Positions 1-56,811 of a stretch of DNA of 56,811 nucleotides are shown piece by piece. Numbering within the stretch: the stretch's first letter is position 1; each line of letters opens with the position of its first letter. The position numbers were made by a program, and so were the translations under genes. Source of the stretch: a virus (Duplodnaviria > Heunggongvirae > Uroviricota > Caudoviricetes); the IMG/VR virus record IMGVR_UViG_2698536317_000003. The stretch is one strand, 5' to 3'. The notes under the pieces were generated by a model that was given only the letters and a program-made list of their open reading frames with translations, did no database searches and was not told the DNA's origin.

Positions 1-1446
1 ATGAGTATGTCATCCATACCGTCGTCCTCCCAATCCGGGAAGCTCTATGGCTGGGTCGAAAGAATTGGTAACAAGGTTCCCCATCCTTTTTTGCTCTTTA
101 TCTATTTGATAATCGTACTCATGGTGACGACGGCAATTTTGTCAGCCTTTGGCGTCAGTGCGAAAAACCCGACCGATGGTACGCCGGTGGTGGTGAAAAA
201 CCTGCTCAGTGTGGAAGGATTACACTGGTTTTTACCCAATGTGATTAAAAACTTTAGCGGTTTTGCTCCACTTGGAGCGATCCTGGCGCTGGTTTTAGGT
301 GCCGGTCTGGCGGAGCGCGTCGGCTTACTGCCAGCGCTAATGGTTAAAATGGCATCGCATGTTAATGCCCGCTACGCCAGTTATATGGTGCTGTTTATTG
401 CTTTTTTCAGCCACATTTCTTCCGATGCGGCGTTAGTGATCATGCCACCGATGGGTGCGCTGATTTTTCTGGCGGTGGGCAGGCATCCAGTTGCAGGTTT
501 ACTGGCTGCCATTGCAGGCGTAGGTTGCGGCTTTACGGCTAATTTACTGATTGTCACAACCGACGTGTTGCTGTCGGGGATCAGCACGGAAGCGGCGGCT
601 GCGTTCAATCCGCAAATGCACGTCAGTGTAATTGATAACTGGTATTTTATGGCCAGCTCCGTAGTCGTACTGACGATTGTTGGCGGCCTGATAACCGACA
701 AAATCATCGAGCCACGATTAGGTCAATGGCAGGGAAACAGCGATGAGAAACTGCAGACATTGACCGAAAGTCAGCGTTTTGGTTTACGCATAGCAGGTGT
801 CGTATCGCTACTTTTTATTGCTGCGATCGCGCTGATGGTGATCCCGGAAAACGGGATATTGCGCGATCCGATTAATCACACCGTGATGCCATCACCCTTT
901 ATTAAAGGTATCGTGCCACTGATCATTCTTTTTTTCTTTGTTGTCTCGCTGGCTTATGGCATCGCTACCCGCACAATTCGACGTCAGGCGGATTTACCGC
1001 ATTTAATGATTGAACCGATGAAAGAGATGGCGGGATTTATCGTGATGGTTTTTCCCCTCGCCCAATTTGTCGCCATGTTTAACTGGAGCAACATGGGGAA
1101 ATTCATCGCCGTGGGGCTGACCGATATACTGGAAAGTTCAGGGCTTAGCGGCATACCGGCGTTTGTCGGTCTGGCGTTGCTTTCCTCTTTCTTATGCATG
1201 TTTATTGCCAGCGGTTCCGCAATCTGGTCGATTCTGGCCCCCATTTTCGTACCAATGTTTATGCTACTTGGCTTTCACCCGGCATTTGCGCAAATCCTCT
1301 TTCGTATTGCCGACTCATCCGTATTGCCTTTAGCGCCGGTATCTCCTTTTGTCCCACTGTTTCTTGGATTCCTGCAACGCTACAAACCAGACGCGAAACT
1401 GGGTACTTACTATTCGTTAGTCTTGCCCTATCCGCTTATCTTTTGA
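1..1446 (+). CDS. abgT: AbgT-family transporter (p-aminobenzoyl-glutamate transporter-like); host gene flanking the prophage, C-terminus possibly altered
   Basis: 481-aa polytopic membrane ORF starting at window position 1; sequence recalled as AbgT-like; ORF ends about 150 bp before phage tail-fibre gene. Confidence 0.7.
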   Translation: MSMSSIPSSSQSGKLYGWVERIGNKVPHPFLLFIYLIIVLMVTTAILSAFGVSAKNPTDGTPVVVKNLLSVEGLHWFLPNVIKNFSGFAPLGAILALVLGAGLAERVGLLPALMVKMASHVNARYASYMVLFIAFFSHISSDAALVIMPPMGALIFLAVGRHPVAGLLAAIAGVGCGFTANLLIVTTDVLLSGISTEAAAAFNPQMHVSVIDNWYFMASSVVVLTIVGGLITDKIIEPRLGQWQGNSDEKLQTLTESQRFGLRIAGVVSLLFIAAIALMVIPENGILRDPINHTVMPSPFIKGIVPLIILFFFVVSLAYGIATRTIRRQADLPHLMIEPMKEMAGFIVMVFPLAQFVAMFNWSNMGKFIAVGLTDILESSGLSGIPAFVGLALLSSFLCMFIASGSAIWSILAPIFVPMFMLLGFHPAFAQILFRIADSSVLPLAPVSPFVPLFLGFLQRYKPDAKLGTYYSLVLPYPLIF

Positions 1447-1529
1447 ATGGGTGGGCTGGCGAAAAACTAATTTGTATTCAACATTTTATGTTTTGTTTTG
1501 TTTTTGATTTATCAATTTGGTCACTATTT

Positions 1530-1563
1530 GGTACACAAAAAGAAACGAGGCGTTAGCCTCGTT
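1530..1563 (-). terminator. Rho-independent terminator downstream of tail-fibre gene
   Basis: Hairpin AACGAGGC-GTTA-GCCTCGTT; on the minus strand it is followed by TTTCTTTTTGTGT. Confidence 0.6.
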
Positions 1564-1594
1564 TCGCGCGGCGATGTTCTGCGCACATCACCTC

Positions 1595-4264
1595 TTATTT
1601 TTCGCTTCCAGTCAACTTACTGACAAGCGCTTCAAGTTTTGCGATACGCTCATCCATTGCGGCAATGTTGGCGCGTAGGCTGGCGTTTTCTTCTTCCAGT
1701 TCGGTTACGCGGTTATCCGTTTCGCGTGCCACCTGGACAAGTAAACCAGTCACTGCGGCGTAGTCAACATTGAGGTAACGCGTTTCCTCGCGTAACTCGT
1801 TGCCGTCAGTGGTCGGGCCTTGTAACGCTTCACCGTAATGAGTAAACGATCCCACAGCTTCCGGCAGCGCCTCCATTACCTCCTGAGCGATAACGCCAGC
1901 GTAAGGCAGGCCGTTTTCCTTGAGGGTGTAGGTGTACCCGTTCATTTTACGGATGGCTTCAGTTGCATCACCTATAACCTGAATGTTGTCTTTTAAGTCC
2001 CTGTCTGATGATTGGGTAACTGAAGTGCATGTGATAGTGCCTTCAACCGCAAGCGAAGCAGAACCATCGGAAAGGTATTTAGCCACAAACAGCGTTTTTA
2101 ATGATGTTTGTGCGCCGTTTGTATCAACAGCTTTAACCTCATAATTCAGCGGGGATGATGAACCGCCCCATGTCATCACCTGTACGTTTGCCGAGGTTGT
2201 TGCGTAAGCAATATGCCTTATGAAACGTGTGTGCGTGCTATCAAAGATATAATGACCACTAAAATGATTGTCTGCTGTCCATACGTTTGCTGTATTAAGC
2301 GTTGCAAGTTGACACCAATCCTTGATCGTTCCATTTTCAATACTTCTTGCATAGAATGATGAGTTGCGCCCGGCGAACTGGGTAGCATAGTTACCGCTAA
2401 AGGTGACATGAAAACCACCCGCAACGCCAATACCCAAAGGACCATTGTCACTGCCTGCGATTGGCTTAAACTTCTCTACAGCATCCGTATGCTGATCGTT
2501 CCAGTTTTGCCCAGCATTTATGGCGTAACCTTTAGATGATCCTATCAGGCCATTTATGGTTAGTTTGGGCATCGTCATTGATATGTCTTCACCAACGGTA
2601 ATTCCGTTAAACAGACCTACGCGAGCACCACTACAAATATAATGGAGTCCTTCAGTTGTTGCAGAATAAAAACCACAACGCCCCATTCTGAAATCAAACA
2701 TAACCTGTAGGTTTTTATATGAACCTAAGGGGTCTGATACACCCCACGGTATGATCGTTTCTGTATCTTTACCACTATTATATACAACCTGGGCGGTTGG
2801 TACTTGTACTGTTACGCCCACAGGCAAGCGCATTTTAATAGGGAATGCCCTTGCTTCAACAAAAACAAAGAGCAGGTTATCTTTGTCTTTGCTGGAACTA
2901 CAGATAGAATGTAAAGCGATTTCTTTGTCGGTATAACGATTGTAAAAACCGTAACCTGCATCCTTTCTGTCACTCCACCCGCCAGTCCTTACATACCCGG
3001 AAAAGGTGTTACAGTTCATTGGGTAATTACCAGCGCCAGACACTGTAACAATATCGATCTGATAGCCAGTCAGGTAAGCGTTGTAATAATTGGCGTTTAT
3101 AATTATAGGGTAATACTTACCATCCTCAACGCCTTCCGGGGCTTCGATTGTTATTATCTCGCCACCGCCTATGGTTGGGATATTGATGTTTCTCCTTGTC
3201 TGTTCAGCGTTTTTAGGTTTGAAAGAGTCGGCTATAAATTCGCCGTTTATGTTGAGGCTTGCGTATTTGCTCACGCCGCCAGATCTTAAATGCATTGTTA
3301 ACTGGTCTGGCGAAGAAAGGTTTGTCTCAGGGTATAGTGCACCATAAATACGCTCCGATCCTGATGTACCAACCAAAACGCTGGAAAGAATACCTCCCGC
3401 AACCCATCCGGTAGTCACGTCAGTAGCTCTTTTTAGCGATACATTAGCAAACTGAGGACTATTTGAAGACCCAACGCCCAGGTTTGTTCTTGCTGTGTCT
3501 GCATCTCCTGCACCAGTGCCGCCAGCAGAAATTGAAAGCGGTAGATATTTACTAGCCTCTGAGTCGAAACAACCCCACGTTCCTGAATCATAGACGGTAA
3601 GGAATTTATTTGCGTTTTGAGAGCATACGCGTGTTTCTCCTGTTCTTTGAATAAGCCTGTTTACTTCATCCTTGCGTGCGTGACGTGTCCAGTTCGGTCC
3701 TGATGTTGCGACCCATGTGTAAGTATAAAGTGATCGCGTAGACCAACCGACAAAGACGCCTGCATACGAAGGCGATGTATCCTGCTGACAGATAAATCCA
3801 CTCAAAAATGATTCACCAGCCGCTACGGAAGGAAAACCCTTAGTCGTTTCCTTTATGCGCAAAAAGCCAACGTAAGAAGACGGATTGCCTGATATATCGA
3901 CGCAATCTCGCGGCTCTGGACCCAAGCCAATATTGCTGCCATCTATTGCGCTTGATATTTCATCTTCCTTTTCCTGATAAAAACGAAGCGTTTCTGCTAC
4001 ATCCTGGGCAAGTCCATCAACTGAGATCGAGTCAGAAAGCAGAATGCTAAATTTTGTCCCGGCGGCGATTGCGGGGTTAGCCGCTGGCGTTACTGACAGT
4101 TCAGTACCGCTCTTGATTTCTGTGATGGTAAAGATCTGAATGGGGTTGCTAATAGCAATAAGCGTGCAACCTACACGAATGAGAGAAAGCGGCGCGGAGA
4201 AGTTTGTGCCCGTGCCTTTAACAGTATTGCCGTTGATGGCAATTGTTCCAGTTGTGTAAATCAT
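1595..4264 (-). CDS. Phage tail fibre protein with C-terminal intramolecular-chaperone (peptidase S74-like) domain and terminal coiled coil
   Basis: 889-aa ORF; C-terminal region contains SSDRDLKDNI-type Ser/Lys motif and heptad-rich tail (ELEEENASLRANIAAMDERIAKLEALV) typical of auto-cleaving tail fibre/endosialidase chaperone domains. Confidence 0.65.
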   Translation of the reverse strand: MIYTTGTIAINGNTVKGTGTNFSAPLSLIRVGCTLIAISNPIQIFTITEIKSGTELSVTPAANPAIAAGTKFSILLSDSISVDGLAQDVAETLRFYQEKEDEISSAIDGSNIGLGPEPRDCVDISGNPSSYVGFLRIKETTKGFPSVAAGESFLSGFICQQDTSPSYAGVFVGWSTRSLYTYTWVATSGPNWTRHARKDEVNRLIQRTGETRVCSQNANKFLTVYDSGTWGCFDSEASKYLPLSISAGGTGAGDADTARTNLGVGSSNSPQFANVSLKRATDVTTGWVAGGILSSVLVGTSGSERIYGALYPETNLSSPDQLTMHLRSGGVSKYASLNINGEFIADSFKPKNAEQTRRNINIPTIGGGEIITIEAPEGVEDGKYYPIIINANYYNAYLTGYQIDIVTVSGAGNYPMNCNTFSGYVRTGGWSDRKDAGYGFYNRYTDKEIALHSICSSSKDKDNLLFVFVEARAFPIKMRLPVGVTVQVPTAQVVYNSGKDTETIIPWGVSDPLGSYKNLQVMFDFRMGRCGFYSATTEGLHYICSGARVGLFNGITVGEDISMTMPKLTINGLIGSSKGYAINAGQNWNDQHTDAVEKFKPIAGSDNGPLGIGVAGGFHVTFSGNYATQFAGRNSSFYARSIENGTIKDWCQLATLNTANVWTADNHFSGHYIFDSTHTRFIRHIAYATTSANVQVMTWGGSSSPLNYEVKAVDTNGAQTSLKTLFVAKYLSDGSASLAVEGTITCTSVTQSSDRDLKDNIQVIGDATEAIRKMNGYTYTLKENGLPYAGVIAQEVMEALPEAVGSFTHYGEALQGPTTDGNELREETRYLNVDYAAVTGLLVQVARETDNRVTELEEENASLRANIAAMDERIAKLEALVSKLTGSEK

Positions 4265-4423
4265 CGCAATGACTCCATTATGTTAATTAACGGAATAATT
4301 CTACCATTTTGTGATCTTTGTTGCATTTTCTGCTTACACAAAATGTATTTGTTGATTTATGTCAATGTTGCGTAAATGCGGTTTATGGATACTACAAACA
4401 ACGAAACAACGGAGGGTAAGACA

Positions 4424-4663
4424 ATGAAAGGCTTTAAAAATATAGCTATCGCTGCAATGGTTGCTGGTCTGGTTGGTTGTGCTGATATGCCGAAACGTGA
4501 ATGCACGGCAACTTACCAAACTGGCGGTAATGAGTATGCGGTTGCAGTCTTCGGTGTCGCGGATGTTGGCGGTCATAAAATGGTTAAGGCCGGGTATCCG
4601 TTTAACTTCCAATGGGTAAGCGTTGACAACTTCAATAAAACGGATTGCCCGGAACTAAATTAA
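4424..4663 (+). CDS. Small lipoprotein (signal peptide plus lipobox LVGC), opposite strand to tail genes; candidate Cor/Llp-like superinfection-exclusion protein
   Basis: GGAGGG RBS 8 nt before ATG at 4424; MKGFKNIAIAAMVAGLVGC signal/lipobox. Confidence 0.55.
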   Translation: MKGFKNIAIAAMVAGLVGCADMPKRECTATYQTGGNEYAVAVFGVADVGGHKMVKAGYPFNFQWVSVDNFNKTDCPELN

Positions 4664-5292
4664 TCATAGGCATCGGTTTTGATGGCGGTTATGGCGTTAC
4701 CGTGGTTTATATAGCCAGTAGGATTATATACGCCACCAGCCGTAACGCCATAGATTCTTGTTTTGCTGCCGTTATAGTATGCGGCAGCATAAATAGACGC
4801 TGAACCTTGCCCAACAACCGCGCCCAACAATTGCGGGCAAATTGCGTATGATCCTGAAAGTGTCTGATCTATATTTATACCCCCACTATTACCTGGTGAA
4901 CCGACTGTAACAATGTCCGTTAATATTCTTGATTCATTAGTTAGCACCAGTTCCCCCGAAGCGTTCCAGATAGCCATGCCCCACTTAGGGAGCGAAGGTG
5001 GGAAAATAGAAAACACATATACAGTAGCAGTATAGGTATTCTTAGTGTCCCTACCAAAAGCGCAAAGTATCTGCCCAGAGTTGGCCCTGCTAACGCTTGC
5101 TGTGACACCGCCTATACTTGTTTTTACGAATACCATTACAGGCTTGTTTGTTGGGACTGCAATGTATCTTGATGTGTTTTGCGTTGGTGGGCAAGAAATA
5201 TCTTGCCTTGTGTATAGACATATGGGCGTCGCTTCCGGTGTAACGAAAATATTCCCGTTACTTAATCTTAAATAAGCTCCGAATGTTGCCAT
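4660..5292 (-). CDS. Hypothetical tail-associated protein (MATFG paralogue, 210 aa)
   Basis: ORF between J and tail fibre; shares N-terminal MATFG motif with upstream neighbour. Confidence 0.4.
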   Translation of the reverse strand: MATFGAYLRLSNGNIFVTPEATPICLYTRQDISCPPTQNTSRYIAVPTNKPVMVFVKTSIGGVTASVSRANSGQILCAFGRDTKNTYTATVYVFSIFPPSLPKWGMAIWNASGELVLTNESRILTDIVTVGSPGNSGGINIDQTLSGSYAICPQLLGAVVGQGSASIYAAAYYNGSKTRIYGVTAGGVYNPTGYINHGNAITAIKTDAYD

Positions 5293-5603
5293 TAAGCCGC
5301 CTCCGCAAATATAACAATTTCACACTGTGATGCGGGCCATATATTGGCTCCTACTGTATTACCTGCCGATGAAATTGATACGGTTCCGCCAGAAATTGTA
5401 ATCCTTCTACGCGTCGTTGATAACGTACCATGATCAAGCGTCATGCCGTATGATAATTTGCATCCGGTAGGAACGGTAAAGCTATATGTGCCTGATACTT
5501 GTCCTGAGGATAGCGAAATATAACCAACAACTACTGAAGGTTTGATTCCGTAGTTATTTGGATTTCCGTTGGCATCCCAGGTGGCTATGCCGAAAGTAGC
5601 CAT
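5292..5603 (-). CDS. Hypothetical tail-associated protein (MATFG paralogue, 103 aa)
   Basis: ORF immediately downstream of J; N-terminus MATFGIATWDANGN. Confidence 0.4.
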   Translation of the reverse strand: MATFGIATWDANGNPNNYGIKPSVVVGYISLSSGQVSGTYSFTVPTGCKLSYGMTLDHGTLSTTRRRITISGGTVSISSAGNTVGANIWPASQCEIVIFAEAA

Positions 5604-5654
5604 AATTGCACCTCCTTAATAAAACTGAGGCCGAACAAATTCGGCCCCTTAATT

Positions 5655-8600
5655 TTACCATGATCCGGTAATTCGTCCAATTTGGACGCGCAACCTACCG
5701 TTTCCATCCCTAACGGAAATGGTTGTATTTGTTAGTTTCATCGCGCCCTCACCACTTACAGAACCGTAGTTTTCAAATGTGCCTGATTTATCCAGCTTCC
5801 AGCCTGTGCTATTGGAAACATAGTTGTTTGATTGAATGTATGAACCAATTTTTGCATTAGTGATTGACGCGTCTTTAATAAACGCCTCGCGCACATACAT
5901 TGCACCGTTAGACACATAGAAAGGCGTTGTATATGTGCCGTTTGCTGCGGTCATCAATACGAAGCGGTCAACAAGGAAGATACACTGCGATTGAACGTTA
6001 GTACCGTTTCCAGTCAGCCCAAGCGACATACCTGTTGCATACTTCATGCCGTTGTTGTCGGTTGCCAGCTTGATGGAATACGTCGCATCGACATTACCTT
6101 TGAAGTCGGTTAACGCTTTTGACGTCGTTTCTATCGCTGTTGTGTTCCCGTTAACGGTCACTGTTAGCTGATCGATTTTGCTTGATAATGCCTCGTCAGC
6201 CGTTGCCATAGACTGTGACCATTCTGTAATACTTGAGTTTACGGAATCGAAAGACGCTGAGATCTGGACGAATTTTTCAGCGCTTGATGCTTCATGCGTA
6301 GAAAGCGCCGTTGATACCTCAGACACCTTCGAGTTAATCGTACTGGTAAGCGATGAGTTAAGGCTACTTATCGCGTCAGTGCGTGCCTTCGTTTCGTCTG
6401 CAATTGCCTTGTCAATACGGGTCACGTTGCTTGTAACTTTGCCATCAAGGGTTGAAATTGACGCATTCACGCCACTGATGGCTTGTGCTCTGGCGCTGGC
6501 CTCATCAGCAATCGCCTGGTCCAGTCTGCTAACTTCGGATTCAGTGTTGCTTTCGAGGGTGTTAATGCTCGCATTCACTCCACTGATAGCTTCGGTTCTT
6601 GCGCTGGTTTCGTTGGCAATAGCCTGATCCAAACGTTTAACGCTGGCGTCGGTTTTCTTGTCGAGCGCTGAAATGCTTGCGTTAACGTCGCTCACTGCCT
6701 GGCTGCGTGCGCTGGTTTCGTCGGCGATGGCCTGATCAAGGCGGGAAACACTCGCTTCGGTTTTCTTATCAAGATCCGTGATCGATGCTTTTACCACGCT
6801 AACCGCTTCCGCTGTAGCCTTTTTCTCTTCAGCGATAACATTGTCAATACGGTCAATTTGCGCGTTGGTTTCTTTGCGTCCTTTCTTGTATTGGGCAGTA
6901 AGAGTAACACGCGTGTTGGTTTGAGCGATTGAGTTGTTAATCAGAGCAATCGAGGCGTTTTGCAGGCTTGCTTTGGTCTGGCTTATTTCGTCGCTGTTCT
7001 TGTCAACGTTGTTTTCAACCTTACCCAGTTCGGCGCTGATTCCAGATATAGCCTGCGCACGGGCGCTTGACTCGTCAGCAATAGCCTGGTCCAAGCGTTT
7101 GACGCTGGCGTTTGTGTTACTTTCGAGCGTTGTTAAATCAGCTTTGACCTCTGTTATTGCGTCGCTTCTTGCCTGAGTTTCGTCAGATATTGCCTTATCG
7201 AGTCTGCTCACGCTGGCGTCGGTTTTGCTTTCAAGATTGCTTATTGAGGCATTAACGCCGCTGATTGCCTGCGCACGGGCGCTTGATTCGTCGGCAATTG
7301 CTTGATCAAGACGGTTCACGCTGGCGTCAGTTTTCTTGTCAAGATCAGCGATCGATGCGTTCACGTTATTAATTGCTTCTGCGCGGGCGCTTGATTCGTC
7401 TGCCACTGCGCGTTCCACGCTGGAGATCTGACCCTTAAGGTTGGAATCCATCGTGTTCATTTCTGCCGTGATGGTTTTCAGCGATTCAGCCGTGGCCCGC
7501 TTCTCTTCGGCAATAACGTTGTCGATGCTGTCAATCTGCGCGTTTGTTTCTGATTGCCATTTCTTGTACTGTGCAGTGAGCGTAACCCGCGTGTTGGTCT
7601 GCGCGAGAGAGTTATTAATCAGCGCCAAAGATGCGTTTTGCAGGCTTGCTTTTGCTTGCGCCAGTTCGCTGTCGATTCTTTCGCTGGATACCTCTAGCGA
7701 GTCAATCCTTACCTCATGTTGCCCAATACCATCGGTGTTTTCACCAACCTTTTTATAAAGATCTTCCGTCTCTTTTTTCAGCGTGTCAGTGTCAGCTTTT
7801 ATTTCACCTGTTTCTGTGATTAAGCTGTCAGTGTCAGTCCTCAATTCGTCAGTGATGTTTGTCAGGTTGTCAGTTGCAGTTTTTAGGTTGTCAGTAGCGT
7901 TTTTAAGGTCATTTGTGGCGCTTTCGATAAGGTCGGCACGGTCGCCAAGATCTTTAATGTCGCCAATCATGTCCTTGAACTGTTCTGACTCCATGACATC
8001 CTTCATCACGTAGTCGCTGATTTCGTCGAAGTTTTCAGTCGGTTTTCCTGATGCCTCAACGAAGTCTGACACACCGAAAGCGTTACGCGTGCGCACATAA
8101 ACGTAATATTTATGGCCCGTGTTCATGCCGCCAAAAGTCCATTGGTAGCCTCGCCCGGTGAATTGCGCCAAAGTTGTTACTTTTGACGGGTCAGTGATCT
8201 GATTTTCACCTGAGTAGTAAAACTCATATGCTGTATCAGTTGTCAGGGTTGTTTTGCTGATCGGATACACTGTTGCCTGGAAAACGCCAGGAACCCAATT
8301 AACACCAATCGGGGCGGCTGGCGCACCAATGACCAGATCCACAATACTTTCCGCACCCTTCATGCCAGTGTCATTACGCCCGCGAATACCAAGCGTGTAG
8401 CTGCCAGCGTCGAGGCCATAAAAATCATAGCGGTAGTTCGTGGTTTCATAAGTTGCCACTACACGCCCATCGGCGTTATATACGCGAATTTCAAAGGTCA
8501 GGCGATGCGTTGTTGTCTGTGTTTCCCACGTTGCGCGACATTGAACAGTTTCAGAACCAACATTTAACACCTTCAGGTTTTCGATGTTCGGCACGCGGAA

Positions 8601-10439
8601 GTGATTAAGCGTGTCGTTGTTTACCTCAAAGATTGCGCCTTCATCGACTACAGCCTGTTTGTGAGGATCGTGCTGTGCAGCCTCAATGGTGTACACGCTG
8701 TTGTTTTCGGTTTCCGCTACGCTGGTAATTCGACACAGAACGGGTTTTGCAGATTCAGTCGATACGGCAAATACGGTTCCGTTACGAATCCATGCGGGCG
8801 CTGCCGCAAGGGTAATATTGTTTCCGTTAACTCCAGTGATCTGATGTTTTTTAAACTTGCCGTCGCTGTCCAGTAAGCTGATAGTGTCACCAGTCGCCAC
8901 CAGGTCAGAATCAACCTTGTCTACAGTTATCACCTTCCCGTTATTCGCCACGACGCGACCGCCTAAACGAGCGCCAGCGCGGTTATTGTCGAGTATCTCG
9001 ATAATATCCCCTGGCGTAAAGTGAATCGCGTCACGCGCCATTTTAAACGTGAATTTTGACGGCTCGCGTTTTGCTGTTTCTATCAGCCACTTGCCCGCGC
9101 GGTATGCTTGCCCGCGTGATGTGCACCCGAACGCCTCTAACGTGGTTTCGTTGTAACCATCACGGGCGATCAGTTCATCGTCTGCTACATACTCTTTTGA
9201 TTGCTCCCATCCGTTTTCCGGGTCAGTCCATGATACGATCACGGCGTTGTAGCATTCTGCGCGGGCGATACTTGAACGAGTAAACGCGCCATCAACGACA
9301 TTTGCATTTGTAATGGTGGCGATCGGGTCTAGTGGTGCATCAATCATCACGGTAAGGCGTTGCCCGTCCCATAACGCGATACCCCTGAACATCCCGGCGA
9401 TATTGTCCAGTAAGTCGCGGGCGCTCATTTGCTCTGTGATGTAAGCGTTAAGCGTCATGCGAGGCTCAAGGCCGCCGTAGCCATCATCAACCAACTGGTC
9501 GCAGTATTGAGAAAGCGTATATAATGCGCCGTCGTCAACGTCAATATAACCAGCGTGACGAGCAAGGCCGAAACGCTCGTTTTTAACCAGATAGCGGAAG
9601 ATCCATGCTGGGTTATTGGTGTACGCCTGTTTGAAGCCGCCAAGCCACAAACCGGAATAAGTGCGCTTTTCCGGGTCGTAGTTATCAGGAATATCAACAA
9701 TCAGCCCGCGAAGGTGATAGGTGCGGGTAGGCGTGTCAGCGTACTGATCATGGTCAATTACCGCGCCAGCTACAGCGGTGTGAGGATAAGACAAATTATC
9801 GTCGATTATTTCGCTGTAGCTACTCCATCGCGTATCATTCTGCAACAGATCGCTTGTGCTATCAGCGGTTACACGGCGAACGCGAATATCAAACGGTTTT
9901 TCATCTGGTGCATTGATAATATGCGCTTCAAGATATTCTCCGCTGATCTTACCTGGGCCTATAGTAACGTCTTTAACAAGCGTCCACGTAGAAGAAGACG
10001 AAGGCTTCACGTCAATCATCATCATAACCGATGTGTTATGTTGATTGCTTTGCTCGTCAGATTGTACAAGTGAATCGACGCCGATATTCAGGCGAACGCG
10101 GTTTACGTTAGGATCGGAAACGGTCCTGATTATTGGTGTATCGTGTTTAACCTGTGCGTTAACAATAACGGTTGATTCAATGGCGTTAAAACCGTTAATC
10201 GGTGATTGATCTATCGTACCATTGCGCCACGCTACGCTAATACCGGGGATGCTGGTATTGCCGTTCGCGTCAGTTACAGGGGTGTCATTAAGCATTACGC
10301 TGTTTAATGGCGCATTGGTATTAACAGGACCATAAATCGGACCTTCTGAAATAATGTCGAGTACACGATAAAACTGTTTGTGATATAGATTATCGTTAAT
10401 TAAAGTTGGTGTTTTTGCTTTGCCGCCGCCACTACTCAT
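5655..10439 (-). CDS. J: Host specificity / central tail fibre protein, lambda J-like, with long internal coiled-coil repeat region
   Basis: 1594-aa ORF downstream of I/K/L homologues; N-terminal region J-like; central tandem peptide repeats (RLDQAIADESSARAQAISGVNASI...). Confidence 0.85.
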   Translation of the reverse strand: MSSGGGKAKTPTLINDNLYHKQFYRVLDIISEGPIYGPVNTNAPLNSVMLNDTPVTDANGNTSIPGISVAWRNGTIDQSPINGFNAIESTVIVNAQVKHDTPIIRTVSDPNVNRVRLNIGVDSLVQSDEQSNQHNTSVMMMIDVKPSSSSTWTLVKDVTIGPGKISGEYLEAHIINAPDEKPFDIRVRRVTADSTSDLLQNDTRWSSYSEIIDDNLSYPHTAVAGAVIDHDQYADTPTRTYHLRGLIVDIPDNYDPEKRTYSGLWLGGFKQAYTNNPAWIFRYLVKNERFGLARHAGYIDVDDGALYTLSQYCDQLVDDGYGGLEPRMTLNAYITEQMSARDLLDNIAGMFRGIALWDGQRLTVMIDAPLDPIATITNANVVDGAFTRSSIARAECYNAVIVSWTDPENGWEQSKEYVADDELIARDGYNETTLEAFGCTSRGQAYRAGKWLIETAKREPSKFTFKMARDAIHFTPGDIIEILDNNRAGARLGGRVVANNGKVITVDKVDSDLVATGDTISLLDSDGKFKKHQITGVNGNNITLAAAPAWIRNGTVFAVSTESAKPVLCRITSVAETENNSVYTIEAAQHDPHKQAVVDEGAIFEVNNDTLNHFRVPNIENLKVLNVGSETVQCRATWETQTTTHRLTFEIRVYNADGRVVATYETTNYRYDFYGLDAGSYTLGIRGRNDTGMKGAESIVDLVIGAPAAPIGVNWVPGVFQATVYPISKTTLTTDTAYEFYYSGENQITDPSKVTTLAQFTGRGYQWTFGGMNTGHKYYVYVRTRNAFGVSDFVEASGKPTENFDEISDYVMKDVMESEQFKDMIGDIKDLGDRADLIESATNDLKNATDNLKTATDNLTNITDELRTDTDSLITETGEIKADTDTLKKETEDLYKKVGENTDGIGQHEVRIDSLEVSSERIDSELAQAKASLQNASLALINNSLAQTNTRVTLTAQYKKWQSETNAQIDSIDNVIAEEKRATAESLKTITAEMNTMDSNLKGQISSVERAVADESSARAEAINNVNASIADLDKKTDASVNRLDQAIADESSARAQAISGVNASISNLESKTDASVSRLDKAISDETQARSDAITEVKADLTTLESNTNASVKRLDQAIADESSARAQAISGISAELGKVENNVDKNSDEISQTKASLQNASIALINNSIAQTNTRVTLTAQYKKGRKETNAQIDRIDNVIAEEKKATAEAVSVVKASITDLDKKTEASVSRLDQAIADETSARSQAVSDVNASISALDKKTDASVKRLDQAIANETSARTEAISGVNASINTLESNTESEVSRLDQAIADEASARAQAISGVNASISTLDGKVTSNVTRIDKAIADETKARTDAISSLNSSLTSTINSKVSEVSTALSTHEASSAEKFVQISASFDSVNSSITEWSQSMATADEALSSKIDQLTVTVNGNTTAIETTSKALTDFKGNVDATYSIKLATDNNGMKYATGMSLGLTGNGTNVQSQCIFLVDRFVLMTAANGTYTTPFYVSNGAMYVREAFIKDASITNAKIGSYIQSNNYVSNSTGWKLDKSGTFENYGSVSGEGAMKLTNTTISVRDGNGRLRVQIGRITGSW
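6290..7700. repeat. Tandem in-frame coding repeats inside J-like gene (short units nested in a longer duplication)
   Basis: Repeated DNA blocks such as gcgcttgattcgtcggcaattgc...; protein blocks ASLQNAS(L/I)ALINNS(L/I)AQTNTRVTLTAQYKK occur twice. Confidence 0.7.
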
Positions 10440-10453
10440 GGTTATTTCTCCTG

Positions 10454-10984
10454 TTAACTTACAACGTCTAAGGCGTCTTTATTGTTTGTTGTGTCTATGC
10501 CTAACGATCCGACGTTTGAACCTACTTTCATTTCACCCAATAAAATTGGCACTGGTCTACCCTGGCCCACCCTGTTTTCTATGCTGGTGTATGTGTTGTT
10601 AGATATGGTGTTATCTTGTGCGCTTTCTGCTGATGTTTTTATCTTCATGTTGCGAGACATAAAGATCGAGAACGCAACGCTAACAACCGAAACACCGATC
10701 AAGATCCAGCCTACAACGCCAATCCCTGCAATACCGCCTTCCACCACTGGCGCAACAATGACGGTAGTCCCTTCATGGTATTTACTGTTAACCGCTGCGG
10801 GAGCGGTCTTTTCGTCATAATCTTTTCCGGCAATTCGCAAGCACAATGGGGTGCTTAAAAAAGCCTTCTTGAACTCCTGATTCTGTGCGGTTAATAAGCG
10901 AAGTCCTTGCGCTGGCGTATCAACGTTTAAACACACCTTGCCGTAATATCTTCGAAGATTGCCCGTAAATCTAAATTTGAGCAT
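10454..10984 (-). CDS. I: Tail assembly protein I
   Basis: Matches recalled lambda gpI motifs (RIAGKD, LLGEMKVGSNV); overlaps K as in lambda. Confidence 0.85.
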   Translation of the reverse strand: MLKFRFTGNLRRYYGKVCLNVDTPAQGLRLLTAQNQEFKKAFLSTPLCLRIAGKDYDEKTAPAAVNSKYHEGTTVIVAPVVEGGIAGIGVVGWILIGVSVVSVAFSIFMSRNMKIKTSAESAQDNTISNNTYTSIENRVGQGRPVPILLGEMKVGSNVGSLGIDTTNNKDALDVVS

Positions 10985-11658
10985 TTGTCAGATCTCCATA
11001 TTGAATGAGTTTGCCTAACATAAGCGGGCCGCATTTGCTCGCGGCGGCTTAACAGTCCGGCATTGTCATGATGCAAAACGGTGTTATCGCCCAGGTAAAT
11101 CATCGCGTGGCATGGGTCAGCGCCTTTGAACGGCTGCCTGATTATTACGTCACCTGGCTGGATGCTTTGCGCGTCAACCTGATAAAACCCGTTTAGCGGC
11201 AAGTTTTTTAAATACAGGTTTTCCCCACGCATCCACCACCCATCAAGGCGCTCGAAGTCAGGCAGATCCACGCCGCAAAGGTGATATGCGTCACGGAAAA
11301 GCGAGTAACAGTCTGTTTTCCCGTGTTCAAATTTACGGCCCAACAGGTGCGCCACAGGGCGGAATTTTCTAACCCTGCCACCGGAACACAAATACCACGG
11401 CAGGCCGGAAATAACCTGCTGTTGTCGATCCCGCGCTGACAGTACCAACGAATTGTCAGTATGGGAGTGAAAAACAGCAGTTATAACGCCTAATTCGTCA
11501 GCTTTGATATAATCGTCAGGCGATATTTTAAAGCTGTTGTGCGGCGTTTCAGACACGTTATCGCACGGGTAAAAATAATCGTTATCTATCACCAGCCCGC
11601 AAACTTCCTCGCGAGGGTGAGCGGCGGCATAACGAACCATTTTGTCTTCAAGTGCCAT
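10927..11658 (-). CDS. K: Tail assembly protein K (JAMM/NlpC-P60-like)
   Basis: 243-aa ORF with HSHTD and Cys/His motifs; position between L and I. Confidence 0.8.
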   Translation of the reverse strand: MALEDKMVRYAAAHPREEVCGLVIDNDYFYPCDNVSETPHNSFKISPDDYIKADELGVITAVFHSHTDNSLVLSARDRQQQVISGLPWYLCSGGRVRKFRPVAHLLGRKFEHGKTDCYSLFRDAYHLCGVDLPDFERLDGWWMRGENLYLKNLPLNGFYQVDAQSIQPGDVIIRQPFKGADPCHAMIYLGDNTVLHHDNAGLLSRREQMRPAYVRQTHSIWRSDKCSNLDLRAIFEDITARCV

Positions 11659-11660
11659 AA

Positions 11661-12365
11661 TCAGCCAACCTTACTTGATCCGGGGAAACATGAAATTGGT
11701 AACGAATTAGGGCGCGGGAAACGCAAACGGCAACCGCTGAGGCGGTGACTGCATTTATCTAACGTTGGATCGCTGGTCGGCGCGTCTTTATCAGTCGCTA
11801 CCGGACCGCCACTATATCCGCAACCGTCTCCGCGATATTGCCACTGGCAAACGTCAGCAAGGATGGTGCGCCCAGGGATAACAGCCTTATCTGCGTCTAC
11901 TGGCGTGGATAGTTCGTACTGTACTTGCTCCGCCGTTTCTTCACTCATTGCCTCGACAACGTAAACAGATACCGCCTCAATAGAAGGATCAGCATCTGGA
12001 TTGCCGTTAGGGAAGTTAACGGCGTCCAGGTATTTCACCTCCACCTGGTGGCGGGTTACTTTCATGCCGCGCAGGTCGTTAAAGTCGTTGTTCATTCCGG
12101 TAATAAGCCCGCCAATATTGGCTACTGCCATTTGAGGCCGCGCGTATACCCCCTCGTTTTTCATTTCGAAGCCGCTAACTTCGATCGGGTAGCTGTTGTA
12201 AGCGATACCCTTCCAGATAACATTCCCGTAATAGCCATTAGCGCCGGAATGGAAGCGGACAACATCGCCACCCAGGGGCGTGAGATCTAACTCAAACAAA
12301 TCAATGACCGCGCCGACTCCGGCATCAACGGAATCAATAATCATCTCTCTCGGAATATTGCGCAT
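11661..12365 (-). CDS. L: Minor tail protein L
   Basis: 234-aa ORF with C-terminal Cys cluster; position upstream of K. Confidence 0.8.
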   Translation of the reverse strand: MRNIPREMIIDSVDAGVGAVIDLFELDLTPLGGDVVRFHSGANGYYGNVIWKGIAYNSYPIEVSGFEMKNEGVYARPQMAVANIGGLITGMNNDFNDLRGMKVTRHQVEVKYLDAVNFPNGNPDADPSIEAVSVYVVEAMSEETAEQVQYELSTPVDADKAVIPGRTILADVCQWQYRGDGCGYSGGPVATDKDAPTSDPTLDKCSHRLSGCRLRFPRPNSLPISCFPGSSKVG

Positions 12366-12384
12366 TTTCTCACCTTGTCATTTT

Positions 12385-12400
12385 GTGATCTGTGTCACGC
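12385..12400 (+). promoter_or_regulatory. CRP-like palindrome TGTGA-N6-TCACG upstream of the L/M moron
   Basis: tgtgatctgtgtcacg read directly; TATACAAT -10-like hexamer about 35 bp downstream. Confidence 0.4.
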
Positions 12401-12494
12401 TAAATCATACCAAAATGGATTGATCGCGGTTTATACAATATGTATATTTTACTCAAACGGAAGCACAGTTAACAAAATGGCGCGGAGGTGTGAG

Positions 12495-12650
12495 ATGGCT
12501 GATAAGGTGTGGAGGTTGAAGGTATTCCTGTCAGGTGGCAGGGAAATGACTGTAGCTCTGTATAAAGACGAAGGCGAGGCACTGACTGACGCGCTATTAC
12601 TCGCTGAAGACGAACGCGTTTTGGGGTACAGAATCGAACCTGTCAAATGA
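12495..12650 (+). CDS. Small moron protein A (51 aa), paralogous to N-terminus of next ORF
   Basis: GGAGG RBS 6 nt before ATG 12495; motif VFLSGGREM...DEGEAL resembles VWLSGCKEC...SEEAAL in the next ORF. Confidence 0.45.
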   Translation: MADKVWRLKVFLSGGREMTVALYKDEGEALTDALLLAEDERVLGYRIEPVK

Positions 12651-12662
12651 GAGGTTAACGAA

Positions 12663-13010
12663 ATGCAAAAATATAGTCTTGATGTGTGGTTAAGTGGTTG
12701 CAAGGAGTGTTTCGGATTATTTGATAGCGAAGAGGCAGCTTTGGAAGAAGGAAGGATTCTTGAATGTAGTTTAGGCCATCCAGTGAAATATGCCGCTAAT
12801 CCGGTGCAGATAATTGATGAGGTGGAAAACATGAATCCGAAAGATATTAACTTTAACGTCAATGTTGAATTTGCTGATTCTATGGATCAGTCTTGCCCTG
12901 GTGAAATACACGCAAAAGGTTTCCCGGCAGACGATCCGCAAGCAAAACGCGAATACGAAAAAGCTGCGAAAGACTTCTGCATAGATAACCTGGGCGCATT
13001 CTATAAATAA
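12663..13010 (+). CDS. Moron protein B (115 aa), unknown function
   Basis: GAGG RBS; opposite strand to tail operon; followed by co-directional ORFs and a terminator. Confidence 0.55.
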   Translation: MQKYSLDVWLSGCKECFGLFDSEEAALEEGRILECSLGHPVKYAANPVQIIDEVENMNPKDINFNVNVEFADSMDQSCPGEIHAKGFPADDPQAKREYEKAAKDFCIDNLGAFYK

Positions 13011-13019
13011 GGCGGCAAC

Positions 13020-13268
13020 ATGGGGCGGCGCAATCACGGCGATTATGTGTACACGTTGAAACAAGCCGCCCGCCTCGTCGGTTATCATGAGCACGAATTT
13101 ATTGATTTGCTGATTGAGCGCGGGATACTGTACCAGGTCTGTTTAACGCTGTACCCAAAAGCGAAATACCTACAGGAAAAGTCATTCATCATCATGACGG
13201 ATGAAAACCAGGTCAATCATTCATTCGTTACTGATAAAGGTGTCAATTATCTGCGTGATAACTTATAG
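13020..13268 (+). CDS. Moron protein C (82 aa), probable HTH DNA-binding protein
   Basis: Segment YTLKQAARLVGYHEHEFIDLLIERGIL is HTH-like. Confidence 0.45.
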   Translation: MGRRNHGDYVYTLKQAARLVGYHEHEFIDLLIERGILYQVCLTLYPKAKYLQEKSFIIMTDENQVNHSFVTDKGVNYLRDNL

Positions 13269-13278
13269 GTGGCAGATT

Positions 13279-13416
13279 ATGAAAATAGAAGTTTTGGCGC
13301 TAATAATAATGGGCTTGATCGTATTTGGTGTTCACGCTGCTGGTTGGGACTGGGCGGCAATAGCAAACAACATGGCGCACGCTCACCCAATGAGTTTGAT
13401 GCACATTAACTACTGA
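13279..13416 (+). CDS. Moron micro-protein D (45 aa), predicted membrane peptide
   Basis: MKIEVLALIIMGLIVFGVHAAGW hydrophobic helix; ATG 13279. Confidence 0.35.
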   Translation: MKIEVLALIIMGLIVFGVHAAGWDWAAIANNMAHAHPMSLMHINY

Positions 13417-13421
13417 TAAGA

Positions 13422-13450
13422 AAACCCCGCGCGAAGCGGGGTTGTTATTA
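13422..13450 (+). terminator. Rho-independent terminator ending the L/M moron
   Basis: CCCCGC-GCGAA-GCGGGG hairpin followed by TTGTTATTA. Confidence 0.6.
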
Positions 13451-13645
13451 TACGCCATCAACCAAAAATAAAACCTCCTTGCCTTCCCTGGATCTGCATC
13501 CCACATAACCATCACCAACATCATGAAGATACCATGTATCGCCATTGTCAGCCTTTACAGTAAGGTCGTTGATCTCATAGTCTTCAAATAATGTAAATGC
13601 GTCAGTTTTGTCAACTACACAAGTCCCGTACATATTAACCCCCAC
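13448..13645 (-). CDS. Hypothetical small protein (65 aa) downstream of M
   Basis: ORF co-oriented with tail operon; no recognisable motif. Confidence 0.3.
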   Translation of the reverse strand: MGVNMYGTCVVDKTDAFTLFEDYEINDLTVKADNGDTWYLHDVGDGYVGCRSREGKEVLFLVDGV

Positions 13646-13998
13646 TAGCTGACAACTTGCTCAAATGTTGCGTTTAGCGTGTATACAGGCCCGTCTTTTG
13701 TCATACTCCAGCTACGACAAACAAAAAGCCTTTGCACTCCATCCATCGACGGCGTCCAGTAGAAAGCCTCGACAGCGCCGCGCGCCCTCAAAAATGCTTC
13801 AGCCTGGATCGCCACGTTTCCACCATCACCGCATCCCGCGCTACTGCCTTTAAAAACCAGGGTATAGCTATCAAGCAACGTGTTAATCCCTTTCGCCTGG
13901 CGCTGTTCATAACCATCACCAAGTTTAACGACCGACACATTTGGTTCCCTGGTCACGCTGTAGCTTCTTTGCGGCGTCCATTTGAAAACTTCTGGCAT
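13645..13998 (-). CDS. M: Minor tail protein M
   Basis: 117-aa ORF between tape measure and L, size and position as lambda gpM. Confidence 0.75.
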   Translation of the reverse strand: MPEVFKWTPQRSYSVTREPNVSVVKLGDGYEQRQAKGINTLLDSYTLVFKGSSAGCGDGGNVAIQAEAFLRARGAVEAFYWTPSMDGVQRLFVCRSWSMTKDGPVYTLNATFEQVVS

Positions 13999-14023
13999 GA
14001 TTCCCCCTATAAGTTACATATTG

Positions 14024-14055
14024 TATACATCTTTACGCGTTGCTACGCGAAAAAT
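14024..14055. promoter_or_regulatory. Conserved 31-bp element ATACATnTTTACGCGTTGCTACGCGAAAAAT, copy 1 (upstream of M / moron E)
   Basis: Near-identical copy at 26650-26680 upstream of portal; contains inverted repeat CGCGT-AGCA-ACGCG on the minus strand. Confidence 0.4.
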
Positions 14056-14167
14056 GATAAATTCGTCACAAGAATTATACCCAGTTTACGAAATGGCTTC
14101 ACACAGGACGCAACAAGATGTATATAGAAAGCAAGAAGAGAAAGCAGTACCAACAAAGGGGGCCAAT

Positions 14168-14323
14168 ATGGAACGCTATGTAGTGGTAATGCTGAACAAA
14201 GCATTCGAACAGGTGGAAGTTGCGATTGTGAAGGGTTTTGATGATGCATTCAAATACGGTCAATTCATGATGAATGCAAAAGAAGATGAATACCGTGATT
14301 TCTTCCTGAAAGTGGTCAACTGA
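14168..14323 (+). CDS. Moron protein E (51 aa), unknown
   Basis: AAGGGGG RBS before ATG 14168; opposite strand to tail genes. Confidence 0.4.
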   Translation: MERYVVVMLNKAFEQVEVAIVKGFDDAFKYGQFMMNAKEDEYRDFFLKVVN

Positions 14324-14343
14324 TTGATTGCGTGGGGTGAGTT

Positions 14344-14598
14344 ATGAAATTGGTGGCGATTGGCAAAAACCTGAAAGCACAGAAAAACGCACAGGACCGG
14401 ATCATCAAAAAGGGCAAGGCTTTATTAAATGCTTTCCTGAGAAAAGAGGCCACCCCCAAAAAATTACGCGATGGCTACGGTTATAAATTTGATATTAACC
14501 CCGACTGGCGGTTATTCAGCGAAGATTTAAAGGCGTGGTTAATTATCGACCATCTGGAATATAACAGACACTGTGGGGTTAAAGGGGCGCATAAGTAA
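14344..14598 (+). CDS. Moron protein F (84 aa), basic, unknown
   Basis: ORF co-directional with E between M and tape-measure genes. Confidence 0.45.
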   Translation: MKLVAIGKNLKAQKNAQDRIIKKGKALLNAFLRKEATPKKLRDGYGYKFDINPDWRLFSEDLKAWLIIDHLEYNRHCGVKGAHK

Positions 14599-14732
14599 GG
14601 CGGGCATGAAGGGCGATAAATTCACCCGGCGGGGAACTGGAATGTTTGACAGGTAATTTTGGATAGGGTGTATCGCGCGGAATGGTTGTTTATAAATACG
14701 AAAATAGCCCCGGCATTGTACCGGGGTTTGGT

Positions 14733-17700
14733 TTATTTGCGGCGAGGTTGCAACATTCCTCCCGGTCTGGATGATTCGCGGTGTATCAGGCCCATACAGA
14801 TCTTTTCCATATCCTGCTGTAGTTTTTTGGCGTCCTCATCACTCCATCCATTTTGTGGGTAAACACTAATCGGTGCGTTTATACTAACGTTACCGCCGCC
14901 CGCACCACCAATGTCGCGATTTGATATTATCCTGCCGTTGTCACCCGGAATCATGTACTGCTCGCCGTTTCGAGATTGGAAGATCTCTGGCTTGCCGTGC
15001 TCGCCAACCCTATAAAGATTGCCGCCATTAACCGCGCCGCCGTTATAGCGAGCACCCGCCAGGCCAAGCGCTTTTGCCCCAGCTAATCCGGTAGCCATCG
15101 CCGCTGACCCCGCCGTCGCTGCGCCGCCCATTGTTGCCACGCTTGCCAGGTATGCCGGGGTGGACCATGCAGAACTTAACGCCACCGCCTCGCCCATTGC
15201 CTTTGCTGTTGCGGCGGCACTGGCAGCCTCCCCTATTAATTGCTGCTTGACCCATTCAGCGCCCATCTGAACAAGCGTACCGATCACGGATGACAGAATT
15301 GTATTGCCAATGTTAGCAAGCGCCTGTTGCCAACTCTGAGTGCCGTTAACCAGTCCGACAAGCGCGTTTGTTGCGGAACCACTCATTGCATCAACAGTAT
15401 CACCTAACAATTGGTTGCTCATTGACTGCGCTTTATATCGTTCCCATTCAAGGGAAAGCATTTCCTGTGCGTGCGCTTTTTCTTGCTCCCTCATATATTG
15501 CTCGGTAGCGCCTAAATCGGTAAGCATTTGTTTGCGAACAGCCCATTCGTTTTGCGCCTGCTGGATTGGGTCTACCTGCCCGCGCACTTGTAGCTCTTTG
15601 TTTACCAGATTATCCCAGCTAGCCTGACGTTTGCGTTGTTCCTCGGTTCCAATTAATTCTTTCCATGCCTTATTGTATTGTTCCGCGCTTATTTTCCCGC
15701 TTTTAAGTGCGGCGTTTAGCGCCTCCTGATCCTCTTTTAATTTCCGTTGTGCTGCAGCTTCTACGTTGTATTTGTCTGCAACATTCTGGCCCCGCTTCTC
15801 AAGCTCTTTGCGCAGGCGTTCAGCCTCTTTTAGACGTTTTTTCTCCTCGCTTTCGCCAGTTTTTTTCCCATGACTGGCCTTTCTTTCAGCTTCGGCGCGT
15901 TTCTGCTCGGTGTCGTATGCTTTGGTCATTGTAGCCATGTATTTTTCATACGCTTCCCCGGTCAGGTTTGCTTTCTCAGCCTCACGCTTAAACCCATCAA
16001 TCGCCTTTTCCCTGCTGGCTGTTTTGGAGTCGAGTTTTGCCAGTTCCAGGCGGCGGTTTGCCAGATCCATTAGCTCTTGCTGATCTGCGTTAAGTGCGGC
16101 TGAAGCGTGTTGCGTTGCTGCTGCTGCGCGTTCTGCTTCTGTGGTGATTCTTCCGTATGCGTCTGCCACCAACCCTAATGAAGTGGCAAGGGTCTTCATT
16201 AGCGGATCTGTATCCTGCATAAGCAAAATATATTTGCGCTGCATTTGATTAAGGCGGTCGAGAATATCCTCACGCTGCGCCTCTTCCCTGGTCAGGCGGG
16301 CTGTGATTTCCTGATTAGCTTTCGATAGGTTGGCGTAAGCGCGTGACCCCTCCTCTGCTTTCTCCAGTGCCTGTTTATTCAGCTCTAGCGCCTGCGTGTC
16401 CTGGTCAATCTGTTTGTTGAGACTGGCAACGTCTTCCTCTAACTGACCCATTGATATTTGTAGTTTATCTGCGCCAGCCAGTTTAGCCGCCTTGCTCATT
16501 CGCTCCAGTGATTCGGTACTAACATCCACTGAATCAGCAAGGTTGCGGTTTGCCTCTGCCGTTTGATCTACGTGATCTACATATGCTGTCAACCCGTAAA
16601 CAGCAAGCATTAACGCGCCAGGGATACCACCAATCGCGCCCAGAGTAGCGCTAAATGCTGTTTTTAGTAGTCCCGCATTAGTCGCCGCCGCAGTGTGGGC
16701 CGCAGCAAGGCGCTGCTCTGCCGCAGTAAGGGCGTTTGATGCCGCCGTGTTCTGTGCTTTGGCTACAGCCAATTCTTTCAGCGTCTGAACTTCGAATTTT
16801 GTTCCGGCGTTTGCCGCAGCATAAGCCTGCGCCTCTCTCAGCCTTGCCGCCGCCGCCGCTGCTGATTGCCGTGCTGATACCACCTGAGCGTTAGCTAGCG
16901 CCAATTCACTCTGAGCGGCCTGCCGTGCCGCTGCCGTTTGTGCCCTGGTTGCCTGAGCGTTAGTTAATGCCTCTGCTGTTGCAGCTACGAATTTATTTAC
17001 CACTCTGCCACCCATCACAGTGGCAAGGCCAATAAATGCAGTAGCTATTTCGTTAAGGTTTTCTGACAGGGTTACAACTGCCGAATTAAAAGCACCAATC
17101 CCGCCCATAATTGACGAATTGCTGCCGAAAAATTTAGCTGCGTTGTTGCCTGCAACAGTGAAAGCCTCCTGCATAGTTGGGGTGAGTTTAGAAAACTCAG
17201 CATCAACCTCCGCTTTCATTTCCTTAAGGGCTTTAATGATAGCTTCACGGGTGATCTTCCCTTCTGCTGCCATCTTGCGCATTTCTGCCGACGATACGCC
17301 CAATGATTTAGCCAAACCCTCTGACAGCCTGGTAGCGTTTTCTGTAACGGAGTTAAATTCATCGCCATTCAAAACACCTTTGGCGAGGGATTGACCCAAC
17401 TGACGGATCCCGCCTTCTGCTTCAGCGGCAGAAGCGCCAGAAATGCGGAATGTTTTGTTAATGGTTTCAACCATATCACCAAGTGCTTGCGTCGATAAAC
17501 CAGCGTCGCGCGTCGAGCGCTCTAATTTACCGTAAAGATCTGCCGTAGCATCAAGATCGCTTCGTGAATTTTGCGCGATCTGAAATACACGCTGATTAAC
17601 GTCTGCCAGTGATTCACCAGCACGAACGCTATTGATTAGCCTGTTATTCACCTCCTGCCAGGCGTTTGCATACTCAATGATTTTTTTTGCTGCCATTGCA

Positions 17701-17888
17701 GCACCCAGGGCACTGGCAATCGAGGATAGCTTTGACAGTGACTTACTTGCCTGAGTGGCGGCACTATCCACGCGCTCCAAATCCTTTTCCATTTTGCCAG
17801 TTGCGCGATCTACCTCGCGCTGAACAGTCAGAAGCTGACCCGTTTTTGCATCAACCTCGTAATAAATTGTGCCTAAATTTGTTGACAT
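14733..17888 (-). CDS. H: Tail tape measure protein
   Basis: 1051-aa Ala/Gln-rich coiled-coil ORF upstream of M-L-K-I-J. Confidence 0.9.
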   Translation of the reverse strand: MSTNLGTIYYEVDAKTGQLLTVQREVDRATGKMEKDLERVDSAATQASKSLSKLSSIASALGAAMAAKKIIEYANAWQEVNNRLINSVRAGESLADVNQRVFQIAQNSRSDLDATADLYGKLERSTRDAGLSTQALGDMVETINKTFRISGASAAEAEGGIRQLGQSLAKGVLNGDEFNSVTENATRLSEGLAKSLGVSSAEMRKMAAEGKITREAIIKALKEMKAEVDAEFSKLTPTMQEAFTVAGNNAAKFFGSNSSIMGGIGAFNSAVVTLSENLNEIATAFIGLATVMGGRVVNKFVAATAEALTNAQATRAQTAAARQAAQSELALANAQVVSARQSAAAAAARLREAQAYAAANAGTKFEVQTLKELAVAKAQNTAASNALTAAEQRLAAAHTAAATNAGLLKTAFSATLGAIGGIPGALMLAVYGLTAYVDHVDQTAEANRNLADSVDVSTESLERMSKAAKLAGADKLQISMGQLEEDVASLNKQIDQDTQALELNKQALEKAEEGSRAYANLSKANQEITARLTREEAQREDILDRLNQMQRKYILLMQDTDPLMKTLATSLGLVADAYGRITTEAERAAAATQHASAALNADQQELMDLANRRLELAKLDSKTASREKAIDGFKREAEKANLTGEAYEKYMATMTKAYDTEQKRAEAERKASHGKKTGESEEKKRLKEAERLRKELEKRGQNVADKYNVEAAAQRKLKEDQEALNAALKSGKISAEQYNKAWKELIGTEEQRKRQASWDNLVNKELQVRGQVDPIQQAQNEWAVRKQMLTDLGATEQYMREQEKAHAQEMLSLEWERYKAQSMSNQLLGDTVDAMSGSATNALVGLVNGTQSWQQALANIGNTILSSVIGTLVQMGAEWVKQQLIGEAASAAATAKAMGEAVALSSAWSTPAYLASVATMGGAATAGSAAMATGLAGAKALGLAGARYNGGAVNGGNLYRVGEHGKPEIFQSRNGEQYMIPGDNGRIISNRDIGGAGGGNVSINAPISVYPQNGWSDEDAKKLQQDMEKICMGLIHRESSRPGGMLQPRRK

Positions 17889-18147
17889 GATTTAACCTCA
17901 TACAAAATATGATCTATGCCTCTATTTTATACAAAATGGATTTACCTCAGTGAACACATTTTGTATAAAGAAGCCAAAGGAAAGGGATAGAGCGAAGGGA
18001 CTTAAAAGGCCGGATTGACCGGAGGAAGCAAAAGAGGATAAGAAAATGAAAAACGTAAACTACCACCCCAACGAACATGAGCGCTATGCTGACTTTATCG
18101 AGCAAATGTTAAAAGCGCTGAAAAACAAAAACTAAGCGGGGTGAAAT

Positions 18148-18507
18148 ATGAAAAGTCTGGCAAAAATCTTAATCGTGGCGGTACTTGCAGGAGTTGCGCT
18201 TAATGCTAATGCTGAGCACTCTCCGTCCGCAAAATACATACTTCGTGAATGTGCGCATAATGCTCAGTTGTACGATATAAAGCATGGTGACGGTAATGGT
18301 GATCTGGAAATGCCATTTAACGTTGGCTGTATTCATTACGCAATGAAGCCAGTATTAGAAAAAACCGCTGAATGGAAAGATCTTAATAGCAAGTACAATG
18401 AATTAAAAGAGGCGGCAAAAAACAATAAAGCGTCACTAAATGCGTTTAAGGATGGCGAGTCTTATGGTGTAAACGTGGCCCACAGAGTTGATGCGTATTT
18501 CAACTAA
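18148..18507 (+). CDS. Secreted (signal-peptide) moron protein, 119 aa
   Basis: MKSLAKILIVAVLAGVALNANA signal peptide; opposite strand to tail operon; own terminator. Confidence 0.55.
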   Translation: MKSLAKILIVAVLAGVALNANAEHSPSAKYILRECAHNAQLYDIKHGDGNGDLEMPFNVGCIHYAMKPVLEKTAEWKDLNSKYNELKEAAKNNKASLNAFKDGESYGVNVAHRVDAYFN

Positions 18508-18522
18508 CACAGAATTTTAGAG

Positions 18523-18548
18523 GCCCGGCTAATCCCGGGCTTTTTCTT
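18523..18548 (+). terminator. Rho-independent terminator after secreted-protein moron
   Basis: GCCCGG-CTAATC-CCGGGC hairpin followed by TTTTTCTT. Confidence 0.6.
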
Positions 18549-19218
18549 GCTCGCTATTTTCCATTCTTTTTAGTATCTCCATAGCCTCCCTCATTCCATC
18601 GTCATAAGCCTTTTTATCCAGTAATACATCTGGTCGTTTTTGTTTGTTTCTTGCTTCTGGTGGCGTTTTAGCACGCACAGCGGCCCTATATCCGGTCATT
18701 GTCATATTCCACGCTTCTGATTCTGATAACCCCAGGTGAGCAACGGCAGAATAAACAAACTCCAGTATGTCGAACGTTGGTTTGTATTCACCTTCCTGTC
18801 TATCGCTTGCGACCTCTTCAGGGCCATCACCAATTAAGCCGTGGTACATGCAGTGTTGCGCCAGCGTAATAACATCATCAACCGGCATTATTCCCGGTTT
18901 TAATCTCAATTTACCCGAAGGAGTGAACCAGCATTCGCCTAACAACGGGCCTGTTTCGTCGTCTGAGCAACATTTCAGGATGTGTATAGACGTTTGCACT
19001 ATCTCACCATAACACCGCGCCATAATGCGATTGCGGAGGTCTGGATCTGTAGGTAATCGTGAAGGGTATTCGCTACCGTGGATGGTTGCGAAACATTCCA
19101 CAAGCTCCCTGTCATTGCCGATTTTAGCCATCGCAGCAAAGCAAGGATTAAACTTATAGCGCTTACCGTTCACCACAGCCGCAAATTGTCCTGTACGAAC
19201 ATGGATCATAGTATTCAC
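18529..19218 (-). CDS. Putative tail assembly chaperone
   Basis: 229-aa ORF between major tail and tape measure genes; call is positional only. Confidence 0.35.
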   Translation of the reverse strand: MNTMIHVRTGQFAAVVNGKRYKFNPCFAAMAKIGNDRELVECFATIHGSEYPSRLPTDPDLRNRIMARCYGEIVQTSIHILKCCSDDETGPLLGECWFTPSGKLRLKPGIMPVDDVITLAQHCMYHGLIGDGPEEVASDRQEGEYKPTFDILEFVYSAVAHLGLSESEAWNMTMTGYRAAVRAKTPPEARNKQKRPDVLLDKKAYDDGMREAMEILKRMENSEQEKARD

Positions 19219-19253
19219 CCTAAAAGGAAGGGGCTAAATAGCCCCTTTATTGT

Positions 19254-19730
19254 TTATGCGGCAACCGGATCGGTTACAGTTACCTGGCCCGCGCTTTCGC
19301 ACTCAATGGACCAGGTTGTCACATCATCGTGCGGCGCCTCTTCTTCGAAAGATGTGCAAAGGAATGGACCCTCAGTCACATCGGTGGGAGTGACGATTTT
19401 TAGCCACACGTATGGCTGATTTCCGGTAGCAGTGCCCGGTGACATTACATGACGCTTTAGTTCTTTCTGGTTGTGTAGAGCATCACTACGTGATACGCCG
19501 TCGCCGGAGAAAGAAACAGATTTGTAAGTGACCAGGGATTCTTTGGTATAGTCGGCGGATTTATCAGCGGTGGCGTCTGCGGTTTCCCATTCTACGGAAA
19601 GTGTTTTACCGCGCATCATGCCTAACGCCTTGTACGCTCCAGTTTCCGGTTTGGCATTAGGGCAAGCGATAGCAAAGAATACAGCAACGTCACGGCCTGT
19701 AAATGAGCCATTTTCGCAAGTCTGAGACAT
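19254..19730 (-). CDS. Major tail protein
   Basis: 158-aa ORF at canonical position upstream of chaperone/tape measure. Confidence 0.7.
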   Translation of the reverse strand: MSQTCENGSFTGRDVAVFFAIACPNAKPETGAYKALGMMRGKTLSVEWETADATADKSADYTKESLVTYKSVSFSGDGVSRSDALHNQKELKRHVMSPGTATGNQPYVWLKIVTPTDVTEGPFLCTSFEEEAPHDDVTTWSIECESAGQVTVTDPVAA

Positions 19731-19743
19731 GTTTTGTTACCTC

Positions 19744-20130
19744 TTATCTAGATATGATGGTTTGAAAAGCTACGGTAAAAATAAAGCGCCCTTCTTTTGT
19801 CTGCATTGCAGGAATAGCGCCTACTGGCTTCATGTGTGTAATTTTATCAGTTTTATACTCTGTTATCATACTTTGCCGTATTGCGTCGGCGAGGTCTTCC
19901 ACTTCACTAATATTTGCGTCATTACGCGCTGAAATAATCAGGATGCGAAAATAGTCACGGGTTATCGCCTCTTCTCCCGCCGCGCCGCCGTTTTGCTGTA
20001 TGACAATATATCTGCTGTTATTCGAATTGGATCGCTCATTCCAGAAACGGGCCTGCAAAATATAACCTTCGTCGTACCCGTGGGATTTAATCCAATCCCT
20101 TATTTCGTCGTATACTTCGCTGCGTTTCAT
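19744..20130 (-). CDS. Putative tail terminator / tail completion protein
   Basis: 128-aa ORF between head-tail joining genes and major tail gene. Confidence 0.4.
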   Translation of the reverse strand: MKRSEVYDEIRDWIKSHGYDEGYILQARFWNERSNSNNSRYIVIQQNGGAAGEEAITRDYFRILIISARNDANISEVEDLADAIRQSMITEYKTDKITHMKPVGAIPAMQTKEGRFIFTVAFQTIISR

Positions 20131-20567
20131 GTTTTGTAACCTTCTACAATCGTTTTATAAATATCGTCGGCGTTATCTGGTTCTTCGAATGCCTTGCGCA
20201 AAAATTCCGGTTCCGCGTTTGGATCCCAGTAATCACCCTTACCAGTACCGCCGCCAAATTCGACGCCTTCTCTTGTTTTGCCGAAATGTTCGCGCGGCTG
20301 GCCTTTTAATGTGCCTGGCATATTGTGTACCCATTCAGCGTAACGGGCCGTATATCCCAGCCGTAACTGCATACCCTCAGCCGTGCTACCTATGTACTGG
20401 AATTGACTGTTAATTAAAAAACCAGTATCGATCGGTGTCATGTTCGCAGCGAATCCACCAGCAACAAGCCCCACTCGCCATAATACATCGTGCGTTTTTC
20501 TGTCTGTAATTTCCTTTATTTCCTGCTTCAATCGCTCCCTGACGCGTTTAACACCCTTAATAGGCAT
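20127..20567 (-). CDS. HK97 gp10-like head-tail joining protein
   Basis: 146-aa ORF with gp10-family-like sequence, synteny. Confidence 0.55.
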   Translation of the reverse strand: MPIKGVKRVRERLKQEIKEITDRKTHDVLWRVGLVAGGFAANMTPIDTGFLINSQFQYIGSTAEGMQLRLGYTARYAEWVHNMPGTLKGQPREHFGKTREGVEFGGGTGKGDYWDPNAEPEFLRKAFEEPDNADDIYKTIVEGYKT

Positions 20568-20569
20568 GA

Positions 20570-20944
20570 TTAACCCCCTGTCACGATCTTATAATCCGGC
20601 GCGTCATTAAACATGCTCATGTCCCATTCAACGATCCCGGTTATAAAGTTGGCCCCAGCCGCCAGCGGGTCGGCAATAGCAGTAGTGTCACCAGTGGCAA
20701 GCATCCATCCTTTTTCCGGGCGCTGTACTGGCTGCATCTTGTGAAGCAGTTCGGTATATACGGTTATCGCGTTGCTAACCTCATTACCGTTTGCGTCTGT
20801 TGCGGTTCCGTCAGTGCGTTCCCATGCACAATCAATCAGGTATGGCGTTCCGTATACATCTGAGTTTGTCCAGTCGTCACGCGTTACGGGGTAAATGGTG
20901 GCTAATGCCTTGTAGCTGAATCTCGCGATCTTACTCATAGCCAT
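20570..20944 (-). CDS. Putative head-tail adaptor / head closure protein
   Basis: 124-aa ORF by synteny. Confidence 0.45.
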   Translation of the reverse strand: MAMSKIARFSYKALATIYPVTRDDWTNSDVYGTPYLIDCAWERTDGTATDANGNEVSNAITVYTELLHKMQPVQRPEKGWMLATGDTTAIADPLAAGANFITGIVEWDMSMFNDAPDYKIVTGG

Positions 20945-21116
20945 AGCTCCATTTAACGATTTTCGGATGGGTTTTCGCCACGCGCGGGCACAGAATTACC
21001 CATTCACCAGCATCATTAAGATAGGCCGCCACCTGTCGCCCGGTGTCAGTTTTCACCCACACGCGGGTAAACAGTTTCGGCAATAGCGGATCCGGTAATG
21101 TCAGGTCGTTCCACAT
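20931..21116 (-). CDS. Hypothetical small protein (61 aa)
   Basis: ORF in head-tail joining block. Confidence 0.3.
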   Translation of the reverse strand: MWNDLTLPDPLLPKLFTRVWVKTDTGRQVAAYLNDAGEWVILCPRVAKTHPKIVKWSYGYE

Positions 21117-21118
21117 TG

Positions 21119-21505
21119 TTACATCCTCCCGCTTTTACCTATCCAAAGCCCAGCGTGTGCGGTGTTTTCTGGATCTGGTGGAATCAGTTCGGCTGTACAG
21201 TGATGTTTATCAAGGGAGTAAAGCAACGAGCAGGCTGCCTTCCATTTTTTATTAAAATCGACATAGCGGTATGACTGGCCTGCACCGTTCGGACCAGTTT
21301 GCGAGGAAACGTACTTGTTAGCCTGGGTGAGTCCTAACAGGCCAATCAGGTAAAGTTGAATTAATGTTGCAGTGGAGGCCGGATAGTTGGCATCAAGGCA
21401 TTCGTTAACGCTGTTTGCCTGCTCCACCAGCAAAGATAAGATAACGTCTGGCAGGTCAATACCCTGGCTTTCAAGATATTCCCGCGCCTGTTCTGTAGTG
21501 ACCAT
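21119..21505 (-). CDS. gp6-like head-tail connector protein
   Basis: ORF directly downstream of major capsid gene; probable start MVTTEQAREYLESQGI. Confidence 0.55.
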   Translation of the reverse strand: MVTTEQAREYLESQGIDLPDVILSLLVEQANSVNECLDANYPASTATLIQLYLIGLLGLTQANKYVSSQTGPNGAGQSYRYVDFNKKWKAACSLLYSLDKHHCTAELIPPDPENTAHAGLWIGKSGRM

Positions 21506-21570
21506 TTTGTTTTCTCCACATACAAAAAAAATCCCCGGCATCGCGCCGGGGAGTTACAGGAAATAAGAAA

Positions 21571-22620
21571 TTATTTGTGACCGTAAACTACACCGGAACG
21601 GCCCAGCATGTCGCAGGTGATTTGTAAGCCTTCGGCAGACATGATTTTGAAGTTGTAGTTATCAGTAGGCATCATGCGCGGAACAGGAACTACACCAGTA
21701 GTCATACCGATCAGCGGGGTGATGACATCACGGCGGCGCTGATAAGCAATGATTTCGTTGCCTTTCAGTGCAAAGGTCTGACGGATATCACCAACAGGGG
21801 CGAACGGCATAACCGTGTTGAGTACGCTACCAACGACAGCACCGTTAACGATGTGCGGACGTGCCAGGTTAGCCATGATTTCAGGTGATACCCACATCAC
21901 ATCATATTTTGCAACGAAGTTATTGCGGGCCAGAACACCAAATTCACCAACGGTGAAGAAGTCGATCAGTGCGTCAAATTTTGCAGTGGTAAGGTCAGTG
22001 GTCAGAGTCAGTTGCTGGGTGTTTTTATGTTTTTTAATACCCATAGCTTTATGACCATCAACCACGATGTTTTCGTTACCTTCAAGGTAGAATTTAACGC
22101 GTGCTTTGTTGAATTTTTTCAGTTTCAGGCGCTGACTGTCCAGGGCAAGGTCGATGCCTACAGTATTTAAGCCCTGGGCTAAACGCCAGTTAACACCGTA
22201 ACCCGCTGCGAACATCGGGATCGGGTCGCCATCGCTGCCGTATTCGGTGTGATCATAGCCGTGCGGCGCCTGACCATCCATAGACATTACGACTTCATCG
22301 TTGATGTCGCCGGATACGCTGTACATTTTCAGTGTTTTACCGATAGGCAGTACGGTTTGTACACCCATCAGGTCATTTACGATTTCAATGCCGATTTCTT
22401 CGGTGTTCAGTTCGATGATCTGGTTATCGATTTCTTTCCAGAACTCTTTTGCAAAGCCACCAACGGCGTTACAGGCAATCATTTCAGCGGTCATGTTTGC
22501 TTTATTTGCTGCAATCATGGCGTCATGCTGATCGTTGAAGATGTTGCGTTGCGCCCACAGTTCTTTCCAATGGCCCTGCATACGGGCATTGGTGGCGAGG
22601 TTTTCTTTAGTAAAGTACAT
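21571..22620 (-). CDS. Major capsid protein
   Basis: 349-aa ORF downstream of decoration gene; size and position. Confidence 0.8.
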   Translation of the reverse strand: MYFTKENLATNARMQGHWKELWAQRNIFNDQHDAMIAANKANMTAEMIACNAVGGFAKEFWKEIDNQIIELNTEEIGIEIVNDLMGVQTVLPIGKTLKMYSVSGDINDEVVMSMDGQAPHGYDHTEYGSDGDPIPMFAAGYGVNWRLAQGLNTVGIDLALDSQRLKLKKFNKARVKFYLEGNENIVVDGHKAMGIKKHKNTQQLTLTTDLTTAKFDALIDFFTVGEFGVLARNNFVAKYDVMWVSPEIMANLARPHIVNGAVVGSVLNTVMPFAPVGDIRQTFALKGNEIIAYQRRRDVITPLIGMTTGVVPVPRMMPTDNYNFKIMSAEGLQITCDMLGRSGVVYGHK

Positions 22621-22637
22621 GTTTTTCCCCTTTTAAA

Positions 22638-23066
22638 TTAAGCTACGCGAACGCGAATGAAGTCTTCCGCTTCCAGGGTTACGTCTTCCTGGCAGTATGC
22701 GATGATTGGGTCCGCAGTACCCTCATCACTCGGCGCGGTAAACAGCTTGACGCCAGTAGCAGAAAGAGCGATAGCCGCGCCTTTGGTGTAAGTGGCAGCG
22801 GGAACACGAAGAGCAAACTCACGGCCCTGTTCTACATAATCAGCAACAGCCGTAGCATTAGCTGCAATTGCATCAGCAATGGTTTTACCTTCATGGAATG
22901 CCGGGTTAACGACAAACAGTTGAGTTGCGCCCACATCAGTTGGGGTGGCTTTAGCAAATTTACCGCTAGCCAGTTTAACCAGTTCACCCGGTTTTAATTC
23001 AGCACCAGCAAGGCGGGTTTCGGTGATGGACTTACCATCAATATTTACACGACGAAAACGAAACAT
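22638..23066 (-). CDS. Head decoration protein (gpD-like)
   Basis: 142-aa Ala-rich ORF immediately upstream of capsid gene. Confidence 0.6.
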   Translation of the reverse strand: MFRFRRVNIDGKSITETRLAGAELKPGELVKLASGKFAKATPTDVGATQLFVVNPAFHEGKTIADAIAANATAVADYVEQGREFALRVPAATYTKGAAIALSATGVKLFTAPSDEGTADPIIAYCQEDVTLEAEDFIRVRVA

Positions 23067-23082
23067 TGTGATCCCCTTTTAA

Positions 23083-24387
23083 TTAGAAATAAGTGTTAAA
23101 GTCTGGTACTTCGCCTTTTTTACCTTCGCTTGCTGCATTGGTTGCCATCGGCGCGGGTTTGCCCAGGGATTTAAACATCGCTTCTAACGCTTCACCGCTT
23201 AATGCGTTAGCAACAATTTCGCCGTGTACTTTTGCTACTGCGGCGCGTTTTTCTGCTACTTCTTTATTTGCGTTTGCTGCGATCTCTTCTTTGATCGCTT
23301 TCTGGTTGGTCTGCAATTCTTTTTGGTTGGTCTGTAATTCTTCAACGCTTGCCTGTACTGGTTTTAATGCCTCTGCTACTGCATTAGCGATATTAGCGGC
23401 TAAACCTTCGTTAATTTCTTTTACCAGTTCGGCGCGTTCTTCTTTGGTCAAAGGCATGGGATCGTCCTCCGATTTATTGGCCTTAATTTTTTCATTCAGG
23501 GAGAAAAGATTAGAAAGGTGTTCGGCGAACTGAGCGAACCATGATTTACTTTCCTCATTGGTTGCAAGCTCGCCATTATTGAGAATAATTTTATCAGCCT
23601 GTTTCTGGTAGTTGTATTTTTCCGCGTAATTTTTGTTGGTTGCAATTGTCACTTCTTTATCAGTGAAGTCCACAACATAGACATAATCGGCATCAGGAAG
23701 TAATTCACGCGCCGCTTCCGTCAGTTGTCTTTCAAGCGTGCGATAGCTGTTTTCTTTCATTGCCACAGCCATTAAAGGCTTCGCCTGGTCAGTGTTAACC
23801 ATCAGGCCAACGCCCTGCTCTGGCGATGCGGCTGGCGGTTCATGCAGTAAGATAGCGTCATGGTCGATCGACATGATTTTAACAACGCTATCAGCACCCT
23901 GGGCCTTCATCTCTTCAGTAGCTGGCATACGCTGACGATATACGGCTACGGATGACCAGATAGGATCTTTGCTTTCGCCTTTTTCCAGTGCTTCGAGTCG
24001 GCTTAGCAATTCGCGCCCCTGTTCTGAATGGCTGGCGGTTTCAACATCCACCCATTTTTCCACATAAACACGGTTGCCACGTAATTCAACATTTCTGTTC
24101 CATGCACCACAAAAGCCAATATTCAGACCTTCCGGGCTAAATGCGGAAACAAATTCACCGTCAACCGTAGGATGTCCCAGCGGTGCGAGCGTGCCTTCCA
24201 GAGATTGATAATTAGCAATGATTTCAGCTTCCGGGTAATATTCCCGATTCATAACGATATTGAAGGGCAATGTATATGACGGAACAACAATATGCTCACG
24301 CCCGTTATACGTTTCCCGGCGTATGGTGTTAGCGGTTAATTTGGTATTAACCTGAATCAATTCTTTATTCACGATTTTTACTCCCAA
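23083..24387 (-). CDS. Putative prohead protease / scaffolding protein
   Basis: 434-aa ORF between head-morphogenesis and decoration genes; C-terminal coiled coil with in-frame 7-aa duplication ELQTNQK. Confidence 0.45.
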   Translation of the reverse strand: MGVKIVNKELIQVNTKLTANTIRRETYNGREHIVVPSYTLPFNIVMNREYYPEAEIIANYQSLEGTLAPLGHPTVDGEFVSAFSPEGLNIGFCGAWNRNVELRGNRVYVEKWVDVETASHSEQGRELLSRLEALEKGESKDPIWSSVAVYRQRMPATEEMKAQGADSVVKIMSIDHDAILLHEPPAASPEQGVGLMVNTDQAKPLMAVAMKENSYRTLERQLTEAARELLPDADYVYVVDFTDKEVTIATNKNYAEKYNYQKQADKIILNNGELATNEESKSWFAQFAEHLSNLFSLNEKIKANKSEDDPMPLTKEERAELVKEINEGLAANIANAVAEALKPVQASVEELQTNQKELQTNQKAIKEEIAANANKEVAEKRAAVAKVHGEIVANALSGEALEAMFKSLGKPAPMATNAASEGKKGEVPDFNTYF

Positions 24388-25322
24388 TCTTCGCCATATT
24401 TAGCGTGCGCAACCTTATAGTTTTCTTGCGCCCGTTCTAATATTCGTTTGTTTAATATATTACCGTCTTCGTCAACTAATACGGTAATAGTGCTGCATTT
24501 GCAGTTAATTGAATTAGGGGATCTACTCCACCATTCGCGCTGCTCTTCTATGGTGTATGTTTTCCCGTGTCGCTGTGCGTGTGATAGCCTGGTAGTCGGT
24601 GACAATGCCGAAATGTGCATTTGCATAGTGCGCAAGTTAAGCTCATCCGATGCGGCTTCTGCCTCATCCATACGCGCTGTGCGTAACGCTGTGCATATTT
24701 CAGTACGGGCAATACGTTTGCACCTGTATAGCGGTAATTGCGTTTCCTGCTGCAATGTGCGCGCTATTTCTAGTGGGTTTAGGCCACGGGCCATGCCTTC
24801 GGTTAATCGGCGGGCCATATCCTTCTTGATCTGTGCGGTAAGCCCGCGCATCTCTTCAAATACACGGGTACGAACCAGGGCAAGGCGTGTGCGATATGTC
24901 TGACTGGTTAATACCGCAGACACTTCAGGGTAAGCCCTGGAATATGTGACTGACTGGTTAGCGAGGTTGGCATATTCCTGAGAAGTGCCGCGCTGATATG
25001 CCACCTTCACGTATTCCTGCCAGAACCAGAAGTTTTCCGGGTCTGTTAACTCGAATATTTCATCAATCATGTCGCTGGCGTCTTCCAGCAAATCATGTAA
25101 TTCGTCGATGTAGATCTGGAAGGTGTATTTTTTATTAACAGCCAGGGTATATTGTATTCTGTCCAGTATGGCGATATATGGATCGGCTACTTTCTTCAGG
25201 CAGGCTTTAAAACGCTTGATAGCACCAGACCTTAACTTCCCTGTCATGGTCGGGTCTTCGGTGTTAGATGGCATTATCGCGGCTGGAGGTATTCGCCTGA
25301 TTATCTTCTTCACCCTCATCAT
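24378..25322 (-). CDS. Head morphogenesis protein (SPP1 gp7 / Mu F-like)
   Basis: 314-aa ORF downstream of portal. Confidence 0.65.
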   Translation of the reverse strand: MMRVKKIIRRIPPAAIMPSNTEDPTMTGKLRSGAIKRFKACLKKVADPYIAILDRIQYTLAVNKKYTFQIYIDELHDLLEDASDMIDEIFELTDPENFWFWQEYVKVAYQRGTSQEYANLANQSVTYSRAYPEVSAVLTSQTYRTRLALVRTRVFEEMRGLTAQIKKDMARRLTEGMARGLNPLEIARTLQQETQLPLYRCKRIARTEICTALRTARMDEAEAASDELNLRTMQMHISALSPTTRLSHAQRHGKTYTIEEQREWWSRSPNSINCKCSTITVLVDEDGNILNKRILERAQENYKVAHAKYGEDWE

Positions 25323-26655
25323 CGTCCTCCTCTTCCGTTTCTACTTCACTGGCTGGGCCATCGTATCCGGCAGCCTCGCGGATCTCGTCACCGCTAAATA
25401 TTTCTTCACCAGTAGCCAGACAAGCCTGATTGATTTGTGCCATTTTGTCTGCGGCTTCCAGTAGCTCTGCTTTGGTCATGGCGTTAAGGTCGTCCCATAG
25501 CACTGATACATCTACTGGCATACTGATAAGGCGTAGATCTGCCATCTTGCGGAACAGATCTTCAATCTCGCCACCGATTTCCTCCCTGCGGGTCATGCAG
25601 CGGCTGTTGAAGTAACGCAGGTCTTCGGTTGATGCACGCTCTCCCTGTTGGTTCCCAACCAGGATGCGGGTTGGAATATCAACACCAGCGGCGGCGGTTT
25701 GCAGGTTTACATCATAGGTTGATGACGGGTCAGACACGGCAGTAACCAGCGGGCTTACTGTCGCACCCTGTAACGCCATCATTACGTCATTACCCTTATT
25801 CATTTCAGCCGTAGCCTCATTGAATCTTTCGCGTAACTCTGTAACGTCGCAATCGTATGTTGCAGCCAGGGAACGGAAGTCAATCTCTTTATCGAACGAA
25901 ATAGCAAGCTGACGCGCTGCGTTTTTCAGGAATGATTCACCACTACCGCCTTCCACTTTTTCCAGTGATACGAATGCGTTGTAGGAAGGTTCAAGGAAAG
26001 CGATGACATCATCAGAATAGTCGCCAAAGATGAATATGCGGTCAGGGTGGATCTTTCTGGCAATGGTCTTACTGTTAATGCGTTCTTTGTATTCCCACCA
26101 TGTCGGCAGGCCATAATTTTCACTGTCCGGGTCTTCTTCGAACTCCTTCGGTGTAAGAGCGCCAGCCCACACAGGGGTAAATTTGGCAATACCTACGCCT
26201 TTTGTCACTGGCTGATCCCACGGCTGGTTATCTCTGACATGAATCAACAGACCAGCATAACGACCAATGAGGCGGCGGCGATCACATTCAGCAACAGTGC
26301 GCCAAAATCTGTTGTTAAATTTCTTCTTGATTTCTCTTTCCCACGGTGTTTCCTTTTTCGCTTTCTCGTCTTCAGTTCCCTCAATCATCTTTGGCTTGGT
26401 GCGCCAGCAAGTCGTAACAATCTTTTCTACAGCACCGTGAGCGATGCCGCCGCGTCTGTACAGTTTGTATAGATCGTGGTACGTGATCTCTTCTTTGAAT
26501 CCGTATTCACTCCACGCAGCATCACGTTTGGCATCTATCCCCATAGTGAATGGGTTGGCTGCGGCATAGCGGGCGTAGGCCGCCTGGCGTTGTGACAAGG
26601 CAGCATTAACCGCCAATTCTAAATTGGATGGCATAATGTTTACTCCTGAATACAT
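25264..26655 (-). CDS. Portal protein
   Basis: 463-aa ORF after large terminase, acidic C-terminus; likely true start at internal ATG 26634 after AGGAG. Confidence 0.8.
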   Translation of the reverse strand: MYSGVNIMPSNLELAVNAALSQRQAAYARYAAANPFTMGIDAKRDAAWSEYGFKEEITYHDLYKLYRRGGIAHGAVEKIVTTCWRTKPKMIEGTEDEKAKKETPWEREIKKKFNNRFWRTVAECDRRRLIGRYAGLLIHVRDNQPWDQPVTKGVGIAKFTPVWAGALTPKEFEEDPDSENYGLPTWWEYKERINSKTIARKIHPDRIFIFGDYSDDVIAFLEPSYNAFVSLEKVEGGSGESFLKNAARQLAISFDKEIDFRSLAATYDCDVTELRERFNEATAEMNKGNDVMMALQGATVSPLVTAVSDPSSTYDVNLQTAAAGVDIPTRILVGNQQGERASTEDLRYFNSRCMTRREEIGGEIEDLFRKMADLRLISMPVDVSVLWDDLNAMTKAELLEAADKMAQINQACLATGEEIFSGDEIREAAGYDGPASEVETEEEDDDEGEEDNQANTSSRDNAI

Positions 26656-26680
26656 GTTTACGCGTTGCTACGCGAAAAAT
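26650..26680. promoter_or_regulatory. Conserved 31-bp element, copy 2 (upstream of portal start)
   Basis: tacatgtttacgcgttgctacgcgaaaaat matches 14024-14055 with one mismatch. Confidence 0.4.
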
Positions 26681-26712
26681 AGAAAAACTTGTGGGGGATT
26701 GTGGGATGGTTT

Positions 26713-28197
26713 TTAAAATCCGCGCAGGCGCTTCGGTAACATGAGGCCTATCGCCTGTGGCTGGCTTAGTTCGGTAATACCCCATACCATTGCGTCCATA
26801 CGGTCAGGGGATTTTTTAGCGGTGGCTGGCACATATTCCATCATTTGATTTTCCAGCGTGTACAGGCTGCCAGTGTGGGCCACCCTTCCCTGCGCATATA
26901 GTGCCGATATTGGCTCTGCACGGGCGAATTTACCTTTGCTTGCGTGCACCTTAACAATGCGGCCTTTGAATCCGGCATTGCGTAGCGTGGCCTCTGCCAT
27001 GTCACCGCCCTGGTTGGTTTCGATAACCATCGCGTCAGCTTCATGGATGTCATATGCTTTCATGGATGCTTGCGCCCAGTCGTTAGGCGACATGCGGCCT
27101 GAATAGTCACCATCAACAGAATACTGAGCATTCTTACCGCCACCATATGCGGAACACGCCACGATCCCCGTTTCGTCAGATTCATCAGATGACGTTGTCG
27201 CCGGGTCGATGGCTATTACCGTGCGGATCTTGTCCTGCGTTATCTGCATCCGGTGCGCTGCGGTTATCATCGCTTCAGTCCACAATGCACCCTCTTCGTC
27301 GAATTTACGCGGGCGCTGCATGTACTGGGCCTCAAATGACCGCCTGTGTGCTTTCAGTCCAGCTTCATGGGCGTCATTGTGCTTTTTAGGCCATAGCCAG
27401 CCGTCTGGCAGGTTGTGAGGAATAGGGATAGCGAACTCGTTTTCAGGATACAAATCCCGGTAGTCAACGCTGTTGTCGATCTTCACTGGCAGGTTCAGGT
27501 GATACCATTTCTCCCCGCTTCCACCACGTAGCAGGTAGCCGGACAAATCATCGTAGTGGATGCGCTGCATGATGACGATAACAGGCGTCGTTTGCACTGC
27601 CAGACGTGAAGCAAGCGTGTCGTTATAGTTAGTGTTTACCTGCTTTCTCACCACGTCAGAGTAAGCGTCGGCGGGCTTTAATGGGTCGTCGATGATTAAC
27701 GCGCCGTTAAATCCTGGTTCCATATACCCCGCACGGAACCCAGTAACCTGGCCAAGCGATGAAGTTGCATACACGCCGCCACCGTATTCAGTCCACCACA
27801 TCGATTTTGAGTTTGCATCGTTGCGGATCTTCATGGGCCACATTGCCTGATACTCAGGCGTACAGATCATGTTTCTTACAGTTGAGGAGTTGAGTAGCGC
27901 CAGGTTGTTGGAATAGGAAACGTGAAGGAATCGTGTGCGGGGATTTATTGCGAGGGACCGCGCCATCATATTGATAGTAGCGATCATGGTTTTGCCGTAC
28001 CCTGGGGGGATGTTGATGATGAGTCGGGTTATCTCACCATTGACAACGCGTTGTAGTGCGTCGCGGATAGCTAAATGATGGCCTGAGATTAACATCTTCG
28101 TTCCGTTCGCTTGCTTGTAAAAGTAGCGATTGAAAAACAGGCCATCGTTTTCACATTTGGACTGAATAACTCGTTCTTTGATTGTCAGCATAATCAC
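26713..28197 (-). CDS. Terminase large subunit
   Basis: 494-aa ORF with Walker A PPGYGKT and C-terminal nuclease-like region. Confidence 0.9.
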   Translation of the reverse strand: MIMLTIKERVIQSKCENDGLFFNRYFYKQANGTKMLISGHHLAIRDALQRVVNGEITRLIINIPPGYGKTMIATINMMARSLAINPRTRFLHVSYSNNLALLNSSTVRNMICTPEYQAMWPMKIRNDANSKSMWWTEYGGGVYATSSLGQVTGFRAGYMEPGFNGALIIDDPLKPADAYSDVVRKQVNTNYNDTLASRLAVQTTPVIVIMQRIHYDDLSGYLLRGGSGEKWYHLNLPVKIDNSVDYRDLYPENEFAIPIPHNLPDGWLWPKKHNDAHEAGLKAHRRSFEAQYMQRPRKFDEEGALWTEAMITAAHRMQITQDKIRTVIAIDPATTSSDESDETGIVACSAYGGGKNAQYSVDGDYSGRMSPNDWAQASMKAYDIHEADAMVIETNQGGDMAEATLRNAGFKGRIVKVHASKGKFARAEPISALYAQGRVAHTGSLYTLENQMMEYVPATAKKSPDRMDAMVWGITELSQPQAIGLMLPKRLRGF

Positions 28198-28679
28198 ACC
28201 TCATCTTCTACTTCCTGAACGATGCGGGCGATTTCTTCTTTCGTTACTTCCACCTGGACGGGTGCTTCTTCCTTGTTACCTACAATCTCCTGTGTAACGC
28301 GTTCACCATATTTGCGCGGTTGCAGTTTTGCCAATAGCCATTTACGGGTTTCAATCATCAGTTGATGTCTGCGGCATTGGTCTTTATCGGTGTTCTCCGC
28401 TGCGTCGGCTATATCGATAATCTCATCAGCCAACACCTCAAATCCGATCTCCTTCGCGCGCGCGTACATGGTGGAAAACTCGGGCACATCACGGAACCAT
28501 TTGAGGATTGTTGAACGGTTCGGCATGTCAGGCATCTTCGAGATTTTGTTAATACTCTGACCGTCCGCCACCAGCTCACAGATCTCTAATGCCTTTTCTT
28601 CGGTATAGCCATGCGGACGGCCCGTCTTTTTGGCTGCTGGCTTTTTATCGTCAGCCTTTGCCTTTTTCGTGCGGGCCAT
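28194..28679 (-). CDS. Terminase small subunit
   Basis: 161-aa ORF with N-terminal basic/HTH region, overlapping large terminase start. Confidence 0.7.
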   Translation of the reverse strand: MARTKKAKADDKKPAAKKTGRPHGYTEEKALEICELVADGQSINKISKMPDMPNRSTILKWFRDVPEFSTMYARAKEIGFEVLADEIIDIADAAENTDKDQCRRHQLMIETRKWLLAKLQPRKYGERVTQEIVGNKEEAPVQVEVTKEEIARIVQEVEDEV

Positions 28680-28689
28680 AATTCACCTC

Positions 28690-28773
28690 TTAAAATTTAT
28701 TCACTATATATAAACACTCAATTAATGTTGCGAAGTATATTGATACACCCAACAAGCTGGATAGATCTTTCAT
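28690..28773 (-). CDS. Micro-ORF a (27 aa), MKDLSSLLGVSIYFATLIECLYIVNKF
   Basis: AAGGAAA RBS; last member of array before small terminase. Confidence 0.35.
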   Translation of the reverse strand: MKDLSSLLGVSIYFATLIECLYIVNKF

Positions 28774-28783
28774 TTTTTCCTTA

Positions 28784-28849
28784 TTACGATAAAGCCACCA
28801 TAGTGATAACAATCGCAACAACCAGGAAAAAGAAATCAAGCCATTTCAT
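28784..28849 (-). CDS. Micro-ORF b (21 aa) single-TM peptide MKWLDFFFLVVAIVITMVALS
   Basis: AGGAG RBS 7 nt upstream. Confidence 0.4.
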   Translation of the reverse strand: MKWLDFFFLVVAIVITMVALS

Positions 28850-28866
28850 TTTTTAACTCCTGCGAT

Positions 28867-28938
28867 TCAGTTAACACTTAAAAGCACCGCAACGATGACG
28901 ATCACTATAATCATGCAAAAGAAGTCTGCCTCTCTCAT
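28867..28938 (-). CDS. Micro-ORF c (23 aa) single-TM peptide MREADFFCMIIVIVIVAVLLSVN
   Basis: ATGA start/stop overlap with ORF d. Confidence 0.4.
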   Translation of the reverse strand: MREADFFCMIIVIVIVAVLLSVN

Positions 28939-29015
28939 CTTTTTAACCCTCGATAAAAATCAACGGCAATAACCGCAATAACAGCCACCAGCAATAGCAT
29001 TTCGTATGCGTTCAT
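28935..29015 (-). CDS. Micro-ORF d (26 aa) single-TM peptide MNAYEMLLLVAVIAVIAVDFYRGLKR
   Basis: ATGA overlap with ORF e. Confidence 0.4.
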   Translation of the reverse strand: MNAYEMLLLVAVIAVIAVDFYRGLKR

Positions 29016-29110
29016 TTGATGCTACCCATAACAAGGCCGATGATGATAATTATGGCGATAATGCCCAACATCATCCCGCACATAATCGCCAGTAATTCGA
29101 ATATATCCAT
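29012..29110 (-). CDS. Micro-ORF e (32 aa) single-TM peptide MDIFELLAIMCGMMLGIIAIIIIIGLVMGSIK
   Basis: AGGTGA RBS; internal ATG of 67-aa track ORF. Confidence 0.4.
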   Translation of the reverse strand: MDIFELLAIMCGMMLGIIAIIIIIGLVMGSIK

Positions 29111-29118
29111 GCCGTCAC

Positions 29119-29193
29119 CTATACAACATTCTTCCACCAGAAATAGATAATGACGGCGACCAACGACCACCAGATGAGATCGTAAATACCCAT
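29119..29193 (-). CDS. Micro-ORF f2 (24 aa) Trp-rich single-TM peptide MGIYDLIWWSLVAVIIYFWWKNVV
   Basis: GAAGG RBS. Confidence 0.4.
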   Translation of the reverse strand: MGIYDLIWWSLVAVIIYFWWKNVV

Positions 29194-29204
29194 TGCGAAT
29201 ACCT

Positions 29205-29279
29205 TCAGCTTTCAATGAATATCATGATCGCCAGCCATACAGCGACGCAGGCAGAAAGTATAATTAGCGGGTCAATCAT
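29205..29279 (-). CDS. Micro-ORF f1 (24 aa) single-TM peptide MIDPLIILSACVAVWLAIMIFIES
   Basis: GGGGTGA RBS. Confidence 0.4.
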   Translation of the reverse strand: MIDPLIILSACVAVWLAIMIFIES

Positions 29280-29292
29280 ATTGTCACCCCAT

Positions 29293-29394
29293 TTAATACT
29301 TGCTCATTACGGTTATCAGTACGGCTATAATAAAACCCACCAGAAATGCAGAAATACCGATTAATCCGGCAATGATGTAAGCGTCCATAATCAT
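29293..29394 (-). CDS. Micro-ORF h (33 aa) single-TM peptide MIMDAYIIAGLIGISAFLVGFIIAVLITVMSKY
   Basis: Start shares one nucleotide with stop of ORF i (TAATG). Confidence 0.4.
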   Translation of the reverse strand: MIMDAYIIAGLIGISAFLVGFIIAVLITVMSKY

Positions 29395-29456
29395 TACTTC
29401 CACAACAAAAACAATATTACAGCCGCCGCCATTCCGATAAATAAATAAGCGTCCAT
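29394..29456 (-). CDS. Micro-ORF i (20 aa) single-TM peptide MDAYLFIGMAAAVILFLLWK
   Basis: GAGGGTG RBS inside the 3-prime end of the HExxH gene. Confidence 0.4.
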   Translation of the reverse strand: MDAYLFIGMAAAVILFLLWK

Positions 29457-29458
29457 AA

Positions 29459-30010
29459 TCACCCTCGTTTAAAGCTCATCACACGCGGTACAAGCGCTTC
29501 TTTTGCTTTAGGCTTACGTTTGCCTTTCTTAGTGGGTTTTTCTTCTTCCTTCGGGTGTTCTGCCTGTTCTAACTGATCAAGTGTCTTCTCCACTACTTCA
29601 GCCGCCTGCATTGCTGCAACCTCCGCTTCGTTTGATTCAGCCAAGATCGGGAAGAATGCATCAAACATGCGCCCAATCAGGTAAGCATAAGTCTCGTTTG
29701 CGGGGTGGCTGTCATCAGTGGTAGCCAGCACACCGACATCACTTAAACAGTGAAAGGTAGCGTGGGCCACTTCATGGACCAGCGTGCCTAATTCATGGTC
29801 AAATACAGCAACAACATAGAAGTTACCGCCGCCTTCACCAGTACAGGTTAACGTTAATCCACCAGCAAGCTCGAAGCCGGGATCGATTGGAATTCCTGCC
29901 TTTTCGCAAAACTCGTAGAACATGTCGCGGGTCGGGCAGAAGAAAACTGTTGTATGCTCAAAAAGCGGAATCTTGAATTGAGGCAACTTAATGCCTTTAG
30001 CCTTAGCCAT
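29459..30010 (-). CDS. HExxH-motif protein (putative zinc metallopeptidase-like), 183 aa, basic C-terminal tail
   Basis: Motif LVHEVAHATFH; located directly downstream of Rz/Rz1. Confidence 0.5.
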   Translation of the reverse strand: MAKAKGIKLPQFKIPLFEHTTVFFCPTRDMFYEFCEKAGIPIDPGFELAGGLTLTCTGEGGGNFYVVAVFDHELGTLVHEVAHATFHCLSDVGVLATTDDSHPANETYAYLIGRMFDAFFPILAESNEAEVAAMQAAEVVEKTLDQLEQAEHPKEEEKPTKKGKRKPKAKEALVPRVMSFKRG

Positions 30011-30346
30011 CAGAATATTCCTCTATCCTGAAAAATATAACCCCCGCAAAACTGGACACCGCAGGGAGTGAAAACAGCTATAAAACACTGAAAACGGCGC
30101 TGCGTGAGTACCGTTTCCAGAATTTTATAAAACTGGACCTGCTCAACATCTCTGGTAAACAGATCCGAACGCTCTTCCTACGCTTGGCAGGTGAGTAATG
30201 GCGCTTTCTTCTACCCAGGTAGCGCCTGACCTGTTAATGGGACTGTTGATCCGGTATTACGTGTTTTTGAATTTCCGCCGTCGCTCGCGGGAAGGATTGG
30301 CCCGGTTATGGCTGGCTAGCAGAAACGGCGACACGTCCACGCGCTG

Positions 30347-30817
30347 TTATTCTTTGCGTAAGCACTGCGTTTTGATGTAGCCCTGAAGCGCGGTTATCTT
30401 CGCGTCTTTCTCTTTTAGTTGTTCTCTGAGGGATAAATAAGATTGTCGAGCAGAGGCATCAAGTTCGCAGGTGGCTCCATCAATGCGGCTGGCGGTTCCG
30501 GCGGGGTCGGACACTCGCACGGGTATTGCGTTGACGCGCAACCGGATAGTACCGTTATCAATGCCAGTGCGCAGATCGGCAATGTCAGATCTGATAGCTT
30601 TAATCTCATCGTGATACCTCTTATCAAGTTTTGACAGTTCGGCGTTTCGCTCCTTCATCTGCTGAATAGTGTTACTTGCCGTTTTCAGTGCGCCTTTCGT
30701 TACCGTGACTTCTTCCTGCAACCTTGCCGCCTCACCCTGGTAATAACATGTTACGGCGGTCAGTCCGGCAATAATGCAAACAACAACGGCGATGATTAAC
30801 GTCTTCACCTTGTCCAT
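30347..30817 (-). CDS. i-spanin (Rz)
   Basis: N-terminal TM plus periplasmic coiled coil; resembles recalled lambda Rz; contains embedded Rz1. Confidence 0.8.
30415..30609 (-). CDS. o-spanin (Rz1), lipoprotein embedded in Rz in another frame
   Basis: MRLKL...VLSGCAS lipobox and proline-rich [23 protein letters not shown] resembling lambda Rz1. Confidence 0.75.
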   Translation of the reverse strand: MRLKLSDLTLPICALALITVLSGCASTQYPCECPTPPEPPAALMEPPANLMPLLDNLIYPSENN

Positions 30818-31296
30818 TTCTCACCCCATTCGCAAACGGCATATTCAACCTCGCGGCGGTTTACCAGGCCTTGCCACTTCTTACCGCCAGCGTATACCCA
30901 GCGTTTAAGCTGTGCGCACGCTTCTGATTTCTTGCCGTCATTGAGTAGCTTTAATAAGGTTGATGTTTTGAAGTTGGTTGCGCCTACGTTATAGGCGAAT
31001 GAATAAAGTGCTGCGCGGGTAAAATCTGATATTTCGACTTTAATATAGGGATCGATAGCTTTTGCGGTTTTATGCAGATCTTTGTTTAACAAAGCATCGC
31101 ATTCTGATTGCGTGTAAGTTTTACCAAGCATGATGTCTTTTCCGGTGTGACCATGACAAACAGTCCACACACCAACAACATCACGATAAGGATCGTACTC
31201 CACGCCCTCTAATGGCTTAATCATCACCGCCGCAATTGCTATCGCCCCACCAGCCGCCGCCGCAACAATCTTGTTTTTCAGCGATTGGCTAATCAT
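30805..31296 (-). CDS. SAR endolysin (phage lysozyme with N-terminal signal-anchor-release domain)
   Basis: N-terminal Gly/Ala-rich TM followed by E...D...T lysozyme catalytic motif. Confidence 0.85.
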
Positions 31297-31497
31297 TTAC
31301 TTGTTCCCCATTCGCGCGTCGTGTTCCTCTTGCGCTCGCTTGTTCTCCTGTGATTTAAAGTAATAATTAACGGCAAATGTGCCTACGGTTGATAAAATAC
31401 CCACAAAGACGGCAATGTCATTGATGGTTATCGCGCCGAAAAAAGCAGTTACGGCCCCAGTCACATACGCGCACGCCTCCCGTATTCTGTCGAACAT
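31297..31497 (-). CDS. Holin (small two-TM, pinholin-like)
   Basis: 66-aa ORF with two hydrophobic helices and charged C-terminus, immediately upstream of endolysin. Confidence 0.75.
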   Translation of the reverse strand: MFDRIREACAYVTGAVTAFFGAITINDIAVFVGILSTVGTFAVNYYFKSQENKRAQEEHDARMGNK

Positions 31498-31504
31498 AGA
31501 TTTT

Positions 31505-31540
31505 CCTCCAACAAAGCAAAAACCCGGCGCGGGGCCGGGT
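31505..31540 (-). terminator. Intrinsic terminator immediately upstream of holin RBS (tR-prime-like position)
   Basis: ACCCGGC-GCGGG-GCCGGGT hairpin followed on the minus strand by TTTTTGCTTTGTT. Confidence 0.55.
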
Positions 31541-31604
31541 AATTACAATTTCGCATTGTTAGGAAATATTTTAATCTGTTTGTTTGCGCTCTACAAATAC
31601 GGCG

Positions 31605-31832
31605 TTAACGATAAGGTCCAAGCAAACGAACAAGCCATTCTTTGTATTTGACGGCAACGTGTTTTGGTGCAAAATATCCTTGCACTTCCTTACCGCCTCG
31701 CCACTCCCTTCTAAATTCGCACTCGTTTTGATACTCCTTTCCGCTTTTACTATCCAGCCAGCAAGCAGGTGAGTAACCTTTTTCACTTCCGAACCGATGC
31801 CATATTGATGACAGTAAAACCCTTTCTTCCAT
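31605..31832 (-). CDS. Hypothetical protein (75 aa, Trp-rich, basic)
   Basis: ATG-initiated ORF upstream of holin terminator; overlaps alternative-frame ORF 31571-31786. Confidence 0.3.
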   Translation of the reverse strand: MEERVLLSSIWHRFGSEKGYSPACWLDSKSGKEYQNECEFRREWRGGKEVQGYFAPKHVAVKYKEWLVRLLGPYR

Positions 31833-32204
31833 ATTGCCCCCCCAACAAATACGGCTTTACGCTGTTCTGTATATCAGTCCGTTATCAAGCAATGTTTGCA
31901 TGTGTTCGCGATCCATGTCGCTTAATTCCCAATAAGGAACATCTTCATTCCTTATCATCACCTCTTCGCCTCTTACCAAATAGGCGATGTCAAATACCTT
32001 ATGCAAATAGATGCCATCTTCGATCTCGTTCATAGGTCGCTAGCCTTTACCAGTTCACCAGCATCAAGAAATATTTTAATTGTTTCTCGCGTCGTCTTAA
32101 TGATTGGCGCTACCCACTCGCCACCGCCAACGCGGATACGAATATCATCGCCTTCTACGCGGTAAAACAGCCTGTCGACTACTGTTGCTGCGTACACGCC
32201 ATCT

Positions 32205-32405
32205 TCAATCATTTTTGCGCTCCTTAATGGCTCGCATGATGTTAATACGCATAGCGTCACTGAATGCGTATATCGTAATGAAAGGCCAGAAGACTAGCTC
32301 GAACCAAATAATGCCGTCACTATCAACAGCTTTCTGAAAAGCGCCCATTAAAATGACACCAGCCAGGTAAATTATAACTACCGCAACAATAATGCATTCA
32401 ATCAT
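32205..32405 (-). CDS. Small membrane protein (MIECIIVAVVIIYLAGVILMGAF...), full-length copy
   Basis: Starts inside 227-bp duplication copy 1 and extends into unique sequence. Confidence 0.4.
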   Translation of the reverse strand: MIECIIVAVVIIYLAGVILMGAFQKAVDSDGIIWFELVFWPFITIYAFSDAMRINIMRAIKERKND

Positions 32406-32529
32406 CTTCACCCCCAAGATCATGATAAATATCGTTAGGGTCTTCACCATGTTCCTCGCAAAAACGCTCAAATAGCGCCCAATTTTCAGAAAGAAACATG
32501 ATTAATAAATTTTTATACCACTCTTCCAT
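32398..32529 (-). CDS. Acidic small protein MEEWYKN...GGEDD (43 aa), copy 1
   Basis: GAGGA RBS; identical copy at 32625-32756. Confidence 0.4.
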   Translation of the reverse strand: MEEWYKNLLIMFLSENWALFERFCEEHGEDPNDIYHDLGGEDD

Positions 32530-32539
32530 TTAATCATCC

Positions 32540-32632
32540 TCAGTCACTATCAACAGCTTTCTGAAAAGCGCCCATTAAAATGACACCAGCCAGGTAAATT
32601 ATAACTACCGCAACAATAATGCATTCAATCAT
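32540..32632 (-). CDS. Truncated small membrane peptide (30 aa) created by the duplication junction
   Basis: Same N-terminus as 32205-32405 ORF, stop created at repeat junction. Confidence 0.3.
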   Translation of the reverse strand: MIECIIVAVVIIYLAGVILMGAFQKAVDSD

Positions 32633-32756
32633 CTTCACCCCCAAGATCATGATAAATATCGTTAGGGTCTTCACCATGTTCCTCGCAAAAACGCTCAAAT
32701 AGCGCCCAATTTTCAGAAAGAAACATGATTAATAAATTTTTATACCACTCTTCCAT
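32625..32756 (-). CDS. Acidic small protein MEEWYKN...GGEDD (43 aa), copy 2
   Basis: Identical to copy 1; start abuts stop of upstream ORF. Confidence 0.4.
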   Translation of the reverse strand: MEEWYKNLLIMFLSENWALFERFCEEHGEDPNDIYHDLGGEDD

Positions 32757-33011
32757 TTAATCATCCTCATCGTCTTCATGTTCAGCCAGGAACTCATCAA
32801 CCACGCGGCAAGTCACTGGCGGGATGTATTCGAAATCATCAGAATCAAGATCAAGCGTCCGGCTGTCGCCGTCATCGTCCAGCGTATTCATCCCTAACTC
32901 ACCGAAAGGGCCATACCCAATATGGCCCAGGTATTCGCATCCAGTAGTAAAGCCAGGGTATTCGCCTTTGCACCAGATCTTGTATAGCTTACTTGATGCG
33001 CTCAATTTCAA
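32757..33011 (-). CDS. Hypothetical protein (84 aa, acidic C-terminus)
   Basis: ORF in small-gene block. Confidence 0.35.
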   Translation of the reverse strand: MKLSASSKLYKIWCKGEYPGFTTGCEYLGHIGYGPFGELGMNTLDDDGDSRTLDLDSDDFEYIPPVTCRVVDEFLAEHEDDEDD

Positions 33012-33312
33012 TTCCCCCTTCTACCCCTTCAGTCATTTTGTATTCCGCAAACAGTTCAGCGCCAAGTAATTCGACATCAGTATCACCAATACCAGGGAAC
33101 GCCAGATAAGCAAAAATAAGGCTTTTAATTCTATTCAGGTCTTCAAGATGGTCTGCATTAAAAGGCGGTTCAGTTACATGGAAGCATTTAACGTGCGCGT
33201 CGTCTTCAGTGGCTACACGGAAACATGCGCCAGGTTGTCCGGCGAATTGCCCTAATGTTTCCTTGCTCGGTAAAGTGCCACGAAAAACTTTAACGCTAAT
33301 AAATTTAGACAT
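32989..33312 (-). CDS. Hypothetical protein (107 aa)
   Basis: ORF in small-gene block. Confidence 0.35.
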   Translation of the reverse strand: MSKFISVKVFRGTLPSKETLGQFAGQPGACFRVATEDDAHVKCFHVTEPPFNADHLEDLNRIKSLIFAYLAFPGIGDTDVELLGAELFAEYKMTEGVEGGIEIERIK

Positions 33313-33315
33313 TTA

Positions 33316-33573
33316 TTATTCTCCTTCATAAAGAATTGCCACCAGTTCGGCATCTGTTAGCGTGTTGTGATCTTTATAAGTACCGTAGCGGGCAACGAAA
33401 GCTATTTCGCCAGCTATTTTCCGCCACATAGGGATAGACTCATTAAAATAGGTATTCTCCATTGCCTCCCTGTACGCCAGTTCATAAAAACGCCCGCTAT
33501 TTACATCTTCAATAACGCGGCTGTATGTGCCATCAACGCTACTAACGCCGCGCCACAGCCTGAACACAACCAT
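33316..33573 (-). CDS. Hypothetical protein (85 aa)
   Basis: ORF in small-gene block. Confidence 0.35.
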   Translation of the reverse strand: MVVFRLWRGVSSVDGTYSRVIEDVNSGRFYELAYREAMENTYFNESIPMWRKIAGEIAFVARYGTYKDHNTLTDAELVAILYEGE

Positions 33574-33575
33574 AA

Positions 33576-33875
33576 TTAAAACTCCGCACCAGGTAAGCTA
33601 CGCGCTTTATTTACAACATCTTGTTTTAACAATAATAGTGAGTGATAATGCATGTTAAACATTCTGCAAAGTGGTGTTTCACTATTTTCTGACTTAATTT
33701 TGAATAACTGGTTTGCAGTAAAAATCATGTCGTCGTCTGTTATGTATAACCAGTCGCCGCGCTTACCAACAACAATATGAGATTTTCCCCAGCTATCTTT
33801 AAATTCATAATTGCAGAAAACATCACCTTTAGGCACTTCAACAAAACAGCACGCTATGAATTTATCGCTTTTCAT
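33576..33875 (-). CDS. Hypothetical protein (99 aa)
   Basis: ORF in small-gene block. Confidence 0.35.
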   Translation of the reverse strand: MKSDKFIACCFVEVPKGDVFCNYEFKDSWGKSHIVVGKRGDWLYITDDDMIFTANQLFKIKSENSETPLCRMFNMHYHSLLLLKQDVVNKARSLPGAEF

Positions 33876-33917
33876 GATTCAACCCTTCTGGTTTGATGGG
33901 CCATCCGACCCCGTGCT

Positions 33918-34127
33918 TTATCCTTCTTTGCCTCCCTTGAACCCCAAACACTCCGCGTATTCGTCAATGCTTAATGCTTCTTCACCTGGTGCCAGTAGTT
34001 CGAAGTATCTGGCATATAACTCAAACACCCAGGCAGGATATTTTGCGTTTGCGTTCATCTTCTTGCCCCCCCATCCGTCTTTCTGTGGCTTATATATAAC
34101 AAAATGGCACTGCCGAAACAATGCCAT
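33918..34127 (-). CDS. Hypothetical protein (69 aa)
   Basis: Start ATG lies inside a CCATTTTGTATAC motif. Confidence 0.3.
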   Translation of the reverse strand: MALFRQCHFVIYKPQKDGWGGKKMNANAKYPAWVFELYARYFELLAPGEEALSIDEYAECLGFKGGKEG

Positions 34128-34174
34128 TTTGTATACATTGTGATACGAGTCACATTTTGCGCAATTAACTTTTA

Positions 34175-34441
34175 TCAGAAAGCCCCTTTATAATCGACCG
34201 TGTATTTTGCCACCAATTTCCATTCACAATAATTTTCCATGTCGCGCGGTTGCCAGCCTTTCATCCCGACAGCACTCCGCGCAGCGTGACGGCGACAATT
34301 GTCGTTAAGATCTACAACACACCACGGCTGAAGGATAAACATGTATTGCGCCTCGTTAACAAGGATCGCCATCTGCTTTCCTGTTGCCTTATCTTTCGCC
34401 CGGAAATAACTTACCCCGATTTTCATTTTTAATAACCTCAA
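34175..34441 (-). CDS. Hypothetical protein (88 aa)
   Basis: ORF in small-gene block. Confidence 0.35.
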   Translation of the reverse strand: MRLLKMKIGVSYFRAKDKATGKQMAILVNEAQYMFILQPWCVVDLNDNCRRHAARSAVGMKGWQPRDMENYCEWKLVAKYTVDYKGAF

Positions 34442-34637
34442 TCAACATTTCTTCTTCCAGGTTAGCCGGACGTTTACGAAATATCCCGGCAAAAACCAGA
34501 TCGTCGAGTAGGTCTTTACGCTTAAATAACCACTCCTTCATTATTACCCCGTCGTCGCTGCGATATACGACGCCGTTTTTCAGAAAATAAAAAGTACGGG
34601 TGTTTGTCTGGAGGTATAGATCTTCGTAAACGTCCAT
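34389..34637 (-). CDS. Hypothetical protein (82 aa)
   Basis: ORF in small-gene block. Confidence 0.3.
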   Translation of the reverse strand: MDVYEDLYLQTNTRTFYFLKNGVVYRSDDGVIMKEWLFKRKDLLDDLVFAGIFRKRPANLEEEMLIEVIKNENRGKLFPGER

Positions 34638-34641
34638 GATG

Positions 34642-34869
34642 TTAACCCTCGACTACTTCCAGCCCGCGACCCTTGTCGCCTACGAACTCTGCCAGGCTGA
34701 ATGTATACGACCACGCCGGATTTATGTGATGGTCATCAGCGCCAGCGGCAATTAGGTCAGCACCGTTAATCATGCAAGTGACACCATCGCTATGAACGAC
34801 GTTAACCACCTTACCAACAACCTGTTTCAGTGACGGATAACCGTGATCATGCAAGAATTTGACTTTCAT
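34642..34869 (-). CDS. Hypothetical protein (75 aa)
   Basis: ORF in small-gene block. Confidence 0.35.
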   Translation of the reverse strand: MKVKFLHDHGYPSLKQVVGKVVNVVHSDGVTCMINGADLIAAGADDHHINPAWSYTFSLAEFVGDKGRGLEVVEG

Positions 34870-34871
34870 CT

Positions 34872-35150
34872 TTACCTCTTATAAGTAACAGCATCAGAGA
34901 TCAATAACACCGCCAACATCTCACCGTTATGTAACGGATCTGGAATACCAAAAAATATATCGCTTTTACTGTCAGGCACTACTACGCACATATTGCCTTG
35001 TTTATCTTCATGTACAAACCACGGCTTTTCGTGTGGCTCAAACATTCCAAAAAGCAATTTAAGATCTATCTCTTCACCCTTCGTGAATAACGATACATCC
35101 GTTGTAGCGATAACTAACGCTTTCTGATCTGCTGTTTTCTTTGTTCTCAT
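34872..35150 (-). CDS. Hypothetical protein (92 aa)
   Basis: ORF in small-gene block. Confidence 0.35.
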   Translation of the reverse strand: MRTKKTADQKALVIATTDVSLFTKGEEIDLKLLFGMFEPHEKPWFVHEDKQGNMCVVVPDSKSDIFFGIPDPLHNGEMLAVLLISDAVTYKR

Positions 35151-35425
35151 TACTCTGTACCCCAGCGGTCTATGCTGATTAAAAAGTCACGGATAGCGCG
35201 GCGTTCGTCGCGCGTTGGCTTGCGCTTCCGGTAAATCTTGAAATCAAACCATTCTTTTTCTTGTTCGAAATCCAGGTCGTAAGCAAGTGCCTCAATGTAT
35301 CCGCACTCGTGATACTGGTACGCCACGCCAGCACGAACAAAAAAGCGGGTTTTATCCCGCTTGTGTTCATAGATACGCATATTCACCCCGTTAAGCAGTT
35401 GTGTAGCTGTCCACCAGCTTTTCAT
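35150..35425 (-). CDS. Hypothetical protein (91 aa)
   Basis: ORF in small-gene block. Confidence 0.35.
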   Translation of the reverse strand: MKSWWTATQLLNGVNMRIYEHKRDKTRFFVRAGVAYQYHECGYIEALAYDLDFEQEKEWFDFKIYRKRKPTRDERRAIRDFLISIDRWGTE

Positions 35426-35621
35426 CTTTCATTCTGGCAAGCTGGGCGATGTTCATCGTGTAGCCGCCATCGGAGAAAAGCCACTCTGCCGTCTTGCGAC
35501 GAAAAGAAATATCATCATAGTTGCGCGTCCATGTAGTGATCGCTACGCGTTTCCCATCAGTGGCGAACATAGATAACGCGTTATCAACTACGTCGATAGC
35601 CTGCCAGATTTTTAGATCCAT
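35391..35621 (-). CDS. Hypothetical protein (76 aa)
   Basis: ORF in small-gene block. Confidence 0.3.
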   Translation of the reverse strand: MDLKIWQAIDVVDNALSMFATDGKRVAITTWTRNYDDISFRRKTAEWLFSDGGYTMNIAQLARMKDEKLVDSYTTA

Positions 35622-35977
35622 GATTTATCCCCGTAAATTTTGAATAATTCCCGCGCTTCCTGATCTTCGAATAGCTTTATATGCAGATCATGCAGGCGGC
35701 GCATAGTGCGGAAGCGCGGTCTGAATTCCTGGTTTCTTTTAATGTACTTACCACCAATTGAATAAATATGACCGTATGCATACCATCTATTACCCACCCA
35801 AATTAGATATTCTTCACCCTCATAATTAAATCTGATTGTAAGCTCGTCAACCTCCATTATTAATCCTTTGTCGAGGATGTCGTTTAGCATATCATCCCAT
35901 TCTTTGAGAAACGGTCGTTGATACATACCGAAAATTGTATTTGCAGCGTGGCAAAGGTAATCAATGATTATCTGCAT
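35612..35977 (-). CDS. Hypothetical protein (121 aa)
   Basis: ORF in small-gene block. Confidence 0.35.
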   Translation of the reverse strand: MQIIIDYLCHAANTIFGMYQRPFLKEWDDMLNDILDKGLIMEVDELTIRFNYEGEEYLIWVGNRWYAYGHIYSIGGKYIKRNQEFRPRFRTMRRLHDLHIKLFEDQEARELFKIYGDKSWI

Positions 35978-35981
35978 ATTA

Positions 35982-36197
35982 TCACCACATCATATAGTAA
36001 ACGTTATCGTAAGCTAATTGATCCGCGTCTTCTTGCGTCATGTGCCGCGCTTCCAGAAAGAAATCTTCGTTATGCCATTCACTAACAAGCATTCGCGCCC
36101 ATTTGCGGCGCTGGCGCTTATTGCGTCGCAGATCATCAAAAGCCTTTAATGCTTTGTCGTATGCCCTTACAAGGCGTTTGCGGTTACTTTTCATCAT
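35982..36197 (-). CDS. Hypothetical protein (71 aa)
   Basis: ORF in small-gene block. Confidence 0.35.
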   Translation of the reverse strand: MMKSNRKRLVRAYDKALKAFDDLRRNKRQRRKWARMLVSEWHNEDFFLEARHMTQEDADQLAYDNVYYMMW

Positions 36198-36462
36198 TGT
36201 GATCCTTTAAACAGTCGTTATAGCCTTCAATGTATCCGGTTAATCCAGTGTTACTAACCGACCAGTCAGCCGAACGGCGCTTGATGGCCTTGTCCATAGT
36301 CATAGCATCAACCGGATCTGTTAAGTCTATATATTTCCGCAATTCCGTAACTATTACCGCCCTTAATTGTTGTGCATTTGAGTACGTCCTTGCTTTGTCA
36401 GTTATTCCGTTTACAAGCTCTCTAAATTCATGATCCTTTAATTTAGGCTTCATTATCGTCAC
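36184..36462 (-). CDS. Hypothetical protein (92 aa)
   Basis: ORF in small-gene block. Confidence 0.35.
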   Translation of the reverse strand: MTIMKPKLKDHEFRELVNGITDKARTYSNAQQLRAVIVTELRKYIDLTDPVDAMTMDKAIKRRSADWSVSNTGLTGYIEGYNDCLKDHNDEK

Positions 36463-36646
36463 CCCGCTTGTAAATTTTGACAGGCTTAATAGGTATGGCA
36501 GGTAATTCTCCCTCGTTTAATGCGCTTGCCATGCCCAATATTAAACGCGCTTCTGCACCAGTTACTTTTTTACACCATGCACCGCCCGTTTTATCTTCGA
36601 ACAAGATAACAGCAAACTGATCGTTTATTTCCAGCTTATCCATCAT
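36443..36646 (-). CDS. Hypothetical protein (67 aa)
   Basis: Overlaps stop of upstream Q-like gene. Confidence 0.35.
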   Translation of the reverse strand: MMDKLEINDQFAVILFEDKTGGAWCKKVTGAEARLILGMASALNEGELPAIPIKPVKIYKRGDDNEA

Positions 36647-37365
36647 TCACCCCGTGTAACTCGTTTAATTTCGTTATCAGCACGCGCCTCTTCTTTGAAC
36701 AATTCGGCAATGGCGTCTTCATAGAAAGCACGGTATTTCTTCCACCACGTTGATCGGCTTACCGGGAAAACAAGCTGATTAACCGCCTGCCGTACAAGAT
36801 CTACAGGGAAACGCGAGTACCCGCGCCCGCCGCAATGCTGGCACGTTTTGAACACTGGCATTTCCGCCGCTTCACTGGCTGCTTTATCCGGTACTTCGCC
36901 ACGGCCCTTGCATTGTTTACAATGATTGCGAACTGTCCCATGCCCCTTGCATTTTTTGCAAAGGTGTTTTTCTCCGTATTCGTCAAACGTAAATTTATAT
37001 CCGCCGCACTCCATACAAGTTTTTTCCGTCGCGGCGCTTTGGCAATAATCCCGAAACGCGAAAACGGCAACAAGAATAATGAGATCATTGCGTTTGGCCT
37101 CGTCCAGTTCCATAACGTATTCATAATCTTTTGCCATAGCCCTTAAACGCTCTGTAAGCAAAACTACGGCCTTATGTTTTTCGGCTTGTGATAGCTCCAT
37201 CTTTCCCAAAAAAGCGCTATAGCCAAGCTCTACGCGCGATTGCGCCATACCCGCAGCGGTTAGCGCATCCGTCGTATTAAGAGCTTCCGGGGACGTGCCC
37301 CGGCTTTCGTCAGATAATCGCGGTGATTTAGGAAAGTGGAATTTTAGAATGGATTCTAAATTCAT
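36643..37365 (-). CDS. Putative antitermination protein Q-like with four DnaJ-type CxxCxGxG zinc-finger repeats
   Basis: 240-aa ORF downstream of rusA; repeats CMECGGY, CKKCKGHG, CKQCKGRG, CQHCGGRG; assignment tentative. Confidence 0.4.
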   Translation of the reverse strand: MNLESILKFHFPKSPRLSDESRGTSPEALNTTDALTAAGMAQSRVELGYSAFLGKMELSQAEKHKAVVLLTERLRAMAKDYEYVMELDEAKRNDLIILVAVFAFRDYCQSAATEKTCMECGGYKFTFDEYGEKHLCKKCKGHGTVRNHCKQCKGRGEVPDKAASEAAEMPVFKTCQHCGGRGYSRFPVDLVRQAVNQLVFPVSRSTWWKKYRAFYEDAIAELFKEEARADNEIKRVTRGE

Positions 37366-37547
37366 TATTTGCCCTCATAACGTGCCGCCAGCCGTTTACG
37401 ATCAGAAATGGATTGCACCAGCTTTCTTTCGAACTCTTTCAGCGCAAGTAATTCGCGCATGTGGAAAGCCTGGATTTGTCGGACCGTCTCTAAATCACGC
37501 TCGTCGCGCTGAATATCTATTTGCAGATCTTTAACTTCGTTTTTCAT
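37365..37547 (-). CDS. Hypothetical coiled-coil protein (60 aa)
   Basis: ORF between rusA and Q-like gene. Confidence 0.3.
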   Translation of the reverse strand: MKNEVKDLQIDIQRDERDLETVRQIQAFHMRELLALKEFERKLVQSISDRKRLAARYEGK

Positions 37548-37951
37548 TGCTCACCCCACATATTAGTCGCGTATTCGTCAATATCCGGTAGTAGGTCGCC
37601 GCGTTCGCGGATCTTAATAAACAAGCGTCCGCCTTTTACCTTCCGGCAGCGAACAATTTTTATTGAGTCGATTTGCCCGTCATCCTTCCAGAATCCGGCA
37701 TAAGTAAGGCTGTCAAAAAGGCATTTAGGGATATTGTCCAGATCTCTGATCCGGTTATCCGGCGGCGCGGCGTAAATGGCAATTGCCAGTCGGCAAGGTA
37801 GGTTAATATTTAAATTTAATAGCTCGATGATGTCTCTTACCTGCTCCCTGTATTCTTTTCCAACCTTGCTGATATAGTGAAAACCTCGTGAATGTCGGTA
37901 ATAGCGGTTATTCGATGGCGGGTAAGGCAGGCTAAATGTATACTCGTTCAT
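37544..37951 (-). CDS. rusA: Holliday-junction resolvase RusA
   Basis: N-terminus MNEYTFSLPYPPSNNRYYRH and LDNIPK motif match recalled RusA. Confidence 0.85.
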   Translation of the reverse strand: MNEYTFSLPYPPSNNRYYRHSRGFHYISKVGKEYREQVRDIIELLNLNINLPCRLAIAIYAAPPDNRIRDLDNIPKCLFDSLTYAGFWKDDGQIDSIKIVRCRKVKGGRLFIKIRERGDLLPDIDEYATNMWGEQ

Positions 37952-37964
37952 GCCGCCTTTCTCC

Positions 37965-38441
37965 TTATTTTCCGTGATTTGGATGAAAACCATATTTAAT
38001 TTCAGCTTCTTGTCTCGCTTTGATTGCGTCCTCCATTCTGTCGAATCTGCCTAAAGTAATACATTTATAATTTACCCAAATTTGCGAATACCATTTCTTG
38101 CGCTCTTTATCCCAATAAACACCAATATAACCACTGGTATTGTTTTTGTTTTTTGGTCTATTCTTCGCGTTCTCCTTGCCTAACACCAATCTAAAATTAT
38201 TAAGCCTGTTATTGCTAGGGTCATGATCCAAATGATCTATCTCGTACCCTTCCGGGATTGGGCCGTTGTGCATTTCCCATATAATACGGTGCGCTTTATA
38301 CCATCTACCAAAAAGCCTAACGCGTATGCGACCAGTATCATTTGGACACCCAGCAATACTCCCGGCTTTCATTCTACCGCGTGACTTTTTCCATATCAGG
38401 TTAATACCATCGTAACAAAACCATTCGTGCCAGTTCATCAT
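37965..38441 (-). CDS. HNH homing-type endonuclease
   Basis: Motif HRIIWEMHNGPIPEGYEIDHLDHDPSNNRLNN plus AP2-like C-terminus; AT-richer than neighbours. Confidence 0.7.
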   Translation of the reverse strand: MMNWHEWFCYDGINLIWKKSRGRMKAGSIAGCPNDTGRIRVRLFGRWYKAHRIIWEMHNGPIPEGYEIDHLDHDPSNNRLNNFRLVLGKENAKNRPKNKNNTSGYIGVYWDKERKKWYSQIWVNYKCITLGRFDRMEDAIKARQEAEIKYGFHPNHGK

Positions 38442-38456
38442 GCAATACACTCCCAA

Positions 38457-39071
38457 TCATGCGCATTGCGCTCTCTCCTTCCTTAATGTGTCTAATTTAC
38501 GCTGATATATATTTATTATTTCTTTGCATTCTTCGATTGTCCATTTGTGAGTCTCGTTATTATTTTCTAATGCCTCCACCCTTTCTAATCCTATTTTTTT
38601 TATTAAATTTATTCTGTATAACTCAACATTGCCGTCCAATACCTGATTGCAATGTCGGCATTGTAGGTTTACGTTATCCTCGTTAAAGCGAAGGTGTCCG
38701 GCTGCCGCTACTGTGCGCCAGTGTCCAGCATCAGCGCCGCATTGTTCGTAATAATAAGTCCCGCACGATATACACGGCTGACCCGCGTCACGTTCGCGGA
38801 TATAGGCATTAAATACAGCTTGTGCCTGCTTTAACCAATAACTACGCGGATTTAACTGCTTCCGCTTCCGGTTGCGCTCTTCCCGCTGGCTATCACGGCG
38901 TCTCTTCCGCTCCATAGCCTTCATAGCCTTCTCACGGTCGCGGCATAGCTGATCAAACTTCAGCTCTTCCAGACATTCATCGCTGCACCATGTTTGATTG
39001 TGATATTTAGGCTCAAAAAAAACGCCGCAGCATTTGCAACGGCGTCTTATGGGTTTTTTAGGGTTCTGCAT
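38457..39071 (-). CDS. ninG: Recombination protein NinG
   Basis: Cys-rich motifs and C-terminal HKWTIEECK resemble recalled lambda NinG. Confidence 0.8.
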   Translation of the reverse strand: MQNPKKPIRRRCKCCGVFFEPKYHNQTWCSDECLEELKFDQLCRDREKAMKAMERKRRRDSQREERNRKRKQLNPRSYWLKQAQAVFNAYIRERDAGQPCISCGTYYYEQCGADAGHWRTVAAAGHLRFNEDNVNLQCRHCNQVLDGNVELYRINLIKKIGLERVEALENNNETHKWTIEECKEIINIYQRKLDTLRKERAQCA

Positions 39072-39085
39072 AAAAACCACCCCGA

Positions 39086-39262
39086 TTATTTTTGATTCTC
39101 TGTTTCGTTCAGCCTTTCGGCGTGTCCGGCCCTTAGCCAATGTTCTAAGCATTCGTTGCACTCGTTACAGCCTCCTTTCTTCGTGCTGCATACATTGCAC
39201 ATTGCACGCATGACGCTCTCTCGTTCATAGTCGTCATGCCATTGGTAATTATCAAAAGGCAT
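39086..39262 (-). CDS. NinF-like zinc-ribbon protein
   Basis: 58-aa ORF with CNVCS...CNECNEC Cys cluster. Confidence 0.4.
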   Translation of the reverse strand: MPFDNYQWHDDYERESVMRAMCNVCSTKKGGCNECNECLEHWLRAGHAERLNETENQK

Positions 39263-39383
39263 AATGCTCTCTCCTTTTAAGGTGATTTCTACGCATTTCA
39301 GCGCTGCCGGATTTTTAAAGAGCATTTTGCTTGCTTGAAGTATACAAAATGGATACGTGTAAACAAGACGAATAGCGCCATTA

Positions 39384-39399
39384 TGTGATCCACATCACG
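39384..39399. promoter_or_regulatory. CRP-like palindrome TGTGA-N6-TCACG nested in a 29-bp palindrome
   Basis: ccattatgtgatccacatcacgcaatgg read directly (39378-39406). Confidence 0.4.
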
Positions 39400-39421
39400 C
39401 AATGGCGCCATTTTGTAAATT

Positions 39422-40210
39422 TCAGTCCGGCAAAACGCGGTTGAGCGTAGTACGATTGATGGCCCTGTCGTTAGCCAGGAACACAGCACGGGCAAAGCCG
39501 CGCGGCGTTAGTGAGCGGATCATCTTAGTGCGTTTCGACTTTCCTCCCAACTTCGCGTGCTGCTTACTGTCTTCCCATTCGTCCGGCATTGGCACAGGCC
39601 GGAACAGCGGCTGTTTAAATCCGTTGCCGCACCAAATACAAGTTTTCTTCGTGTATGCGTCGCGGGCCGCTATGTATTCAGGGAAGGCAGGATGTTTGTC
39701 ATCTTCCGGCAGGTAGCCACCGTAAGCGCACGGGTTGAAAATAAAATCAGGTTTACGCCATAGCGTTGACAGTGCGCCCACCGGATTTTCCACCATCCAC
39801 GGCACGTTATACATATTCGCCAGTTTTTCTACCAATTTTGCGTTATACGCCGCCTTTACCTGGAAAGCAGGATCTTTTTTTCGCTTATCAGCGAACCAGC
39901 GAGCACCAGACACAGCGAGATCGTCGCACGGCGGAAAGCCCAATATAATGTCAGGTGCTGGATAAGAAGATAATTCAGGTGAGAACATTGCCAGGAAATG
40001 GCTGTCAATCCATACGTTAACGTATTCAATATTCGGATGAATGATTTTAACGCCTTCATAATCGCCGTGGTTTGCGCCGTCATAGTTGAAGCAATAGCAC
40101 TTATACCCAGCTTCCGCCCAGTCTTTAACGGCGTACCCGCTGCCGTCGTACAGCGACCACACAACCCAACTTCTAAGCCAATTATTTAACCAGTGTTTAG
40201 CCTTGCTCAT
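39422..40210 (-). CDS. Divergent DNA cytosine-C5 methyltransferase-like protein
   Basis: Motif I-like LYDGSGY, motif IV-like GFPPCDDLAVSG, motif VI-like ENPVG. Confidence 0.45.
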   Translation of the reverse strand: MSKAKHWLNNWLRSWVVWSLYDGSGYAVKDWAEAGYKCYCFNYDGANHGDYEGVKIIHPNIEYVNVWIDSHFLAMFSPELSSYPAPDIILGFPPCDDLAVSGARWFADKRKKDPAFQVKAAYNAKLVEKLANMYNVPWMVENPVGALSTLWRKPDFIFNPCAYGGYLPEDDKHPAFPEYIAARDAYTKKTCIWCGNGFKQPLFRPVPMPDEWEDSKQHAKLGGKSKRTKMIRSLTPRGFARAVFLANDRAINRTTLNRVLPD

Positions 40211-40710
40211 TTTCTGCCCTCAAACGTGAAATAGCGGCGCATGATGATAGTGATCACCGTTACCGCTGCCATTTTTGAGATGAATTGCATCGCTGATATT
40301 TCCGGCATAAACGCCATAAACGATAGCGTCGGGAAAATTAACGCATCCCCGATGGCTGAAGCTATATTTGCAGGCCAGCGTTTCGAATCAAAATCACCAG
40401 GCAAAACCCGGTAAACGCCGCCAGAAATAAGCGCACCGGAAACAACAGCAACGAATGACGCGATCGCCACCATTCCGGCGTCGTAATTTATCAGCACAGT
40501 GATTGCGCCAGCGGCGGCGCATGTTGTAGCCGACCATTTCAGGCCGCCGTCATATAACAGAAAGTCGCGGATCATCATATTTACACACACTGCGGCTACC
40601 GTAGTGACCGGAATCACCCACGGGCCGCAATGGTTAACAATAAGGTTGATGATCACGAAAACGGCGACATAAACGCAGGCCAGTAACCTGTCAATTGCCA
40701 CCTTTTCCAT
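40207..40710 (-). CDS. Polytopic inner-membrane protein, unknown function
   Basis: Four or more hydrophobic helices; between the two methyltransferase genes. Confidence 0.5.
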   Translation of the reverse strand: MEKVAIDRLLACVYVAVFVIINLIVNHCGPWVIPVTTVAAVCVNMMIRDFLLYDGGLKWSATTCAAAGAITVLINYDAGMVAIASFVAVVSGALISGGVYRVLPGDFDSKRWPANIASAIGDALIFPTLSFMAFMPEISAMQFISKMAAVTVITIIMRRYFTFEGRK

Positions 40711-40714
40711 TTTG

Positions 40715-41176
40715 CTATCCCTCTTCTGACTGATACCCAAAATTCAAATCAAGCAAATCAGTAGCGCAACGACATTGAGGGTTAATCTCTGAAGGAGATA
40801 AGCCATTACAGGATATTATAACTCCATCATTTACCATCCCATCATTAATATTGGCGGCAGTGAACTGATTTTTCTTTTGCTCATTCTCCCGATCATTTAA
40901 TATTTGCTCCGCTTTTAGTGCGCTGTAGCTGATTAAGTCAACCAAAGTATCAGTAGGGTCAGAACCATTAGCCAAAATTGCCTCTAAACGCGCCTCCTTA
41001 AGACAAATCAACAGATCCCATACATCAAGTGGGGTTAAATTTGCGCCCTTCTTAGCGTTGTAAATGGTGGCTATTTTTGGCGCTGATTTTTCTTCTTTTC
41101 TGTCGTAGCCGTTTTGTTTACCTCTTTGCTCTATTGTTTCTGCTGCAAGTCGTAATAAATCTGCTGCACTAGTCAT
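40715..41176 (-). CDS. Hypothetical protein (about 153 aa)
   Basis: ORF between Dam-like gene and membrane protein gene. Confidence 0.35.
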   Translation of the reverse strand: MTSAADLLRLAAETIEQRGKQNGYDRKEEKSAPKIATIYNAKKGANLTPLDVWDLLICLKEARLEAILANGSDPTDTLVDLISYSALKAEQILNDRENEQKKNQFTAANINDGMVNDGVIISCNGLSPSEINPQCRCATDLLDLNFGYQSEEG

Positions 41177-41717
41177 TTTCTGCACCTCTTGCATATAGCT
41201 CTTTACGTGTTATCTGCGTGAAAATACATTCATGTCTGCACCGTGGATGCCAGATCAAAAACAAGCTCCCTTTGTTGTTTCCGCTCACTGGCTTACCAGT
41301 CGCAGCATTTATAAAAGCCAGCCGCCCGCGCGTTATTAATCTGCATTCGTTTGCCGTCTCAACGCCGTTCATAAACCAGCTAACAGAAATGTCAGCGGGC
41401 AATAACATTACGCAACCGATGTGGTTTCGGCTGTGTTCAAGCGCCGCTTTATCAACGAATGGCCCCGGGTTCGAATATGGTGGATTCATCCAGACATACT
41501 CACCAGGCATTGCCACCGCTCCCCACGGATAATGCAGCGTGTCCATTTCTTCGGTTATATATCGCGGGATTAATGCGTTTGCCTTGTTTGCCGCCACGTC
41601 AGCGACAAATTCAAACTCACGATCCATTCCTCTAAAAACTGGTTTAGGTGTCTGCCACAGGTCTTTAATTTCCTTCGGCGTACTGCTGCCTCCAAAATCA
41701 TTTTTCATTATGACCAC
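41169..41717 (-). CDS. Phage DNA N6-adenine methyltransferase (Dam-like)
   Basis: Catalytic NPPY motif in VWMNPPYSNP; size typical of phage Dam family. Confidence 0.8.
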   Translation of the reverse strand: MVIMKNDFGGSSTPKEIKDLWQTPKPVFRGMDREFEFVADVAANKANALIPRYITEEMDTLHYPWGAVAMPGEYVWMNPPYSNPGPFVDKAALEHSRNHIGCVMLLPADISVSWFMNGVETANECRLITRGRLAFINAATGKPVSGNNKGSLFLIWHPRCRHECIFTQITRKELYARGAEND

Positions 41718-41720
41718 CCA

Positions 41721-41972
41721 CTAGAAATAGTCCTGTTCCGTTCCCCAACGGTTGTTCAAATATCCCACCAACCAGATAAAACGCTCAATACTGATTAGTG
41801 GGGCGACCTTGCGATAATGCTTTTCTAATATCAGCCGCGTAGCTTTATCGCTGTAGCCGTTTCTTTCTACCTCCGCTTTGCAGGCAGAAAGCGCTGCGCG
41901 GGCGGCAGCTTTTACGGCATTAAATTGCAGTTCTGACATATTGAACAAAGCCATAGGATCACCATTCATCAC
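41721..41972 (-). CDS. Hypothetical protein (83 aa)
   Basis: ORF in early-left small-gene block. Confidence 0.35.
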   Translation of the reverse strand: MMNGDPMALFNMSELQFNAVKAAARAALSACKAEVERNGYSDKATRLILEKHYRKVAPLISIERFIWLVGYLNNRWGTEQDYF

Positions 41973-42195
41973 CCCAATCAGGCGCTACAGTCCAGCAAAA
42001 ACCAATGAATGCGCTAACAGCCAATAAAGCGCGGGCTGCAAAAAGAATATTCCCAATGTCGTTAAATTCAGGCAGCGACCACGTAATAAACATATCCCCC
42101 AGCATGATAACACCGATAACAGTCAGGGCCGCCAGGAAAACAAAAAGCGTAGCCAAAAGCCACACCCCCAACCAGTTAAAAAAGCTCTTAACCAT
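41959..42195 (-). CDS. Small two-TM membrane protein (78 aa)
   Basis: Two hydrophobic helices. Confidence 0.4.
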   Translation of the reverse strand: MVKSFFNWLGVWLLATLFVFLAALTVIGVIMLGDMFITWSLPEFNDIGNILFAARALLAVSAFIGFCWTVAPDWGDEW

Positions 42196-42196
42196 T

Positions 42197-42400
42197 TTAA
42201 ACCTCGTCTATTACACCGCCTTGCACGCGTTCCTTAATATCCCACACGTGAGGCAAGCATATTTCTTGATAATAGTGATCCGGCCTGCTGCCGAAATACC
42301 ATTTACCATCCATATAAAAATAAACGCCAGAAAAATCTCCCGGCGCTGCTTTTGTTGCTGCTTCTGGAATTTTCCATTCTTTATAGCGTTTATACTTCAT
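42197..42400 (-). CDS. Hypothetical protein (67 aa)
   Basis: ORF in early-left block. Confidence 0.3.
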   Translation of the reverse strand: MKYKRYKEWKIPEAATKAAPGDFSGVYFYMDGKWYFGSRPDHYYQEICLPHVWDIKERVQGGVIDEV

Positions 42401-42581
42401 ACATTTTTACCGTCTGTTTTAGATCTTTTAATGTGCAAGGCATCAAGCGAAAATGCTGAACGCCTTTAATGATGCAGATTAGGTAAATGTCACCGATTGA
42501 GTTGTAGTAATAACATCCGCAATAACCGACACCAGCTAATTTGGCGTTGTCCGGTAACTTATATTCTCCAACGCACTTCAT
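42390..42581 (-). CDS. Hypothetical Cys-rich protein (63 aa)
   Basis: ORF in early-left block. Confidence 0.3.
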   Translation of the reverse strand: MKCVGEYKLPDNAKLAGVGYCGCYYYNSIGDIYLICIIKGVQHFRLMPCTLKDLKQTVKMYEV

Positions 42582-42679
42582 AAATCACCTCATATGGTAT
42601 TCAATAAACCACCTGATAAACAGGCATAAGGCAATAAAACCCCAGCAACAGCACATATAAAACAATGTGTCGTCCATAA

Positions 42680-42898
42680 TTAAGCCTCAATAACACCGTA
42701 ATCAAACGTGCCTAAATACCGTTCGATGCTTACAACCTCAATACCATCAATGCACCGTTTCCACACAGACACCCGGCTTTCATTTTCCCGGAAGTGCATA
42801 TTAGAAAGCACTTCATCGGCTGGATAGCCTTTCCCGGCGACGTAGGCATCGTGACCTACTCCACCCTCAACACAATAAAGCATTAATTCGCGGGCCAT
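42680..42898 (-). CDS. Hypothetical protein (72 aa)
   Basis: Preceded by CRP-like site at 42980-42995. Confidence 0.35.
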   Translation of the reverse strand: MARELMLYCVEGGVGHDAYVAGKGYPADEVLSNMHFRENESRVSVWKRCIDGIEVVSIERYLGTFDYGVIEA

Positions 42899-42998
42899 CT
42901 TGTTTTTCCTCCGCGCCGTAAACCTTTTGATTTCAGTTCACAAAACGGATTTACGATCACAACACAAAATGTATTTCTATGTGATCGCCATCACTATG

Positions 42999-43619
42999 TT
43001 AATGAAGTACGCGTTTTTCAGGTTCTGGCATTAGCTGTGCGTCTTTCCGCGCGTCATTAAGCACAGCTATAGCTACCTGTACACCTAAATCATTTGCGCG
43101 CATATTATTGCCAACCATTTCGCTGTAAAATAATGGCATGATCGCCTTTACTTCTTCCTCTGTGTGACCTTCATCAATACACTTCTGTAACGCTTTAGCC
43201 TCGAATACTTTTTTCATTACGCCGCGCACAGAATACAGCGCAACGCTACCCATATGATTTTCATCTAACGGGAAAATAACAGCACTTCCGAACGCCAGCG
43301 GGTCAATCTCTTCCGGTACTGGTACTCGCCCAAATTCTTCTTCCATTCGTTTTACGAAAGTGAGGCAGAAGACATAACGAGCTACGGCAGTTTTTTCTTC
43401 AGCGTTTAAAGACACATAATCGCGGATCGACGCGTCCATCACAATATCAACAATCTGTAACGCCAGATTCAAATCAGCGTCATACGCACCAGCTTCCATA
43501 TCTTTTAATACTTCGTGATAATCCTTCGTTTCCACTTCATGAAAACTTGCATCTTCAGCATAACGAGTGATTAACATGCCATCGCTGCCGAGTGAATAAG
43601 CTGTTTTGATGTCGTTCAT
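42999..43619 (-). CDS. Hypothetical protein (206 aa)
   Basis: ORF in early-left block. Confidence 0.45.
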   Translation of the reverse strand: MNDIKTAYSLGSDGMLITRYAEDASFHEVETKDYHEVLKDMEAGAYDADLNLALQIVDIVMDASIRDYVSLNAEEKTAVARYVFCLTFVKRMEEEFGRVPVPEEIDPLAFGSAVIFPLDENHMGSVALYSVRGVMKKVFEAKALQKCIDEGHTEEEVKAIMPLFYSEMVGNNMRANDLGVQVAIAVLNDARKDAQLMPEPEKRVLH

Positions 43620-43631
43620 GATATTTATCCT

Positions 43632-43964
43632 TTATAGTGGGTGATGCCATTTCATTTCAGTTTCTGGATTGAACGGGTTTCCTTCACTTGAAAGGAATAA
43701 ATCACGCTCCCGTTTTAGCTCTTCCTGGCTTATTTCTATTTCATCAATCTGACCGAACGATCCAGGCATCATCCGTTTTAAATCAGATAGCGGGCGCATA
43801 AGGCCGCAACCACGTAACAACATGTCTAACGCGAACTGTCTCCGCCCTGCCGCATCATTAAAGCGCCGAGAATAAGGAACAACCACGATCCTGCGCTCGA
43901 ACTCAATAAATAGCGATAGCTTGTTAGTAGCTGAATCATAGCCTTTATGGAATTTAATTTTCAT
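43632..43964 (-). CDS. Hypothetical protein (110 aa)
   Basis: ORF in early-left block. Confidence 0.35.
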   Translation of the reverse strand: MKIKFHKGYDSATNKLSLFIEFERRIVVVPYSRRFNDAAGRRQFALDMLLRGCGLMRPLSDLKRMMPGSFGQIDEIEISQEELKRERDLFLSSEGNPFNPETEMKWHHPL

Positions 43965-44145
43965 TTAACACCTCGACGTATTGCTCAAGATGCCATTTAC
44001 CAACCTCGTCATCTTCCTCATCAAATAATGTTACCTGACCACCTGGCCCAAAAGAAAAGGCAGCTATAATAAATTTATACCCATACCACGTGCGGATCTT
44101 TTCGCCGCCTTTTAAATCTTTAACTTTCACTAATTTTATAGCCAT
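43954..44145 (-). CDS. Hypothetical protein (63 aa)
   Basis: ORF in early-left block. Confidence 0.3.
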   Translation of the reverse strand: MAIKLVKVKDLKGGEKIRTWYGYKFIIAAFSFGPGGQVTLFDEEDDEVGKWHLEQYVEVLNEN

Positions 44146-44411
44146 ACACCGAACATCCCATTCAGTCCGGCGAACAATTTCCGCCAGTGGTTTTCAGCAT
44201 AAGCCCGGAACGGCTTAACGCGAACATTGCGGGCCTTCAGTTCAATATCATCAAAGTAGCGCGGTTCGATGATTGTTCCGTCCAGGTATTTAACCACTAG
44301 CGGGCGCTCTAGATCGTCATACATCTTATTCAGTACAACCAGGCCAGGGTCATCACGATATTCAGGCAACACAACAAGATCACCAGCCTTTGCATCCCAT
44401 GTTTTCATCAC
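44136..44411 (-). CDS. Hypothetical protein (91 aa)
   Basis: ORF in early-left block. Confidence 0.35.
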   Translation of the reverse strand: MMKTWDAKAGDLVVLPEYRDDPGLVVLNKMYDDLERPLVVKYLDGTIIEPRYFDDIELKARNVRVKPFRAYAENHWRKLFAGLNGMFGVWL

Positions 44412-44645
44412 AGCAATCCTCTGAAAATAAAGCTAACCAGCGCAGCAAATGCGCCACAAGAAACAACCACAAACAGGAAGCAAATAATGCAAAACGCGAC
44501 AGTCACAATATCCTTACCGACTTTCATGATTGGCCTCACATGTTAGTAATGAGTTTAATGATCGCTACCGTGATATAAAGAGATACGCTGAGATACAGCA
44601 CGGCGATAGATAAAGCCGCAAGCAATGCGGCAATTTTTGCAAAGC

Positions 44646-44885
44646 TCATTTGCCACCCTCCGCAATTAACTTATCAAGCCATTTGTTATTAGCCAGCCGT
44701 TCTTTGTCACTACCAAAACTGTTTCTGCTTAGAAGCTCCTCTTTTGTTAATTGCGGCCACTTATCCGTCCACCCAGCCGACGTATCGAACTCATACAGAC
44801 CGCCGTCAAAAGTAACAAAGTCATCAGCCGTGTCAGGCACTTCTTTATCAACTTCTTTTTCTTCGATCATGATTTGATACCTCAT
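44646..44885 (-). CDS. Hypothetical acidic protein (79 aa)
   Basis: ORF in early-left block. Confidence 0.35.
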   Translation of the reverse strand: MRYQIMIEEKEVDKEVPDTADDFVTFDGGLYEFDTSAGWTDKWPQLTKEELLSRNSFGSDKERLANNKWLDKLIAEGGK

Positions 44886-45163
44886 TAATCGTTAATGACC
44901 TGGCCCATACGCCCGCGATATTTGCGCATACGTGGATCGACATATTCAGGCCAGTGCATATCCGGTTTTCTTTGCAGTGGGTAAAAACTTGCCTGCCAGT
45001 TGTCGAACCATATTTGTTTTGCGTACAGGTCACTAAATCTTTTTGCCATCCGTTCCGCTGCCGTGCCGCATAAAAAAAGCCCGCGATCGATTTGATCACG
45101 GGCTTCTTTTAATACTTGCTCTTTTGTTCGTGGTTGCGGTGGCGGTTTTAGATAATCACTCAT
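44885..45163 (-). CDS. Hypothetical protein (about 92 aa; start MSDYLKPP)
   Basis: ORF downstream of ssb. Confidence 0.35.
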   Translation of the reverse strand: MSDYLKPPPQPRTKEQVLKEARDQIDRGLFLCGTAAERMAKRFSDLYAKQIWFDNWQASFYPLQRKPDMHWPEYVDPRMRKYRGRMGQVIND

Positions 45164-45179
45164 CGCTAACACATTGATT

Positions 45180-45599
45180 CTAAAAAGGAATATCGTCGTC
45201 AAAGTCCATCGAAGGCGGATTATTCCCGTTATTATTCTGCTGCTGCGGCGGCGCTTTCTGCTGCTGTCCTTGCTGCTGGCCTTGTTGGTTAACATTCATG
45301 AATTCAAATTCGTTAACCGCCACTTCTACCGCAGTCCCCTTCGTGCCGTCGTTCCGGTCATATTGCCGAACATCCAGGCGACCGCTTACCACTATTTTTC
45401 CACCCTTACGGATATGTGGCGCTAATTTTTCCGCACGCTCGCCAAATATCAGGCAAGTGATCCACATTACCCGCTTATTATCACCGTAGCCATTCGTTAC
45501 AGCTAACGGAAAACTACCAATCGCTTTTCCGTTTTGCGTGTAGCGAACTTCCATATCATTCCCGATATTACCGCCCAGTGTGATTGAATTTAAGCTCAT
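45180..45599 (-). CDS. ssb: Single-stranded DNA-binding protein
   Basis: OB-fold-like N-terminus, Gln/Gly-rich linker, C-terminal DDDIPF tail. Confidence 0.9.
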   Translation of the reverse strand: MSLNSITLGGNIGNDMEVRYTQNGKAIGSFPLAVTNGYGDNKRVMWITCLIFGERAEKLAPHIRKGGKIVVSGRLDVRQYDRNDGTKGTAVEVAVNEFEFMNVNQQGQQQGQQQKAPPQQQNNNGNNPPSMDFDDDIPF

Positions 45600-46252
45600 T
45601 AACCGATCTCCCCGTTAAGCTCTTTTAAGCGAATGTCATAAACGTCTTTCGCTTTCTGTTGCTGTTCTGAATCTTTAGGCAGTAGTTTCCAGCACTTCCC
45701 GAAGATCTCGCGTAACTTGTTAGCGTCCTGCGCTTTCGCTGCCGCATCACAGAAACGCGCTAACACCTCATCAGGATTTGGCGGCGCTTTCTGCTGCTGT
45801 GGTTTCTGATTAGGTTGTTGTTTTGGTGGGGTTTTCTGCTGGCGAGGCTGCTGCCCTGTCTGCTTAGCGTATGCGTCAGTATCAGGATCTCGCGCATCGT
45901 CAATACAGAACAATCCGTTCAAAGCATATTTACGCGCGTAACTTGATGTTGCTCCTGTTAACTGGCTTGCGTCCATTCCCTTCTTGCTTTCTTCCTCCCT
46001 GGCGTAAGCCGTTACCGCTATCTCATTCTCACCGTCGCTTAGTGTCGCAGTGGCTTTCACATAATAGCGATTGCCGATCAGGATAATTTCATCACTTACA
46101 GTCAGCGTAATACTTTGAAGCAGTGGTTTGACCGCTTCTAAAATATCCTCCGCCGACCTGTAATTGTATCCGCCGAAATTATTACGCTGATTTTTCGGCG
46201 CGTTCAGCGTTTGCTGAATCGTCCACAGTTTTTTATGTAACTCTGTTTTCAC
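45599..46252 (-). CDS. Erf-family single-strand annealing recombinase
   Basis: GYNYRSAEDILEAV-type N-terminal region; adjacent to ssb. Confidence 0.75.
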   Translation of the reverse strand: MKTELHKKLWTIQQTLNAPKNQRNNFGGYNYRSAEDILEAVKPLLQSITLTVSDEIILIGNRYYVKATATLSDGENEIAVTAYAREEESKKGMDASQLTGATSSYARKYALNGLFCIDDARDPDTDAYAKQTGQQPRQQKTPPKQQPNQKPQQQKAPPNPDEVLARFCDAAAKAQDANKLREIFGKCWKLLPKDSEQQQKAKDVYDIRLKELNGEIG

Positions 46253-46401
46253 TCTTTAATCTCCTTCGCTGTTAACACTATGTATAAGGCTTTATTCGCG
46301 GCGCTCCACATTTCGGCATCGTGAAGCATTTCCGCTACCGCAAGTTTGAATTGAAGCGCCTCGATAACCATAATGTAACCTCCGAATGTTTACATTTTGT
46401 A

Positions 46402-46692
46402 TTAATGGTAACGGACTTTATCCAGGGGTTTCCCCCCTAAATGGCGTGGTTGCGTTGCGTGGTAGTAGCTGCCGCTTTCATTTTCCGTATACCATTTTAC
46501 TGATCCTTTGCGACGTTCTTTAATGCTATTTGGTTTGCACCTTTCCTCGTTTGCAAATCGAATAGCTTTATCCACATTGTCTGTTTTATTAATTGCAGGT
46601 GATGATTTTCTTTCGTTTTCTCTTTTTATCCTTCTGCGTTCCCTGGCGTTCATTTTGCTATCACATTTTCCATACATAATTGTAACGCTCAT
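46402..46692 (-). CDS. Arginine-rich N-like putative antitermination protein
   Basis: First gene of leftward operon; N-terminal ARM-like NARERRRIKRENERK; GGAG RBS; downstream of nut-like site. Confidence 0.4.
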   Translation of the reverse strand: MSVTIMYGKCDSKMNARERRRIKRENERKSSPAINKTDNVDKAIRFANEERCKPNSIKERRKGSVKWYTENESGSYYHATQPRHLGGKPLDKVRYH

Positions 46693-46748
46693 AATCTGAT
46701 CTCCGTATATCCTTGATGAAACTTAATAAAAAATCATCTTCGTTAATT

Positions 46749-46786
46749 GCCGCACTTCCAGCGGCTGACCAGATTTTTAATGAGCG
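46749..46786 (-). promoter_or_regulatory. nutL-like site (boxA CGCTCATTAAAAAT plus boxB-like hairpin)
   Basis: Minus-strand reading CGCTCATTAAAAATCTGGTCA-GCCGC-TGGAAGT-GCGGC. Confidence 0.4.
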
Positions 46787-47041
46787 GCTTAACATCTTTC
46801 AACTAATCCCGCAATCATCGCCGTTCCCGGCGTGACCTTGCTCACTCCAAGCAAGCTGACTCGTCGCCTTGCGTGCGGTTTCGTGGGGGATGTAACGCTT
46901 TAAACACCCCATGCGCCTTGTTATCAGTGCCGCTTTCGGTCCCCCCATTGGGGAGTTACTCCACGGTTGACAAGGTGTTAAGCCTGATTTTTAAAGTGCC
47001 AGGAAGCCGCTTTTGTTACCTGCGCCCTTCCTTTGACTCGC

Positions 47042-47070
47042 AATATACGCCCCGTAAAACACCGAGTCAA
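47042..47070 (-). promoter_or_regulatory. Sigma70-like leftward early promoter (pL-like)
   Basis: Minus strand TTGACT-17 nt-TATATT; flanked by 9-bp inverted repeat TTGACTCG/CGAGTCAA and a CCATTTTGTATAC motif. Confidence 0.5.
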
Positions 47071-47160
47071 TCCATTTTGTATACTTTTTTAAAACATTTT
47101 ATATGTTATTGATATTTAAACAATAAATAACGTTTTCTGTTTACGTTTTGGTGCTTTCAT

Positions 47161-47188
47161 GGCAAAGAAAAGCCGCCATCCGGCGGCT
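47161..47188 (-). terminator. Rho-independent terminator downstream of repressor gene
   Basis: AGCCGCC-GGAT-GGCGGCT hairpin followed by TTTCTTTGCC on minus strand. Confidence 0.55.
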
Positions 47189-47193
47189 AATGT

Positions 47194-47841
47194 TTATGGC
47201 AGGTTTACGATCTTCGCATCAACTACCACGCCTATGATTTTTGATTCTGGATTCATAGGGATTGGCGGATACAGCGGATTGAGCGAACGTAAAAGCCTTT
47301 GACCTCCATCAATAATCAACTGTTTAAACGTCGGTATCTGCCCTTCCTCAAGCTGGGCTATAACCAGTTTGCCGTCAATAGCTGGCGCGTGCGGGTCCAC
47401 GAGTATCATCGTCCCCGCCGGGATGCTCAACCCCTGCGGCGCGTTCATTGATTCACCTTTGGCAACCAGCCAGTAACTATCATCTGAACAAATAACGCTA
47501 GTCGTAACGTGTGGTAATGCTGATCGCCTTGTGTCATCCATATTGTTTACTGTATCCTTCCAGTCAATAACCGGGTAACTACCTAAATCACGCGGCGGTG
47601 CGGCCTGAAGTGTATTAGAAACAGAATCATCAATGACCATACCATCATGTGTAACAGTGAACTGCCGACGACCAAGCGCCCGCATAATCCGCGCAATATC
47701 TTCAAGATTTGGCTCGCGGCGACCGTTCAGCCAGTGTGACAGGCCGCCTTTAGTTATCCCCATGAGATCTGCGAGTGAATCCTGACTCATGCCCTGCGCC
47801 CGCATGAGCTGCTTTGCTAAGTCATACCATTTTGTTTTCAT
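47194..47841 (-). CDS. CI-like repressor (HTH_XRE N-terminus, LexA/S24 peptidase-like C-terminus)
   Basis: N-terminal HTH (SQDSLADLMGITKGGLSHWLNG) and C-terminal GESM...K autocleavage-type domain. Confidence 0.85.
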   Translation of the reverse strand: MKTKWYDLAKQLMRAQGMSQDSLADLMGITKGGLSHWLNGRREPNLEDIARIMRALGRRQFTVTHDGMVIDDSVSNTLQAAPPRDLGSYPVIDWKDTVNNMDDTRRSALPHVTTSVICSDDSYWLVAKGESMNAPQGLSIPAGTMILVDPHAPAIDGKLVIAQLEEGQIPTFKQLIIDGGQRLLRSLNPLYPPIPMNPESKIIGVVVDAKIVNLP

Positions 47842-48146
47842 GTCGCTACCCTATAACCTCAAAAAGTTTGATGCAAGTCACAAAACGTGTATTTTAAGCC
47901 TTGATCTTAAAATTCCATTTTGTAAACTTGCAGACAAGGTAAGGCCATACTTGCAAAGACGCAAGGAAAAAGATAACGGAAGGCACAAAAAGGCACATAC
48001 CTTAAGCTCTTTAAAAATCCGGTGTCGCTGCGAAGCGAAAAACAAATATCACGCAACGGCGGGATCTGTTGAGCGGTCAGTCACTGCTATCTAATGCTAA
48101 TGGGATGCCCGCCCGCGCGTTCATTTTAACCATAGGAGAAAATACA
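47842..48146. promoter_or_regulatory. Divergent immunity control region (OR-like) with nutR-like element
   Basis: CTTGCA-type palindromes, CCATTTTGTAAAC motif (47915-47927), boxA-like GCTCTTTAAAAAT with GNRA hairpin TCGCT-GCGA-AGCGA (48001-48029). Confidence 0.4.
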
Positions 48147-48401
48147 ATGAGCATGAACATGATTAGCGAAGTATGGAAAGTAAAACTTAACAGCCCGATT
48201 CAAAAACTGGTCTTAATGGCTCTGGCTGAAAAGGCAGATAACCGCCGTCACGTCATGGTATCACGACAAGAAATTGCAAAAATGTGTGAACTTCCTGTTC
48301 ATACGGTACATGATGCCTTCGCCGCGTTAATGCATAAAGGGTTTGTTTGTCGTCTTGATGCGTTCAGTGATGTCTATGTAGTGATGTTACCGGAGGAATG
48401 A
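48147..48401 (+). CDS. First rightward early gene; small HTH regulator (Cro/CII-position)
   Basis: AGGAG RBS; 84 aa; stop 3 nt before replication gene start. Confidence 0.4.
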   Translation: MSMNMISEVWKVKLNSPIQKLVLMALAEKADNRRHVMVSRQEIAKMCELPVHTVHDAFAALMHKGFVCRLDAFSDVYVVMLPEE

Positions 48402-48404
48402 TCT

Positions 48405-49451
48405 ATGAAGTGGTTTAAGCATGATAGCGATGCGAACCGCGATGAAAAACTTCAAAACGTCTTGCTTGATTATGGCCTGGAAGGGTACGGGCTTTATTGG
48501 TATTGCCTCGAACTAATAACTTATGACGTAGATCAGCACAATCTAACTTTTGACCTACGACATGACGCGAGAATCATTGCGCGAAACGTCGGATCGACTG
48601 AAAAACGTATAGAAGAAATGATGAAATACTTCATCGAAATTGGTTTGTTTGAATGTTCTCAAGGCCACATAACTTGTTTAAAGTTATTGAAAAGGCTGGA
48701 CCAATCAATGACTTCTAAAAGCGCATACAGGGCAGCCATAAACACAGCGAAGGAGCAATTAAAATTAGAAAAGTTAATCAATCCAACACAAAAAGGTCAT
48801 GATAGGGTCATGACCGGGTCAGGAAAGGGTCATGAATTAGAATTAGAAGTAGAAGAAGAAAGAGAAGAAGAAAAGAAAAATATAAAAAGAAAAGAAGTCA
48901 ATCAGGACGGTGATTTCCAGGTAAGCGAGGCGGCTTATCGTTGCTTAGCCTTCTACAACGACAAGGCTGGATGCAAATGTCGTGATGCTAAGCCATTCAT
49001 CGAACTACTGACAGAAACAAAAACACGTAAAGCGTATACGGAGGATGAGATCACATTAGTGATTGAGTGGGCTTTAACGCAATGGCGTAGCCGTGGCGGA
49101 ACACCTAAACCTATCAACATTTGCCGGGTAACTAAATTTGACGGGTATCTTGCTGATGCTGAACAATGGCGCAATCTGTCAGTTACTGTAAACGCTGCCG
49201 ATGTGGTAAATGAGTTTAACATCACGTTTGATGGCCTGTTGCCACCTGCTGAACTGGATCGGGATCTTGAACGTAAAATATATGCGTTCACTGACTACCT
49301 GAAAGACAAAAGCATTAACGGATTTATCGCCTACTTTGAAGCATTCAAGAGCAAGGCTTCAGACTTTTACTTCGGCGATGGCTTCACAGCGACACTTGAT
49401 TTCCTGCTTAAACCAAAAACGCTACGCGATACACGCGCAGGCGCTCTTTGA
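48405..49451 (+). CDS. Phage replisome organiser / replication initiation protein (DUF4373-like N-terminus)
   Basis: N-terminal MKWFKHDSDANRDEKL...GLEGYGLYWYCLE signature; acidic linker. Confidence 0.6.
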   Translation: MKWFKHDSDANRDEKLQNVLLDYGLEGYGLYWYCLELITYDVDQHNLTFDLRHDARIIARNVGSTEKRIEEMMKYFIEIGLFECSQGHITCLKLLKRLDQSMTSKSAYRAAINTAKEQLKLEKLINPTQKGHDRVMTGSGKGHELELEVEEEREEEKKNIKRKEVNQDGDFQVSEAAYRCLAFYNDKAGCKCRDAKPFIELLTETKTRKAYTEDEITLVIEWALTQWRSRGGTPKPINICRVTKFDGYLADAEQWRNLSVTVNAADVVNEFNITFDGLLPPAELDRDLERKIYAFTDYLKDKSINGFIAYFEAFKSKASDFYFGDGFTATLDFLLKPKTLRDTRAGAL

Positions 49452-49818
49452 CCAACCACGATCCACAAAAACCCAAAATAACCCGCAAAACAAGCTCGCC
49501 AGCGAGATAAATCGCATGTGGTGCTACACTTGCTTACCTTTTTGCGATTAGCTCGTTATAGAGCGTTACAGAGAGGATTTCAAAAATGGACGGTAAACAC
49601 GTTTTTGCCCTGGTCTTTGCCATCGCTGCGGCAATCGCTGTTAACGTCGCTTTGTTCGGCGGTTTGTTCCTTCTAGTCAATCCATAACCTACCCACCATT
49701 CTGTAAATCAAAAATTAGCCACCTGAGAGCGTCTATAACGCAATAAGACACTGCAACCTGTGCAAACGGGTTACGCGGTGGAATTTTGCGTTGTAGAGCG
49801 TTTTACGGAGAAAATACA

Positions 49819-50559
49819 ATGTCTGATTTAATGGTTTTTGATGTCGATAGCGAAGTATTAATGATTTCATCGCGTGAAATAGCAGAAGCAACAGGCAAGG
49901 ATCATTCTTCTGTGGTTGTGCGTGATATTAAAAACATGCTGATCGATTTAGGGTTTACTGAGCATGATTTTTATCCTGCAAAAATGCAGGATTATGAATT
50001 TATAGGGTTTTTGTTTAAGTACAAGCACTACAACGGTCGCAACGTCATTGATGAGGTTTTGCTAAATAAAGAGCTAACAATGTGCTTGATCACTGGCTAT
50101 GACGTTAAGCAACGCATGAAGGTAATTAAACGCGTTAAAGAGTTGGAGGAGGCGCAACACAAACTAGCTTTGCCGGATTTCACTGATCCGGTTGCGGCAG
50201 CCCGCGCATGGGCGGATGAGGTAGAGCAAAAATTATTAGTTAAGCAAGAAAATGAACGGCTTACACTGGTTAACAAACAGCTTGCGCCAAAAGCTGCTGT
50301 ATGTGACGCGATAGTCAAAAACGATATGCACCGCACGGCTTCAGAGGTAGCTAAACCGCTGGGAATGTCAGCCGTAAAATTAAACAGAAAACTTTCGGCG
50401 GTTGGTGTTTATGATCTTCGCTGTCGCCGCCGTGTATTCAGTCAGTGGTTTATTGATGAGGGCTACGGTGAAATGAGGGTAACTCACGATGGATATGAGC
50501 AGGCTGTATTCACTGCTAAAGGACAAGTATGGATTACTGAGCTTTTAACTTGTAACTAA
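49819..50559 (+). CDS. Antirepressor (Rha-like N-terminus, KilAC-like C-terminus)
   Basis: About 246-aa ORF with recalled Rha/KilAC-type sequence features. Confidence 0.6.
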   Translation: MSDLMVFDVDSEVLMISSREIAEATGKDHSSVVVRDIKNMLIDLGFTEHDFYPAKMQDYEFIGFLFKYKHYNGRNVIDEVLLNKELTMCLITGYDVKQRMKVIKRVKELEEAQHKLALPDFTDPVAAARAWADEVEQKLLVKQENERLTLVNKQLAPKAAVCDAIVKNDMHRTASEVAKPLGMSAVKLNRKLSAVGVYDLRCRRRVFSQWFIDEGYGEMRVTHDGYEQAVFTAKGQVWITELLTCN

Positions 50560-50593
50560 GTATACAATTTGTTATTCGTGAGGAAATGACACT

Positions 50594-51712
50594 ATGTCAC
50601 AAAGAAAAATCAGCGATGAGCAATTGATCGCTGAATATAACAACGGTTTAACGTACAAGCAGATCGCTGAAAAATATGGCATGTCAAAACGCAACGTCGA
50701 GCGGCTAGGCGCAAAACTGGCGAAACGCGGTTTAATATCCACGCGTCGCGCACCGGGTTTTGGCGTCAATGCTGAGTCATTGCTCGTCGATAAGGATGGC
50801 AATGTGATCATGCGCTGGATTAAAACAGCCCGTGACCGCGACGAAATGGAACAGTTAATGGAAGCGGCCCGCGACGCTTTCACGGATGAAATACCACGCG
50901 CGGAGGCTGTGCCAGTGCCTGAAATTGATTTTCAAAAAAGCCTAGCCCTTTATCCGGTGTTTGATCTGCATATCGGGGCGCTTGCTCATAAAGCTGAATG
51001 CGGCGAGAGCTACGACACTGGGATCGCTGAGCGCGTGTTGAATGACTTCTTTGACTACGCTGTTGGCGCTGCTCCGATGTCTGAAAAAGCCGTACTGCTC
51101 CTCGGTGGCGATCTGCTTCATTCTGACGGTATGGTCCCGGTGACGCCAATAAGTGGGCACATTCTTGATCAAGATAGTCGCTACGCAAAACTTGTTTATG
51201 TGGCGATCCGGTCTGTCCGGCGGGCGGTAGGTAAAATGTTGTTAAATCATAAGGATGTTGAAATCCAGGTGTTATCAGGCAATCACGATCAGTCTGGTAT
51301 GATTTGGCTACGTGCGGCGCTGGCGGCTTTTTACGAAGATGAACCGCGCGTGACGGTTGATGTGTCACCTGCTATCGTCCACCACACGCAGTACGGTAAA
51401 ACATTTCTTGCTTACCACCACGGGCACACTATCAAAAAGCCAGAGAATTTATTGGCTGCTTGCATCTCTGACTGGCGGGATGATTTCGGGAAGTCAGTTG
51501 CTGTTTACGCCCACTGCGGGCACTGGCATCATCAACGGCTGATTGAATCATCGTTGGGCGTTGTTGAGTATCACGGCACGTTAGCCGGTAAAGACGCTTA
51601 CTCAACTAATGGCGGCTGGCGGTCACGTCGTATGGCGGCGGTGATTATTTACAGCCAGGATCATGGGGAGATCGGGCGCTTTGTTTATTACCCTGAATAC
51701 TCCATTTTGTAA
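50594..51712 (+). CDS. HTH-domain protein fused to calcineurin-like metallophosphoesterase domain
   Basis: N-terminal HTH (LTYKQIAEKYGMSKRNVERL); phosphoesterase motifs DLHIG, GGDLLHSDG, GNHDQ, GHWHH. Confidence 0.55.
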   Translation: MSQRKISDEQLIAEYNNGLTYKQIAEKYGMSKRNVERLGAKLAKRGLISTRRAPGFGVNAESLLVDKDGNVIMRWIKTARDRDEMEQLMEAARDAFTDEIPRAEAVPVPEIDFQKSLALYPVFDLHIGALAHKAECGESYDTGIAERVLNDFFDYAVGAAPMSEKAVLLLGGDLLHSDGMVPVTPISGHILDQDSRYAKLVYVAIRSVRRAVGKMLLNHKDVEIQVLSGNHDQSGMIWLRAALAAFYEDEPRVTVDVSPAIVHHTQYGKTFLAYHHGHTIKKPENLLAACISDWRDDFGKSVAVYAHCGHWHHQRLIESSLGVVEYHGTLAGKDAYSTNGGWRSRRMAAVIIYSQDHGEIGRFVYYPEYSIL

Positions 51713-51730
51713 ACCGGAGGTAATGACATA

Positions 51731-53146
51731 ATGGTAACTGAGCAAATGAACTCACTACGGCAGGAACGTGAAGCGTCAGTTATCGGCGGGCTGCTGTTAG
51801 GCGGCCTAACTCCTAACGCACAAGATGTTCTCGCCACTCTTGATCCTGAAGTGTTCACGATTCCGCTGTATAAACGTGCGTTTGAAGTTATCCGGGCGCA
51901 AGCCAGAAACAGAAATCTTATCGACGCGTTATTGGTTGGCGATGAGATTGGCAATGAAAACTTTGTACCGCTAATGCAAACGGCGCGATCGTGCCCGTCT
52001 GCTGCCAACCTGAAGGGATACGCACAGCTACTACGTGAAGAGCACCAGCGGCGGCAGATGTTGGAACTCATCGACGATATGCGCTACAAACTGGAAACGG
52101 GGACGCTTGAGGTCGTCAAAGAGACGATGAAAGACTTTGATTCCCGGTATTCAAAATTGAAGGTAACGAAAGACAAGATCATTCCGGTGTTGTTGCGCGA
52201 TGCGGTACAGGAATACACGGAGGTGTTAAGCAAACGCATGGAATGCGGTGTCAATTCTGACAACATCAAAACAGGGATAGAACCACTCGACGAAATGTTA
52301 GGCGGCATTAACGCTACTGATCTGGTGCTTCTCGCCGGGCGCCCTGGGTCTGGTAAATCTGCGTTGGCGCTGGCAATTGCCCGCGCTGCTGCTGAACGCC
52401 CTTACCCTGGCAGCAAGGATCAGCGGGTTGGCGTTTTGTTCTTCACGCTTGAAATGTCACTCGATCAGATGACTGAACGCGCTATAGCTGGCGCTGGTAA
52501 TTTATCAACCGACTGTCTGCGTAATCCGGTAAAACTTGATGATGAGGGGTGGGCGCATGTTGGTCAGGGTATGAGCGCACTTGCTAATCTTGACGTGTGG
52601 ATCGTTGACGCATCGCAGTTAACGGTTGAGGAAATACGCGCCACAACGGAACGGATGAAACAGGAGCATCCCAACCTGGGTATGGTAATGATTGACTACA
52701 TCGGGTTGATGAAGCTGGCTAAGGCTGAACGTCATGATCTCGCCGTAGGGCAATTATCATGGTCGTTGAAGATGATGGCGAAAGAATTGCGCGTACCGGT
52801 GTTGGCGCTGGCGCAATTATCCCGCCGCGTTGAGGAACGACCGAACAAGCGTCCTAACAATTCTGATCTGCGCGATTCCGGTAATCTTGAGCAGGACGCT
52901 GACAGGATAATCATGGTATACCGCGATGGCTACTACGATGAGCAGTCTGTAGCCCGCGAATATATGGAAATCATTGTATCTAAAAACCGTCACGGCAAAT
53001 CTGGCACTGTTTACCAGCGGTTTGATGACAACGGCAATATCTTACCATGCGACCAGGCCCGCGCGGCTGCGGCGTGTATTCAGTCTATGAATCATCGTAC
53101 AAGCAGATTTAACCAACGAAACAACCAGAATAACGCATCCTTTTAA
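51731..53146 (+). CDS. Replicative DNA helicase (DnaB-like)
   Basis: Walker A GRPGSGKS, SDLRDSG and RecA-fold motifs; 471 aa. Confidence 0.9.
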   Translation: MVTEQMNSLRQEREASVIGGLLLGGLTPNAQDVLATLDPEVFTIPLYKRAFEVIRAQARNRNLIDALLVGDEIGNENFVPLMQTARSCPSAANLKGYAQLLREEHQRRQMLELIDDMRYKLETGTLEVVKETMKDFDSRYSKLKVTKDKIIPVLLRDAVQEYTEVLSKRMECGVNSDNIKTGIEPLDEMLGGINATDLVLLAGRPGSGKSALALAIARAAAERPYPGSKDQRVGVLFFTLEMSLDQMTERAIAGAGNLSTDCLRNPVKLDDEGWAHVGQGMSALANLDVWIVDASQLTVEEIRATTERMKQEHPNLGMVMIDYIGLMKLAKAERHDLAVGQLSWSLKMMAKELRVPVLALAQLSRRVEERPNKRPNNSDLRDSGNLEQDADRIIMVYRDGYYDEQSVAREYMEIIVSKNRHGKSGTVYQRFDDNGNILPCDQARAAAACIQSMNHRTSRFNQRNNQNNASF

Positions 53147-53222
53147 TCAATATGAGCAAACGGCTTACCAGAAAGTTTACCGCTTTCTGGTGGCTGTTAT
53201 CGCGTTTAAAGCGAGGCTGAAA

Positions 53223-53750
53223 ATGAAAACTTCATACCAACAACAAATAATTGATTTTTTAAATGACGCTGTTATTTCAGGTGAGGGAACGATAGTTAAA
53301 TCTATTCCTGGGCCGGAAGGTGAAATAATTTGCGCTTTGGATGCTTTAGTTTCTGATGGCGTTATTATCAAAGTAGATCTAAATAGTAAAAGATTATCAT
53401 ATTGCTTGAAGTCAGTAAGAGAAATGGCGATAAGGGATATAATCCCTTTGTTTTCAAATAGTAGCGGGTATTTTTCAGCGGAAGATGTTAAAAATGAATT
53501 GAATATTAATATAAACAAAGGAAAGGTCGGGAGAATATTGCGGATGTTAGGAAGTGAGAACCTATTAACTGTTAATAAGTTTGACGGTAAATATTTTTTC
53601 AGAAACGCGCGTTTTTATGGTTATTCAAATGTTATCGCATTTAATTTTAGTAACTTATTAAACGAATACCGTAAAAATAACGGCCTGCTACCGGATAAAC
53701 CAATATTTGAGATCGAAAAACTTAACGGCGAAACGGGGTTGGAATTATGA
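53223..53750 (+). CDS. AT-rich hypothetical protein (about 175 aa), possible winged-helix; candidate moron
   Basis: Visibly AT-rich relative to flanks; ORF begins MKTSYQQQIIDFLN. Confidence 0.5.
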   Translation: MKTSYQQQIIDFLNDAVISGEGTIVKSIPGPEGEIICALDALVSDGVIIKVDLNSKRLSYCLKSVREMAIRDIIPLFSNSSGYFSAEDVKNELNININKGKVGRILRMLGSENLLTVNKFDGKYFFRNARFYGYSNVIAFNFSNLLNEYRKNNGLLPDKPIFEIEKLNGETGLEL

Positions 53751-53953
53751 GACGGGTAATTTTTTATTCAGTTGAAACGTTTGTCGACGATACGCGCGTT
53801 TATTATCCGTGGGAAGTATACGACGCAAAGGTGTATACACCGCCACTGATGCGGAAATATAAACACGTAAAATTTAACCGGGTTTTCGTGCCAATGCGCG
53901 ATGCATTACGGGCGCTGCGTGGGGAATTAAGAAACACAATGCGGATTGTGTAA
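53747..53953 (+). CDS. Hypothetical protein (68 aa)
   Basis: ORF overlapping stop of previous gene. Confidence 0.35.
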   Translation: MRRVIFYSVETFVDDTRVYYPWEVYDAKVYTPPLMRKYKHVKFNRVFVPMRDALRALRGELRNTMRIV

Positions 53954-53962
53954 GGGGGAATC

Positions 53963-54190
53963 ATGAACAAGGATTTAGAATTGACCGTGGAGGATTTAAG
54001 CACGATCGCGGAATACAAGCGCGGCGGTGATCCTGATAAACCTGTTACGGTTGATATGAAATATTTAAAAGGCGCTTTTATGACTTCTTCAAGATTGATA
54101 AGTCTTAAAGCAATTATAAAGGCGCGCTGGGAAAGTTGGCAGGAATACAAAGCGAAAAATAAGGTGAAAAGAAATAATGCGGCAAATTAG
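53963..54190 (+). CDS. Hypothetical protein (75 aa)
   Basis: GGGGGAATC RBS; upstream of ninB. Confidence 0.4.
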   Translation: MNKDLELTVEDLSTIAEYKRGGDPDKPVTVDMKYLKGAFMTSSRLISLKAIIKARWESWQEYKAKNKVKRNNAAN

Positions 54191-54605
54191 ATTTGAGATA
54201 GTCAACGACGCCGTGAAAGAAAACGCTATCAGGCAGATAAGAGAGATCCAGCCTGATAGCAAAAGCCCGCTGATAATTACCATCCAGGAGAAAACCCGCT
54301 CGCTAAGCCAAAACGCGTTGCTTTGGGCGCTGTTAACCGACATTAGCGATCAGGTTAATTGGTACGGTAAGAAGCTGTCGCCGGAAGACTGGAAAGCGGT
54401 ATTTACTGCCGGGCTTAAGAAATATGGCGTCGTCCCTAACCTGGATAAATCCGGCTTTGTTGTATTGGGGACATCAACCAGCCGGATGAGTAAATCAGAA
54501 TTCAGTGAACTAATCGAGCTGATCTACTCGTTCGGCGCTGAACATGATGTTCAATGGTCTGGCGATACGAAATTAAACGAGGAATTCATAAAACGCTGGG
54601 GGTAA
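54177..54605 (+). CDS. ninB: Recombination protein NinB
   Basis: Strong similarity to recalled lambda NinB (ITIQEKTRSLSQNALLWALLTDIS...VVPNLDKSGFVVLGTSTSRMSKSEF). Confidence 0.85.
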   Translation: MRQIRFEIVNDAVKENAIRQIREIQPDSKSPLIITIQEKTRSLSQNALLWALLTDISDQVNWYGKKLSPEDWKAVFTAGLKKYGVVPNLDKSGFVVLGTSTSRMSKSEFSELIELIYSFGAEHDVQWSGDTKLNEEFIKRWG

Positions 54606-54607
54606 TA

Positions 54608-54784
54608 ATGGCGCGTTATTACATGGCTAAACCTACAGGAATTTTGTATAAGGTTGATGGCGAATATGTTTATTACTTCCACAACCAGGCGCGGGAGTGG
54701 CGATTGTGTCACGCGCACTTCAAGCACGAAATAGAAAATCACCCTGAATACTTTATCAAAGTTGACAATGTAACGGTGGCGTAA
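54608..54784 (+). CDS. Hypothetical protein (58 aa)
   Basis: ATG 54608 immediately after ninB stop. Confidence 0.4.
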   Translation: MARYYMAKPTGILYKVDGEYVYYFHNQAREWRLCHAHFKHEIENHPEYFIKVDNVTVA

Positions 54785-54785
54785 T

Positions 54786-55436
54786 ATGGCAAATAAAACA
54801 CCTCGTGCAATAGGCACAATGTTCCACCGCTTCCGTGGTGATATTCAGCCTTTTGAAGTAACCACGTTTTCAAGTTATTACGATTTTGGGACGGAGTATT
54901 ACGCCGGATCTAAGGTAGGCGGTGAATCTTATACGCTGATGGCTAATACGTGGCGCTTTGTGCGTTACTCTGAAAAGGATGGTGACGGTATGAATAAAGA
55001 AAGTGAAATCATTGATGAATTAATCGAAGATGAGCGCCATGATTGCGATGCGCCGGAAGTTACGGAATGGAAACCAGGAGAAAAGCCGCCGTGCGGCGTG
55101 TGGCTTGATTGTATTGGATTAGCAAGTGATAGAGTGATTGATGTCGTTAAGTTTTTCTACCTGGGCGATAAGTGGTCTATTGCTCACAGTAAGTTAGAAA
55201 CGGGTATAGAAACACCGATTGCATGGAAACAATACTCATACCGCATTCACATTGACCCGAAAGAAAAAGCAATGACACGAATTGCGTTTGCGCTGGCTGT
55301 TGAGGTTATTGGTGGAGATGCGGCAAAAGAGATTAACTTTAACCGCGACAACGAATTTTCGCGCGATTGGCGCAATATGGCAAAAGCCATTATTAATGGC
55401 GATATTCCTTTTACTAATTACAATGGTGATGAGTAA
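54786..55436 (+). CDS. Hypothetical protein (216 aa)
   Basis: ORF tightly coupled to flanking genes. Confidence 0.5.
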   Translation: MANKTPRAIGTMFHRFRGDIQPFEVTTFSSYYDFGTEYYAGSKVGGESYTLMANTWRFVRYSEKDGDGMNKESEIIDELIEDERHDCDAPEVTEWKPGEKPPCGVWLDCIGLASDRVIDVVKFFYLGDKWSIAHSKLETGIETPIAWKQYSYRIHIDPKEKAMTRIAFALAVEVIGGDAAKEINFNRDNEFSRDWRNMAKAIINGDIPFTNYNGDE

Positions 55437-55654
55437 TGGATAAGATCGGGACAATACTTATTAACCGTGAGCAAGTGCAAAAAATGTTAGGCGGGCTTAG
55501 CAAGTCCGCCTTTTTTAAGCTCGTTAAAAAATGGAAAGAAGCGGGAACTCCTTTCCCTGAACCTGTAAAGGGGATGCCAGCATTAAAGCGCGGGGGATCT
55601 CTTTACCGTTATCAGGACGTTATTTCATTTTGTAAATCGATGGGCTTCATGTAG
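55436..55654 (+). CDS. Excisionase-like / small DNA-binding protein
   Basis: 72-aa ORF adjacent to and converging on the integrase gene. Confidence 0.45.
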   Translation: MDKIGTILINREQVQKMLGGLSKSAFFKLVKKWKEAGTPFPEPVKGMPALKRGGSLYRYQDVISFCKSMGFM

Positions 55655-56811
55655 TAATCAGCCAGTTTATTCATCGCCTCGATTTGTTCCCTCACGTAAT
55701 CATATTGATCATAGATAGCCATCATCCCCGCCAGTTTATGACCCAAAACCTTTTCGGCTACGTGCGGCGCAACGCCAAGCGCTGAAAGGTTTGTCCTTAC
55801 AGTGCGGCGTAGATCGTGACACGACCACGGCTCGCCGCCCATCCTTAGCATCAAATCCCTTGCGGCTGTTTTCGGCACGCTCCTGTCTACCGCTTCATCC
55901 CTTCCAGAAAGCACGGGAACGAAGATAAAATTAAAGCCGTGCAAATCCATAGCCTCACGCAATAAATCAACGCTAACGGCAGATAAACCGCGTTTAAACT
56001 CATTTCTGTTCTTACTCAATGCACCCGGCACGGTCCACACACAATTATCAAGATCAAAATGCTCGCGTTTTGCGTTTGTTAGCTCGCTTGTTCTGCATCC
56101 GGTGAATATAATCAGCTTCATCAATATCTGATTTAGCCGCGCCATTTTTGAGCTATCTATAATGCTGATCAGATGGTGAATCTCTTGTATTGATAAAACG
56201 CGCTTCCTTTGCGCCGGGTTTTTGCCAACGTCTTTCACGCGTAGCAATGATATGTCGTCACGCTCCACGCGGCGGCGGCGCATGGCATATTTTATAACCG
56301 CCTTCATCCTGTTTAAGACTATCCCGGCCTGAACGGGCGCGCCACCATTAGCTACCTTTCTAAAAATTCCCTCCCACATTATGGCGTCCATATCATCAAC
56401 AATATAGCTACCGCATGGTTTGACAATATGCTTGCTTAACATCGCTTCGACTTGCTTATGGTTGACCATGTTTCTTGCCTGCGGTGATTCCATATATTCC
56501 CTGACAATATCTTCAACGGTCGCCCGTGTCGTAACGCGGGAAAGGTGCATTCTTTTTACGATCGATGGATCTCGCCCTGAGTTTAATATTTCCTTATGTT
56601 CCGCCACCGCCGCGCGGGCTTCTTTGAGCGTTATTTCTCCGTAAGTGCCAATCTTCATCCGTCGCGGCTTGCCGTTGAATCGGTAGCGATACTGGAAAGA
56701 TATAACGCCGTGCGGGCTTATCCTGGCAGACAATCCGCCCGCGTCCGGGACTTCTTCCGGGCCGTCATATGGCTTGCCGTGGATGTTTCGTAATTTGGTA
56801 TCTGTAAGCAT
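55612..56811 (-). CDS. Tyrosine integrase, P4-type
   Basis: 399-aa ORF with arm-binding N-terminus (MLTDTKLRN...ISFQYRYRFNGK) and C-terminal catalytic domain; 5-prime end at window edge. Confidence 0.9.
   Translation of the reverse strand: MLTDTKLRNIHGKPYDGPEEVPDAGGLSARISPHGVISFQYRYRFNGKPRRMKIGTYGEITLKEARAAVAEHKEILNSGRDPSIVKRMHLSRVTTRATVEDIVREYMESPQARNMVNHKQVEAMLSKHIVKPCGSYIVDDMDAIMWEGIFRKVANGGAPVQAGIVLNRMKAVIKYAMRRRRVERDDISLLRVKDVGKNPAQRKRVLSIQEIHHLISIIDSSKMARLNQILMKLIIFTGCRTSELTNAKREHFDLDNCVWTVPGALSKNRNEFKRGLSAVSVDLLREAMDLHGFNFIFVPVLSGRDEAVDRSVPKTAARDLMLRMGGEPWSCHDLRRTVRTNLSALGVAPHVAEKVLGHKLAGMMAIYDQYDYVREQIEAMNKLADYYMKPIDLQNEITS

What the first reader, a model, noticed from the sequence alone, without database searches (positions are those of the whole stretch)
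39422..41717. Two DNA methyltransferase-like genes flanking a polytopic membrane protein
A clear Dam-like N6-adenine methyltransferase (NPPY motif) and a second protein with divergent C5-cytosine methyltransferase-like motifs (PPCD in place of the usual PCQ, plus ENPVG) bracket a gene for a multi-pass membrane protein and a 153-aa unknown. Orphan methyltransferases in phages usually protect against host restriction; the unusual catalytic motif and the membrane-protein association make the second enzyme's substrate uncertain.
Basis: partly seen in the sequence, partly recalled or inferred. Interest (0 to 1): 0.55.

Follow-up and report, generated by a model that had tools for sequence, protein, structure and literature searches.

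The report
Phage methylase cassette with orphan transporter
Two ordinary phage DNA methylases (one for adenine, one for cytosine) sit in one early operon of an E. coli prophage. The membrane protein between them is a queuosine-precursor-type transporter from a rare branch that has lost its usual partner enzyme.

Summary
Window 39422-41717 holds four tightly packed minus-strand genes in the early (nin) region of an mEp021-like E. coli prophage.

- **Dam-type methylase:** it is a secure member of PF05869 and TIGR01712.
- **262-aa protein:** it is not an oddity. It belongs to a very large phage family of compact, DNMT3-like C5-cytosine methylases. It is 60% identical to the KarlJaspers Dcm; phage K42, about 95% identical to KarlJaspers genome-wide, carries the same 711-bp gene, and its product makes 5-methylcytosine in DNA and triggers retron Ec86. 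The family's normal motif is PPCTD, and PPCD is a minor lineage variant.
- **Membrane protein:** public records call it hypothetical, but it is a short VUT/YhhQ-family transporter. In 8 of 8 isolate phages, and in 75 of 80 IMG/VR viral contigs, its relatives lie next to (in most cases directly abutting) DpdA, the 7-deazaguanine DNA transglycosylase. This prophage has no DpdA. Its transporter belongs to a well-supported, strongly constrained DpdA-less sub-clade that has changed 11 otherwise conserved residues.
- **DUF6378:** its function remains unknown.

The transporter is not a general partner of the methylases, so the cytosine methylase's substrate is not in real doubt. Interest is modest and lies mainly in the transporter.

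The parts
41169..41717 (-). Dam-type phage N6-adenine DNA methyltransferase. It is 182 aa from the GTG at 41717, or 179 aa from the RefSeq start at 41708. The NPPY catalytic motif is present.
   Evidence: PF05869 E=5.7e-51; TIGR01712 equivalog at 138.1 bits against a 97.05 cut-off; phrog_111. It is 54% identical to the Dam domain of a DpdA::Dam fusion (L019) and 40% identical to the KarlJaspers and PaulFeyerabend Dam-like proteins. dN/dS is 0.05-0.07.
40715..41194 (-). DUF6378 protein of unknown function, 153 aa from the RefSeq start at 41176. The conserved N-terminal ~95 aa are helical; the C-terminal tail is variable.
   Evidence: PF19905 E=8e-8, above the gathering score. phrog_474, labelled 'phosphofructokinase' in PHROGs, a label I consider dubious and did not test. 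The AF2 model is poor (pLDDT 55.6, four helices). There is no PDB relative. A 46%-identical domain lies near the Dam and Dcm-like genes in Dhillonvirus PaulFeyerabend.
40207..40740 (-). Short VUT/YhhQ-family polytopic membrane transporter. The likely start is the ATG at 40710 (167 aa). It belongs to a DpdA-less sub-clade.
   Evidence: There is no direct Pfam hit, but it hits phrog_4899 at E=4e-46. A profile search of 1.84 billion representative proteins gave 262 relatives. Of 64 taken from the 150 listed, 61 hit PF02592 Vut_1. hhalign against E. coli YhhQ gives 90.6% probability, E=1.3e-6. dN/dS is 0.037. For the sub-clade evidence.
39422..40210 (-). Compact, DNMT3-like C5-cytosine DNA methyltransferase ('phage Dcm-like', phrog_757), 262 aa. 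Predicted catalytic residues are C95, E141 and K188/K189.
   Evidence: phrog_757 E=3.7e-89. More than 7741 homologous clusters and 1516 phage records. It is 60% identical to KarlJaspers bas06_0055, whose K42 orthologue makes 5mC. The AF2 model has pLDDT 88 and pTM 0.87. The top Foldseek PDB hits are DNMT3A/3B catalytic domains, E about 6e-7.
39312..39412 (-). Intergenic signals just downstream of the operon. A 12-nt perfect palindrome AATGGCGCCATT lies at 39401-39412. A boxA-like TGCTCTTTAAAAA lies at 39312-39324.
   Evidence: Read from the sequence. The mEp021 record places a predicted terminator (TERM_4) at the equivalent position. The mEp paper places nutR2 downstream of this methylase gene (PMC11893012). 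The resemblance to boxA rests on my own knowledge of the rrn/lambda boxA consensus and was not tested. The simple terminator scan did not flag this site.

Best explanation
This is the DNA-modification block of the delayed-early (nin) operon of an mEp021-group temperate siphophage integrated in E. coli.

- **The two methylases.** Both are orphans with no cognate nuclease. During lytic growth they methylate replicating phage DNA using SAM. The Dam-type enzyme makes N6-methyladenine. The compact DNMT3-like enzyme makes 5-methylcytosine by the standard Cys-nucleophile and Glu-protonation mechanism (C95, E141). The expected benefit is protection from host restriction. The expected cost is that such methylases can trip methylation-sensing defences such as retron Ec86.
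- **The membrane protein.** It is a VUT/YhhQ-type small-molecule transporter and not a methylase accessory. Its phage relatives are almost always paired with DpdA, and together they supply and insert 7-deazaguanine bases into DNA. This copy belongs to a monophyletic sub-clade that has no DpdA in any genome context seen. It has replaced 11 otherwise conserved residues but remains under strong purifying selection. It most likely still transports a small heterocyclic base, either a queuosine precursor for the host's tRNA pathway or a changed substrate. It acts independently of the flanking methylases.
- **DUF6378.** It is an unknown helical protein that also travels with Dam and Dcm-like genes in Dhillonviruses.

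Shown here: gene identities, folds, family memberships, gene neighbourhoods, selection, and absence of DpdA. Inferred: actual methylation, target sequences, the transported substrate, and expression timing.
For: - **Prophage identity:** 89-92% nucleotide identity to mEp010, mEp021 and related phages, and 100% to an E. coli prophage. The window contains the whole prophage, from tail fibre to integrase.
- **Dam:**
- **Dcm-like enzyme:**
  - Family size.
  - It is 60% identical to KarlJaspers Dcm. C82, E128, K175 and K176 there map to C95, E141, K188 and K189 here.
  - K42 Dcm gives 5mC on msDNA by LC-MS. The C82A/E128A/K175A/K176A mutant is inactive, and the effect depends on a CCTGG site (bioRxiv 10.1101/2023.08.16.553469).
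  - DNMT3 fold. The DNMT3B alignment covers the FDG and PC-DL motifs.
- **VUT membership:**. The PEAT2 homologue hits Vut_1 above the gathering score.
- **VUT-DpdA pairing:**
  - 8 of 8 isolate phages.
  - 73 of 80 IMG/VR loci by HMM, 68 of them abutting.
  - 2 further loci have a TGT-like neighbour.
- **No DpdA in the window:** tblastn and HMM at E<=10.
- **DpdA-less sub-clade:**
  - The window protein, P0129, P0133 and P0138 carry 0 of 11 canonical residues, against at least 4 (mostly 9-11) in the other 206.
  - They form an NJ clade in 50 of 50 bootstraps.
  - None has DpdA within 4-6 kb on either side.
- **Selection:** VUT dN/dS is 0.037 at dS 0.32.
- **Conserved order:** Dam>DUF6378>VUT>Dcm-like in 43 of 46 mEp-like contigs.
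Against: - No methylation data exist for this phage group (one search found none in the mEp paper).
- The 262-aa protein does not reach Pfam PF00145 or any NCBIfam model.
- Its target sequence is unknown, and its target-recognition region is very small.
- The BASEL study found no simple link between these methylase genes and restriction resistance in Drexlerviridae (PMC8594841). The protective role is therefore conventional and not demonstrated.
- The window's transporter has no direct Pfam hit. Its family membership is transitive.
- No substrate has been tested for any short phage VUT.
- In CAjan, deleting the phage yhhQ did not change DNA modification (PMC7544227).
- The tight operon packing (a 4-bp overlap between VUT and the Dcm-like gene) would also fit a functional link.
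Confidence: 0.75

Rival explanations
1. The four genes form one integrated hypermodification system. The VUT transporter imports a precursor, and the C5-methylase-like enzyme, perhaps with DUF6378, attaches it to DNA in place of a plain methyl group.
For: - The four genes are translationally packed and keep the same order in 43 of 46 related contigs and in a 53-66%-identical relative, L003.
- The Dcm-like gene occupies the slot immediately downstream of VUT that DpdA holds in most isolate-phage and lambdoid-type modules.
- A second sub-clade member (P0133) also lies two genes from a DNA methylase.
- The lineage has a T-to-D change right after the catalytic Cys.
Against: - The Dcm-like family occurs in 1516 phage records, almost all without any VUT.
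- A 60%-identical member yields ordinary 5mC.
- Sub-clade VUTs in 117-140 kb phages have no Dcm-like, Dam or DUF6378 gene within 4 kb.
- In P0138's 128.6-kb contig the same families are absent within 5 kb: Dcm-like and DUF6378 by HMM, Dam by the listed Pfam families.
- Dam, Dcm-like and DUF6378 travel together without VUT in Dhillonviruses.
Confidence: 0.07
2. The prophage has a working 7-deazaguanine DNA modification system. Its transglycosylase is too divergent to recognise, or it is supplied by the host.
For: - Short phage VUTs are near-obligate DpdA partners.
- The window's Dam is 54% identical to the Dam domain of a DpdA::Dam fusion.
- Several prophage proteins remain unassigned: 206 aa (phrog_1515), 186 aa and 216 aa.
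- The phrog_887 type of DpdA is invisible to Pfam, so annotation pipelines could miss a variant.
Against: - No DpdA signal anywhere in the window by tblastn or by a DpdA HMM at E<=10.
- No Que biosynthesis genes appear in the RefSeq annotation of the identical prophage.
- All four sub-clade representatives lack DpdA in unrelated genome backgrounds, and they have lost residues conserved in DpdA-linked VUTs.
Confidence: 0.06
3. The membrane protein is a decaying remnant of a former VUT-DpdA module. It is carried along by the operon and has no current function.
For: - DpdA is absent.
- 11 otherwise conserved positions are changed.
- E. coli already has its own YhhQ.
- Deleting the phage yhhQ in CAjan had no effect on modification.
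Against: - dN/dS of 0.037 is the lowest of the four genes.
- The ORF is intact in all 46 mEp-like IMG/VR loci, in 7 isolate phages, and in members as low as 33-54% identity.
- Core family invariants N22, G29, R48, D49, N115, D122, F131 and K146 are retained.
Confidence: 0.07
4. The 262-aa protein is not a DNA cytosine methylase in this lineage. It could be inactive, or act on RNA or on free nucleotides.
For: - No Pfam or NCBIfam hit.
- It is very short, with little room for a target-recognition domain.
- Motif IV reads PPCDD, against the family's PPCTD.
- RefSeq calls this exact protein 'hypothetical'.
Against: - All 45 family-invariant residues are present, including C95, E141-N-P-V and the RSLTPRG motif.
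- dN/dS is 0.09-0.30.
- The DNMT3-type fold is predicted with high confidence.
- The closest characterised relative acts on DNA.
- Close variants are named DNA cytosine methyltransferase by NCBI.
Confidence: 0.05

Closest known systems
Dcm-like C5-cytosine methyltransferase of Drexlerviridae phage KarlJaspers (Bas06 gp55) / K42 Dcm, the trigger of retron Ec86
   Same: It is 60% identical over 232 aa. The Cys, Glu and Lys-Lys residues tested by mutation in K42 are identical (C82/E128/K175/K176 there, C95/E141/K188/K189 here). Both belong to phrog_757 and have the same compact size.
   Different: The window protein has a 13-aa N-terminal and a ~15-aa C-terminal extension, and D instead of T after the catalytic Cys. 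It sits in a temperate mEp021-type phage next to a VUT gene, not in a lytic T1-like phage. Its activity and target site are untested.
DNMT3A/DNMT3B catalytic domains (eukaryotic de novo C5 DNA methyltransferases)
   Same: They are the best structural matches (Foldseek E about 6e-7, TM about 0.45-0.49). The motif I FDG and motif IV PC-x-DL alignments are shared. Both have a very small target-recognition region.
   Different: Sequence identity is only 12-19%. The profile E-value is 0.6, so the relationship is not significant by sequence alone. The window protein has no regulatory domains and no DNMT3L-type partner. Membership of Pfam PF00145 is not reached.
Phage Dam family (PF05869 / TIGR01712 phage N-6-adenine methyltransferase)
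   Same: Full-length match above the curated cut-offs, with an NPPY-type catalytic motif.
   Different: Nothing notable. Target specificity (GATC or relaxed) was not determined here.
E. coli YhhQ and phage CAjan YhhQ (COG1738/VUT queuosine-precursor transporters)
   Same: Same superfamily. The family profile aligns to YhhQ residues 14-189 with 90.6% probability, and 61 of 64 relatives hit Vut_1. All are polytopic membrane proteins.
   Different: The window protein is about 55 aa shorter than YhhQ (167 against 221 aa) and has no direct Pfam hit. It is not in a 7-deazaguanine cluster. Its substrate is untested.
Two-gene VUT-DpdA modules of phages (for example Pectobacterium phage PEAT2 gp18-gp19, Escherichia phages Opt-719 and LHE71, lambdoid IMG/VR contigs L038/L039)
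   Same: The transporter is in the same PHROG (phrog_4899) and is 29-39% identical. It sits in the same kind of early or nin-region location. The same Dam lineage is nearby or fused: in L019 DpdA is fused to Dam, and in L038/L039 the order is VUT-DpdA-NinB-Dam.
   Different: There is no DpdA here. A C5 methylase gene takes the position immediately downstream of VUT. The transporter belongs to a separate clade with 0 of 11 canonical signature residues.

Membership tests
C5-cytosine DNA methyltransferases (SAM-dependent, Rossmann fold) | Motif I (F/Y-x-G-x-G) SAM-binding loop | tested here: met
   L-Y-D-G-S-G at residues 20-25. G23 and S24 are invariant in 41 homologues. The loop aligns to the DNMT3B FDG motif.
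C5-cytosine DNA methyltransferases (SAM-dependent, Rossmann fold) | Motif IV Pro-Cys catalytic nucleophile | tested here: met
   P94-C95 are invariant. They correspond to C82 of K42 Dcm, which is required for activity. The next residue is D here, T in the family, N in DNMT3 and Q in classic enzymes.
C5-cytosine DNA methyltransferases (SAM-dependent, Rossmann fold) | Motif VI E-N-V glutamate | tested here: met
   E141-N142-P143-V144 are invariant in the family. E141 corresponds to E128 of K42 Dcm. The motif is a variant, ENPV instead of ENV.
C5-cytosine DNA methyltransferases (SAM-dependent, Rossmann fold) | Fold of a C5 methyltransferase catalytic domain | tested here: met
   The AF2 model has pLDDT 88.2. 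All of the top 50 Foldseek PDB hits are DNMT3A/3B/3C catalytic domains, E from 6e-7 to 4e-5.
C5-cytosine DNA methyltransferases (SAM-dependent, Rossmann fold) | Match to the curated family model (Pfam PF00145) above threshold | tested here: not met
   No Pfam or NCBIfam family at E<=0.1. Only 3 of the 120 listed homologues carry a precomputed PF00145 hit. The protein belongs to a divergent branch that the curated model does not capture.
C5-cytosine DNA methyltransferases (SAM-dependent, Rossmann fold) | Formation of 5-methylcytosine in DNA | not testable with these tools
   This has been shown only for the 60%-identical K42 homologue, by LC-MS.
Phage Dam (PF05869 / TIGR01712) | Full-length match above curated cut-offs, and the (D/N)PPY motif | tested here: met
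   PF05869 at 173 bits against a 28.1 cut-off. TIGR01712 at 138.1 bits against a 97.05 cut-off. NPPY is present.
VUT / YhhQ transporters (PF02592, COG1738) | Sequence membership of the family | tested here: inconclusive
   The direct hmmscan is negative. Even so, 61 of 64 HMMER-detected relatives hit Vut_1. A 33%-identical phage homologue passes the gathering score. hhalign to E. coli YhhQ gives 90.6% probability, E=1.3e-6. Membership is transitive but consistent.
VUT / YhhQ transporters (PF02592, COG1738) | Transport of preQ0/preQ1 or another small molecule | not testable with these tools
   This needs uptake or complementation assays.
Phage 7-deazaguanine DNA modification systems (DpdA-based) | Presence of a DpdA guanine transglycosylase | tested here: not met
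   No hit in the whole window by tblastn with two DpdA queries, or with a 7-sequence DpdA HMM at E<=10. There is no TGT-like annotation in the prophage. It is therefore not filed as a Dpd system.
Phage 7-deazaguanine DNA modification systems (DpdA-based) | preQ0 supply genes (FolE, QueD, QueE, QueC) or an importer | tested here: inconclusive
   Only a VUT-type candidate importer is present. No Que genes are annotated.
Restriction-modification system | A cognate restriction endonuclease next to the methylase | tested here: not met
   The neighbours are ipe, small unknown genes, NinF, NinG, an HNH-AP2 homing endonuclease and RusA. Both methylases are orphans.

The most novel reading that the evidence does not exclude
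The membrane protein represents a distinct, DpdA-independent clade of phage VUT transporters whose binding pocket has been re-tooled. The clade is small: 4 clusters at 50% identity among the 210 short VUT sequences compared, drawn from the 150 listed relatives of a search of 1.84 billion representative proteins and from 79 viral loci. It has changed 11 of 11 signature residues and has 50/50 bootstrap support. It may transport a substrate other than preQ0, for example a different modified base or cofactor precursor. Phages of three unrelated types (mEp021-like temperate phages, another integrase-bearing phage, and 117-140 kb phages) would then use this substrate for a purpose other than 7-deazaguanine DNA modification. 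This would be a new auxiliary uptake function in phages.
Probability: 0.3. Interest if true: 0.55.

Novelty: new variant of a known kind. Interest (0 to 1): 0.35.

Why it matters
- **Annotation.** The work corrects and sharpens annotation for a prophage group that is common in human gut E. coli. The 262-aa 'hypothetical protein' is a Dcm-like methylase of the type now known to trigger retron Ec86. Lysogens or infections by mEp021-like phages may therefore be sensed by that defence.
- **An unreported regularity.** One PHROG of 'unknown function' (phrog_4899) is a short VUT transporter that is almost always welded to DpdA. A 2019 survey had seen no such correlation for phage YhhQ homologues. That makes it a useful marker for finding 7-deazaguanine-modifying phages.
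- **A defined exception.** The DpdA-less clade is small and testable, and its substrate could reveal a new phage uptake function.
- **Limits.** The methylase pair itself is ordinary.

Tried and rejected
- **Direct sequence searches.** Direct PDB searches with the 262-aa and membrane proteins gave nothing meaningful. The family profile against PDB gave only a sub-threshold DNMT3B hit (E=0.6), used only to support motif alignment.
- **Direct VUT evidence.** Pfam and NCBIfam scans of the membrane protein were negative. hhalign of the shallow 6-sequence profile against YhhQ was uninformative (probability 0.6%). The 64-sequence profile was needed.
- **Neighbour of VUT in Opt-719.** I tested whether the 247-aa protein next to VUT in Opt-719 was a Dcm-like enzyme. 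It is not; it is DpdA.
- **DUF6378.**
  - The AF2 model was too poor to search with (pLDDT 55.6).
  - The PDB profile search gave nothing.
  - The homologue search returned only close mEp-group relatives.
  - My recollection that it resembles DUF1599/Nmad1 or MazG-like all-alpha domains could not be tested, so I do not claim it.
- **DUF6378 and VUT-DpdA loci.** There is no DUF6378 association with the 80 VUT-DpdA loci.
- **Terminator.** The simple terminator scan did not detect the terminator annotated in mEp021 downstream of the methylase gene.
- **Recent replacement of DpdA.** I considered that DpdA was recently replaced by the Dcm-like gene in the mEp lineage. I softened this, because the whole sub-clade is DpdA-less in unrelated genomes, so DpdA independence probably predates the mEp arrangement.
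- **Caveat on the signature.** The signature positions were chosen because they differ in three of the four sub-clade members. Only P0138's 0/11 score and the bootstrap tree are independent support.
Full report
**What is there.** The window is an E. coli chromosomal segment that carries a complete prophage of the mEp021 / mEpimmI group, non-lambdoid Nus-dependent coliphages. Region 39000-42000 is 89-92% identical to phages mEp010, mEp554, mEp515, mEp021, mEp013, mEp044 and MagusPhagus. It is 100% identical to a prophage in a human-gut E. coli, and 35 of 5426 complete E. coli genomes carry it. The interval 39422-41717 is exactly filled by four minus-strand ORFs with 8-bp and 4-bp overlaps and a 4-bp gap. 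In mEp021 these are gp30-gp33.

**The Dam-like gene (41169-41717).** It gives a full-length match to PF05869 (E=6e-51) and to the NCBIfam equivalog TIGR01712, at 138 bits against a 97-bit cut-off. This gene is ordinary.

**The 262-aa gene (39422-40210).**
- It has no Pfam or NCBIfam hit, but it matches phrog_757 'DNA methyltransferase' at E=4e-89.
- The family is very large. More than 7741 protein clusters were scored. tblastn finds it in 1516 of 50,697 phage records, including Drexlerviridae, Dhillonvirus, Vequintavirus-sized myoviruses, Klebsiella siphoviruses and Vibrio phages.
- In an alignment of 41 members, 45 residues are invariant. These include G23/S24 (motif I), P94-C95 (motif IV), E141-N-P-V (motif VI) and I-R-S-L-T at residues 231-235 plus R237, within the RSLTPRGFA stretch.
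- The family's motif IV is FPPCTD in 99 of 120 homologues. The motif aligns to DNMT3B's SPCNDLS.
- An AlphaFold model built on this alignment is confident (pLDDT 88, pTM 0.87). Its 50 best PDB matches are all DNMT3A/3B/3C catalytic domains, E from 6e-7.
- The protein is 60% identical over 232 residues to the 'Dcm-like C5 cytosine methyltransferase' of phage KarlJaspers.
- A bioRxiv study (10.1101/2023.08.16.553469) worked on phage K42, which is 95.4% identical to KarlJaspers genome-wide and carries the same 711-bp gene. It showed by LC-MS that this protein puts 5mC on retron Ec86 msDNA. A C82A/E128A/K175A/K176A mutant is inactive, and a CCTGG site in the msDNA is required.
- Those four residues are C95, E141, K188 and K189 here.
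- The second enzyme is therefore a member of an experimentally anchored family of compact, DNMT3-like DNA C5 methylases. Its substrate is not seriously in doubt. Its target sequence is unknown.

**The membrane protein (40207-40710/40740).**
- It has no Pfam, NCBIfam or PDB match, and only 12 word-indexed homologues.
- A profile search of 1.84 billion representative proteins found 262 relatives.
- Of the 64 I aligned, 61 hit PF02592 Vut_1, the YhhQ / queuosine-precursor-transporter family. One of them is fused to QueF.
- The 64-sequence profile aligns to E. coli YhhQ residues 14-189 with 90.6% probability, E=1.3e-6.
- It belongs to phrog_4899, which PHROGs lists as 'unknown function'.

**Gene context of its relatives.**
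- Among isolate phages, the 14 non-mEp records with a homologue come from ten phages, and I examined eight: PEAT2, Opt-719, LHE71, RCIP0319, Phc, Tbat1_6, ECO111 5-P and AB3P2. All eight have the VUT gene directly next to a DpdA gene of phrog_887, 'queuine tRNA-ribosyltransferase'.
- Of 80 IMG/VR loci recovered with the family profile, 73 have a DpdA HMM hit on the same strand, and 68 of these abut or overlap VUT.
- Two further loci have a different TGT-like protein upstream. The rest are at contig edges.
- The loci most similar to the window's VUT outside its own sub-clade (37-39% identical) include L019, L038 and L039. In L019, VUT is followed by a DpdA::Dam fusion protein, and in the lambdoid nin regions L038 and L039 the order is VUT-DpdA-NinB-Dam...NinG.
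- The window's Dam is 54% identical to the fusion's Dam domain. It is only 40% identical to the Dam-like genes of KarlJaspers or PaulFeyerabend.
- Short phage VUTs are thus near-obligate partners of the 7-deazaguanine DNA transglycosylase, and this Dam lineage shares that neighbourhood. A 2019 survey reported no correlation between phage YhhQ homologues and any phage group (PMC6884629). The 2023 follow-up does not mention transporters.

**This prophage is the exception.**
- The window contains the whole prophage, from tail fibre to integrase. It has no DpdA by tblastn or by a DpdA HMM at E<=10. No Que genes are annotated.
- The gene is not decaying. dN/dS against mEp021 is 0.037 at dS 0.32, the lowest of the four genes. 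The values for the others are Dam 0.07, Dcm-like 0.14 and DUF6378 0.31.
- The window protein, P0129, P0133 and P0138 differ from the other 206 short VUTs at 11 otherwise conserved positions. They score 0 of 11, against at least 4 and mostly 9-11 for the rest. They keep the core invariants N22, G29, R48, D49, N115, D122, F131 and K146.
- The positions were chosen using three of the four proteins. P0138's score and the tree are the independent evidence. The four form a neighbour-joining clade in 50 of 50 bootstraps.
- None of the four has DpdA within 4-6 kb on either side:
  - P0129 is a divergent mEp-like phage with the same four-gene order.
  - P0133 is an integrase-bearing phage in which VUT is followed by two unknown genes, and in 2 of the 3 contigs that extend that far also by a PF01555 methylase.
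  - P0138 and six IMG/VR loci come from 117-140 kb phages, where VUT has no Dam, Dcm-like, DUF6378 or DpdA gene nearby.
- P0136, just outside the clade, has DpdA immediately downstream.

**Is the transporter mechanistically tied to the methylases?** Probably not.
- The Dcm-like family is overwhelmingly found without VUT.
- The VUT sub-clade occurs without methylases.
- Dam, Dcm-like and DUF6378 occur together within 3.3 kb in Dhillonvirus PaulFeyerabend with no VUT.
- The conserved order Dam>DUF6378>VUT>Dcm-like in 43 of 46 mEp-like contigs reflects shared ancestry within one phage group.
- An integrated system is left as a low-probability rival.

**DUF6378 (40715-41176).** PF19905 is hit above threshold. 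The PHROG label 'phosphofructokinase' looks dubious to me; I did not test it. The AF2 model was poor and there is no PDB relative. Its function is unknown, and its recurrence near Dam and Dcm-like genes in Dhillonviruses is only a lead.

**How it most likely works.**
- The operon is delayed-early. The mEp paper places nutR2 just downstream of the methylase gene (PMC11893012). A boxA-like TGCTCTTTAAAAA and a 12-nt palindrome lie there in the window.
- During lytic growth the two orphan methylases modify phage DNA to 6mA and 5mC.
- The conventional benefit is evasion of restriction. However, the BASEL study found no simple relation between such genes and restriction resistance (PMC8594841). The K42 work shows the Dcm-like enzyme can itself be a liability by triggering retron Ec86.
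- The VUT protein most likely transports a small heterocyclic base. This could be a queuosine precursor feeding the host tRNA pathway, or, given the altered signature residues, a different substrate.
- These last steps are inference.

**Verdict.** The methylases are known kinds. The transporter's identity, the near-universal VUT-DpdA pairing and the DpdA-less clade are the new points. Novelty is 'new variant of a known kind', and interest is modest.

Noticed in passing
L019:4435-5844 (IMG/VR UViG_3300011586_000014): This is a single 469-aa ORF. An N-terminal DpdA (local DpdA HMM E=1e-90) is fused to a C-terminal PF05869 Dam domain (residues 292-461, E=7e-59). It lies directly downstream of a short VUT gene. 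A transglycosylase-methylase fusion suggests that 7-deazaguanine insertion and adenine methylation are functionally coupled in some phages.
   Followed up: partly
window 37965-38456 (- strand): A 163-aa HNH_3 + AP2 ORF (homing-endonuclease type) sits between NinG and RusA. In the otherwise near-identical prophage of NZ_CM136176.1, NinG and RusA overlap directly with no such gene. It therefore looks like a mobile insertion. Another strain (N921) has an HNH gene inside the 39000-42000 block.
   Followed up: partly
window 39312-39412 (- strand): Two signals lie just after the stop codon of the Dcm-like gene. One is a perfect 12-nt palindrome, AATGGCGCCATT (39401-39412). The other, about 75 nt further on, is TGCTCTTTAAAAA (39312-39324), which resembles a boxA element. 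This matches the t4 / nutR2 position described for mEp021. The simple terminator scan did not flag it.
   Followed up: partly
L105 (Escherichia phage PaulFeyerabend, Dhillonvirus) 2237-5509: The Dcm-like methylase, a homing endonuclease, an unknown gene, a Dam-like methylase, a small unknown gene, a putative phosphatase and a DUF6378-domain protein all lie on one strand within 3.3 kb. The Dam + Dcm-like + DUF6378 trio therefore recurs in an unrelated lytic phage genus without any VUT gene.
   Followed up: partly
L010 (Escherichia phage LHE71) 190-869 (- strand): The Dcm-like gene appears as two tblastn pieces (query residues 16-97 and 104-243). This suggests a frameshifted or interrupted copy. 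It lies about 2 kb upstream of an intact VUT-DpdA pair.
   Followed up: no
window 41959-42195 (- strand): RefSeq names this 78-aa hydrophobic ORF 'cell division protein FtsK'. It has no Pfam hit and is far too small, so this is almost certainly a mis-annotation of a small membrane protein. The next gene, 41721-41954, is the homologue of mEp021 ipe ('inducer of pleiotropic effects').
   Followed up: no
L106-L152 (mEp-like IMG/VR contigs): In 9 of 46 loci, the Dam, DUF6378 or Dcm-like genes give two or three separate frame hits. This indicates frameshifts or insertions in some copies. The VUT gene gave a single intact hit in every locus.
   Followed up: no
window ~25264-26655 (- strand): The 463-aa protein lies between the large terminase and the minor head protein, which is the position expected for a portal. 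RefSeq names it 'anti-CBASS protein Acb1 family protein' in the matching prophage. This is probably a naming artefact.
   Followed up: no
L103 (Logan ERR10205929 contig, 128.6 kb) 314-5955: In this large phage, the sub-clade VUT gene (P0138) follows a DNA ligase. It sits in a block with a T4-type RNA ligase, a cREC_REC protein and a SIR2-domain protein. This context is unrelated to DNA methylation or to DpdA.
   Followed up: no

Follow-up and report, generated by a model that had tools for sequence, protein, structure and literature searches.

Organization of the early region

The window, i.e. the whole 56,811-nucleotide stretch of viral DNA analysed here (IMG/VR record IMGVR_UViG_2698536317_000003), carries a CI-type repressor gene with divergent early transcription units on its two sides and, further along the minus strand, a candidate third unit (Table 1). 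The gene order, repressor, gp17, kil-like, erf and ssb, is that of coliphage mEp021. Megablast of positions 46300–48200 against mEp515, mEp010 and mEp021 gave 92–94% DNA identity over 97–100% of the query, and by sequence comparison we place the window in the mEpimmI coliphage group formed by these phages. It is a prophage-like copy distinct from each of the published isolates; the differences from mEp021 are allelic only, with the repressor region ~92% identical and the gp17-side boxA ending in TTAAAAAT in the window and in TTAACAAT in mEp021. For comparative analysis we used 43 related IMG/VR contigs of ~54 kb. The repressor gene product matched Pfam HTH_3 (E 5e-13), Peptidase_S24 (E 4.4e-19) and PHROG 4 (E 1.8e-41).

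Table 1. Features of the early control regions (window coordinates)
Feature	Coordinates	Strand	Sequence or evidence
Candidate third early promoter, TTGTTT-16-TATACT	39366..39339 (within 39339..39399)	-	function inferred
boxA, third nut site (published nutR2), TGCTCTTTAAAAAT	39311..39324	-	exact 13-mer, conserved in 34 distinct relatives
boxB, third nut site, GCGC-UGAAAU-GCGU	39291..39304	-	folds alone at -5.5 kcal/mol
Candidate intrinsic terminator in gp17 operon (mEp021 TERM_2)	44615..44631	-	GCCGCATTGCTTGCGGC then TTTATC
gp17-like gene, 96-aa N-type antiterminator, first gene of operon	46402..46692	-	ORF, Gp17 identity, PHROG 271
boxB, gp17-proximal nut site (published nutR1), GCCGC-UGGAAGU-GCGGC	46749..46765	-	folding, conservation
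boxA, gp17-proximal nut site (published nutR1), CGCTCATTAAAAAT	46773..46786	-	sequence match, conserved in relatives
GC-rich structured leader insert, ~210 nt, between gp17 promoter and nut site	46802..47012	-	folding, presence/absence in relatives
Early promoter of gp17 operon, TTGACT-17-TATATT	47042..47070	-	best sigma-70 match, conserved hexamers
Operator-like 13-mer CCATTTTGTATAC, abutting -35 of gp17 promoter	47072..47084	+	inferred repressor site
Intrinsic terminator of repressor transcript (mEp021 TERM_1)	47171..47188	-	AGCCGCCGGATGGCGGCT then TTTCTTTG, 7-bp stem
CI-type repressor gene (HTH + S24 peptidase), homologue of mEp021 gp15 (Rep021)	47194..47841	-	Pfam, PHROG, mEp021 annotation
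Candidate divergent early promoter, TTGATC-16-TAAACT	47901..47928	+	inferred from sequence; below promoter-scan threshold
boxA, replication-side nut site (published nutL), GCTCTTTAAAAAT	48006..48018	+	exact match, conserved in all relatives
boxB, replication-side nut site, UCGCU-GCGA-AGCGA	48025..48038	+	folds alone at -6.5 kcal/mol
First gene past replication-side nut site, winged-helix / replication-initiator N-terminal-like, mEp021 gp14	48147..48401	+	PHROG 4617 E 6.4e-20, mEp021 annotation
Further candidate intrinsic terminators	35362..35343 (-), 31540..31522 (-), 55489-55511 (+)		sequence

An earlier, sequence-only reading of the region had described a near-consensus promoter leftward of the repressor terminator. 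This promoter is present at 47070..47042 (-), matches 10/12 hexamer positions and is the top sigma-70 match within 44500–49000; in 12 aligned relatives both hexamers are invariant and the spacer is variable. As to naming, the published papers call the gp17 operon 'right' (with nutR1 and nutR2) and the replication-side site nutL, the opposite of the lambda-based 'pL-like' label. The repressor terminator is annotated in mEp021 and its stem is conserved in relatives; the terminator at 44615..44631 is annotated at the same position in mEp021.

The 13-mer abutting the gp17 promoter is an exact copy of a motif that is dispersed through the window at 20 sites, with 1.8 expected. This copy is invariant in relatives, and a distant relative carries ATACAAAATGG at its place. 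Further copies overlap the -10 element of the candidate divergent promoter (47915–47927) and lie over the -10 element of the candidate third promoter (39340); others are at 34124, 17927 and 51702. The dispersed 13-mer may be a repressor site, and this operator-like motif is possibly a new observation. At the candidate divergent promoter, TTGA and GTAAACT are conserved in 25 relatives and the spacer varies. A CRP-like site, CGTGA-N6-TCACA at 39399..39384 (-), is centred near -60 of the candidate third promoter, upstream of the third nut site; its half-sites and the -10 element of that promoter are conserved in 34 relatives, with variation in the N6 and the spacer. This site, too, may be new.

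The Gp17-like protein and the N family

The first gene of the minus-strand operon, with GGAG 8 nt upstream of its ATG, encodes a 96-aa protein bearing the arginine-rich N-terminus pointed out in the sequence-only reading; the motif, NARERRRIKRENERK, spans residues 15–29. The protein shares 92.7% identity with mEp021 Gp17 and 97.9% with the homologues of mEp010 and MagusPhagus. It carries R17, R19, R20, R21 and R24, and R17, R20 and R24 are invariant across 16 Gp17 family members, in which the C-terminus is also strongly conserved and aromatic (W67, Y68, Y95, H96).

Several comparisons connect this family to N antiterminators. The protein matches PHROG 271 over its full length (E 1.9e-12), and the same group matches lambda N (4e-23), P22 gp24 (7e-40) and HK629 N. 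An alignment with known N proteins, as proposed in the sequence-only reading, matched the Gp17 family profile to one built from eight lambdoid N proteins, with 89% probability (E 2.3e-6, 69 columns, hhalign); the clear answer came only from the profile of several N proteins, as hhalign similarity to P22 gp24 alone was weak and to lambda N alone negligible. The closest individual relative is the phage-21-type N of phage DE3, with 30% identity over 99 residues (E 4e-4, BLASTP) and a shared C-terminal LG(G/S)KPL. Against Pfam N_peptide (PF25694) the protein scored 17.1 bits, below the cut-off of 27.9, and 14 of the 16 family members matched the model, all sub-threshold; lambda N itself scores just 16.4 bits, and the model is therefore specific to P22-type proteins. 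Pfam N36 (PF11438) did not match the protein, NCBIfam has no model for it, and a PDB sequence search with the family profile returned nothing at E <= 10. In the AlphaFold2 model, which is of low confidence (pLDDT 57), the helix at residues 16–30 is the most confident part, a prediction that we take to fit a largely disordered N-type protein. An exhaustive HMMER search across 1.84 billion representatives yielded four proteins in all: P0032, P0031, a fragment and the family itself. P0032 is a distant homologue (E 7e-8) encoded on a syntenic contig, and P0031 was rejected as a spurious repeat match, being a 3778-aa repetitive HYR/DUF11 surface protein. Together, the sequence comparisons support membership of the 96-aa protein in the N family.

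Arginine-rich boxB-binding proteins can act either way on transcription, the known example being HK022 Nun. The sign of the effect is not given by sequence alone, so that the 96-aa protein, with its strongly conserved aromatic C-terminus, could be conceived as a Nun-like exclusion factor that binds boxB and arrests or terminates transcription, e.g. of a competing phage. We consider such a role very unlikely: the gene sits in the N position as the first of its operon, the C-terminal part aligns with phage-21-type N, and the phage carries cognate nut sites in three early transcription units of its own, right after its own promoters, whereas a Nun-type factor would target nut sites of a different phage and have no cognate ones at home. 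Furthermore, antitermination is reported for the 92.7%-identical mEp021 Gp17 (PMC11893012).

Three nut sites with covarying boxB hairpins

The boxA-like site with a hairpin 12 nt later that had been noticed ahead of the gp17-like gene was confirmed at 46786..46749 (-): the boxB starts 7 nt past the 14-mer boxA, equivalent to 12 nt past the 9-nt boxA core. The second boxA with a GNRA hairpin, before the first rightward gene, is likewise present, at 48006–48038 (+); the end at 48029 given in the sequence-only reading halves the hairpin. That reading mentioned neither a third nut-like site (39324..39291, -), nor a fourth boxA-like 13-mer, nor the ~250 nt gap between promoter and boxA with its structured insert.

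At one mismatch or less, the boxA 13-mer occurs in 4 copies with 0.20 expected, a number reached in 0 of 100 shuffles; at two mismatches or less, the 5 copies found are not significant (3.1 expected). Three of the 4 copies are co-oriented with transcription and followed by a hairpin 6–7 nt downstream; the fourth, at 46999..46987 (-), has no boxB after it. Across the sites boxA takes the form GCTC(T/A)TTAAAAAT, and the gp17-side boxA is kept in all relatives as GCTC(A/T)TTAA(A/C/T)AAT. Relatives carry TGCTCTTTAACAAT, which we take to be the E. coli rrn boxA consensus.

Rather than being absent from relatives, boxA followed by boxB recurs in every one of the 43 related viral loci, as well as in a syntenic relative that is distant. 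All 4 stem pairs of the boxB helix form in each of 8 distinct site variants (100% pairing), and 3 of the 4 show double changes; none of 500 shuffles matched the covariation score and all slid registers failed. The loop reads U-G-N-R-A-(A/U), in which U, G and A are invariant, and GCGA, GUGA, GCAA and GAAA all fit GNRA; GUGA and GCAA are the loop variants of the replication-side boxB in relatives. Relatives have G.U, A-U or C-G as the outer pair of the third site. The gp17-side boxB is retained in long-leader and short-leader relatives alike, with a stem mismatch in one relative, and in divergent relatives it is swapped for UGCAC-UGAAAU-GUGCA or GCUAC-UGAAAU-GUAGC; its loop has 7 nt (UGGAAGU), whereas the other sites have the 6-nt U-GNRA-W. 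The sequence-only reading had been concerned that the differing boxB hairpins weaken the parallel to lambda. This concern is resolved, because every site has a 4–5 bp G+C stem closing either a U-GNRA-(A/U) loop or the same loop extended by one base. Covariation supports a U-GNRA-(A/U) hairpin of the tetraloop type as the boxB of the group, a modest comparative addition, and Gp17 would read it as a true tetraloop. An upstream hairpin, CGCCG-GGAA-CGGCG (46832..46819), was rejected as the true boxB, as it lies 5' of boxA and is missing from short-leader relatives.

When folded alone, as had been proposed for the two candidate sites, the gp17-side and replication-side hairpins form at -10.1 and -6.5 kcal/mol. 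Single boxB hairpins are not significantly more stable than shuffled sequences (z -0.6 to -1.7), which, with the chance-level boxA count at two mismatches, would be expected if an AT-rich motif, small hairpins and a basic peptide had come together by coincidence and had no regulatory role. The 4 sites at one mismatch or less, the identical positions of the sites in all relatives, the covarying stems with an invariant loop and the homology of the 96-aa protein to N proteins argue against coincidence so strongly that we regard it as having next to no probability.

A structured insert in the gp17 leader

The distance from promoter to nut site is ~250 nt in the window compared to ~50 nt in short-leader relatives, and most of this sequence is a GC-rich insert with 55% GC vs 37–40% in its flanks. 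The insert begins with the pseudo-boxA GCACTTTAAAAAT, i.e. the fourth 13-mer, and 17-nt direct repeats resembling boxA, GCACTTTAAAAATCAGG and GCTCATTAAAAATCTGG, lie on either side of it. A long-range 9-bp helix, in which 46984..46976 pairs with 46794..46786, closes the fold, and a hairpin at 46855..46837 within it covaries, with three compensatory pairs in one helix. The leader fold has a z of -3.45, none of 100 shuffles being as stable, and the leader is almost invariant. In 7 of 30 distinct leader variants the insert is missing, and promoter, nut site and gp17 are retained. It appears to have been gained or lost via recombination at the boxA repeat.

The unusual stability and near invariance of a structure placed directly downstream of the promoter, with its compensatory pairs, would be in line with antitermination of the gp17 operon that is mainly RNA-driven, the insert acting like HK022 put and the resemblance to boxA, boxB and an arginine-rich motif being secondary. 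The absence of the insert from 7 of the 30 variants, all 7 of which keep the rest of the module, speaks against this, as do the lack of a counterpart at the other two nut sites and the lack of an Rfam match; mEp021 antitermination is, moreover, reportedly Gp17-dependent (PMC11893012). We therefore judge a put-like mechanism to be very improbable and continue to view Gp17 acting at the nut sites as the probable basis of antitermination.

Other identities for the insert were also considered. Rfam searches at permissive thresholds, over 45500–49000 and over the leader alone, gave chance-level matches only. A dispersed repeat or MITE was rejected: 31 of 5426 E. coli genomes carry the insert, each as a single copy, the window has just the one copy, and in the three loci inspected the insert is bordered by the repressor gene and the gp17 homologue. 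In GTDB species genomes, a 20-mer taken from the insert had 4 matches, in unrelated taxa, which we take as chance because about one match is expected in 596 Gb by our estimate. The small ORF within the insert (46799–46948, mEp021_16) was dismissed as a gene, since its first ATG is frame-shifted in most relatives and, on our reading of the aligned sequences, substitutions in RM9245-type relatives would alter residues yet preserve the RNA helix. A rather doubtful suggestion is that the insert is an undescribed cis-acting structured RNA module tuning Gp17 synthesis or nut-site availability; it could, for instance, be a site of processing, stabilise the transcript or act as a decoy for boxA.

Comparison with mEp021, lambda, phage 21 and P22

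In mEp021, Gp17 is described as an experimentally shown N-lambda-like early antiterminator (Negrete-Mendez et al. 2025, PMC11893012, citing Valencia-Toxqui et al. 2023, Arch Virol 168:92). It acts at nutR1 and nutL, which lie upstream of gp17 and of the repressor gene, respectively, and at nutR2, located downstream of gp32; arginines 17, 19, 20 and 24 are fully conserved, and the mEpimmI group is described as Nus-dependent (PMC11893012). Translated to the window, nutR2 lies downstream of the methyltransferase gene and nutL between the repressor gene and the replication operon. The three nut sites of the window fit this description, the agreement being one of relative position, and the supplements of PMC11893012 do not contain the nut-site sequences. 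With the gene order shared and the four arginines present, the window holds the same Gp17/nutR1-nutR2-nutL system.

The parallels to lambda include the N-terminal arginine-rich motif, boxA then boxB on both divergent early transcripts, an N gene that is likewise the first of the recombination-side operon, Nus dependence, and assignment of both proteins to PHROG 271; the extended boxA of lambda nutL, CGCTCTTAAAAAT, resembles CGCTCATTAAAAAT of the window. Unlike lambda, whose boxB has the pentaloop GAAGA, the window has the 4–5 bp stem with a U-GNRA-(A/U) loop; it has three nut sites instead of two, has no cro-like gene before the replication-side nut site, and its gp17 operon continues into late genes on the same strand. 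On the syntenic contig encoding P0032, nut sites with stem-GAAA-stem hairpins follow boxA GCTCTTTAACAA, and one of them comes after a cro-like gene, as in lambda; this more distant relative thus follows the same logic with a nut site past a cro-like gene.

The closest lambdoid N by sequence, the phage-21 type of DE3 (30% identity, full length), shares with the window protein an N-terminal VTI(V/M), a middle DKA..RCK and a C-terminal (Y/W)Y...LG(S/G)KPL. The boxA of phage 21 is GCTCTTTAACA, and its boxB is longer (CUCAACC-UAA-CCGUUGAG-like) and not a GNRA tetraloop. P22 gp24 matches at the N-terminus (MTVITYGKS..NAKTRR vs MSVTIMYGKC..NARERR) and has no relation to Gp17 in the C-terminal half (LPGVALYAAGHRKSKQITAR); the P22 boxB stem, GCGCU...AGCGC, resembles the (U/G)CGCU...AGCG(A/U) of the window, and its pentaloop GACAA is unlike the window loop.

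A model of early antitermination

Gp17 identity, the N-family matches and the conserved, covarying nut sites bear out the lambda-like N/nut interpretation of the sequence-only reading, and we consider it highly probable that the locus serves a temperate coliphage of the mEpimmI group (mEp021-like) as its N-type module for early processive antitermination. For mEp021, Gp17-dependent antitermination with read-through and three nut sites are reported, in a Nus-dependent group (PMC11893012); identity and comparative evidence suggest that the window copy works in the same way. Once the CI-type repressor is off its operators, host RNA polymerase would start at the gp17 promoter and produce a ~340-nt leader ending in the nut site, followed by gp17. 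The arginine-rich helix of Gp17 (residues ~15–30) would bind the GNRA-type boxB loop and boxA would recruit NusB and S10, and with NusA and NusG the polymerase would become termination-resistant. It would then pass downstream terminators, e.g. that at 44631..44615, a likely read-through target of Gp17, into recombination and later genes. Two further sites of Gp17 action would be the third nut site and the one in the divergent replication operon.

The main finding adds no new biology, since publications on near-identical phages already cover Gp17 and the three nut sites. It confirms that the N/nut module of a non-lambdoid phage is recognisable to a reader from sequence alone, and the comparative work places the N-like protein closest to the phage-21 type. 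The leader insert, the dispersed 13-mer and the CRP-like site, as far as we can infer their roles, could explain how these gut prophages wire three early transcription units.

Organization of the gp17 operon and the nut sites

The sequence-only reading had proposed a lambda-like N/nut antitermination signature at 46402–47070, made up of a strong pL-like promoter, boxA and boxB and an arginine-rich first gene, and each of these elements was recovered. No other site in the region matches sigma-70 as well as the promoter, which lies ~100 nt past the repressor terminator, and in 12 aligned relatives its hexamers are invariant and its spacer variable. The leader of the gp17 transcript, ~340 nt in length, reaches boxA and then the boxB hairpin ahead of a 96-aa ORF with NARERRRIKRENERK at residues 15–29. 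Behind gp17 follow a 40-aa Kil-like ORF and two genes of the ERF recombinase and ssb types, the last named by synteny with mEp021 gp20; a lambda pL-type operon has the same gene content. The Kil-like match, sub-threshold in Pfam (E = 2.9e-4) and PHROG 2055 (E = 1.7e-3), brings the parallel closer. Because genes from gp17 to ~1600 lie nearly all on the minus strand, the operon could feed far into the genome.

Regulatory features of the window
Feature	Coordinates	Strand	Remarks
CI-type repressor gene	47841..47194	-	HTH_3 + Peptidase_S24
Intrinsic terminator	47188..47171	-	closes repressor gene; clean
gp17 promoter, TTGACT-17-TATATT	47070..47042	-	sigma-70 match 10/12
GC-rich structured insert, ~210 nt	46802-47012	-	gp17 leader
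gp17-side boxA, CGCTCATTAAAAAT	46786..46773	-	
gp17-side boxB, GCCGC-UGGAAGU-GCGGC	46765..46749	-	
96-aa gp17-like ORF	46692..46402	-	GGAG ribosome-binding site upstream
40-aa ORF	46249-46371	-	right behind gp17; sub-threshold lambda Kil match
Replication-side boxA, GCTCTTTAAAAAT	48006-48018	+	other side of repressor
Replication-side boxB, UCGCU-GCGA-AGCGA	48025-48038	+	6 nt after boxA
Third nut site, TGCTCTTTAAAAAT-CCGGCA-GCGC-UGAAAU-GCGU	39324..39291	-	
Promoter-like TTGTTT-16-TATACT + CRP-like site	39339-39399	-	upstream of third nut site
CCATTTTGTATAC sites	47072-47084, 47915-47927, 39340-39352, 34124-34136, 17927-17968, 51702-51714		+ 14 weaker
Candidate intrinsic terminator	44631..44615	-	TERM_2 annotation in mEp021
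Candidate intrinsic terminators	35362..35343, 31540..31522	-	
Candidate intrinsic terminator	55489-55511	+	

The second boxA with a GNRA hairpin, noted earlier before the first rightward gene, was likewise found; the replication operon opens with a gene beginning at 48147. The intervening 5' UTR (48057-48120, +) is almost invariant in 25 relatives and contains a long hairpin, GGCGGG...CCCGCC (GGCGGGAUC...GAUGCCCGCC), in which the related locus L041 has one compensatory change, G-C to U-A. A third nut site had been missed. The boxA 13-mer occurs four times in the window at ≤1 mismatch against 0.20 expected (0/100 shuffles), and three copies are co-oriented with local transcription and have a small G+C hairpin 6–7 nt downstream. 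In relatives boxA reads TGCTCTTTAACAAT, the E. coli rrn boxA consensus.

Conservation and covariation of boxA and boxB

Single boxB hairpins, each folded alone, are too small to exceed shuffled sequences, so that the evidence must be comparative. The boxA-like sequences are not missing from relatives: the gp17-side and replication-side sites are present in all 43 related IMG/VR loci, wherever the sequence reaches, and the third site was retrieved in 34 distinct variants. Loops vary within GNRA only (GCGA, GUGA and GCAA on the replication side, GAAA at the third site), and at the third site the outer stem pair switches among G.U, A-U and C-G, a compensatory change. In divergent relatives the gp17-side stem is wholly replaced (UGCAC/GUGCA or GCUAC/GUAGC) with the UGAAAU loop unchanged. 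In an alignment of eight boxB variants pairing is 100% at all four stem positions, three of which are changed on both sides; the covariation score is reached by 0/500 shuffles and all slid registers collapse. Conservation and covariation exclude a resemblance by chance, and the paired stems, covariation and GNRA-only loops indicate that boxB in the mEpimmI group (mEp021, mEp010, mEp515 and kin) is a 4–5 bp stem closing U-GNRA-(A/U). The two boxB hairpins first noticed do differ in sequence; the weakening of the lambda parallel drawn from this did not hold, as they have this form in common, with the gp17-side loop (UGGAAGU) one base longer. For comparison, the annotated sites read GCCCU-GAAGA-AGGGC in lambda nutL and GCGCU-GACAA-AGCGC in the P22 type, and the 21-type hairpin is longer and differs in its loop.

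The Gp17 protein family and its distant relative

Alignment with known N proteins, suggested as a check, also favored the N assignment. The window protein matches PHROG 271 over its whole length (E = 1.9e-12), a family that also matches lambda N (4e-23), P22 gp24 (7e-40) and HK629 N (9e-34). On Pfam N_peptide it falls below threshold (17.1 bits; 14/16 family members match); lambda N scores the same (16.4 bits), so this model is a P22-type-specific one. A 16-protein Gp17 profile aligned with an 8-protein lambdoid N profile over 69 columns (89% probability, E = 2.3e-6). At 30% identity over 99 residues (E = 4e-4), the N protein of DE3, which is of the phage-21 type, was the best single partner, with a common VTI(V/M) start, DKA...RCK and C-terminal (Y/W)Y...LG(S/G)KPL; the N-terminus of P22 gp24 is also parallel (MTVITYGKS..NAKTRR vs MSVTIMYGKC..NARERR). 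AlphaFold2 predicts a low-confidence chain with helix 16–30 as its best part, which we read as compatible with a protein of the N type.

The Gp17 family is narrow: among 1.84 billion representatives, searched exhaustively with HMMER, a single further homologue turned up, P0032 (115 aa, E = 7e-8). The P0032 contig is syntenic (S24 repressor, N-like gene, 39-aa ORF, ERF, SSB). At this locus, on the metagenomic contig L129 (1650-3010), GCTCTTTAACAAA-ATGGA-CGCU-GAAA-AGCG comes after the repressor terminator and a promoter with ATACAAAATGG in front of it, and the other side has CGCTCTTTAACAAT-CTGGA-UUGCU-GAAA-AGCAA behind a cro-like gene, as lambda nutR lies behind cro; the window has no cro-like gene. 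With GAAA hairpins on both sides, the tetraloop boxB and two-armed layout reach beyond the mEpimmI group.

Regulatory elements near the nut sites

In 34 relatives the third nut site is preceded by a conserved TTGTT-16-TATACT and by a CRP-like (C/T)GTGA-N6-TCACA with variable N6, whose center falls near -60 relative to the inferred start, as in class I CRP-dependent promoters. A dispersed 13-mer, CCATTTTGTATAC, occurs at 20 sites in the window at ≤2 mismatches against 1.8 expected (0/100 shuffles). An exact or near-exact copy adjoins the -35 of the gp17 promoter, copies lie over the -10 of candidate promoters ahead of the replication-side and third nut sites, inverted pairs lie between genes at ~17.9 kb and at ~34.1 kb, and one copy lies at a gene junction at ~51.7 kb. 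CCATTTTGTATAC is a good candidate for the CI-type repressor operator, with additional sites beyond the immunity region. Considering the conserved promoter-like and CRP-like sites, the third nut site may serve a transcription unit of its own, activated by CRP and controlled by the repressor.

A structured insert in the gp17 leader

Relatives have two leader types, one with the insert (23/30 distinct variants, including the window, mEp021 and most others) and one without (7/30), in which the start site and boxA are ~50 nt apart. GC content is 55% in the insert against 37–40% in the flanks. Its edges are boxA-like 17-mer direct repeats (GCACTTTAAAAATCAGG and GCTCATTAAAAATCTGG), with a 9-bp inverted repeat just inside them (GGCUUAACA and UGUUAAGCC), and a long-range 9-bp helix closes it (46984..46976 with 46794..46786). 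It is almost invariant, also where relatives' boxB differs; in helix 46855..46837, RM9245-type prophages, a single lineage, carry three compensatory pairs. The insert is single-copy in 31/5426 E. coli genomes and had no match in Rfam and no PGAP annotation within it. The small ORF mEp021_16 annotated inside it behaves unlike coding sequence and looks non-coding. Five viral contigs that are not part of the Gp17 set (L070, L071, L072, L116, L120) also carry an exact copy of the 17-mer GCTCTTTAAAAATCCGG, followed by ATATCAACCAT(A/C)ACAAATTACTTCGGTT and no obvious boxB hairpin.

The whole gp17 leader folds with z = -3.45. An RNA-only, put-like mechanism as the main one is nevertheless unlikely, since one in four leader variants lacks the structured leader and the other two nut sites have none.

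Probable antitermination by a Gp17-type system

The lambda paradigm of N antitermination explains the module best: the arginine-rich helix of Gp17 would bind boxB on the nascent RNA, boxA would recruit NusB/S10 and, with NusA and NusG, the polymerase would turn terminator-resistant. We can only infer which candidate terminators are actual Gp17 targets. A third nut site would make sense as a reloading point or as the nut site of a third promoter.

By megablast, 46300-48200 is 92–94% identical to mEp515, mEp010 and mEp021 over 97–100% of the query. At the protein level, the 96-aa product shares 92.7% identity with mEp021_17 and 97.9% with its counterparts in mEp010 and MagusPhagus, of which the MagusPhagus one is annotated 'anti-termination protein N-like'. 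PMC11893012 (Negrete-Mendez et al. 2025, citing Valencia-Toxqui et al. 2023) describes N-lambda-like Gp17 as responsible for early antitermination in mEp021, with arginines 17, 19, 20 and 24 fully conserved in 48 genomes and with nut sites upstream of gp17 (nutR1) and of the repressor gene (nutL) and downstream of gp32 (nutR2) as targets, and the group as Nus-dependent though not lambdoid. Compared by relative position, the window's three nut sites occupy exactly the places given there. A Nun-like role, with the Gp17-like protein as terminator, is unlikely, given the cognate nut sites in the phage's own operons and the orthologue reported there as an antiterminator. The original observation is confirmed and its N/nut interpretation supported. 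The module belongs to a published, experimentally characterised system and is therefore not new; the leader insert is the sole part that might hold something new.

Follow-up and report, generated by a model that had tools for sequence, protein, structure and literature searches.

A T1 gp16-type HTH-metallophosphoesterase encoded next to dnaB in a temperate coliphage is a candidate stand-alone DNA nuclease

Recent work has identified two phage metallophosphoesterase (MPE) families as DNases, which either destroy the DNA of the host or are required for replication of the phage. A1 of phage T5 is both essential for the degradation of host DNA and sufficient to cause it, and acts together with A2 (bioRxiv 10.64898/2026.04.02.716235). 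Gp48 of mycobacteriophage A10ZJ24 is a toxic DNase and phosphodiesterase, which degrades the host genome and is required for phage DNA replication in M. tuberculosis (PMC12287305). A different MPE family is represented by gp16 of coliphage T1. In T1-like phages the gene is the last of an early operon and lies just 5' of the lysis cassette; a search for DnaB in these loci gave no match. It is a persistent (core) gene of Drexlerviridae, 508 of 522 of which carry it 5' of their lysis genes, and polynucleotide kinase (PNK) and dNMP kinase genes are its neighbours in many of these phages (PMC13164509, 2026). T1 gp16 and PHROG 704, the corresponding protein family, are annotated as 'DNA repair exonuclease' or 'putative phosphoesterase'. 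The former label goes back to annotation transfer on the basis of remote homology. Literature searches yielded neither biochemical nor genetic work on any T1 gp16-type protein; the metallophosphatases treated in the Metis paper and in the 'conserved folds' paper are different ones.

The gene considered here belongs to a phage record of 56,811 nt (IMGVR_UViG_2698536317_000003), referred to below as the window. All features described between 48069 and 53146 are located on the plus strand unless stated otherwise. The coding sequence (50594..51712) begins with ATG, encodes 372 amino acids and ends with TAA; a Shine-Dalgarno sequence, GAGGAA, can be read at 50580..50585, 8 nt 5' of the start codon. 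These limits are exactly those proposed in an earlier note on this DNA, and the same ATG-started CDS is called by PGAP. The early region of the window is 100% identical to a prophage in E. coli O89m:H10 strain MIN12, where the identical CDS is deposited as WP_053888207.1, 'hypothetical protein'. The minus-strand ORFs lying within the gene (50572-50883, 50880-51368 and others) were rejected as shadow ORFs; none of them is called by PGAP.

The earlier note could not match the architecture of this protein to a known one. Such a match does exist: residues 4-368 align with positions 2-387 of the 390-position PHROG 704 profile ('DNA repair exonuclease', E 2.1e-140), that is, over the full length, and T1 gp16 (ST16, YP_003929.1) is an orthologue with 57% identity over 375 aligned positions (E 2e-158). 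Relatives were detected by tblastn in 2,038 phage records, 1,940 of them near full length, among approximately 50,700 phage genomes, so that the family is present in about 4% of sequenced phage genomes. At the protein level, an exhaustive HMMER search retrieved 4,326 clusters (50% identity) at an E-value cutoff of 1e-3 and 923 at 1e-30; with few exceptions their length is 370-440 aa. The family is found in Drexlerviridae (T1-like coliphages and Klebsiella Webervirus), Salmonella Jerseyvirus and Chi-like Casjensviridae, in Vibrio phages including N4-like Schitoviridae, and in phages of Campylobacter, Flavobacterium and Rhodobacter. A scan of species-representative bacterial genomes yielded only 5 loci; the family occurs mostly in lytic phages. 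The nearest relatives (89-97% identity) are encoded by temperate mEp phages (mEp013, mEp010) and by many E. coli prophages. These are the mEpimmI phages, a Nus-dependent group of non-lambdoid coliphages described in a paper that does not discuss the MPE gene (PMC11893012).

The catalytic domain (aa 114-368, 50933..51697) carries five motifs in the order typical of the calcineurin-like superfamily (DxH, GD, GNH[DE], H, GHxH), and no capping domain follows it. Motif I, DLHIG (aa 124-128, 50963..50977; D124 and H126), is invariant in both close and diverse relatives. Alignments of the relatives also delimit motif II, GDLLHSD (aa 172-178, 51107..51127; D173, with H176 and D178 conserved in at least 90%), and motif III, GNHD (aa 229-232, 51278..51289; N230 and H231). 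Motif IV, HHGH (aa 275-278, 51416..51427; H276 invariant), and motif V, GHWHH (aa 309-313, 51518..51532; H310 in at least 90%, H312 invariant), were placed with an alignment of 68 relatives. The DxH, GNHD and GHxH elements listed in the earlier note are thus intact, whereas its 'GDxxD' is in fact GDxxH-x-D, and motif IV had been omitted.

All motif residues are invariant among 26 close relatives. Across the 68 diverse relatives (29-56% identity), D124, H126, G128, G172, D173, T184, N230, H231, H276, G277, G309 and H312 do not vary, and H176, D178, D232, H278 and H310 are conserved in at least 90%. Conservation of the motifs in these relatives is far beyond chance. Since the catalytic residues are invariant, the protein is predicted to be an enzyme, and a degenerate, non-catalytic scaffold is excluded. 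Judged by its motifs and its fold neighbours, the domain would be a catalytically intact two-metal phosphoesterase of a nuclease-like kind.

General domain models fail to recognize this domain. The window protein has no Metallophos match to Pfam PF00149 or PF12850, even at E up to 0.1, and among the 68 relatives only 13 match PF00149 and 10 match PF12850 (E up to 0.01); sequences of the family have diverged too far for these models. With the window protein alone, Pfam and NCBIfam gave no catalytic-domain match, only sub-threshold HTH matches, and a sequence search of the PDB returned nothing but HTH noise, the family profile performing no better.

The N-terminal HTH reported in the earlier note is well founded. 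A three-helix DNA-binding domain (aa 8-44, 50615..50725) is delimited by AlphaFold2 helices at aa 8-16, 21-28 and 32-44 (pLDDT 70-86) and by Pfam matches in relatives. The window protein taken alone gives only sub-threshold Pfam HTH matches (Rrf2, Sigma70_r4_2, HTH_Crp_2 and others, E about 1e-3). Several of the 68 diverse relatives match clearly, to Sigma70_r4_2 (1.5e-9) and GerE (2.4e-8), with further matches to HTH_8, HTH_23 and HTH_28 at about 1e-5 to 1e-6, and the first 60 positions of the family profile align with the structure of GerE. These matches assign the HTH to the sigma-70 region 4 / LuxR-GerE / Fis type and indicate that it is a real and family-wide feature. Between the HTH and the catalytic domain, the model and the 68-relative alignment place a beta-hairpin (aa 58-78) and a helix (aa 82-99; together 50765..50890), a family-specific N-terminal extension of the catalytic core in which G69 and W75 are nearly invariant. 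Alignment with distant homologues begins only at about aa 50-70.

The AlphaFold2 model of the protein is of moderate confidence (mean pLDDT 75, pTM 0.69). It has the beta-sandwich fold of MPEs, with a beta-strand preceding each motif, as is usual in this fold. The closest fold neighbours are SbcD, Mre11, PolD-DP1 and a small archaeal phosphodiesterase. In a Foldseek search of the PDB, M. jannaschii Mre11 took the lead (E 6e-7, TM 0.40-0.47), and the longest structural alignments (185-200 residues) were obtained with the nuclease clade. The lowest-confidence loops of the model (aa 132-140, 179-195 and 334-343) bear the family-invariant residues T184, D192, D194, R196, D334 and G341. These three conserved loops probably define the substrate.

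In the window the gene belongs to a replication operon. At the head of the operon there is an initiator pair: a small HTH protein (48069-48401; PGAP places its start at 48147) and a Lin1244-N / O-like replisome organiser (48405-49451) recognized by Pfam and PHROG. The role of initiator and organiser is already filled by this pair (48069..49451). A Rha/KilAC antirepressor gene (49786..50559; Pfam, PHROG) lies 3' of the initiator and 5' of the MPE gene, in a slot whose content varies; in sister phages it is absent or just 26-100% identical. Downstream, the nearly abutting DnaB-like helicase gene of the earlier note is indeed present: a DnaB-family replicative helicase (51731..53146; Pfam DnaB_C 8e-76, DnaB N-terminal domain 5e-12; phrog_19) starts 18 nt after the MPE stop codon and has its own GGAGG site. 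The MPE gene would be transcribed with the early replication genes.

Comparison of the window proteins with all fetched loci by tblastn showed that dnaB follows the MPE gene in 41 of 41 mEpimmI-type loci, both genes being 89-100% identical to the window copies. Other parts of these loci are less constant: the initiator upstream, the slot of the antirepressor and the ORF downstream are highly variable or absent. The MPE gene and dnaB also form a single block of higher GC content (0.49-0.54, against 0.35-0.45 in the flanks). Taken together, the shared conservation and the GC block mark the two genes as a co-inherited cassette of the mEpimmI lineage. Three of the 41 loci have an HNH-type ORF of 202 aa between the two genes, which indicates that tight coupling is unnecessary. 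Outside this lineage, the search for DnaB homologues (E up to 1e-5) was negative for about 40 T1-like loci covering roughly 7 kb to each side of the gene, for the Jerseyvirus, Vibrio, Ruegeria and Xanthomonadales loci (L005-L013), and for the complete 49-kb genome of the T1-like Klebsiella phage GH-K3. Adjacency to dnaB is specific to the mEpimmI lineage.

The contexts of the gene in other phages are diverse. In T1 and Webervirus the order is SNF2-type helicase, endonuclease, Dam, small ORFs, MPE, HNH or PNK in some cases, and the lysis genes. In one lineage (71% identical, L051), a DUF3987 helicase and a small ORF precede the MPE gene, and a primase follows on the opposite strand, with HNH, SNF2 helicase, ExoVIII, Erf and SSB beyond it. 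A Luteibacter prophage combines primase, junction resolvase, a MazZ-like domain protein, MPE, endolysin, spanin and terminase in this order (L013), and an HNH gene comes after the MPE gene in Jerseyvirus and a Vibrio phage, where both lie amid tail, lysis or head genes. The common thread of these contexts is DNA and nucleotide metabolism, not DnaB.

It is moderately likely that the protein is a stand-alone nuclease that acts on DNA in a metal-dependent, Rad50-independent manner. Its HTH would serve as the tether to DNA, and its MPE domain would cut DNA phosphodiester bonds, either exo- or endonucleolytically, with no need of a Rad50/SbcC partner. This reading draws on the intact motifs, the nuclease-like fold neighbours, the family-wide HTH and the genes of DNA or nucleotide metabolism that always lie nearby. 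The earlier note suggested a nuclease or phosphatase role; nuclease or phosphodiesterase chemistry is a sensible inference from an HTH-MPE fusion with intact motifs in a replication operon. Two roles could be proposed for such an enzyme. The first is the processing of ends or DNA structures for recombination-dependent or late replication. The prophage carries Erf and SSB but no RecE/lambda-Exo-type exonuclease, a combination that fits a processing role. The second is the breakdown of host DNA, which would supply nucleotides and contribute to host shut-off; this fits the PNK, dNMP kinase and dNMP phosphatase genes that are frequent neighbours. Precedents for such activities are provided by T5 A1 and A10ZJ24 gp48, members of non-homologous phage MPE families. 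Against this reading, a nuclease degrading host DNA would be less obviously useful to a temperate phage.

As the main alternative, the enzyme could be a phosphodiesterase acting on nucleotides or small molecules, which degrades cyclic or linear nucleotide immune signals or reshapes nucleotide pools, the HTH serving in autoregulation or localisation. We regard this as unlikely, although several features agree with it. The MPE core is minimal, MJ0936-like, and has no nuclease capping domain. In several phages the neighbours include genes of nucleotide-pool metabolism: PNK/phosphatase, NTP hydrolase, dNMP phosphatase, another phosphatase, dNMP kinase and a MazZ-like dATP/dGTP diphosphohydrolase domain. 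The conserved N-terminal DNA-binding HTH is difficult to account for in this way, however, and the gene is core in Drexlerviridae rather than accessory, as typical anti-defence genes are. The PADLOC defence-system models gave no match (0 families at E up to 0.01) to the window protein, for which reason the idea of a prophage defence gene was also dropped, and the longest structural alignments point to nucleases.

A variant in which the HTH-MPE protein is a replisome- or origin-associated nuclease, partnering a hexameric replicative helicase and processing DNA for helicase-driven replication, is distinctly improbable. The partner would be DnaB in mEpimmI phages and, in one T1-like lineage, the DUF3987 helicase whose gene lies two positions upstream. 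Such a nuclease could nick or process DNA to create an entry or priming structure, or act in a switch to recombination-dependent or rolling-circle replication.

It is very unlikely that the protein is primarily a DNA-binding regulator with the MPE domain as a sensor or accessory, for example in an early-to-late or lysis switch. An HTH of the sigma-70 region 4 / LuxR-GerE / Fis type would be suitable for such a function, and the gene lies directly 5' of the holin-endolysin-spanin cassette in 508 of 522 Drexlerviridae and likewise in the Luteibacter prophage. In T1, however, an annotated rho-independent terminator parts gp16 from the lysis genes, so that the position of gp16 looks like an operon boundary. 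The window copy of the gene lies far away from the lysis genes, and the phage encodes a Q-like antiterminator at another site (36646-37365). The context differs again in Jerseyvirus and N4-like phages, and the invariant catalytic residues favour an enzymatic function.

The earlier note placed the gene in the slot of a helicase loader or primase, a claim that proved to be positional only. A loader or replisome scaffold for the adjacent DnaB, comparable with the inactivated MPE-fold B-subunits of eukaryotic polymerases, would be in keeping with the 18-nt gap, the common GC block and the adjacency preserved in all 41 mEpimmI-type loci while the neighbours vary. No match of the window protein to a loader or primase family was found in Pfam, PHROG or NCBIfam, and there is no similarity to lambda P, DnaC/IstB AAA+, SPP1 G39P, DciA-like or other loader families. 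The catalytic residues are invariant, unlike those of inactivated scaffolds; most members of the family come from phages in which no DnaB homologue was found, as judged from roughly 7 kb on either side in about 40 T1-like loci and from the whole GH-K3 genome; and 3 of 41 sister loci have an HNH gene between the two. The initiator/organiser pair is already present upstream, and P22-type gp18/gp12 modules function without a separate loader. With no loader or primase match, an organiser in place and DNA-metabolism contexts elsewhere in which no DnaB was found, this function is highly improbable. Homology to a loader with degenerate motifs, which would have spoken against the view taken in the earlier note, was not found; the loader idea fails on these other grounds. 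Finally, a protein Ser/Thr phosphatase of the PPP family like lambda NinI is also highly improbable: lambdoid phages do carry an MPE-fold protein phosphatase and the superfamily is the same, but the motifs DLHIG, GDLLHSD and GNHD depart from the PPP signatures (GDxHG, GDxVDRG, GNHE), and no PPP match was obtained in Pfam or NCBIfam.

The function of the T1 gp16-type family is a real but modest question. The value of the locus is that it points to a very large phage family, core in T1-like phages, on which no experimental study was found. DNase activity has been demonstrated for two other phage MPE families; the same proof for T1 gp16-type proteins would close a gap that concerns classical T1 and many therapeutic phages of Klebsiella, Salmonella and E. 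coli. In the temperate mEpimmI phages, such as mEp013 on E. coli K-12, the gene is tightly linked to dnaB and amenable to genetic work. If the protein were a helicase-associated nuclease, it would constitute a new class of phage replication factor, and this would explain the core status of the gene in Drexlerviridae.

Among known systems, Mre11 and SbcD share the catalytic fold and the motif order with the window protein and are among its best structural matches. Its DLHIG, GGDLLH and GNHD elements presumably resemble the Mre11/SbcD variants of the motifs. The profile and structure searches proposed in the earlier note gave the full-length PHROG 704 match and the Foldseek match to Mre11, but no significant profile similarity to SbcD: hhalign of E. 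coli SbcD with the family gave a probability of 2% and aligned only GNHD, and T. maritima SbcD scored E 0.45 against the family profile, which is not significant. The capping domain of Mre11 and SbcD is missing, the protein ending at aa 372 right after the core strands (348-365), and the HTH is an addition relative to both. Neither the window ORFs nor the PGAP annotation of this prophage include a Rad50/SbcC partner gene. In view of the missing profile similarity, capping domain and partner, the protein may resemble Mre11/SbcD in action, but it is not a member of that group. PolD DP1 and the eukaryotic polymerase B-subunits have an OB domain and a cognate polymerase, whereas the window protein has neither; moreover, the polymerase B-subunits have lost the catalytic residues, which the T1 gp16-type family keeps.

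The other phage MPEs are also distinct. Bxb1 gp47, L5 gp54 and A10ZJ24 gp48 of the cluster A mycobacteriophages belong to PHROG 221, not 704. The catalytic motifs of PHROG 221 proteins start from residue 10, hence there is no N-terminal HTH, and Bxb1 gp47 also moonlights as a directionality factor of the serine integrase. In hhalign, Bxb1 gp47 reached a probability of 12% over 41 columns covering motifs IV-V only. T5 A1, which matches phrog_1745 only, reached 0.7%. Similarly to what is proposed for the window protein, T5 A1 is a predicted phage metallophosphatase that works without a Rad50 partner. It differs in being a 556-aa product of a pre-early gene, which is also involved in second-step DNA transfer, and in working with the separate DNA-binding protein A2, whereas the DNA-binding module of the window protein is fused to the enzyme. 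Filing the protein under T5 A1, Bxb1 gp47 or E. coli SbcD was rejected, as hhalign shows isolated motifs at most to be shared.

The closest described system is therefore T1 gp16, which has the same length, the same architecture of HTH, hairpin-helix and MPE domain, and all of the motifs. The window copy differs from that of T1 in being located in the replication operon of a temperate phage, directly 5' of dnaB. The protein is thus a new orthologue, in a temperate coliphage, of a known and common phage family, and its only local peculiarity is the fixed linkage to dnaB.

Directly downstream of the HTH-metallophosphoesterase (MPE) gene, which in the window lies at 50594-51712 (plus strand), HNH genes recur across unrelated phage lineages, and they possibly encode homing endonucleases. 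Among the fetched loci carrying HTH-MPE homologues, such a gene follows the MPE gene in L042 (8016-8624), likewise in L048 and L052, and also in phage T1 (locus L098, 11029-11511), L005 (7171-7671) and L006 (7208-7717). A 202-aa HNH ORF lies between the MPE gene and dnaB in three of the 41 mEpimmI-type loci, the temperate coliphage lineage of the window. In L042, the single locus inspected in this respect, the C-terminal part of the MPE, starting at about aa 300, is a variant of the type found in the temperate coliphage mEp010, a pattern that resembles co-conversion accompanying homing at a conserved gene.

The Rha/KilAC antirepressor gene (window 49786-50559) occupies a variable slot, with the O-like initiator on one side and the MPE gene on the other; in sister phages this slot holds variants 26-100% identical or is empty. 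The replication initiator (window 48069-49451) appears to be split in two. The first gene encodes a small MarR/wHTH protein similar to initiator N-termini (phrog_4617), and the second, 4 nt downstream, encodes a Lin1244-N protein, the C-terminal part of which is similar to O-like initiators (phrog_428, phrog_345).

The MPE gene and dnaB (window 51731-53146, plus strand) form a block of higher GC (0.49-0.54 in window 50800-53200, compared with 53200-53800). Just 3' of this block, the 186-aa ORF at window 53190-53750 is strongly AT-rich (GC 0.345) and hypervariable, with 34-100% identity among sister phages. This ORF, which gave only weak matches in Pfam and no match in PADLOC, is a candidate moron or accessory gene.

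Other MPE neighbours are found in other lineages. In the Luteibacter sp. E-22 prophage (L013), a gene with a dATP/dGTP diphosphohydrolase N-terminal domain (PF18909, MazZ-like; 6432-6854) directly 5' of the MPE homologue hints at nucleotide-pool manipulation beside the MPE gene in this phage. In L051 (2539-5712), the gene for a DUF3987-type helicase (phrog_2373) lies two genes upstream of the one encoding the 71% identical MPE. This helicase type is also annotated in T1 (ST9) and in the T1-like Klebsiella phage GH-K3 (GHK3_12), where a lysis cassette stands between the helicase and MPE genes.

Two MPE homologues that share 55-65% identity with the window protein and are apparently of the T1-like type carry unlikely host names: one is on a contig (L010) within a Nitratidesulfovibrio liaohensis assembly, and the other is protein P0051, listed under the name Streptococcus phage MBBL140. 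Contaminating T1-like phage sequence or wrong host assignment is the probable explanation.

For a prophage of lambdoid appearance, the window has an unusual genome layout. Apart from replication genes, the right operon (48069-55654, plus strand) contains no more than NinB and a few small ORFs, and it continues into the integrase gene. Encoded in the left operon (36646-47841, minus strand) are Erf, SSB, two methyltransferases, NinG, HNH, RusA and a Q-like antiterminator (36646-37365, minus strand), after which come the lysis, terminase, head and tail genes. In the MIN12 prophage (L100), the gene in the portal position (26000-27370; roughly window 25264-26655) is labelled 'anti-CBASS protein Acb1 family protein' by PGAP, which could reflect a fusion of portal and Acb1 or else be an artefact of the annotation. 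The operon layout of the window matches that of the mEpimmI group, which is non-lambdoid and Nus-dependent (PMC11893012).

Follow-up and report, generated by a model that had tools for sequence, protein, structure and literature searches.

A divergent AT-rich allele of a probable Ren-superfamily gene closing the replication module of an mEp021-like coliphage

An AT-rich gene between the helicase and NinB genes

The question raised by this locus is whether an unusually AT-rich gene in the early region of a temperate coliphage is foreign cargo, as a preliminary description had supposed, or a regular occupant of its position. The window, that is the whole 56.8-kb stretch of DNA that was analysed, is that of an mEp021-like (mEpimmI) temperate phage; the mEpimmI coliphages were recently described from the human gut, and the mEpimmI paper makes no mention of the gene. 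On the + strand at 53223-53750, it is complete, encoding 175 aa followed by a stop codon, with an ATG at 53223, a TGA stop at 53748-53750 and a Shine-Dalgarno-like GAGG (53213-53216, + strand) 6 nt 5' of the ATG that is kept in 12/12 aligned loci; relatives start elsewhere than at the in-frame GTG at 53190. The upstream neighbour is a DnaB-family helicase gene (51731-53146; PF03796, E 8e-76) and NinB is encoded downstream (54177-54605; PF05772, E 1e-46). Other genes of the region encode an initiator (48405-49451) and a 372-aa metallophosphoesterase-like protein (50594-51712). The stop codon is shared in an ATGA overlap (53747-53750, + strand) with the start of a 68-aa ORF (53747-53953), which suggests translational coupling of the two, and this small ORF is kept even in the distant relative L004 (45% identity). 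Near-identical proteins are present in E. coli prophages. No known RNA families were found in 52900-54300, a scan for promoters and terminators gave nothing above what shuffled sequence would yield, and an NCBIfam search returned nothing useful. PADLOC gave no match at E <= 1 for the proteins of any of the three allele classes described below (A1, A2, B) or for three neighbouring ORFs; this excludes little, because PADLOC models defence systems and not anti-defence proteins.

It is clear from both sliding-window GC and gene-wise z-scores that the composition is strongly atypical, as had been proposed. The ORF is the global GC minimum of the window, only 0.04% of 436- and 528-nt sliding windows being equally low, and against the 34 other genes of the window it has z-scores of -5.5 for GC and -3.5 for GC3. 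GC and GC3 (0.331 and 0.295) are far below those of the helicase gene (0.506 and 0.54). The codon-adaptation index, with the phage's own genes as reference, is ordinary, at 0.756 where the mean is 0.784 (z = -0.9). Of the three residues in which the protein was said to be rich, Asn (9.7% vs 5.2%) and Ile (10.3% vs 6.1%) are truly enriched and Lys (7.4% vs 6.0%) is so only marginally.

Allele classes in a conserved slot

The interpretation of this composition as the mark of an inserted foreign cargo gene fails. An unbiased count over every complete E. coli genome with the helicase flank (n = 35) found a homologous gene in the slot in every one, 25 with allele B and 10 with allele A (seven A1 and three A2), and homologues also occupy this position in 7/7 related GenBank phages and in a distant relative with a helicase that is just 55% identical. 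The slot gene is 175-185 aa long in every relative. Among relatives the gene is universal in this slot, and the window copy is one of its minority alleles, AT-rich, very divergent and belonging to subtype A1 of lineage A; in IMG/VR, allele A accounts for 9/42 contigs.

What is atypical is not an extra gene, it is an allelic cassette of ~435 nt inside the conserved gene slot. The cassette (53223-53657, + strand; codons 1-145, GC 0.32) has sharp breakpoints at ~53220 and ~53658 in the DNA alignment, is the sole part that differs among the allele classes, and encodes both winged-helix domains together with the start of the C-terminal helix, whereas the last ~30 codons of the gene are conserved backbone DNA. 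The right breakpoint of A2 lies ~21 nt to the left of that of A1. Allele B is represented by mEp021 gp08 (AXN54127.1) and its equivalents in mEp010, mEp013, mEp044, mEp515, mEp554 and MagusPhagus, which share with the window protein the slot, the length class, the fold as judged by alignment and a near-identical stretch of ~30 residues at the end, with flanking genes 86-99% identical. Overall, however, the window protein is only 34-37% identical to B (69% to A2), no nucleotide identity is detectable across the cassette at B-type loci where the flanks are ~0.9 identical, GC is 0.43-0.46 in B as against 0.33, and the first winged helix is basic in B and acidic in A1.

The helicase is 98.5% identical among the window, an A2 locus and mEp021, and A2 and B alleles are found in otherwise near-identical backgrounds. 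Between A1 and A2 the cassette has a dS of 1.73 and the helicase one of 0.54, and it follows that the alleles are older than the backbone. The dN/dS of the slot gene was 0.107 (B-B), 0.147 (A1-A2), 0.067 (A2-A2) and 0.02 (A1-A1), with ~0.045 for the helicase; the slot gene is under purifying selection and is a real gene. The slot as such contributes to the low GC, since allele B and the distant alleles (0.39-0.46) also lie below the helicase (0.49-0.52). Homologous recombination in the conserved flanks has probably exchanged an ancient ~435-nt cassette, and such an exchange would account for the sharp GC trough. Searches for a donor in sets of 5.8 billion and 1.84 billion proteins and in one genome per species found no relatives outside E. 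coli-type phages, and the family is very narrow, with 7 cluster representatives among the 1.84 billion proteins.

Protein architecture and kinship with lambda Ren

In the AlphaFold2 model (mean pLDDT 81) the protein has two winged-helix domains in tandem, followed by a C-terminal helix that is conserved and an acidic tail that is predicted to be disordered. Domain 1 (residues 5-62; 53235-53408, + strand; pLDDT 80-95) is acidic in A1, with a net charge of -3 and a pI of 4.5, which is unusual for a DNA-binding domain. A linker helix (residues 63-78; 53409-53456, + strand), conserved as a basic helix across the superfamily, leads to domain 2 (residues 86-126; 53478-53600, + strand), which is basic (net +4, pI 9.9), has a predicted recognition helix at residues 99-111 and wing strands at 115-117 and 124-126, and weakly matches the winged-helix Pfam PF08100 (E 1e-4, below the curated cut-off). 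The segment previously singled out as a possible winged helix, RILRMLGSENLLTVNKFDGKYFF, corresponds to residues 104-126 and maps to the recognition helix and both strands of the wing in this domain, so that the suggestion agrees well with the model. The C-terminal helix (residues 137-152; 53631-53678, + strand) follows the invariant Gly133, is aligned by hhalign, reaches a pLDDT of ~80 with a deeper alignment and carries the superfamily-wide motif [FY]G..N.[LI]..F....L.E.R. The positions that never vary across 28 superfamily members are L13, G133 and L146; Y60, L106 and R150 vary hardly at all. The final residues 153-175, NGLLPDKPIFEIEKLNGETGLEL (53679-53747, + strand), form a clade-specific acidic extension that is predicted to be disordered (pLDDT 40-50) and is encoded by backbone DNA common to all alleles. 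It is nearly identical in A1, A2 and B, its motif is kept in the distant relatives P0027 and P0030, and it is missing from the lambdoid PHROG 1687 members and from Ren.

Among the closest known relatives of the family are the proteins of PHROG 1687, which come from lambdoid prophages of Enterobacter, Citrobacter and Escherichia, e.g. XGU09660.1 of Enterobacter phage vB_Ecl_MII_001, and carry the label 'MarR family transcription regulator'. Like the window protein they have a first winged helix, a linker helix, a second winged helix and a C-terminal helix, and are encoded directly after a replicative helicase or primase-helicase gene and before the nin genes. They differ in being ~150 aa long without the NGLLPDKP.FEIEKLN extension, in having only 13-19% identity to the window protein and in their ordinary composition (0.51). 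With hmmscan, PHROG 1687 was matched over the full length by P0027 (1e-17), P0030 (7e-16), allele B (3e-10), A2 (2e-4) and A1 (0.02), and an hhalign comparison of the mEpimmI family with 17 PHROG 1687-type proteins gave a probability of 98.9% (E 1.2e-17, 147 columns). A caveat that must be applied is that A1 alone is marginal (E 0.021), so its membership rests on a chain through A2, B and P0027 together with shared synteny and the shared tail; the A alleles alone aligned with the PHROG 1687-type profile in the same register at a probability of 17% and E 1.4e-3.

The link to lambda Ren (NP_040633.1; PHROG 142, 'Ren-like exclusion protein') runs through PHROG 1687 in both directions at E ~1e-10. 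Ren matched PHROG 1687 at E 1.5e-10, a core PHROG 1687 member matched the Ren family PHROG 142 at E 9.6e-11 in two stretches, and the PHROG 1687-type profile matched Ren with hhalign (88.5%, E 2.7e-6), domain 1 aligning with Ren residues 1-62. Direct comparison of the mEpimmI family with the single Ren sequence was weak (hhalign probability 7%), the window protein had no match to PHROG 142 at E <= 0.1, and allele B and P0027 reached E 4e-4 at best with no stretch passing alone. The probable homology of the winged-helix domain is accompanied by a short helix after it with a similar N.L..F pattern, and by position, ren also being the last gene of the replication module, directly before ninB in an early rightward-type operon. 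The differences are that Ren has 96 aa and one winged helix, as against 175 aa with two and an acidic tail in the window protein, that the GC of ren (0.515) matches its own neighbours, and that the mEpimmI phage is without obvious rex genes; no genes of the size of rexA or rexB were seen beside the repressor of the window phage.

Family-level profile similarity, the succession of two winged helices, linker and C-terminal helix, and position all place the family in the tandem winged-helix branch of a PHROG 1687/Ren superfamily and not in the Ren family proper (PHROG 142), and Ren itself is probably the single-domain member of this wider group. Five kinds of replication module are closed by a Ren-family gene, always just before ninB: O and P followed by ren as in lambda, Rep_O with a Toprim/AAA primase-helicase, an O-like gene with DnaB, a Lin1244-type initiator with DnaB, and an HTH_36 initiator with DnaB. 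It is highly probable that the window gene is at once an allele of the conserved slot gene, a tandem winged-helix protein and a member of this superfamily.

Other family assignments were considered and set aside. MarR repressors (PF01047, PF12802) have a winged helix-turn-helix of the same general type and are among the structural neighbours, but they carry one winged helix per chain between dimerisation helices and bind palindromic operators as homodimers. In the window protein a single chain holds two winged helices in tandem, and the analysis turned up no operator for it. The window protein had no MarR Pfam match at E <= 0.1 and P0027 scored 19.9 bits against a cut-off of 27; MarR membership was rejected on the lack of a gathering score, the tandem architecture and the want of a convincing palindrome or co-varying site. 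The Lrp/AsnC label that PGAP gives to some B alleles was also rejected, as no HTH_AsnC or RAM (AsnC_trans_reg) Pfam domains were found in the A, A2, B or P0027 proteins. A sequence search of solved structures gave no match below E 0.1. Solved structures with tandem winged helices (SelB WH2-4, RPC62, ESCRT-II and the Stn1/p45 C-termini) have 8-18% identity and no common context, and are structural analogues; their ligands include RNA, DNA and proteins, and they are of no help in narrowing down the function.

Possible roles of the slot gene

The best explanation overall, and on balance a probable one, is that the gene is the mEpimmI counterpart of lambda ren, closing the early replication module between the DnaB-type helicase gene and ninB. 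Where the preliminary description had suggested an anti-defence or exclusion function, anti-exclusion is a reasonable candidate role, because the family appears to be homologous to Ren and sits in the ren position. Toothman and Herskowitz are said to have found in 1980 that ren mutants are excluded by Rex. In lambda, ren is transcribed from pR with O and P and is 'likely involved in DNA replication', and two-hybrid contacts of the Rex proteins with Ren have been reported (bioRxiv 10.1101/2021.04.19.439022); the gene is non-essential (PMC10695390). By analogy, the slot gene would most likely act in the manner of Ren, as an accessory that phage replication can do without and that counters exclusion, and an anti-exclusion or replication-accessory function is put forward tentatively. 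No mechanism for lambda ren was found in the searchable literature, and to say that the gene works like Ren therefore has little mechanistic content.

The order of the genes, and the failure to find a convincing promoter or terminator, suggest co-transcription of the slot gene with the replication genes in an early operon. Judging from the fold, the second winged helix, which is basic, could bind a nucleic acid or protein target, as could the first one in other alleles, and the conservation of the C-terminal helix and tail suggests that these may dock to a partner constant across alleles. The most evident choices for such a partner are the helicase encoded next door and the 68-aa protein of the overlapping ORF. 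Homology and position point to a protein that, like Ren, might sustain replication in cells with Rex-like exclusion systems. A comparison of 46 loci found no cognate site or partner within +-6 kb that co-varies with the allele; no particular allele goes with a given initiator type, antirepressor slot, set of small ORFs or integrase type. A whole-prophage association with four A and three B genomes flagged 31501-31950, but a larger set refuted it, in that the B carriers FAH, MLI107 and M1/5 have this segment and the A1 carriers 127, N921 and OZ501612 are largely without it. A nut site in the gene region was also discounted, the published nut sites of mEpimmI phages lying elsewhere.

Three other explanations compete with a ren counterpart. 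The protein could be a sequence-specific transcription regulator with an operator in the phage that controls nin-region, late or lysogeny genes, the alleles recognising different operators. The predicted basic recognition helix and wing of domain 2 are typical of DNA-binding regulators, MarR, ArsR and PadR repressors are among the top structural neighbours, a lambdoid family member is just over Pfam cut-offs in domain 1 (MarR_2, 29.3 vs 27 bits; HTH_IclR, 28.8 vs 22), and database labels read 'MarR family' (PHROG 1687, Pharokka) or 'Lrp/AsnC family' (PGAP, some B alleles). The window protein, however, reaches no Pfam cut-off and combines two winged helices per chain with neither MarR dimerisation helices nor a Lrp/AsnC RAM domain; neither palindromes nor iterons are conspicuous in the gene or its vicinity, and no DNA segment within +-6 kb or prophage-wide co-varies with allele class as a cognate operator should. 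This, and the occurrence of A2 and B in near-identical backgrounds, makes a regulator unlikely. A role as an origin-binding or helicase-recruiting replication protein on the plan of lambda O appears most improbable; here the variable head would recognise an origin located within the AT-rich gene itself, and recruitment of the helicase would fall to the constant tail. The variable head and constant tail are indeed the architecture of O, in which the lambda origin iterons lie, throughout the family the gene lies directly next to that of the helicase, and the cassette is AT-rich and self-contained in co-variation. Yet a repeat search of 52900-54300 gave only short two-copy matches of the kind expected by chance, with no iterons or repeat families, allele B is without conserved AT-richness, an initiator-type gene pair is already present at 48069-49451 (PHROG replication-initiation matches, Lin1244_N), and the lambda homologue Ren is dispensable. 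The best repeat, of 15 nt with 14/15 matching, at 53195 and 53630 with a spacing of about the cassette length, was rejected because it is not conserved in A2 and lies within a conserved coding motif.

The idea of recently acquired foreign cargo, a moron or anti-defence gene from a low-GC donor that counters a host defence unrelated to replication, also deserves consideration, and is very unlikely. This would fit the lowest GC of the window, the minority status of the allele (10/35 E. coli prophages, 9/42 IMG/VR contigs), the extremely narrow family and a pattern of hypervariability within conserved flanks that often marks anti-defence loci. The fold, length, conserved helix and tail are nevertheless homologous to those of the slot occupant of every relative, and the A lineage has diversified within this phage group (A1 and A2 being 69% identical with a dS of 1.7). 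The donor searches were negative, the codon-adaptation index relative to the phage's own genes is unremarkable, a GC lower than that of the helicase also occurs in allele B and the distant alleles, and there were no PADLOC matches. A bolder and quite unlikely extension of the ren-counterpart reading is that Ren-superfamily genes are interchangeable specificity cassettes built into the replication module. The C-terminal helix and tail, as the constant part, would tie the protein to the phage replisome, and the hypervariable winged-helix heads (A1, A2, B and the P0027 type, all <40% identical between classes) would each evade or neutralise a different exclusion or abortive-infection system, encoded by host or prophage, that acts against phage replication.

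With these results annotation is corrected on three points, namely the reading as foreign cargo, the 'MarR family' label and the 'Lrp/AsnC family' label. If the gene is an ordinary dispensable accessory the finding is routine. Lambda ren was named decades ago, and the gene described here adds to a known and poorly understood family, whose wider superfamily always closes the replication module, and this holds for modules with lambda P, with a DnaB-type helicase and with a primase-helicase. In the mEpimmI slot deeply divergent alleles recombine freely into near-identical backbones, and A1, A2 and B make up a natural allele series in otherwise isogenic phages that could be used to test Ren-type function and sensitivity to exclusion. 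If the slot gene does prove to be a specificity cassette, the A allele would give a host and defence range different from that of the common B allele, and the lambda ren phenotype would be one case of a general anti-exclusion hotspot.

The gene, its neighbourhood and the rest of the phage

The AT-rich ORF runs on the + strand from an ATG at 53223, with a GAGG 6 nt upstream, to a TGA at 53748-53750 that shares an ATGA with the start codon of the following ORF, and it encodes 175 aa. The phage, a temperate coliphage or prophage, belongs to the mEp021-like 'mEpimmI' group (PMC11893012). Its CI-like repressor gene (47194-47841) lies on the strand opposite to the local + genes and has no rexA/rexB-sized genes adjoining it. 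The + strand genes are, in order, those of initiator type (48069-49451), a Rha/KilAC antirepressor (49819-50559), a 372-aa PHROG 704 protein (50594-51712), the DnaB-family helicase (51731-53146), the ORF, two small ORFs of 68 aa (53747-53953) and 75 aa (53963-54190) and NinB (54177-54605), with an integrase gene (55612-56811) convergent. The 68-aa ORF, which shares the ATGA, is kept even in the distant relative L004 at 45% identity, while the 75-aa ORF is mosaic among relatives (63-100% identity) and assorts independently.

Further upstream, 49786-50559 is a variable slot within the replication module, filled in the window by the Rha/KilAC antirepressor-like gene and in relatives by a zinc-ribbon protein, an HNH endonuclease or a BRO-family protein, independently of the allele at 53223. 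The 372-aa protein between this slot and the helicase is a core gene absent from L004; its N-terminus holds an HTH, and motifs of metallophosphoesterase type (DxH, GD, GNHD, GHxH) are present. The match to PHROG 704 ('DNA repair exonuclease') has an E of 2e-140, with no Pfam family above the cut-off. Between the helicase stop (53146) and the ORF start there is a very stable hairpin at 53159-53198 (GGCUUACCAGAAAG...CUUUCUGGUGGCUG), the 96-nt region folding at -29.9 kcal/mol (z = -4.0 relative to shuffled sequences). Across 12 loci drawn from both classes of allele the stem is near-invariant, and an A in the window is G in most other loci, where it would make a G-U pair. The hairpin has no clean U-run and no Rfam match and is not among published nut sites; it may act ahead of the gene as a partial terminator or an attenuator, or be a site of processing.

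In the head module a gene of ~460 aa (25264-26655, - strand; equivalents at 22265-23635 in prophage L059 and 28488-29858 in L060) occupies the usual portal position between the large terminase and minor head protein genes, and PGAP names its counterpart in all related prophages 'anti-CBASS protein Acb1 family protein'. It is either a misannotated portal or a portal with an Acb1-like domain. Three related prophages (L059, L060 and L061) hold small accessory genes in the tail module (a ParE-like toxin, a TagO-like protein and a KilAC fragment) and a second nin-type set (NinG, RusA and a Q-like antiterminator) in the - strand early operon, so that the 'nin' functions of the phage group are split over two operons.

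Composition and allelic exchange

The AT-richness noted in the preliminary description was borne out by sliding-window analysis. The ORF has a GC of 0.331 and a GC3 of 0.295 (z = -5.5 and -3.5 relative to 34 other genes of the window), while the helicase gene has 0.506 and 0.54. The ORF is the GC minimum for its length across the 56.8 kb, only 0.04% of sliding windows being equally low. The product is enriched ~1.8-fold in Asn and Ile as had been described, but only marginally in Lys. The lineage A cassettes, comprising the window type (A1) and a sister subtype (A2), are all AT-rich (GC 0.32-0.36). The common allele class B (0.43-0.46) and that of L004 type (0.39) are GC-poorer than the helicase (0.48-0.52) as well, and the slot is thus GC-poor in general with lineage A as its extreme.

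The reading of the gene as cargo inserted between core genes did not hold, and the interpretation first placed on its composition was thus supported only in part. Homologues in the slot of all relatives had been named beforehand as a result that would count against cargo, and a gene of 175-185 aa was found at the same position in every relative, including MagusPhagus, mEp021 and mEp013, in 42 IMG/VR contigs and in L004, whose helicase is 55% identical and whose initiator is of a different kind. Most of these loci were found through the gene's own tail, and an unbiased count was therefore made from the 3'-terminal part of the helicase gene. Of 5,426 complete E. coli genomes, 35 contain that part, and the slot gene is in all 35. 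Allele B was matched at full length in 25 of these, from nucleotide 448 onwards only in three (A2) and from nucleotide 469 onwards only in seven (A1).

DNA alignment revealed conservation that ends at the start codon and resumes at ~53658, with no nucleotide resemblance to allele B detected in between, and hence the AT-rich cassette spans ~53223-53657. The final ~30 codons (LNEYRKNNGLLPDKP.FEIEKLNGETGLEL) belong to the backbone and are common to all alleles. The window, an A2 locus and mEp021 share 98.5% identity in the flanking helicase, whereas the window gene has 69% identity to A2 and 34-37% to B, and near-identical backgrounds hold A2 and B alleles (L010 and L013 against L024 and L026). 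Between A1 and A2 the dS of the cassette is 1.73 compared to 0.54 for the adjacent helicase, which argues that the alleles are older than the backbone and have spread by recombination. The AT-rich ORF is an allele, not an insertion. It is also a real and constrained gene under somewhat relaxed purifying selection, with cassette dN/dS of 0.107 within B, 0.147 for A1 versus A2 and 0.067 within A2 (helicase ~0.045); there was no gene-wide signal of positive selection. A 15-nt direct repeat at 53195-53209 (TGTTATCGCGTTTAA) and 53630-53644 (TGTTATCGCATTTAA) has a spacing of 435 nt, near the length of the swapped cassette, but is probably due to chance, since the second copy is not kept in A2 and codes for a conserved NVIAFNF motif.

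Structure and family

AlphaFold2 models reached a mean pLDDT of 81 with a 28-sequence alignment (77 in an earlier 9-sequence model) and consist of a winged helix (residues 5-62), a linker helix (63-78), a second winged helix (86-126), a C-terminal helix (137-152, pLDDT ~80) and a disordered acidic extension to residue 175. A peptide flagged previously as possibly winged-helix corresponds to the recognition helix and wing of such a domain. A1 combines an acidic first domain (net -3) with a basic second one (net +4), whereas in B both are basic. L13, G133 and L146 are invariant in a superfamily-wide alignment, with Y60, L106 and R150 nearly so, marking the C-terminal helix as a core element. Structure searches returned generic winged-helix repressors and, with the whole chain, tandem winged-helix scaffolds (SelB WH2-4, RPC62, ESCRT-II, Stn1/p45 and JetB), neighbours that leave the function no narrower.

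The family is very narrow, with seven cluster representatives among 1.84 billion proteins in a profile search and no members found in a one-genome-per-species set. All alleles gave full-length matches to PHROG 1687, the tandem winged-helix proteins of lambdoid prophages, ranging from 1e-17 and 7e-16 for the distant relatives P0027 and P0030 through 3e-10 (B) and 2e-4 (A2) to 0.02 (A1). When a PHROG 1687-type profile was built from 17 diverse proteins of ~150 aa each, hhalign aligned the mEpimmI family to it at 98.9% probability (E 1.2e-17) over 147 columns that take in both winged-helix domains and the C-terminal helix; the A alleles alone aligned weakly in the same register (E 1.4e-3). Lambda Ren in turn matches PHROG 1687 at 1.5e-10. 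In the other direction, a core member of PHROG 1687 matches the Ren family (PHROG 142) at 9.6e-11 in two stretches, one per domain, and hhalign of the PHROG 1687-type profile with Ren gave 88.5% (E 2.7e-6, Ren residues 1-62). Direct comparison of the mEpimmI family with a single Ren sequence gave a weak match. On the strength of these profile links the gene is assigned to the Ren/PHROG 1687 winged-helix superfamily as a divergent member of a tandem-domain branch with a clade-specific tail. The 'MarR' and 'Lrp/AsnC' labels do not stand up to the tests that define those families.

Many lambdoid PHROG 1687 members (P0031-P0033, P0036, P0038-P0047; PHROG 19053) are called at ~223 aa with an N-terminal extension of ~73 aa, and an Enterobacter phage has a separate 92-aa ORF (PHROG 5692) directly upstream of its PHROG 1687 gene. 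These calls may be gene fusions or alternative starts linking the two products.

Possible function

A Ren-family gene is last in the replication module, ahead of ninB, in five otherwise unlike module types: lambda O, P and ren; Rep_O with a 626-aa Toprim/AAA primase-helicase, where the Ren-like start abuts the helicase stop; O-like with DnaB and a 92-aa ORF; a Lin1244-type initiator with DnaB in the mEpimmI phages; and an HTH_36 initiator with DnaB in L004. Lambda ren has a Rex-endurance phenotype. It is non-essential (PMC10695390), is transcribed together with O and P and is 'likely involved in DNA replication', and contacts between the Rex proteins and Ren have been found by two-hybrid (bioRxiv 10.1101/2021.04.19.439022). 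The literature searched gives no mechanism of Ren. The analysis established how the genes are ordered, how the protein folds, that its helix and tail are conserved and its head exchangeable, and that purifying selection acts on it. Beyond this, the favoured scheme is one in which the gene would be co-expressed with the replication genes, its variable winged-helix head would touch nucleic acid or protein, and its constant helix and tail would dock onto a constant partner. The product would most likely be a Ren-like, dispensable accessory of phage replication that eases exclusion.

A search for the target of the head revealed no sequence tracking allele class within +-6 kb of the gene (46 loci), and none across the whole prophage was upheld. 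The segment 31501-31950 appeared linked to the A allele in seven genomes, a link that failed on 33. It is a ~450-nt presence/absence segment with short ORFs only, just upstream of the holin gene (31297-31497, - strand), and is ~100% identical in some prophages and absent from others. With nothing in the phage tracking the allele, either the head does one job in all alleles or it acts outside the phage, on the host or a competing element. A sequence-specific regulator is doubtful, as it would be without an operator or a co-varying site, and recently acquired cargo is quite unlikely given the slot homology and the diversification of lineage A inside the phage group. That the product binds the origin in the manner of O is very improbable, there being no iterons and a separate initiator as competitor.

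What the window holds is a strongly divergent new member of a known, poorly understood family and not a new kind of element. A broader and unlikely reading is that the heads of the Ren superfamily would confer anti-exclusion specificity as interchangeable cassettes, each anchored to the replisome.
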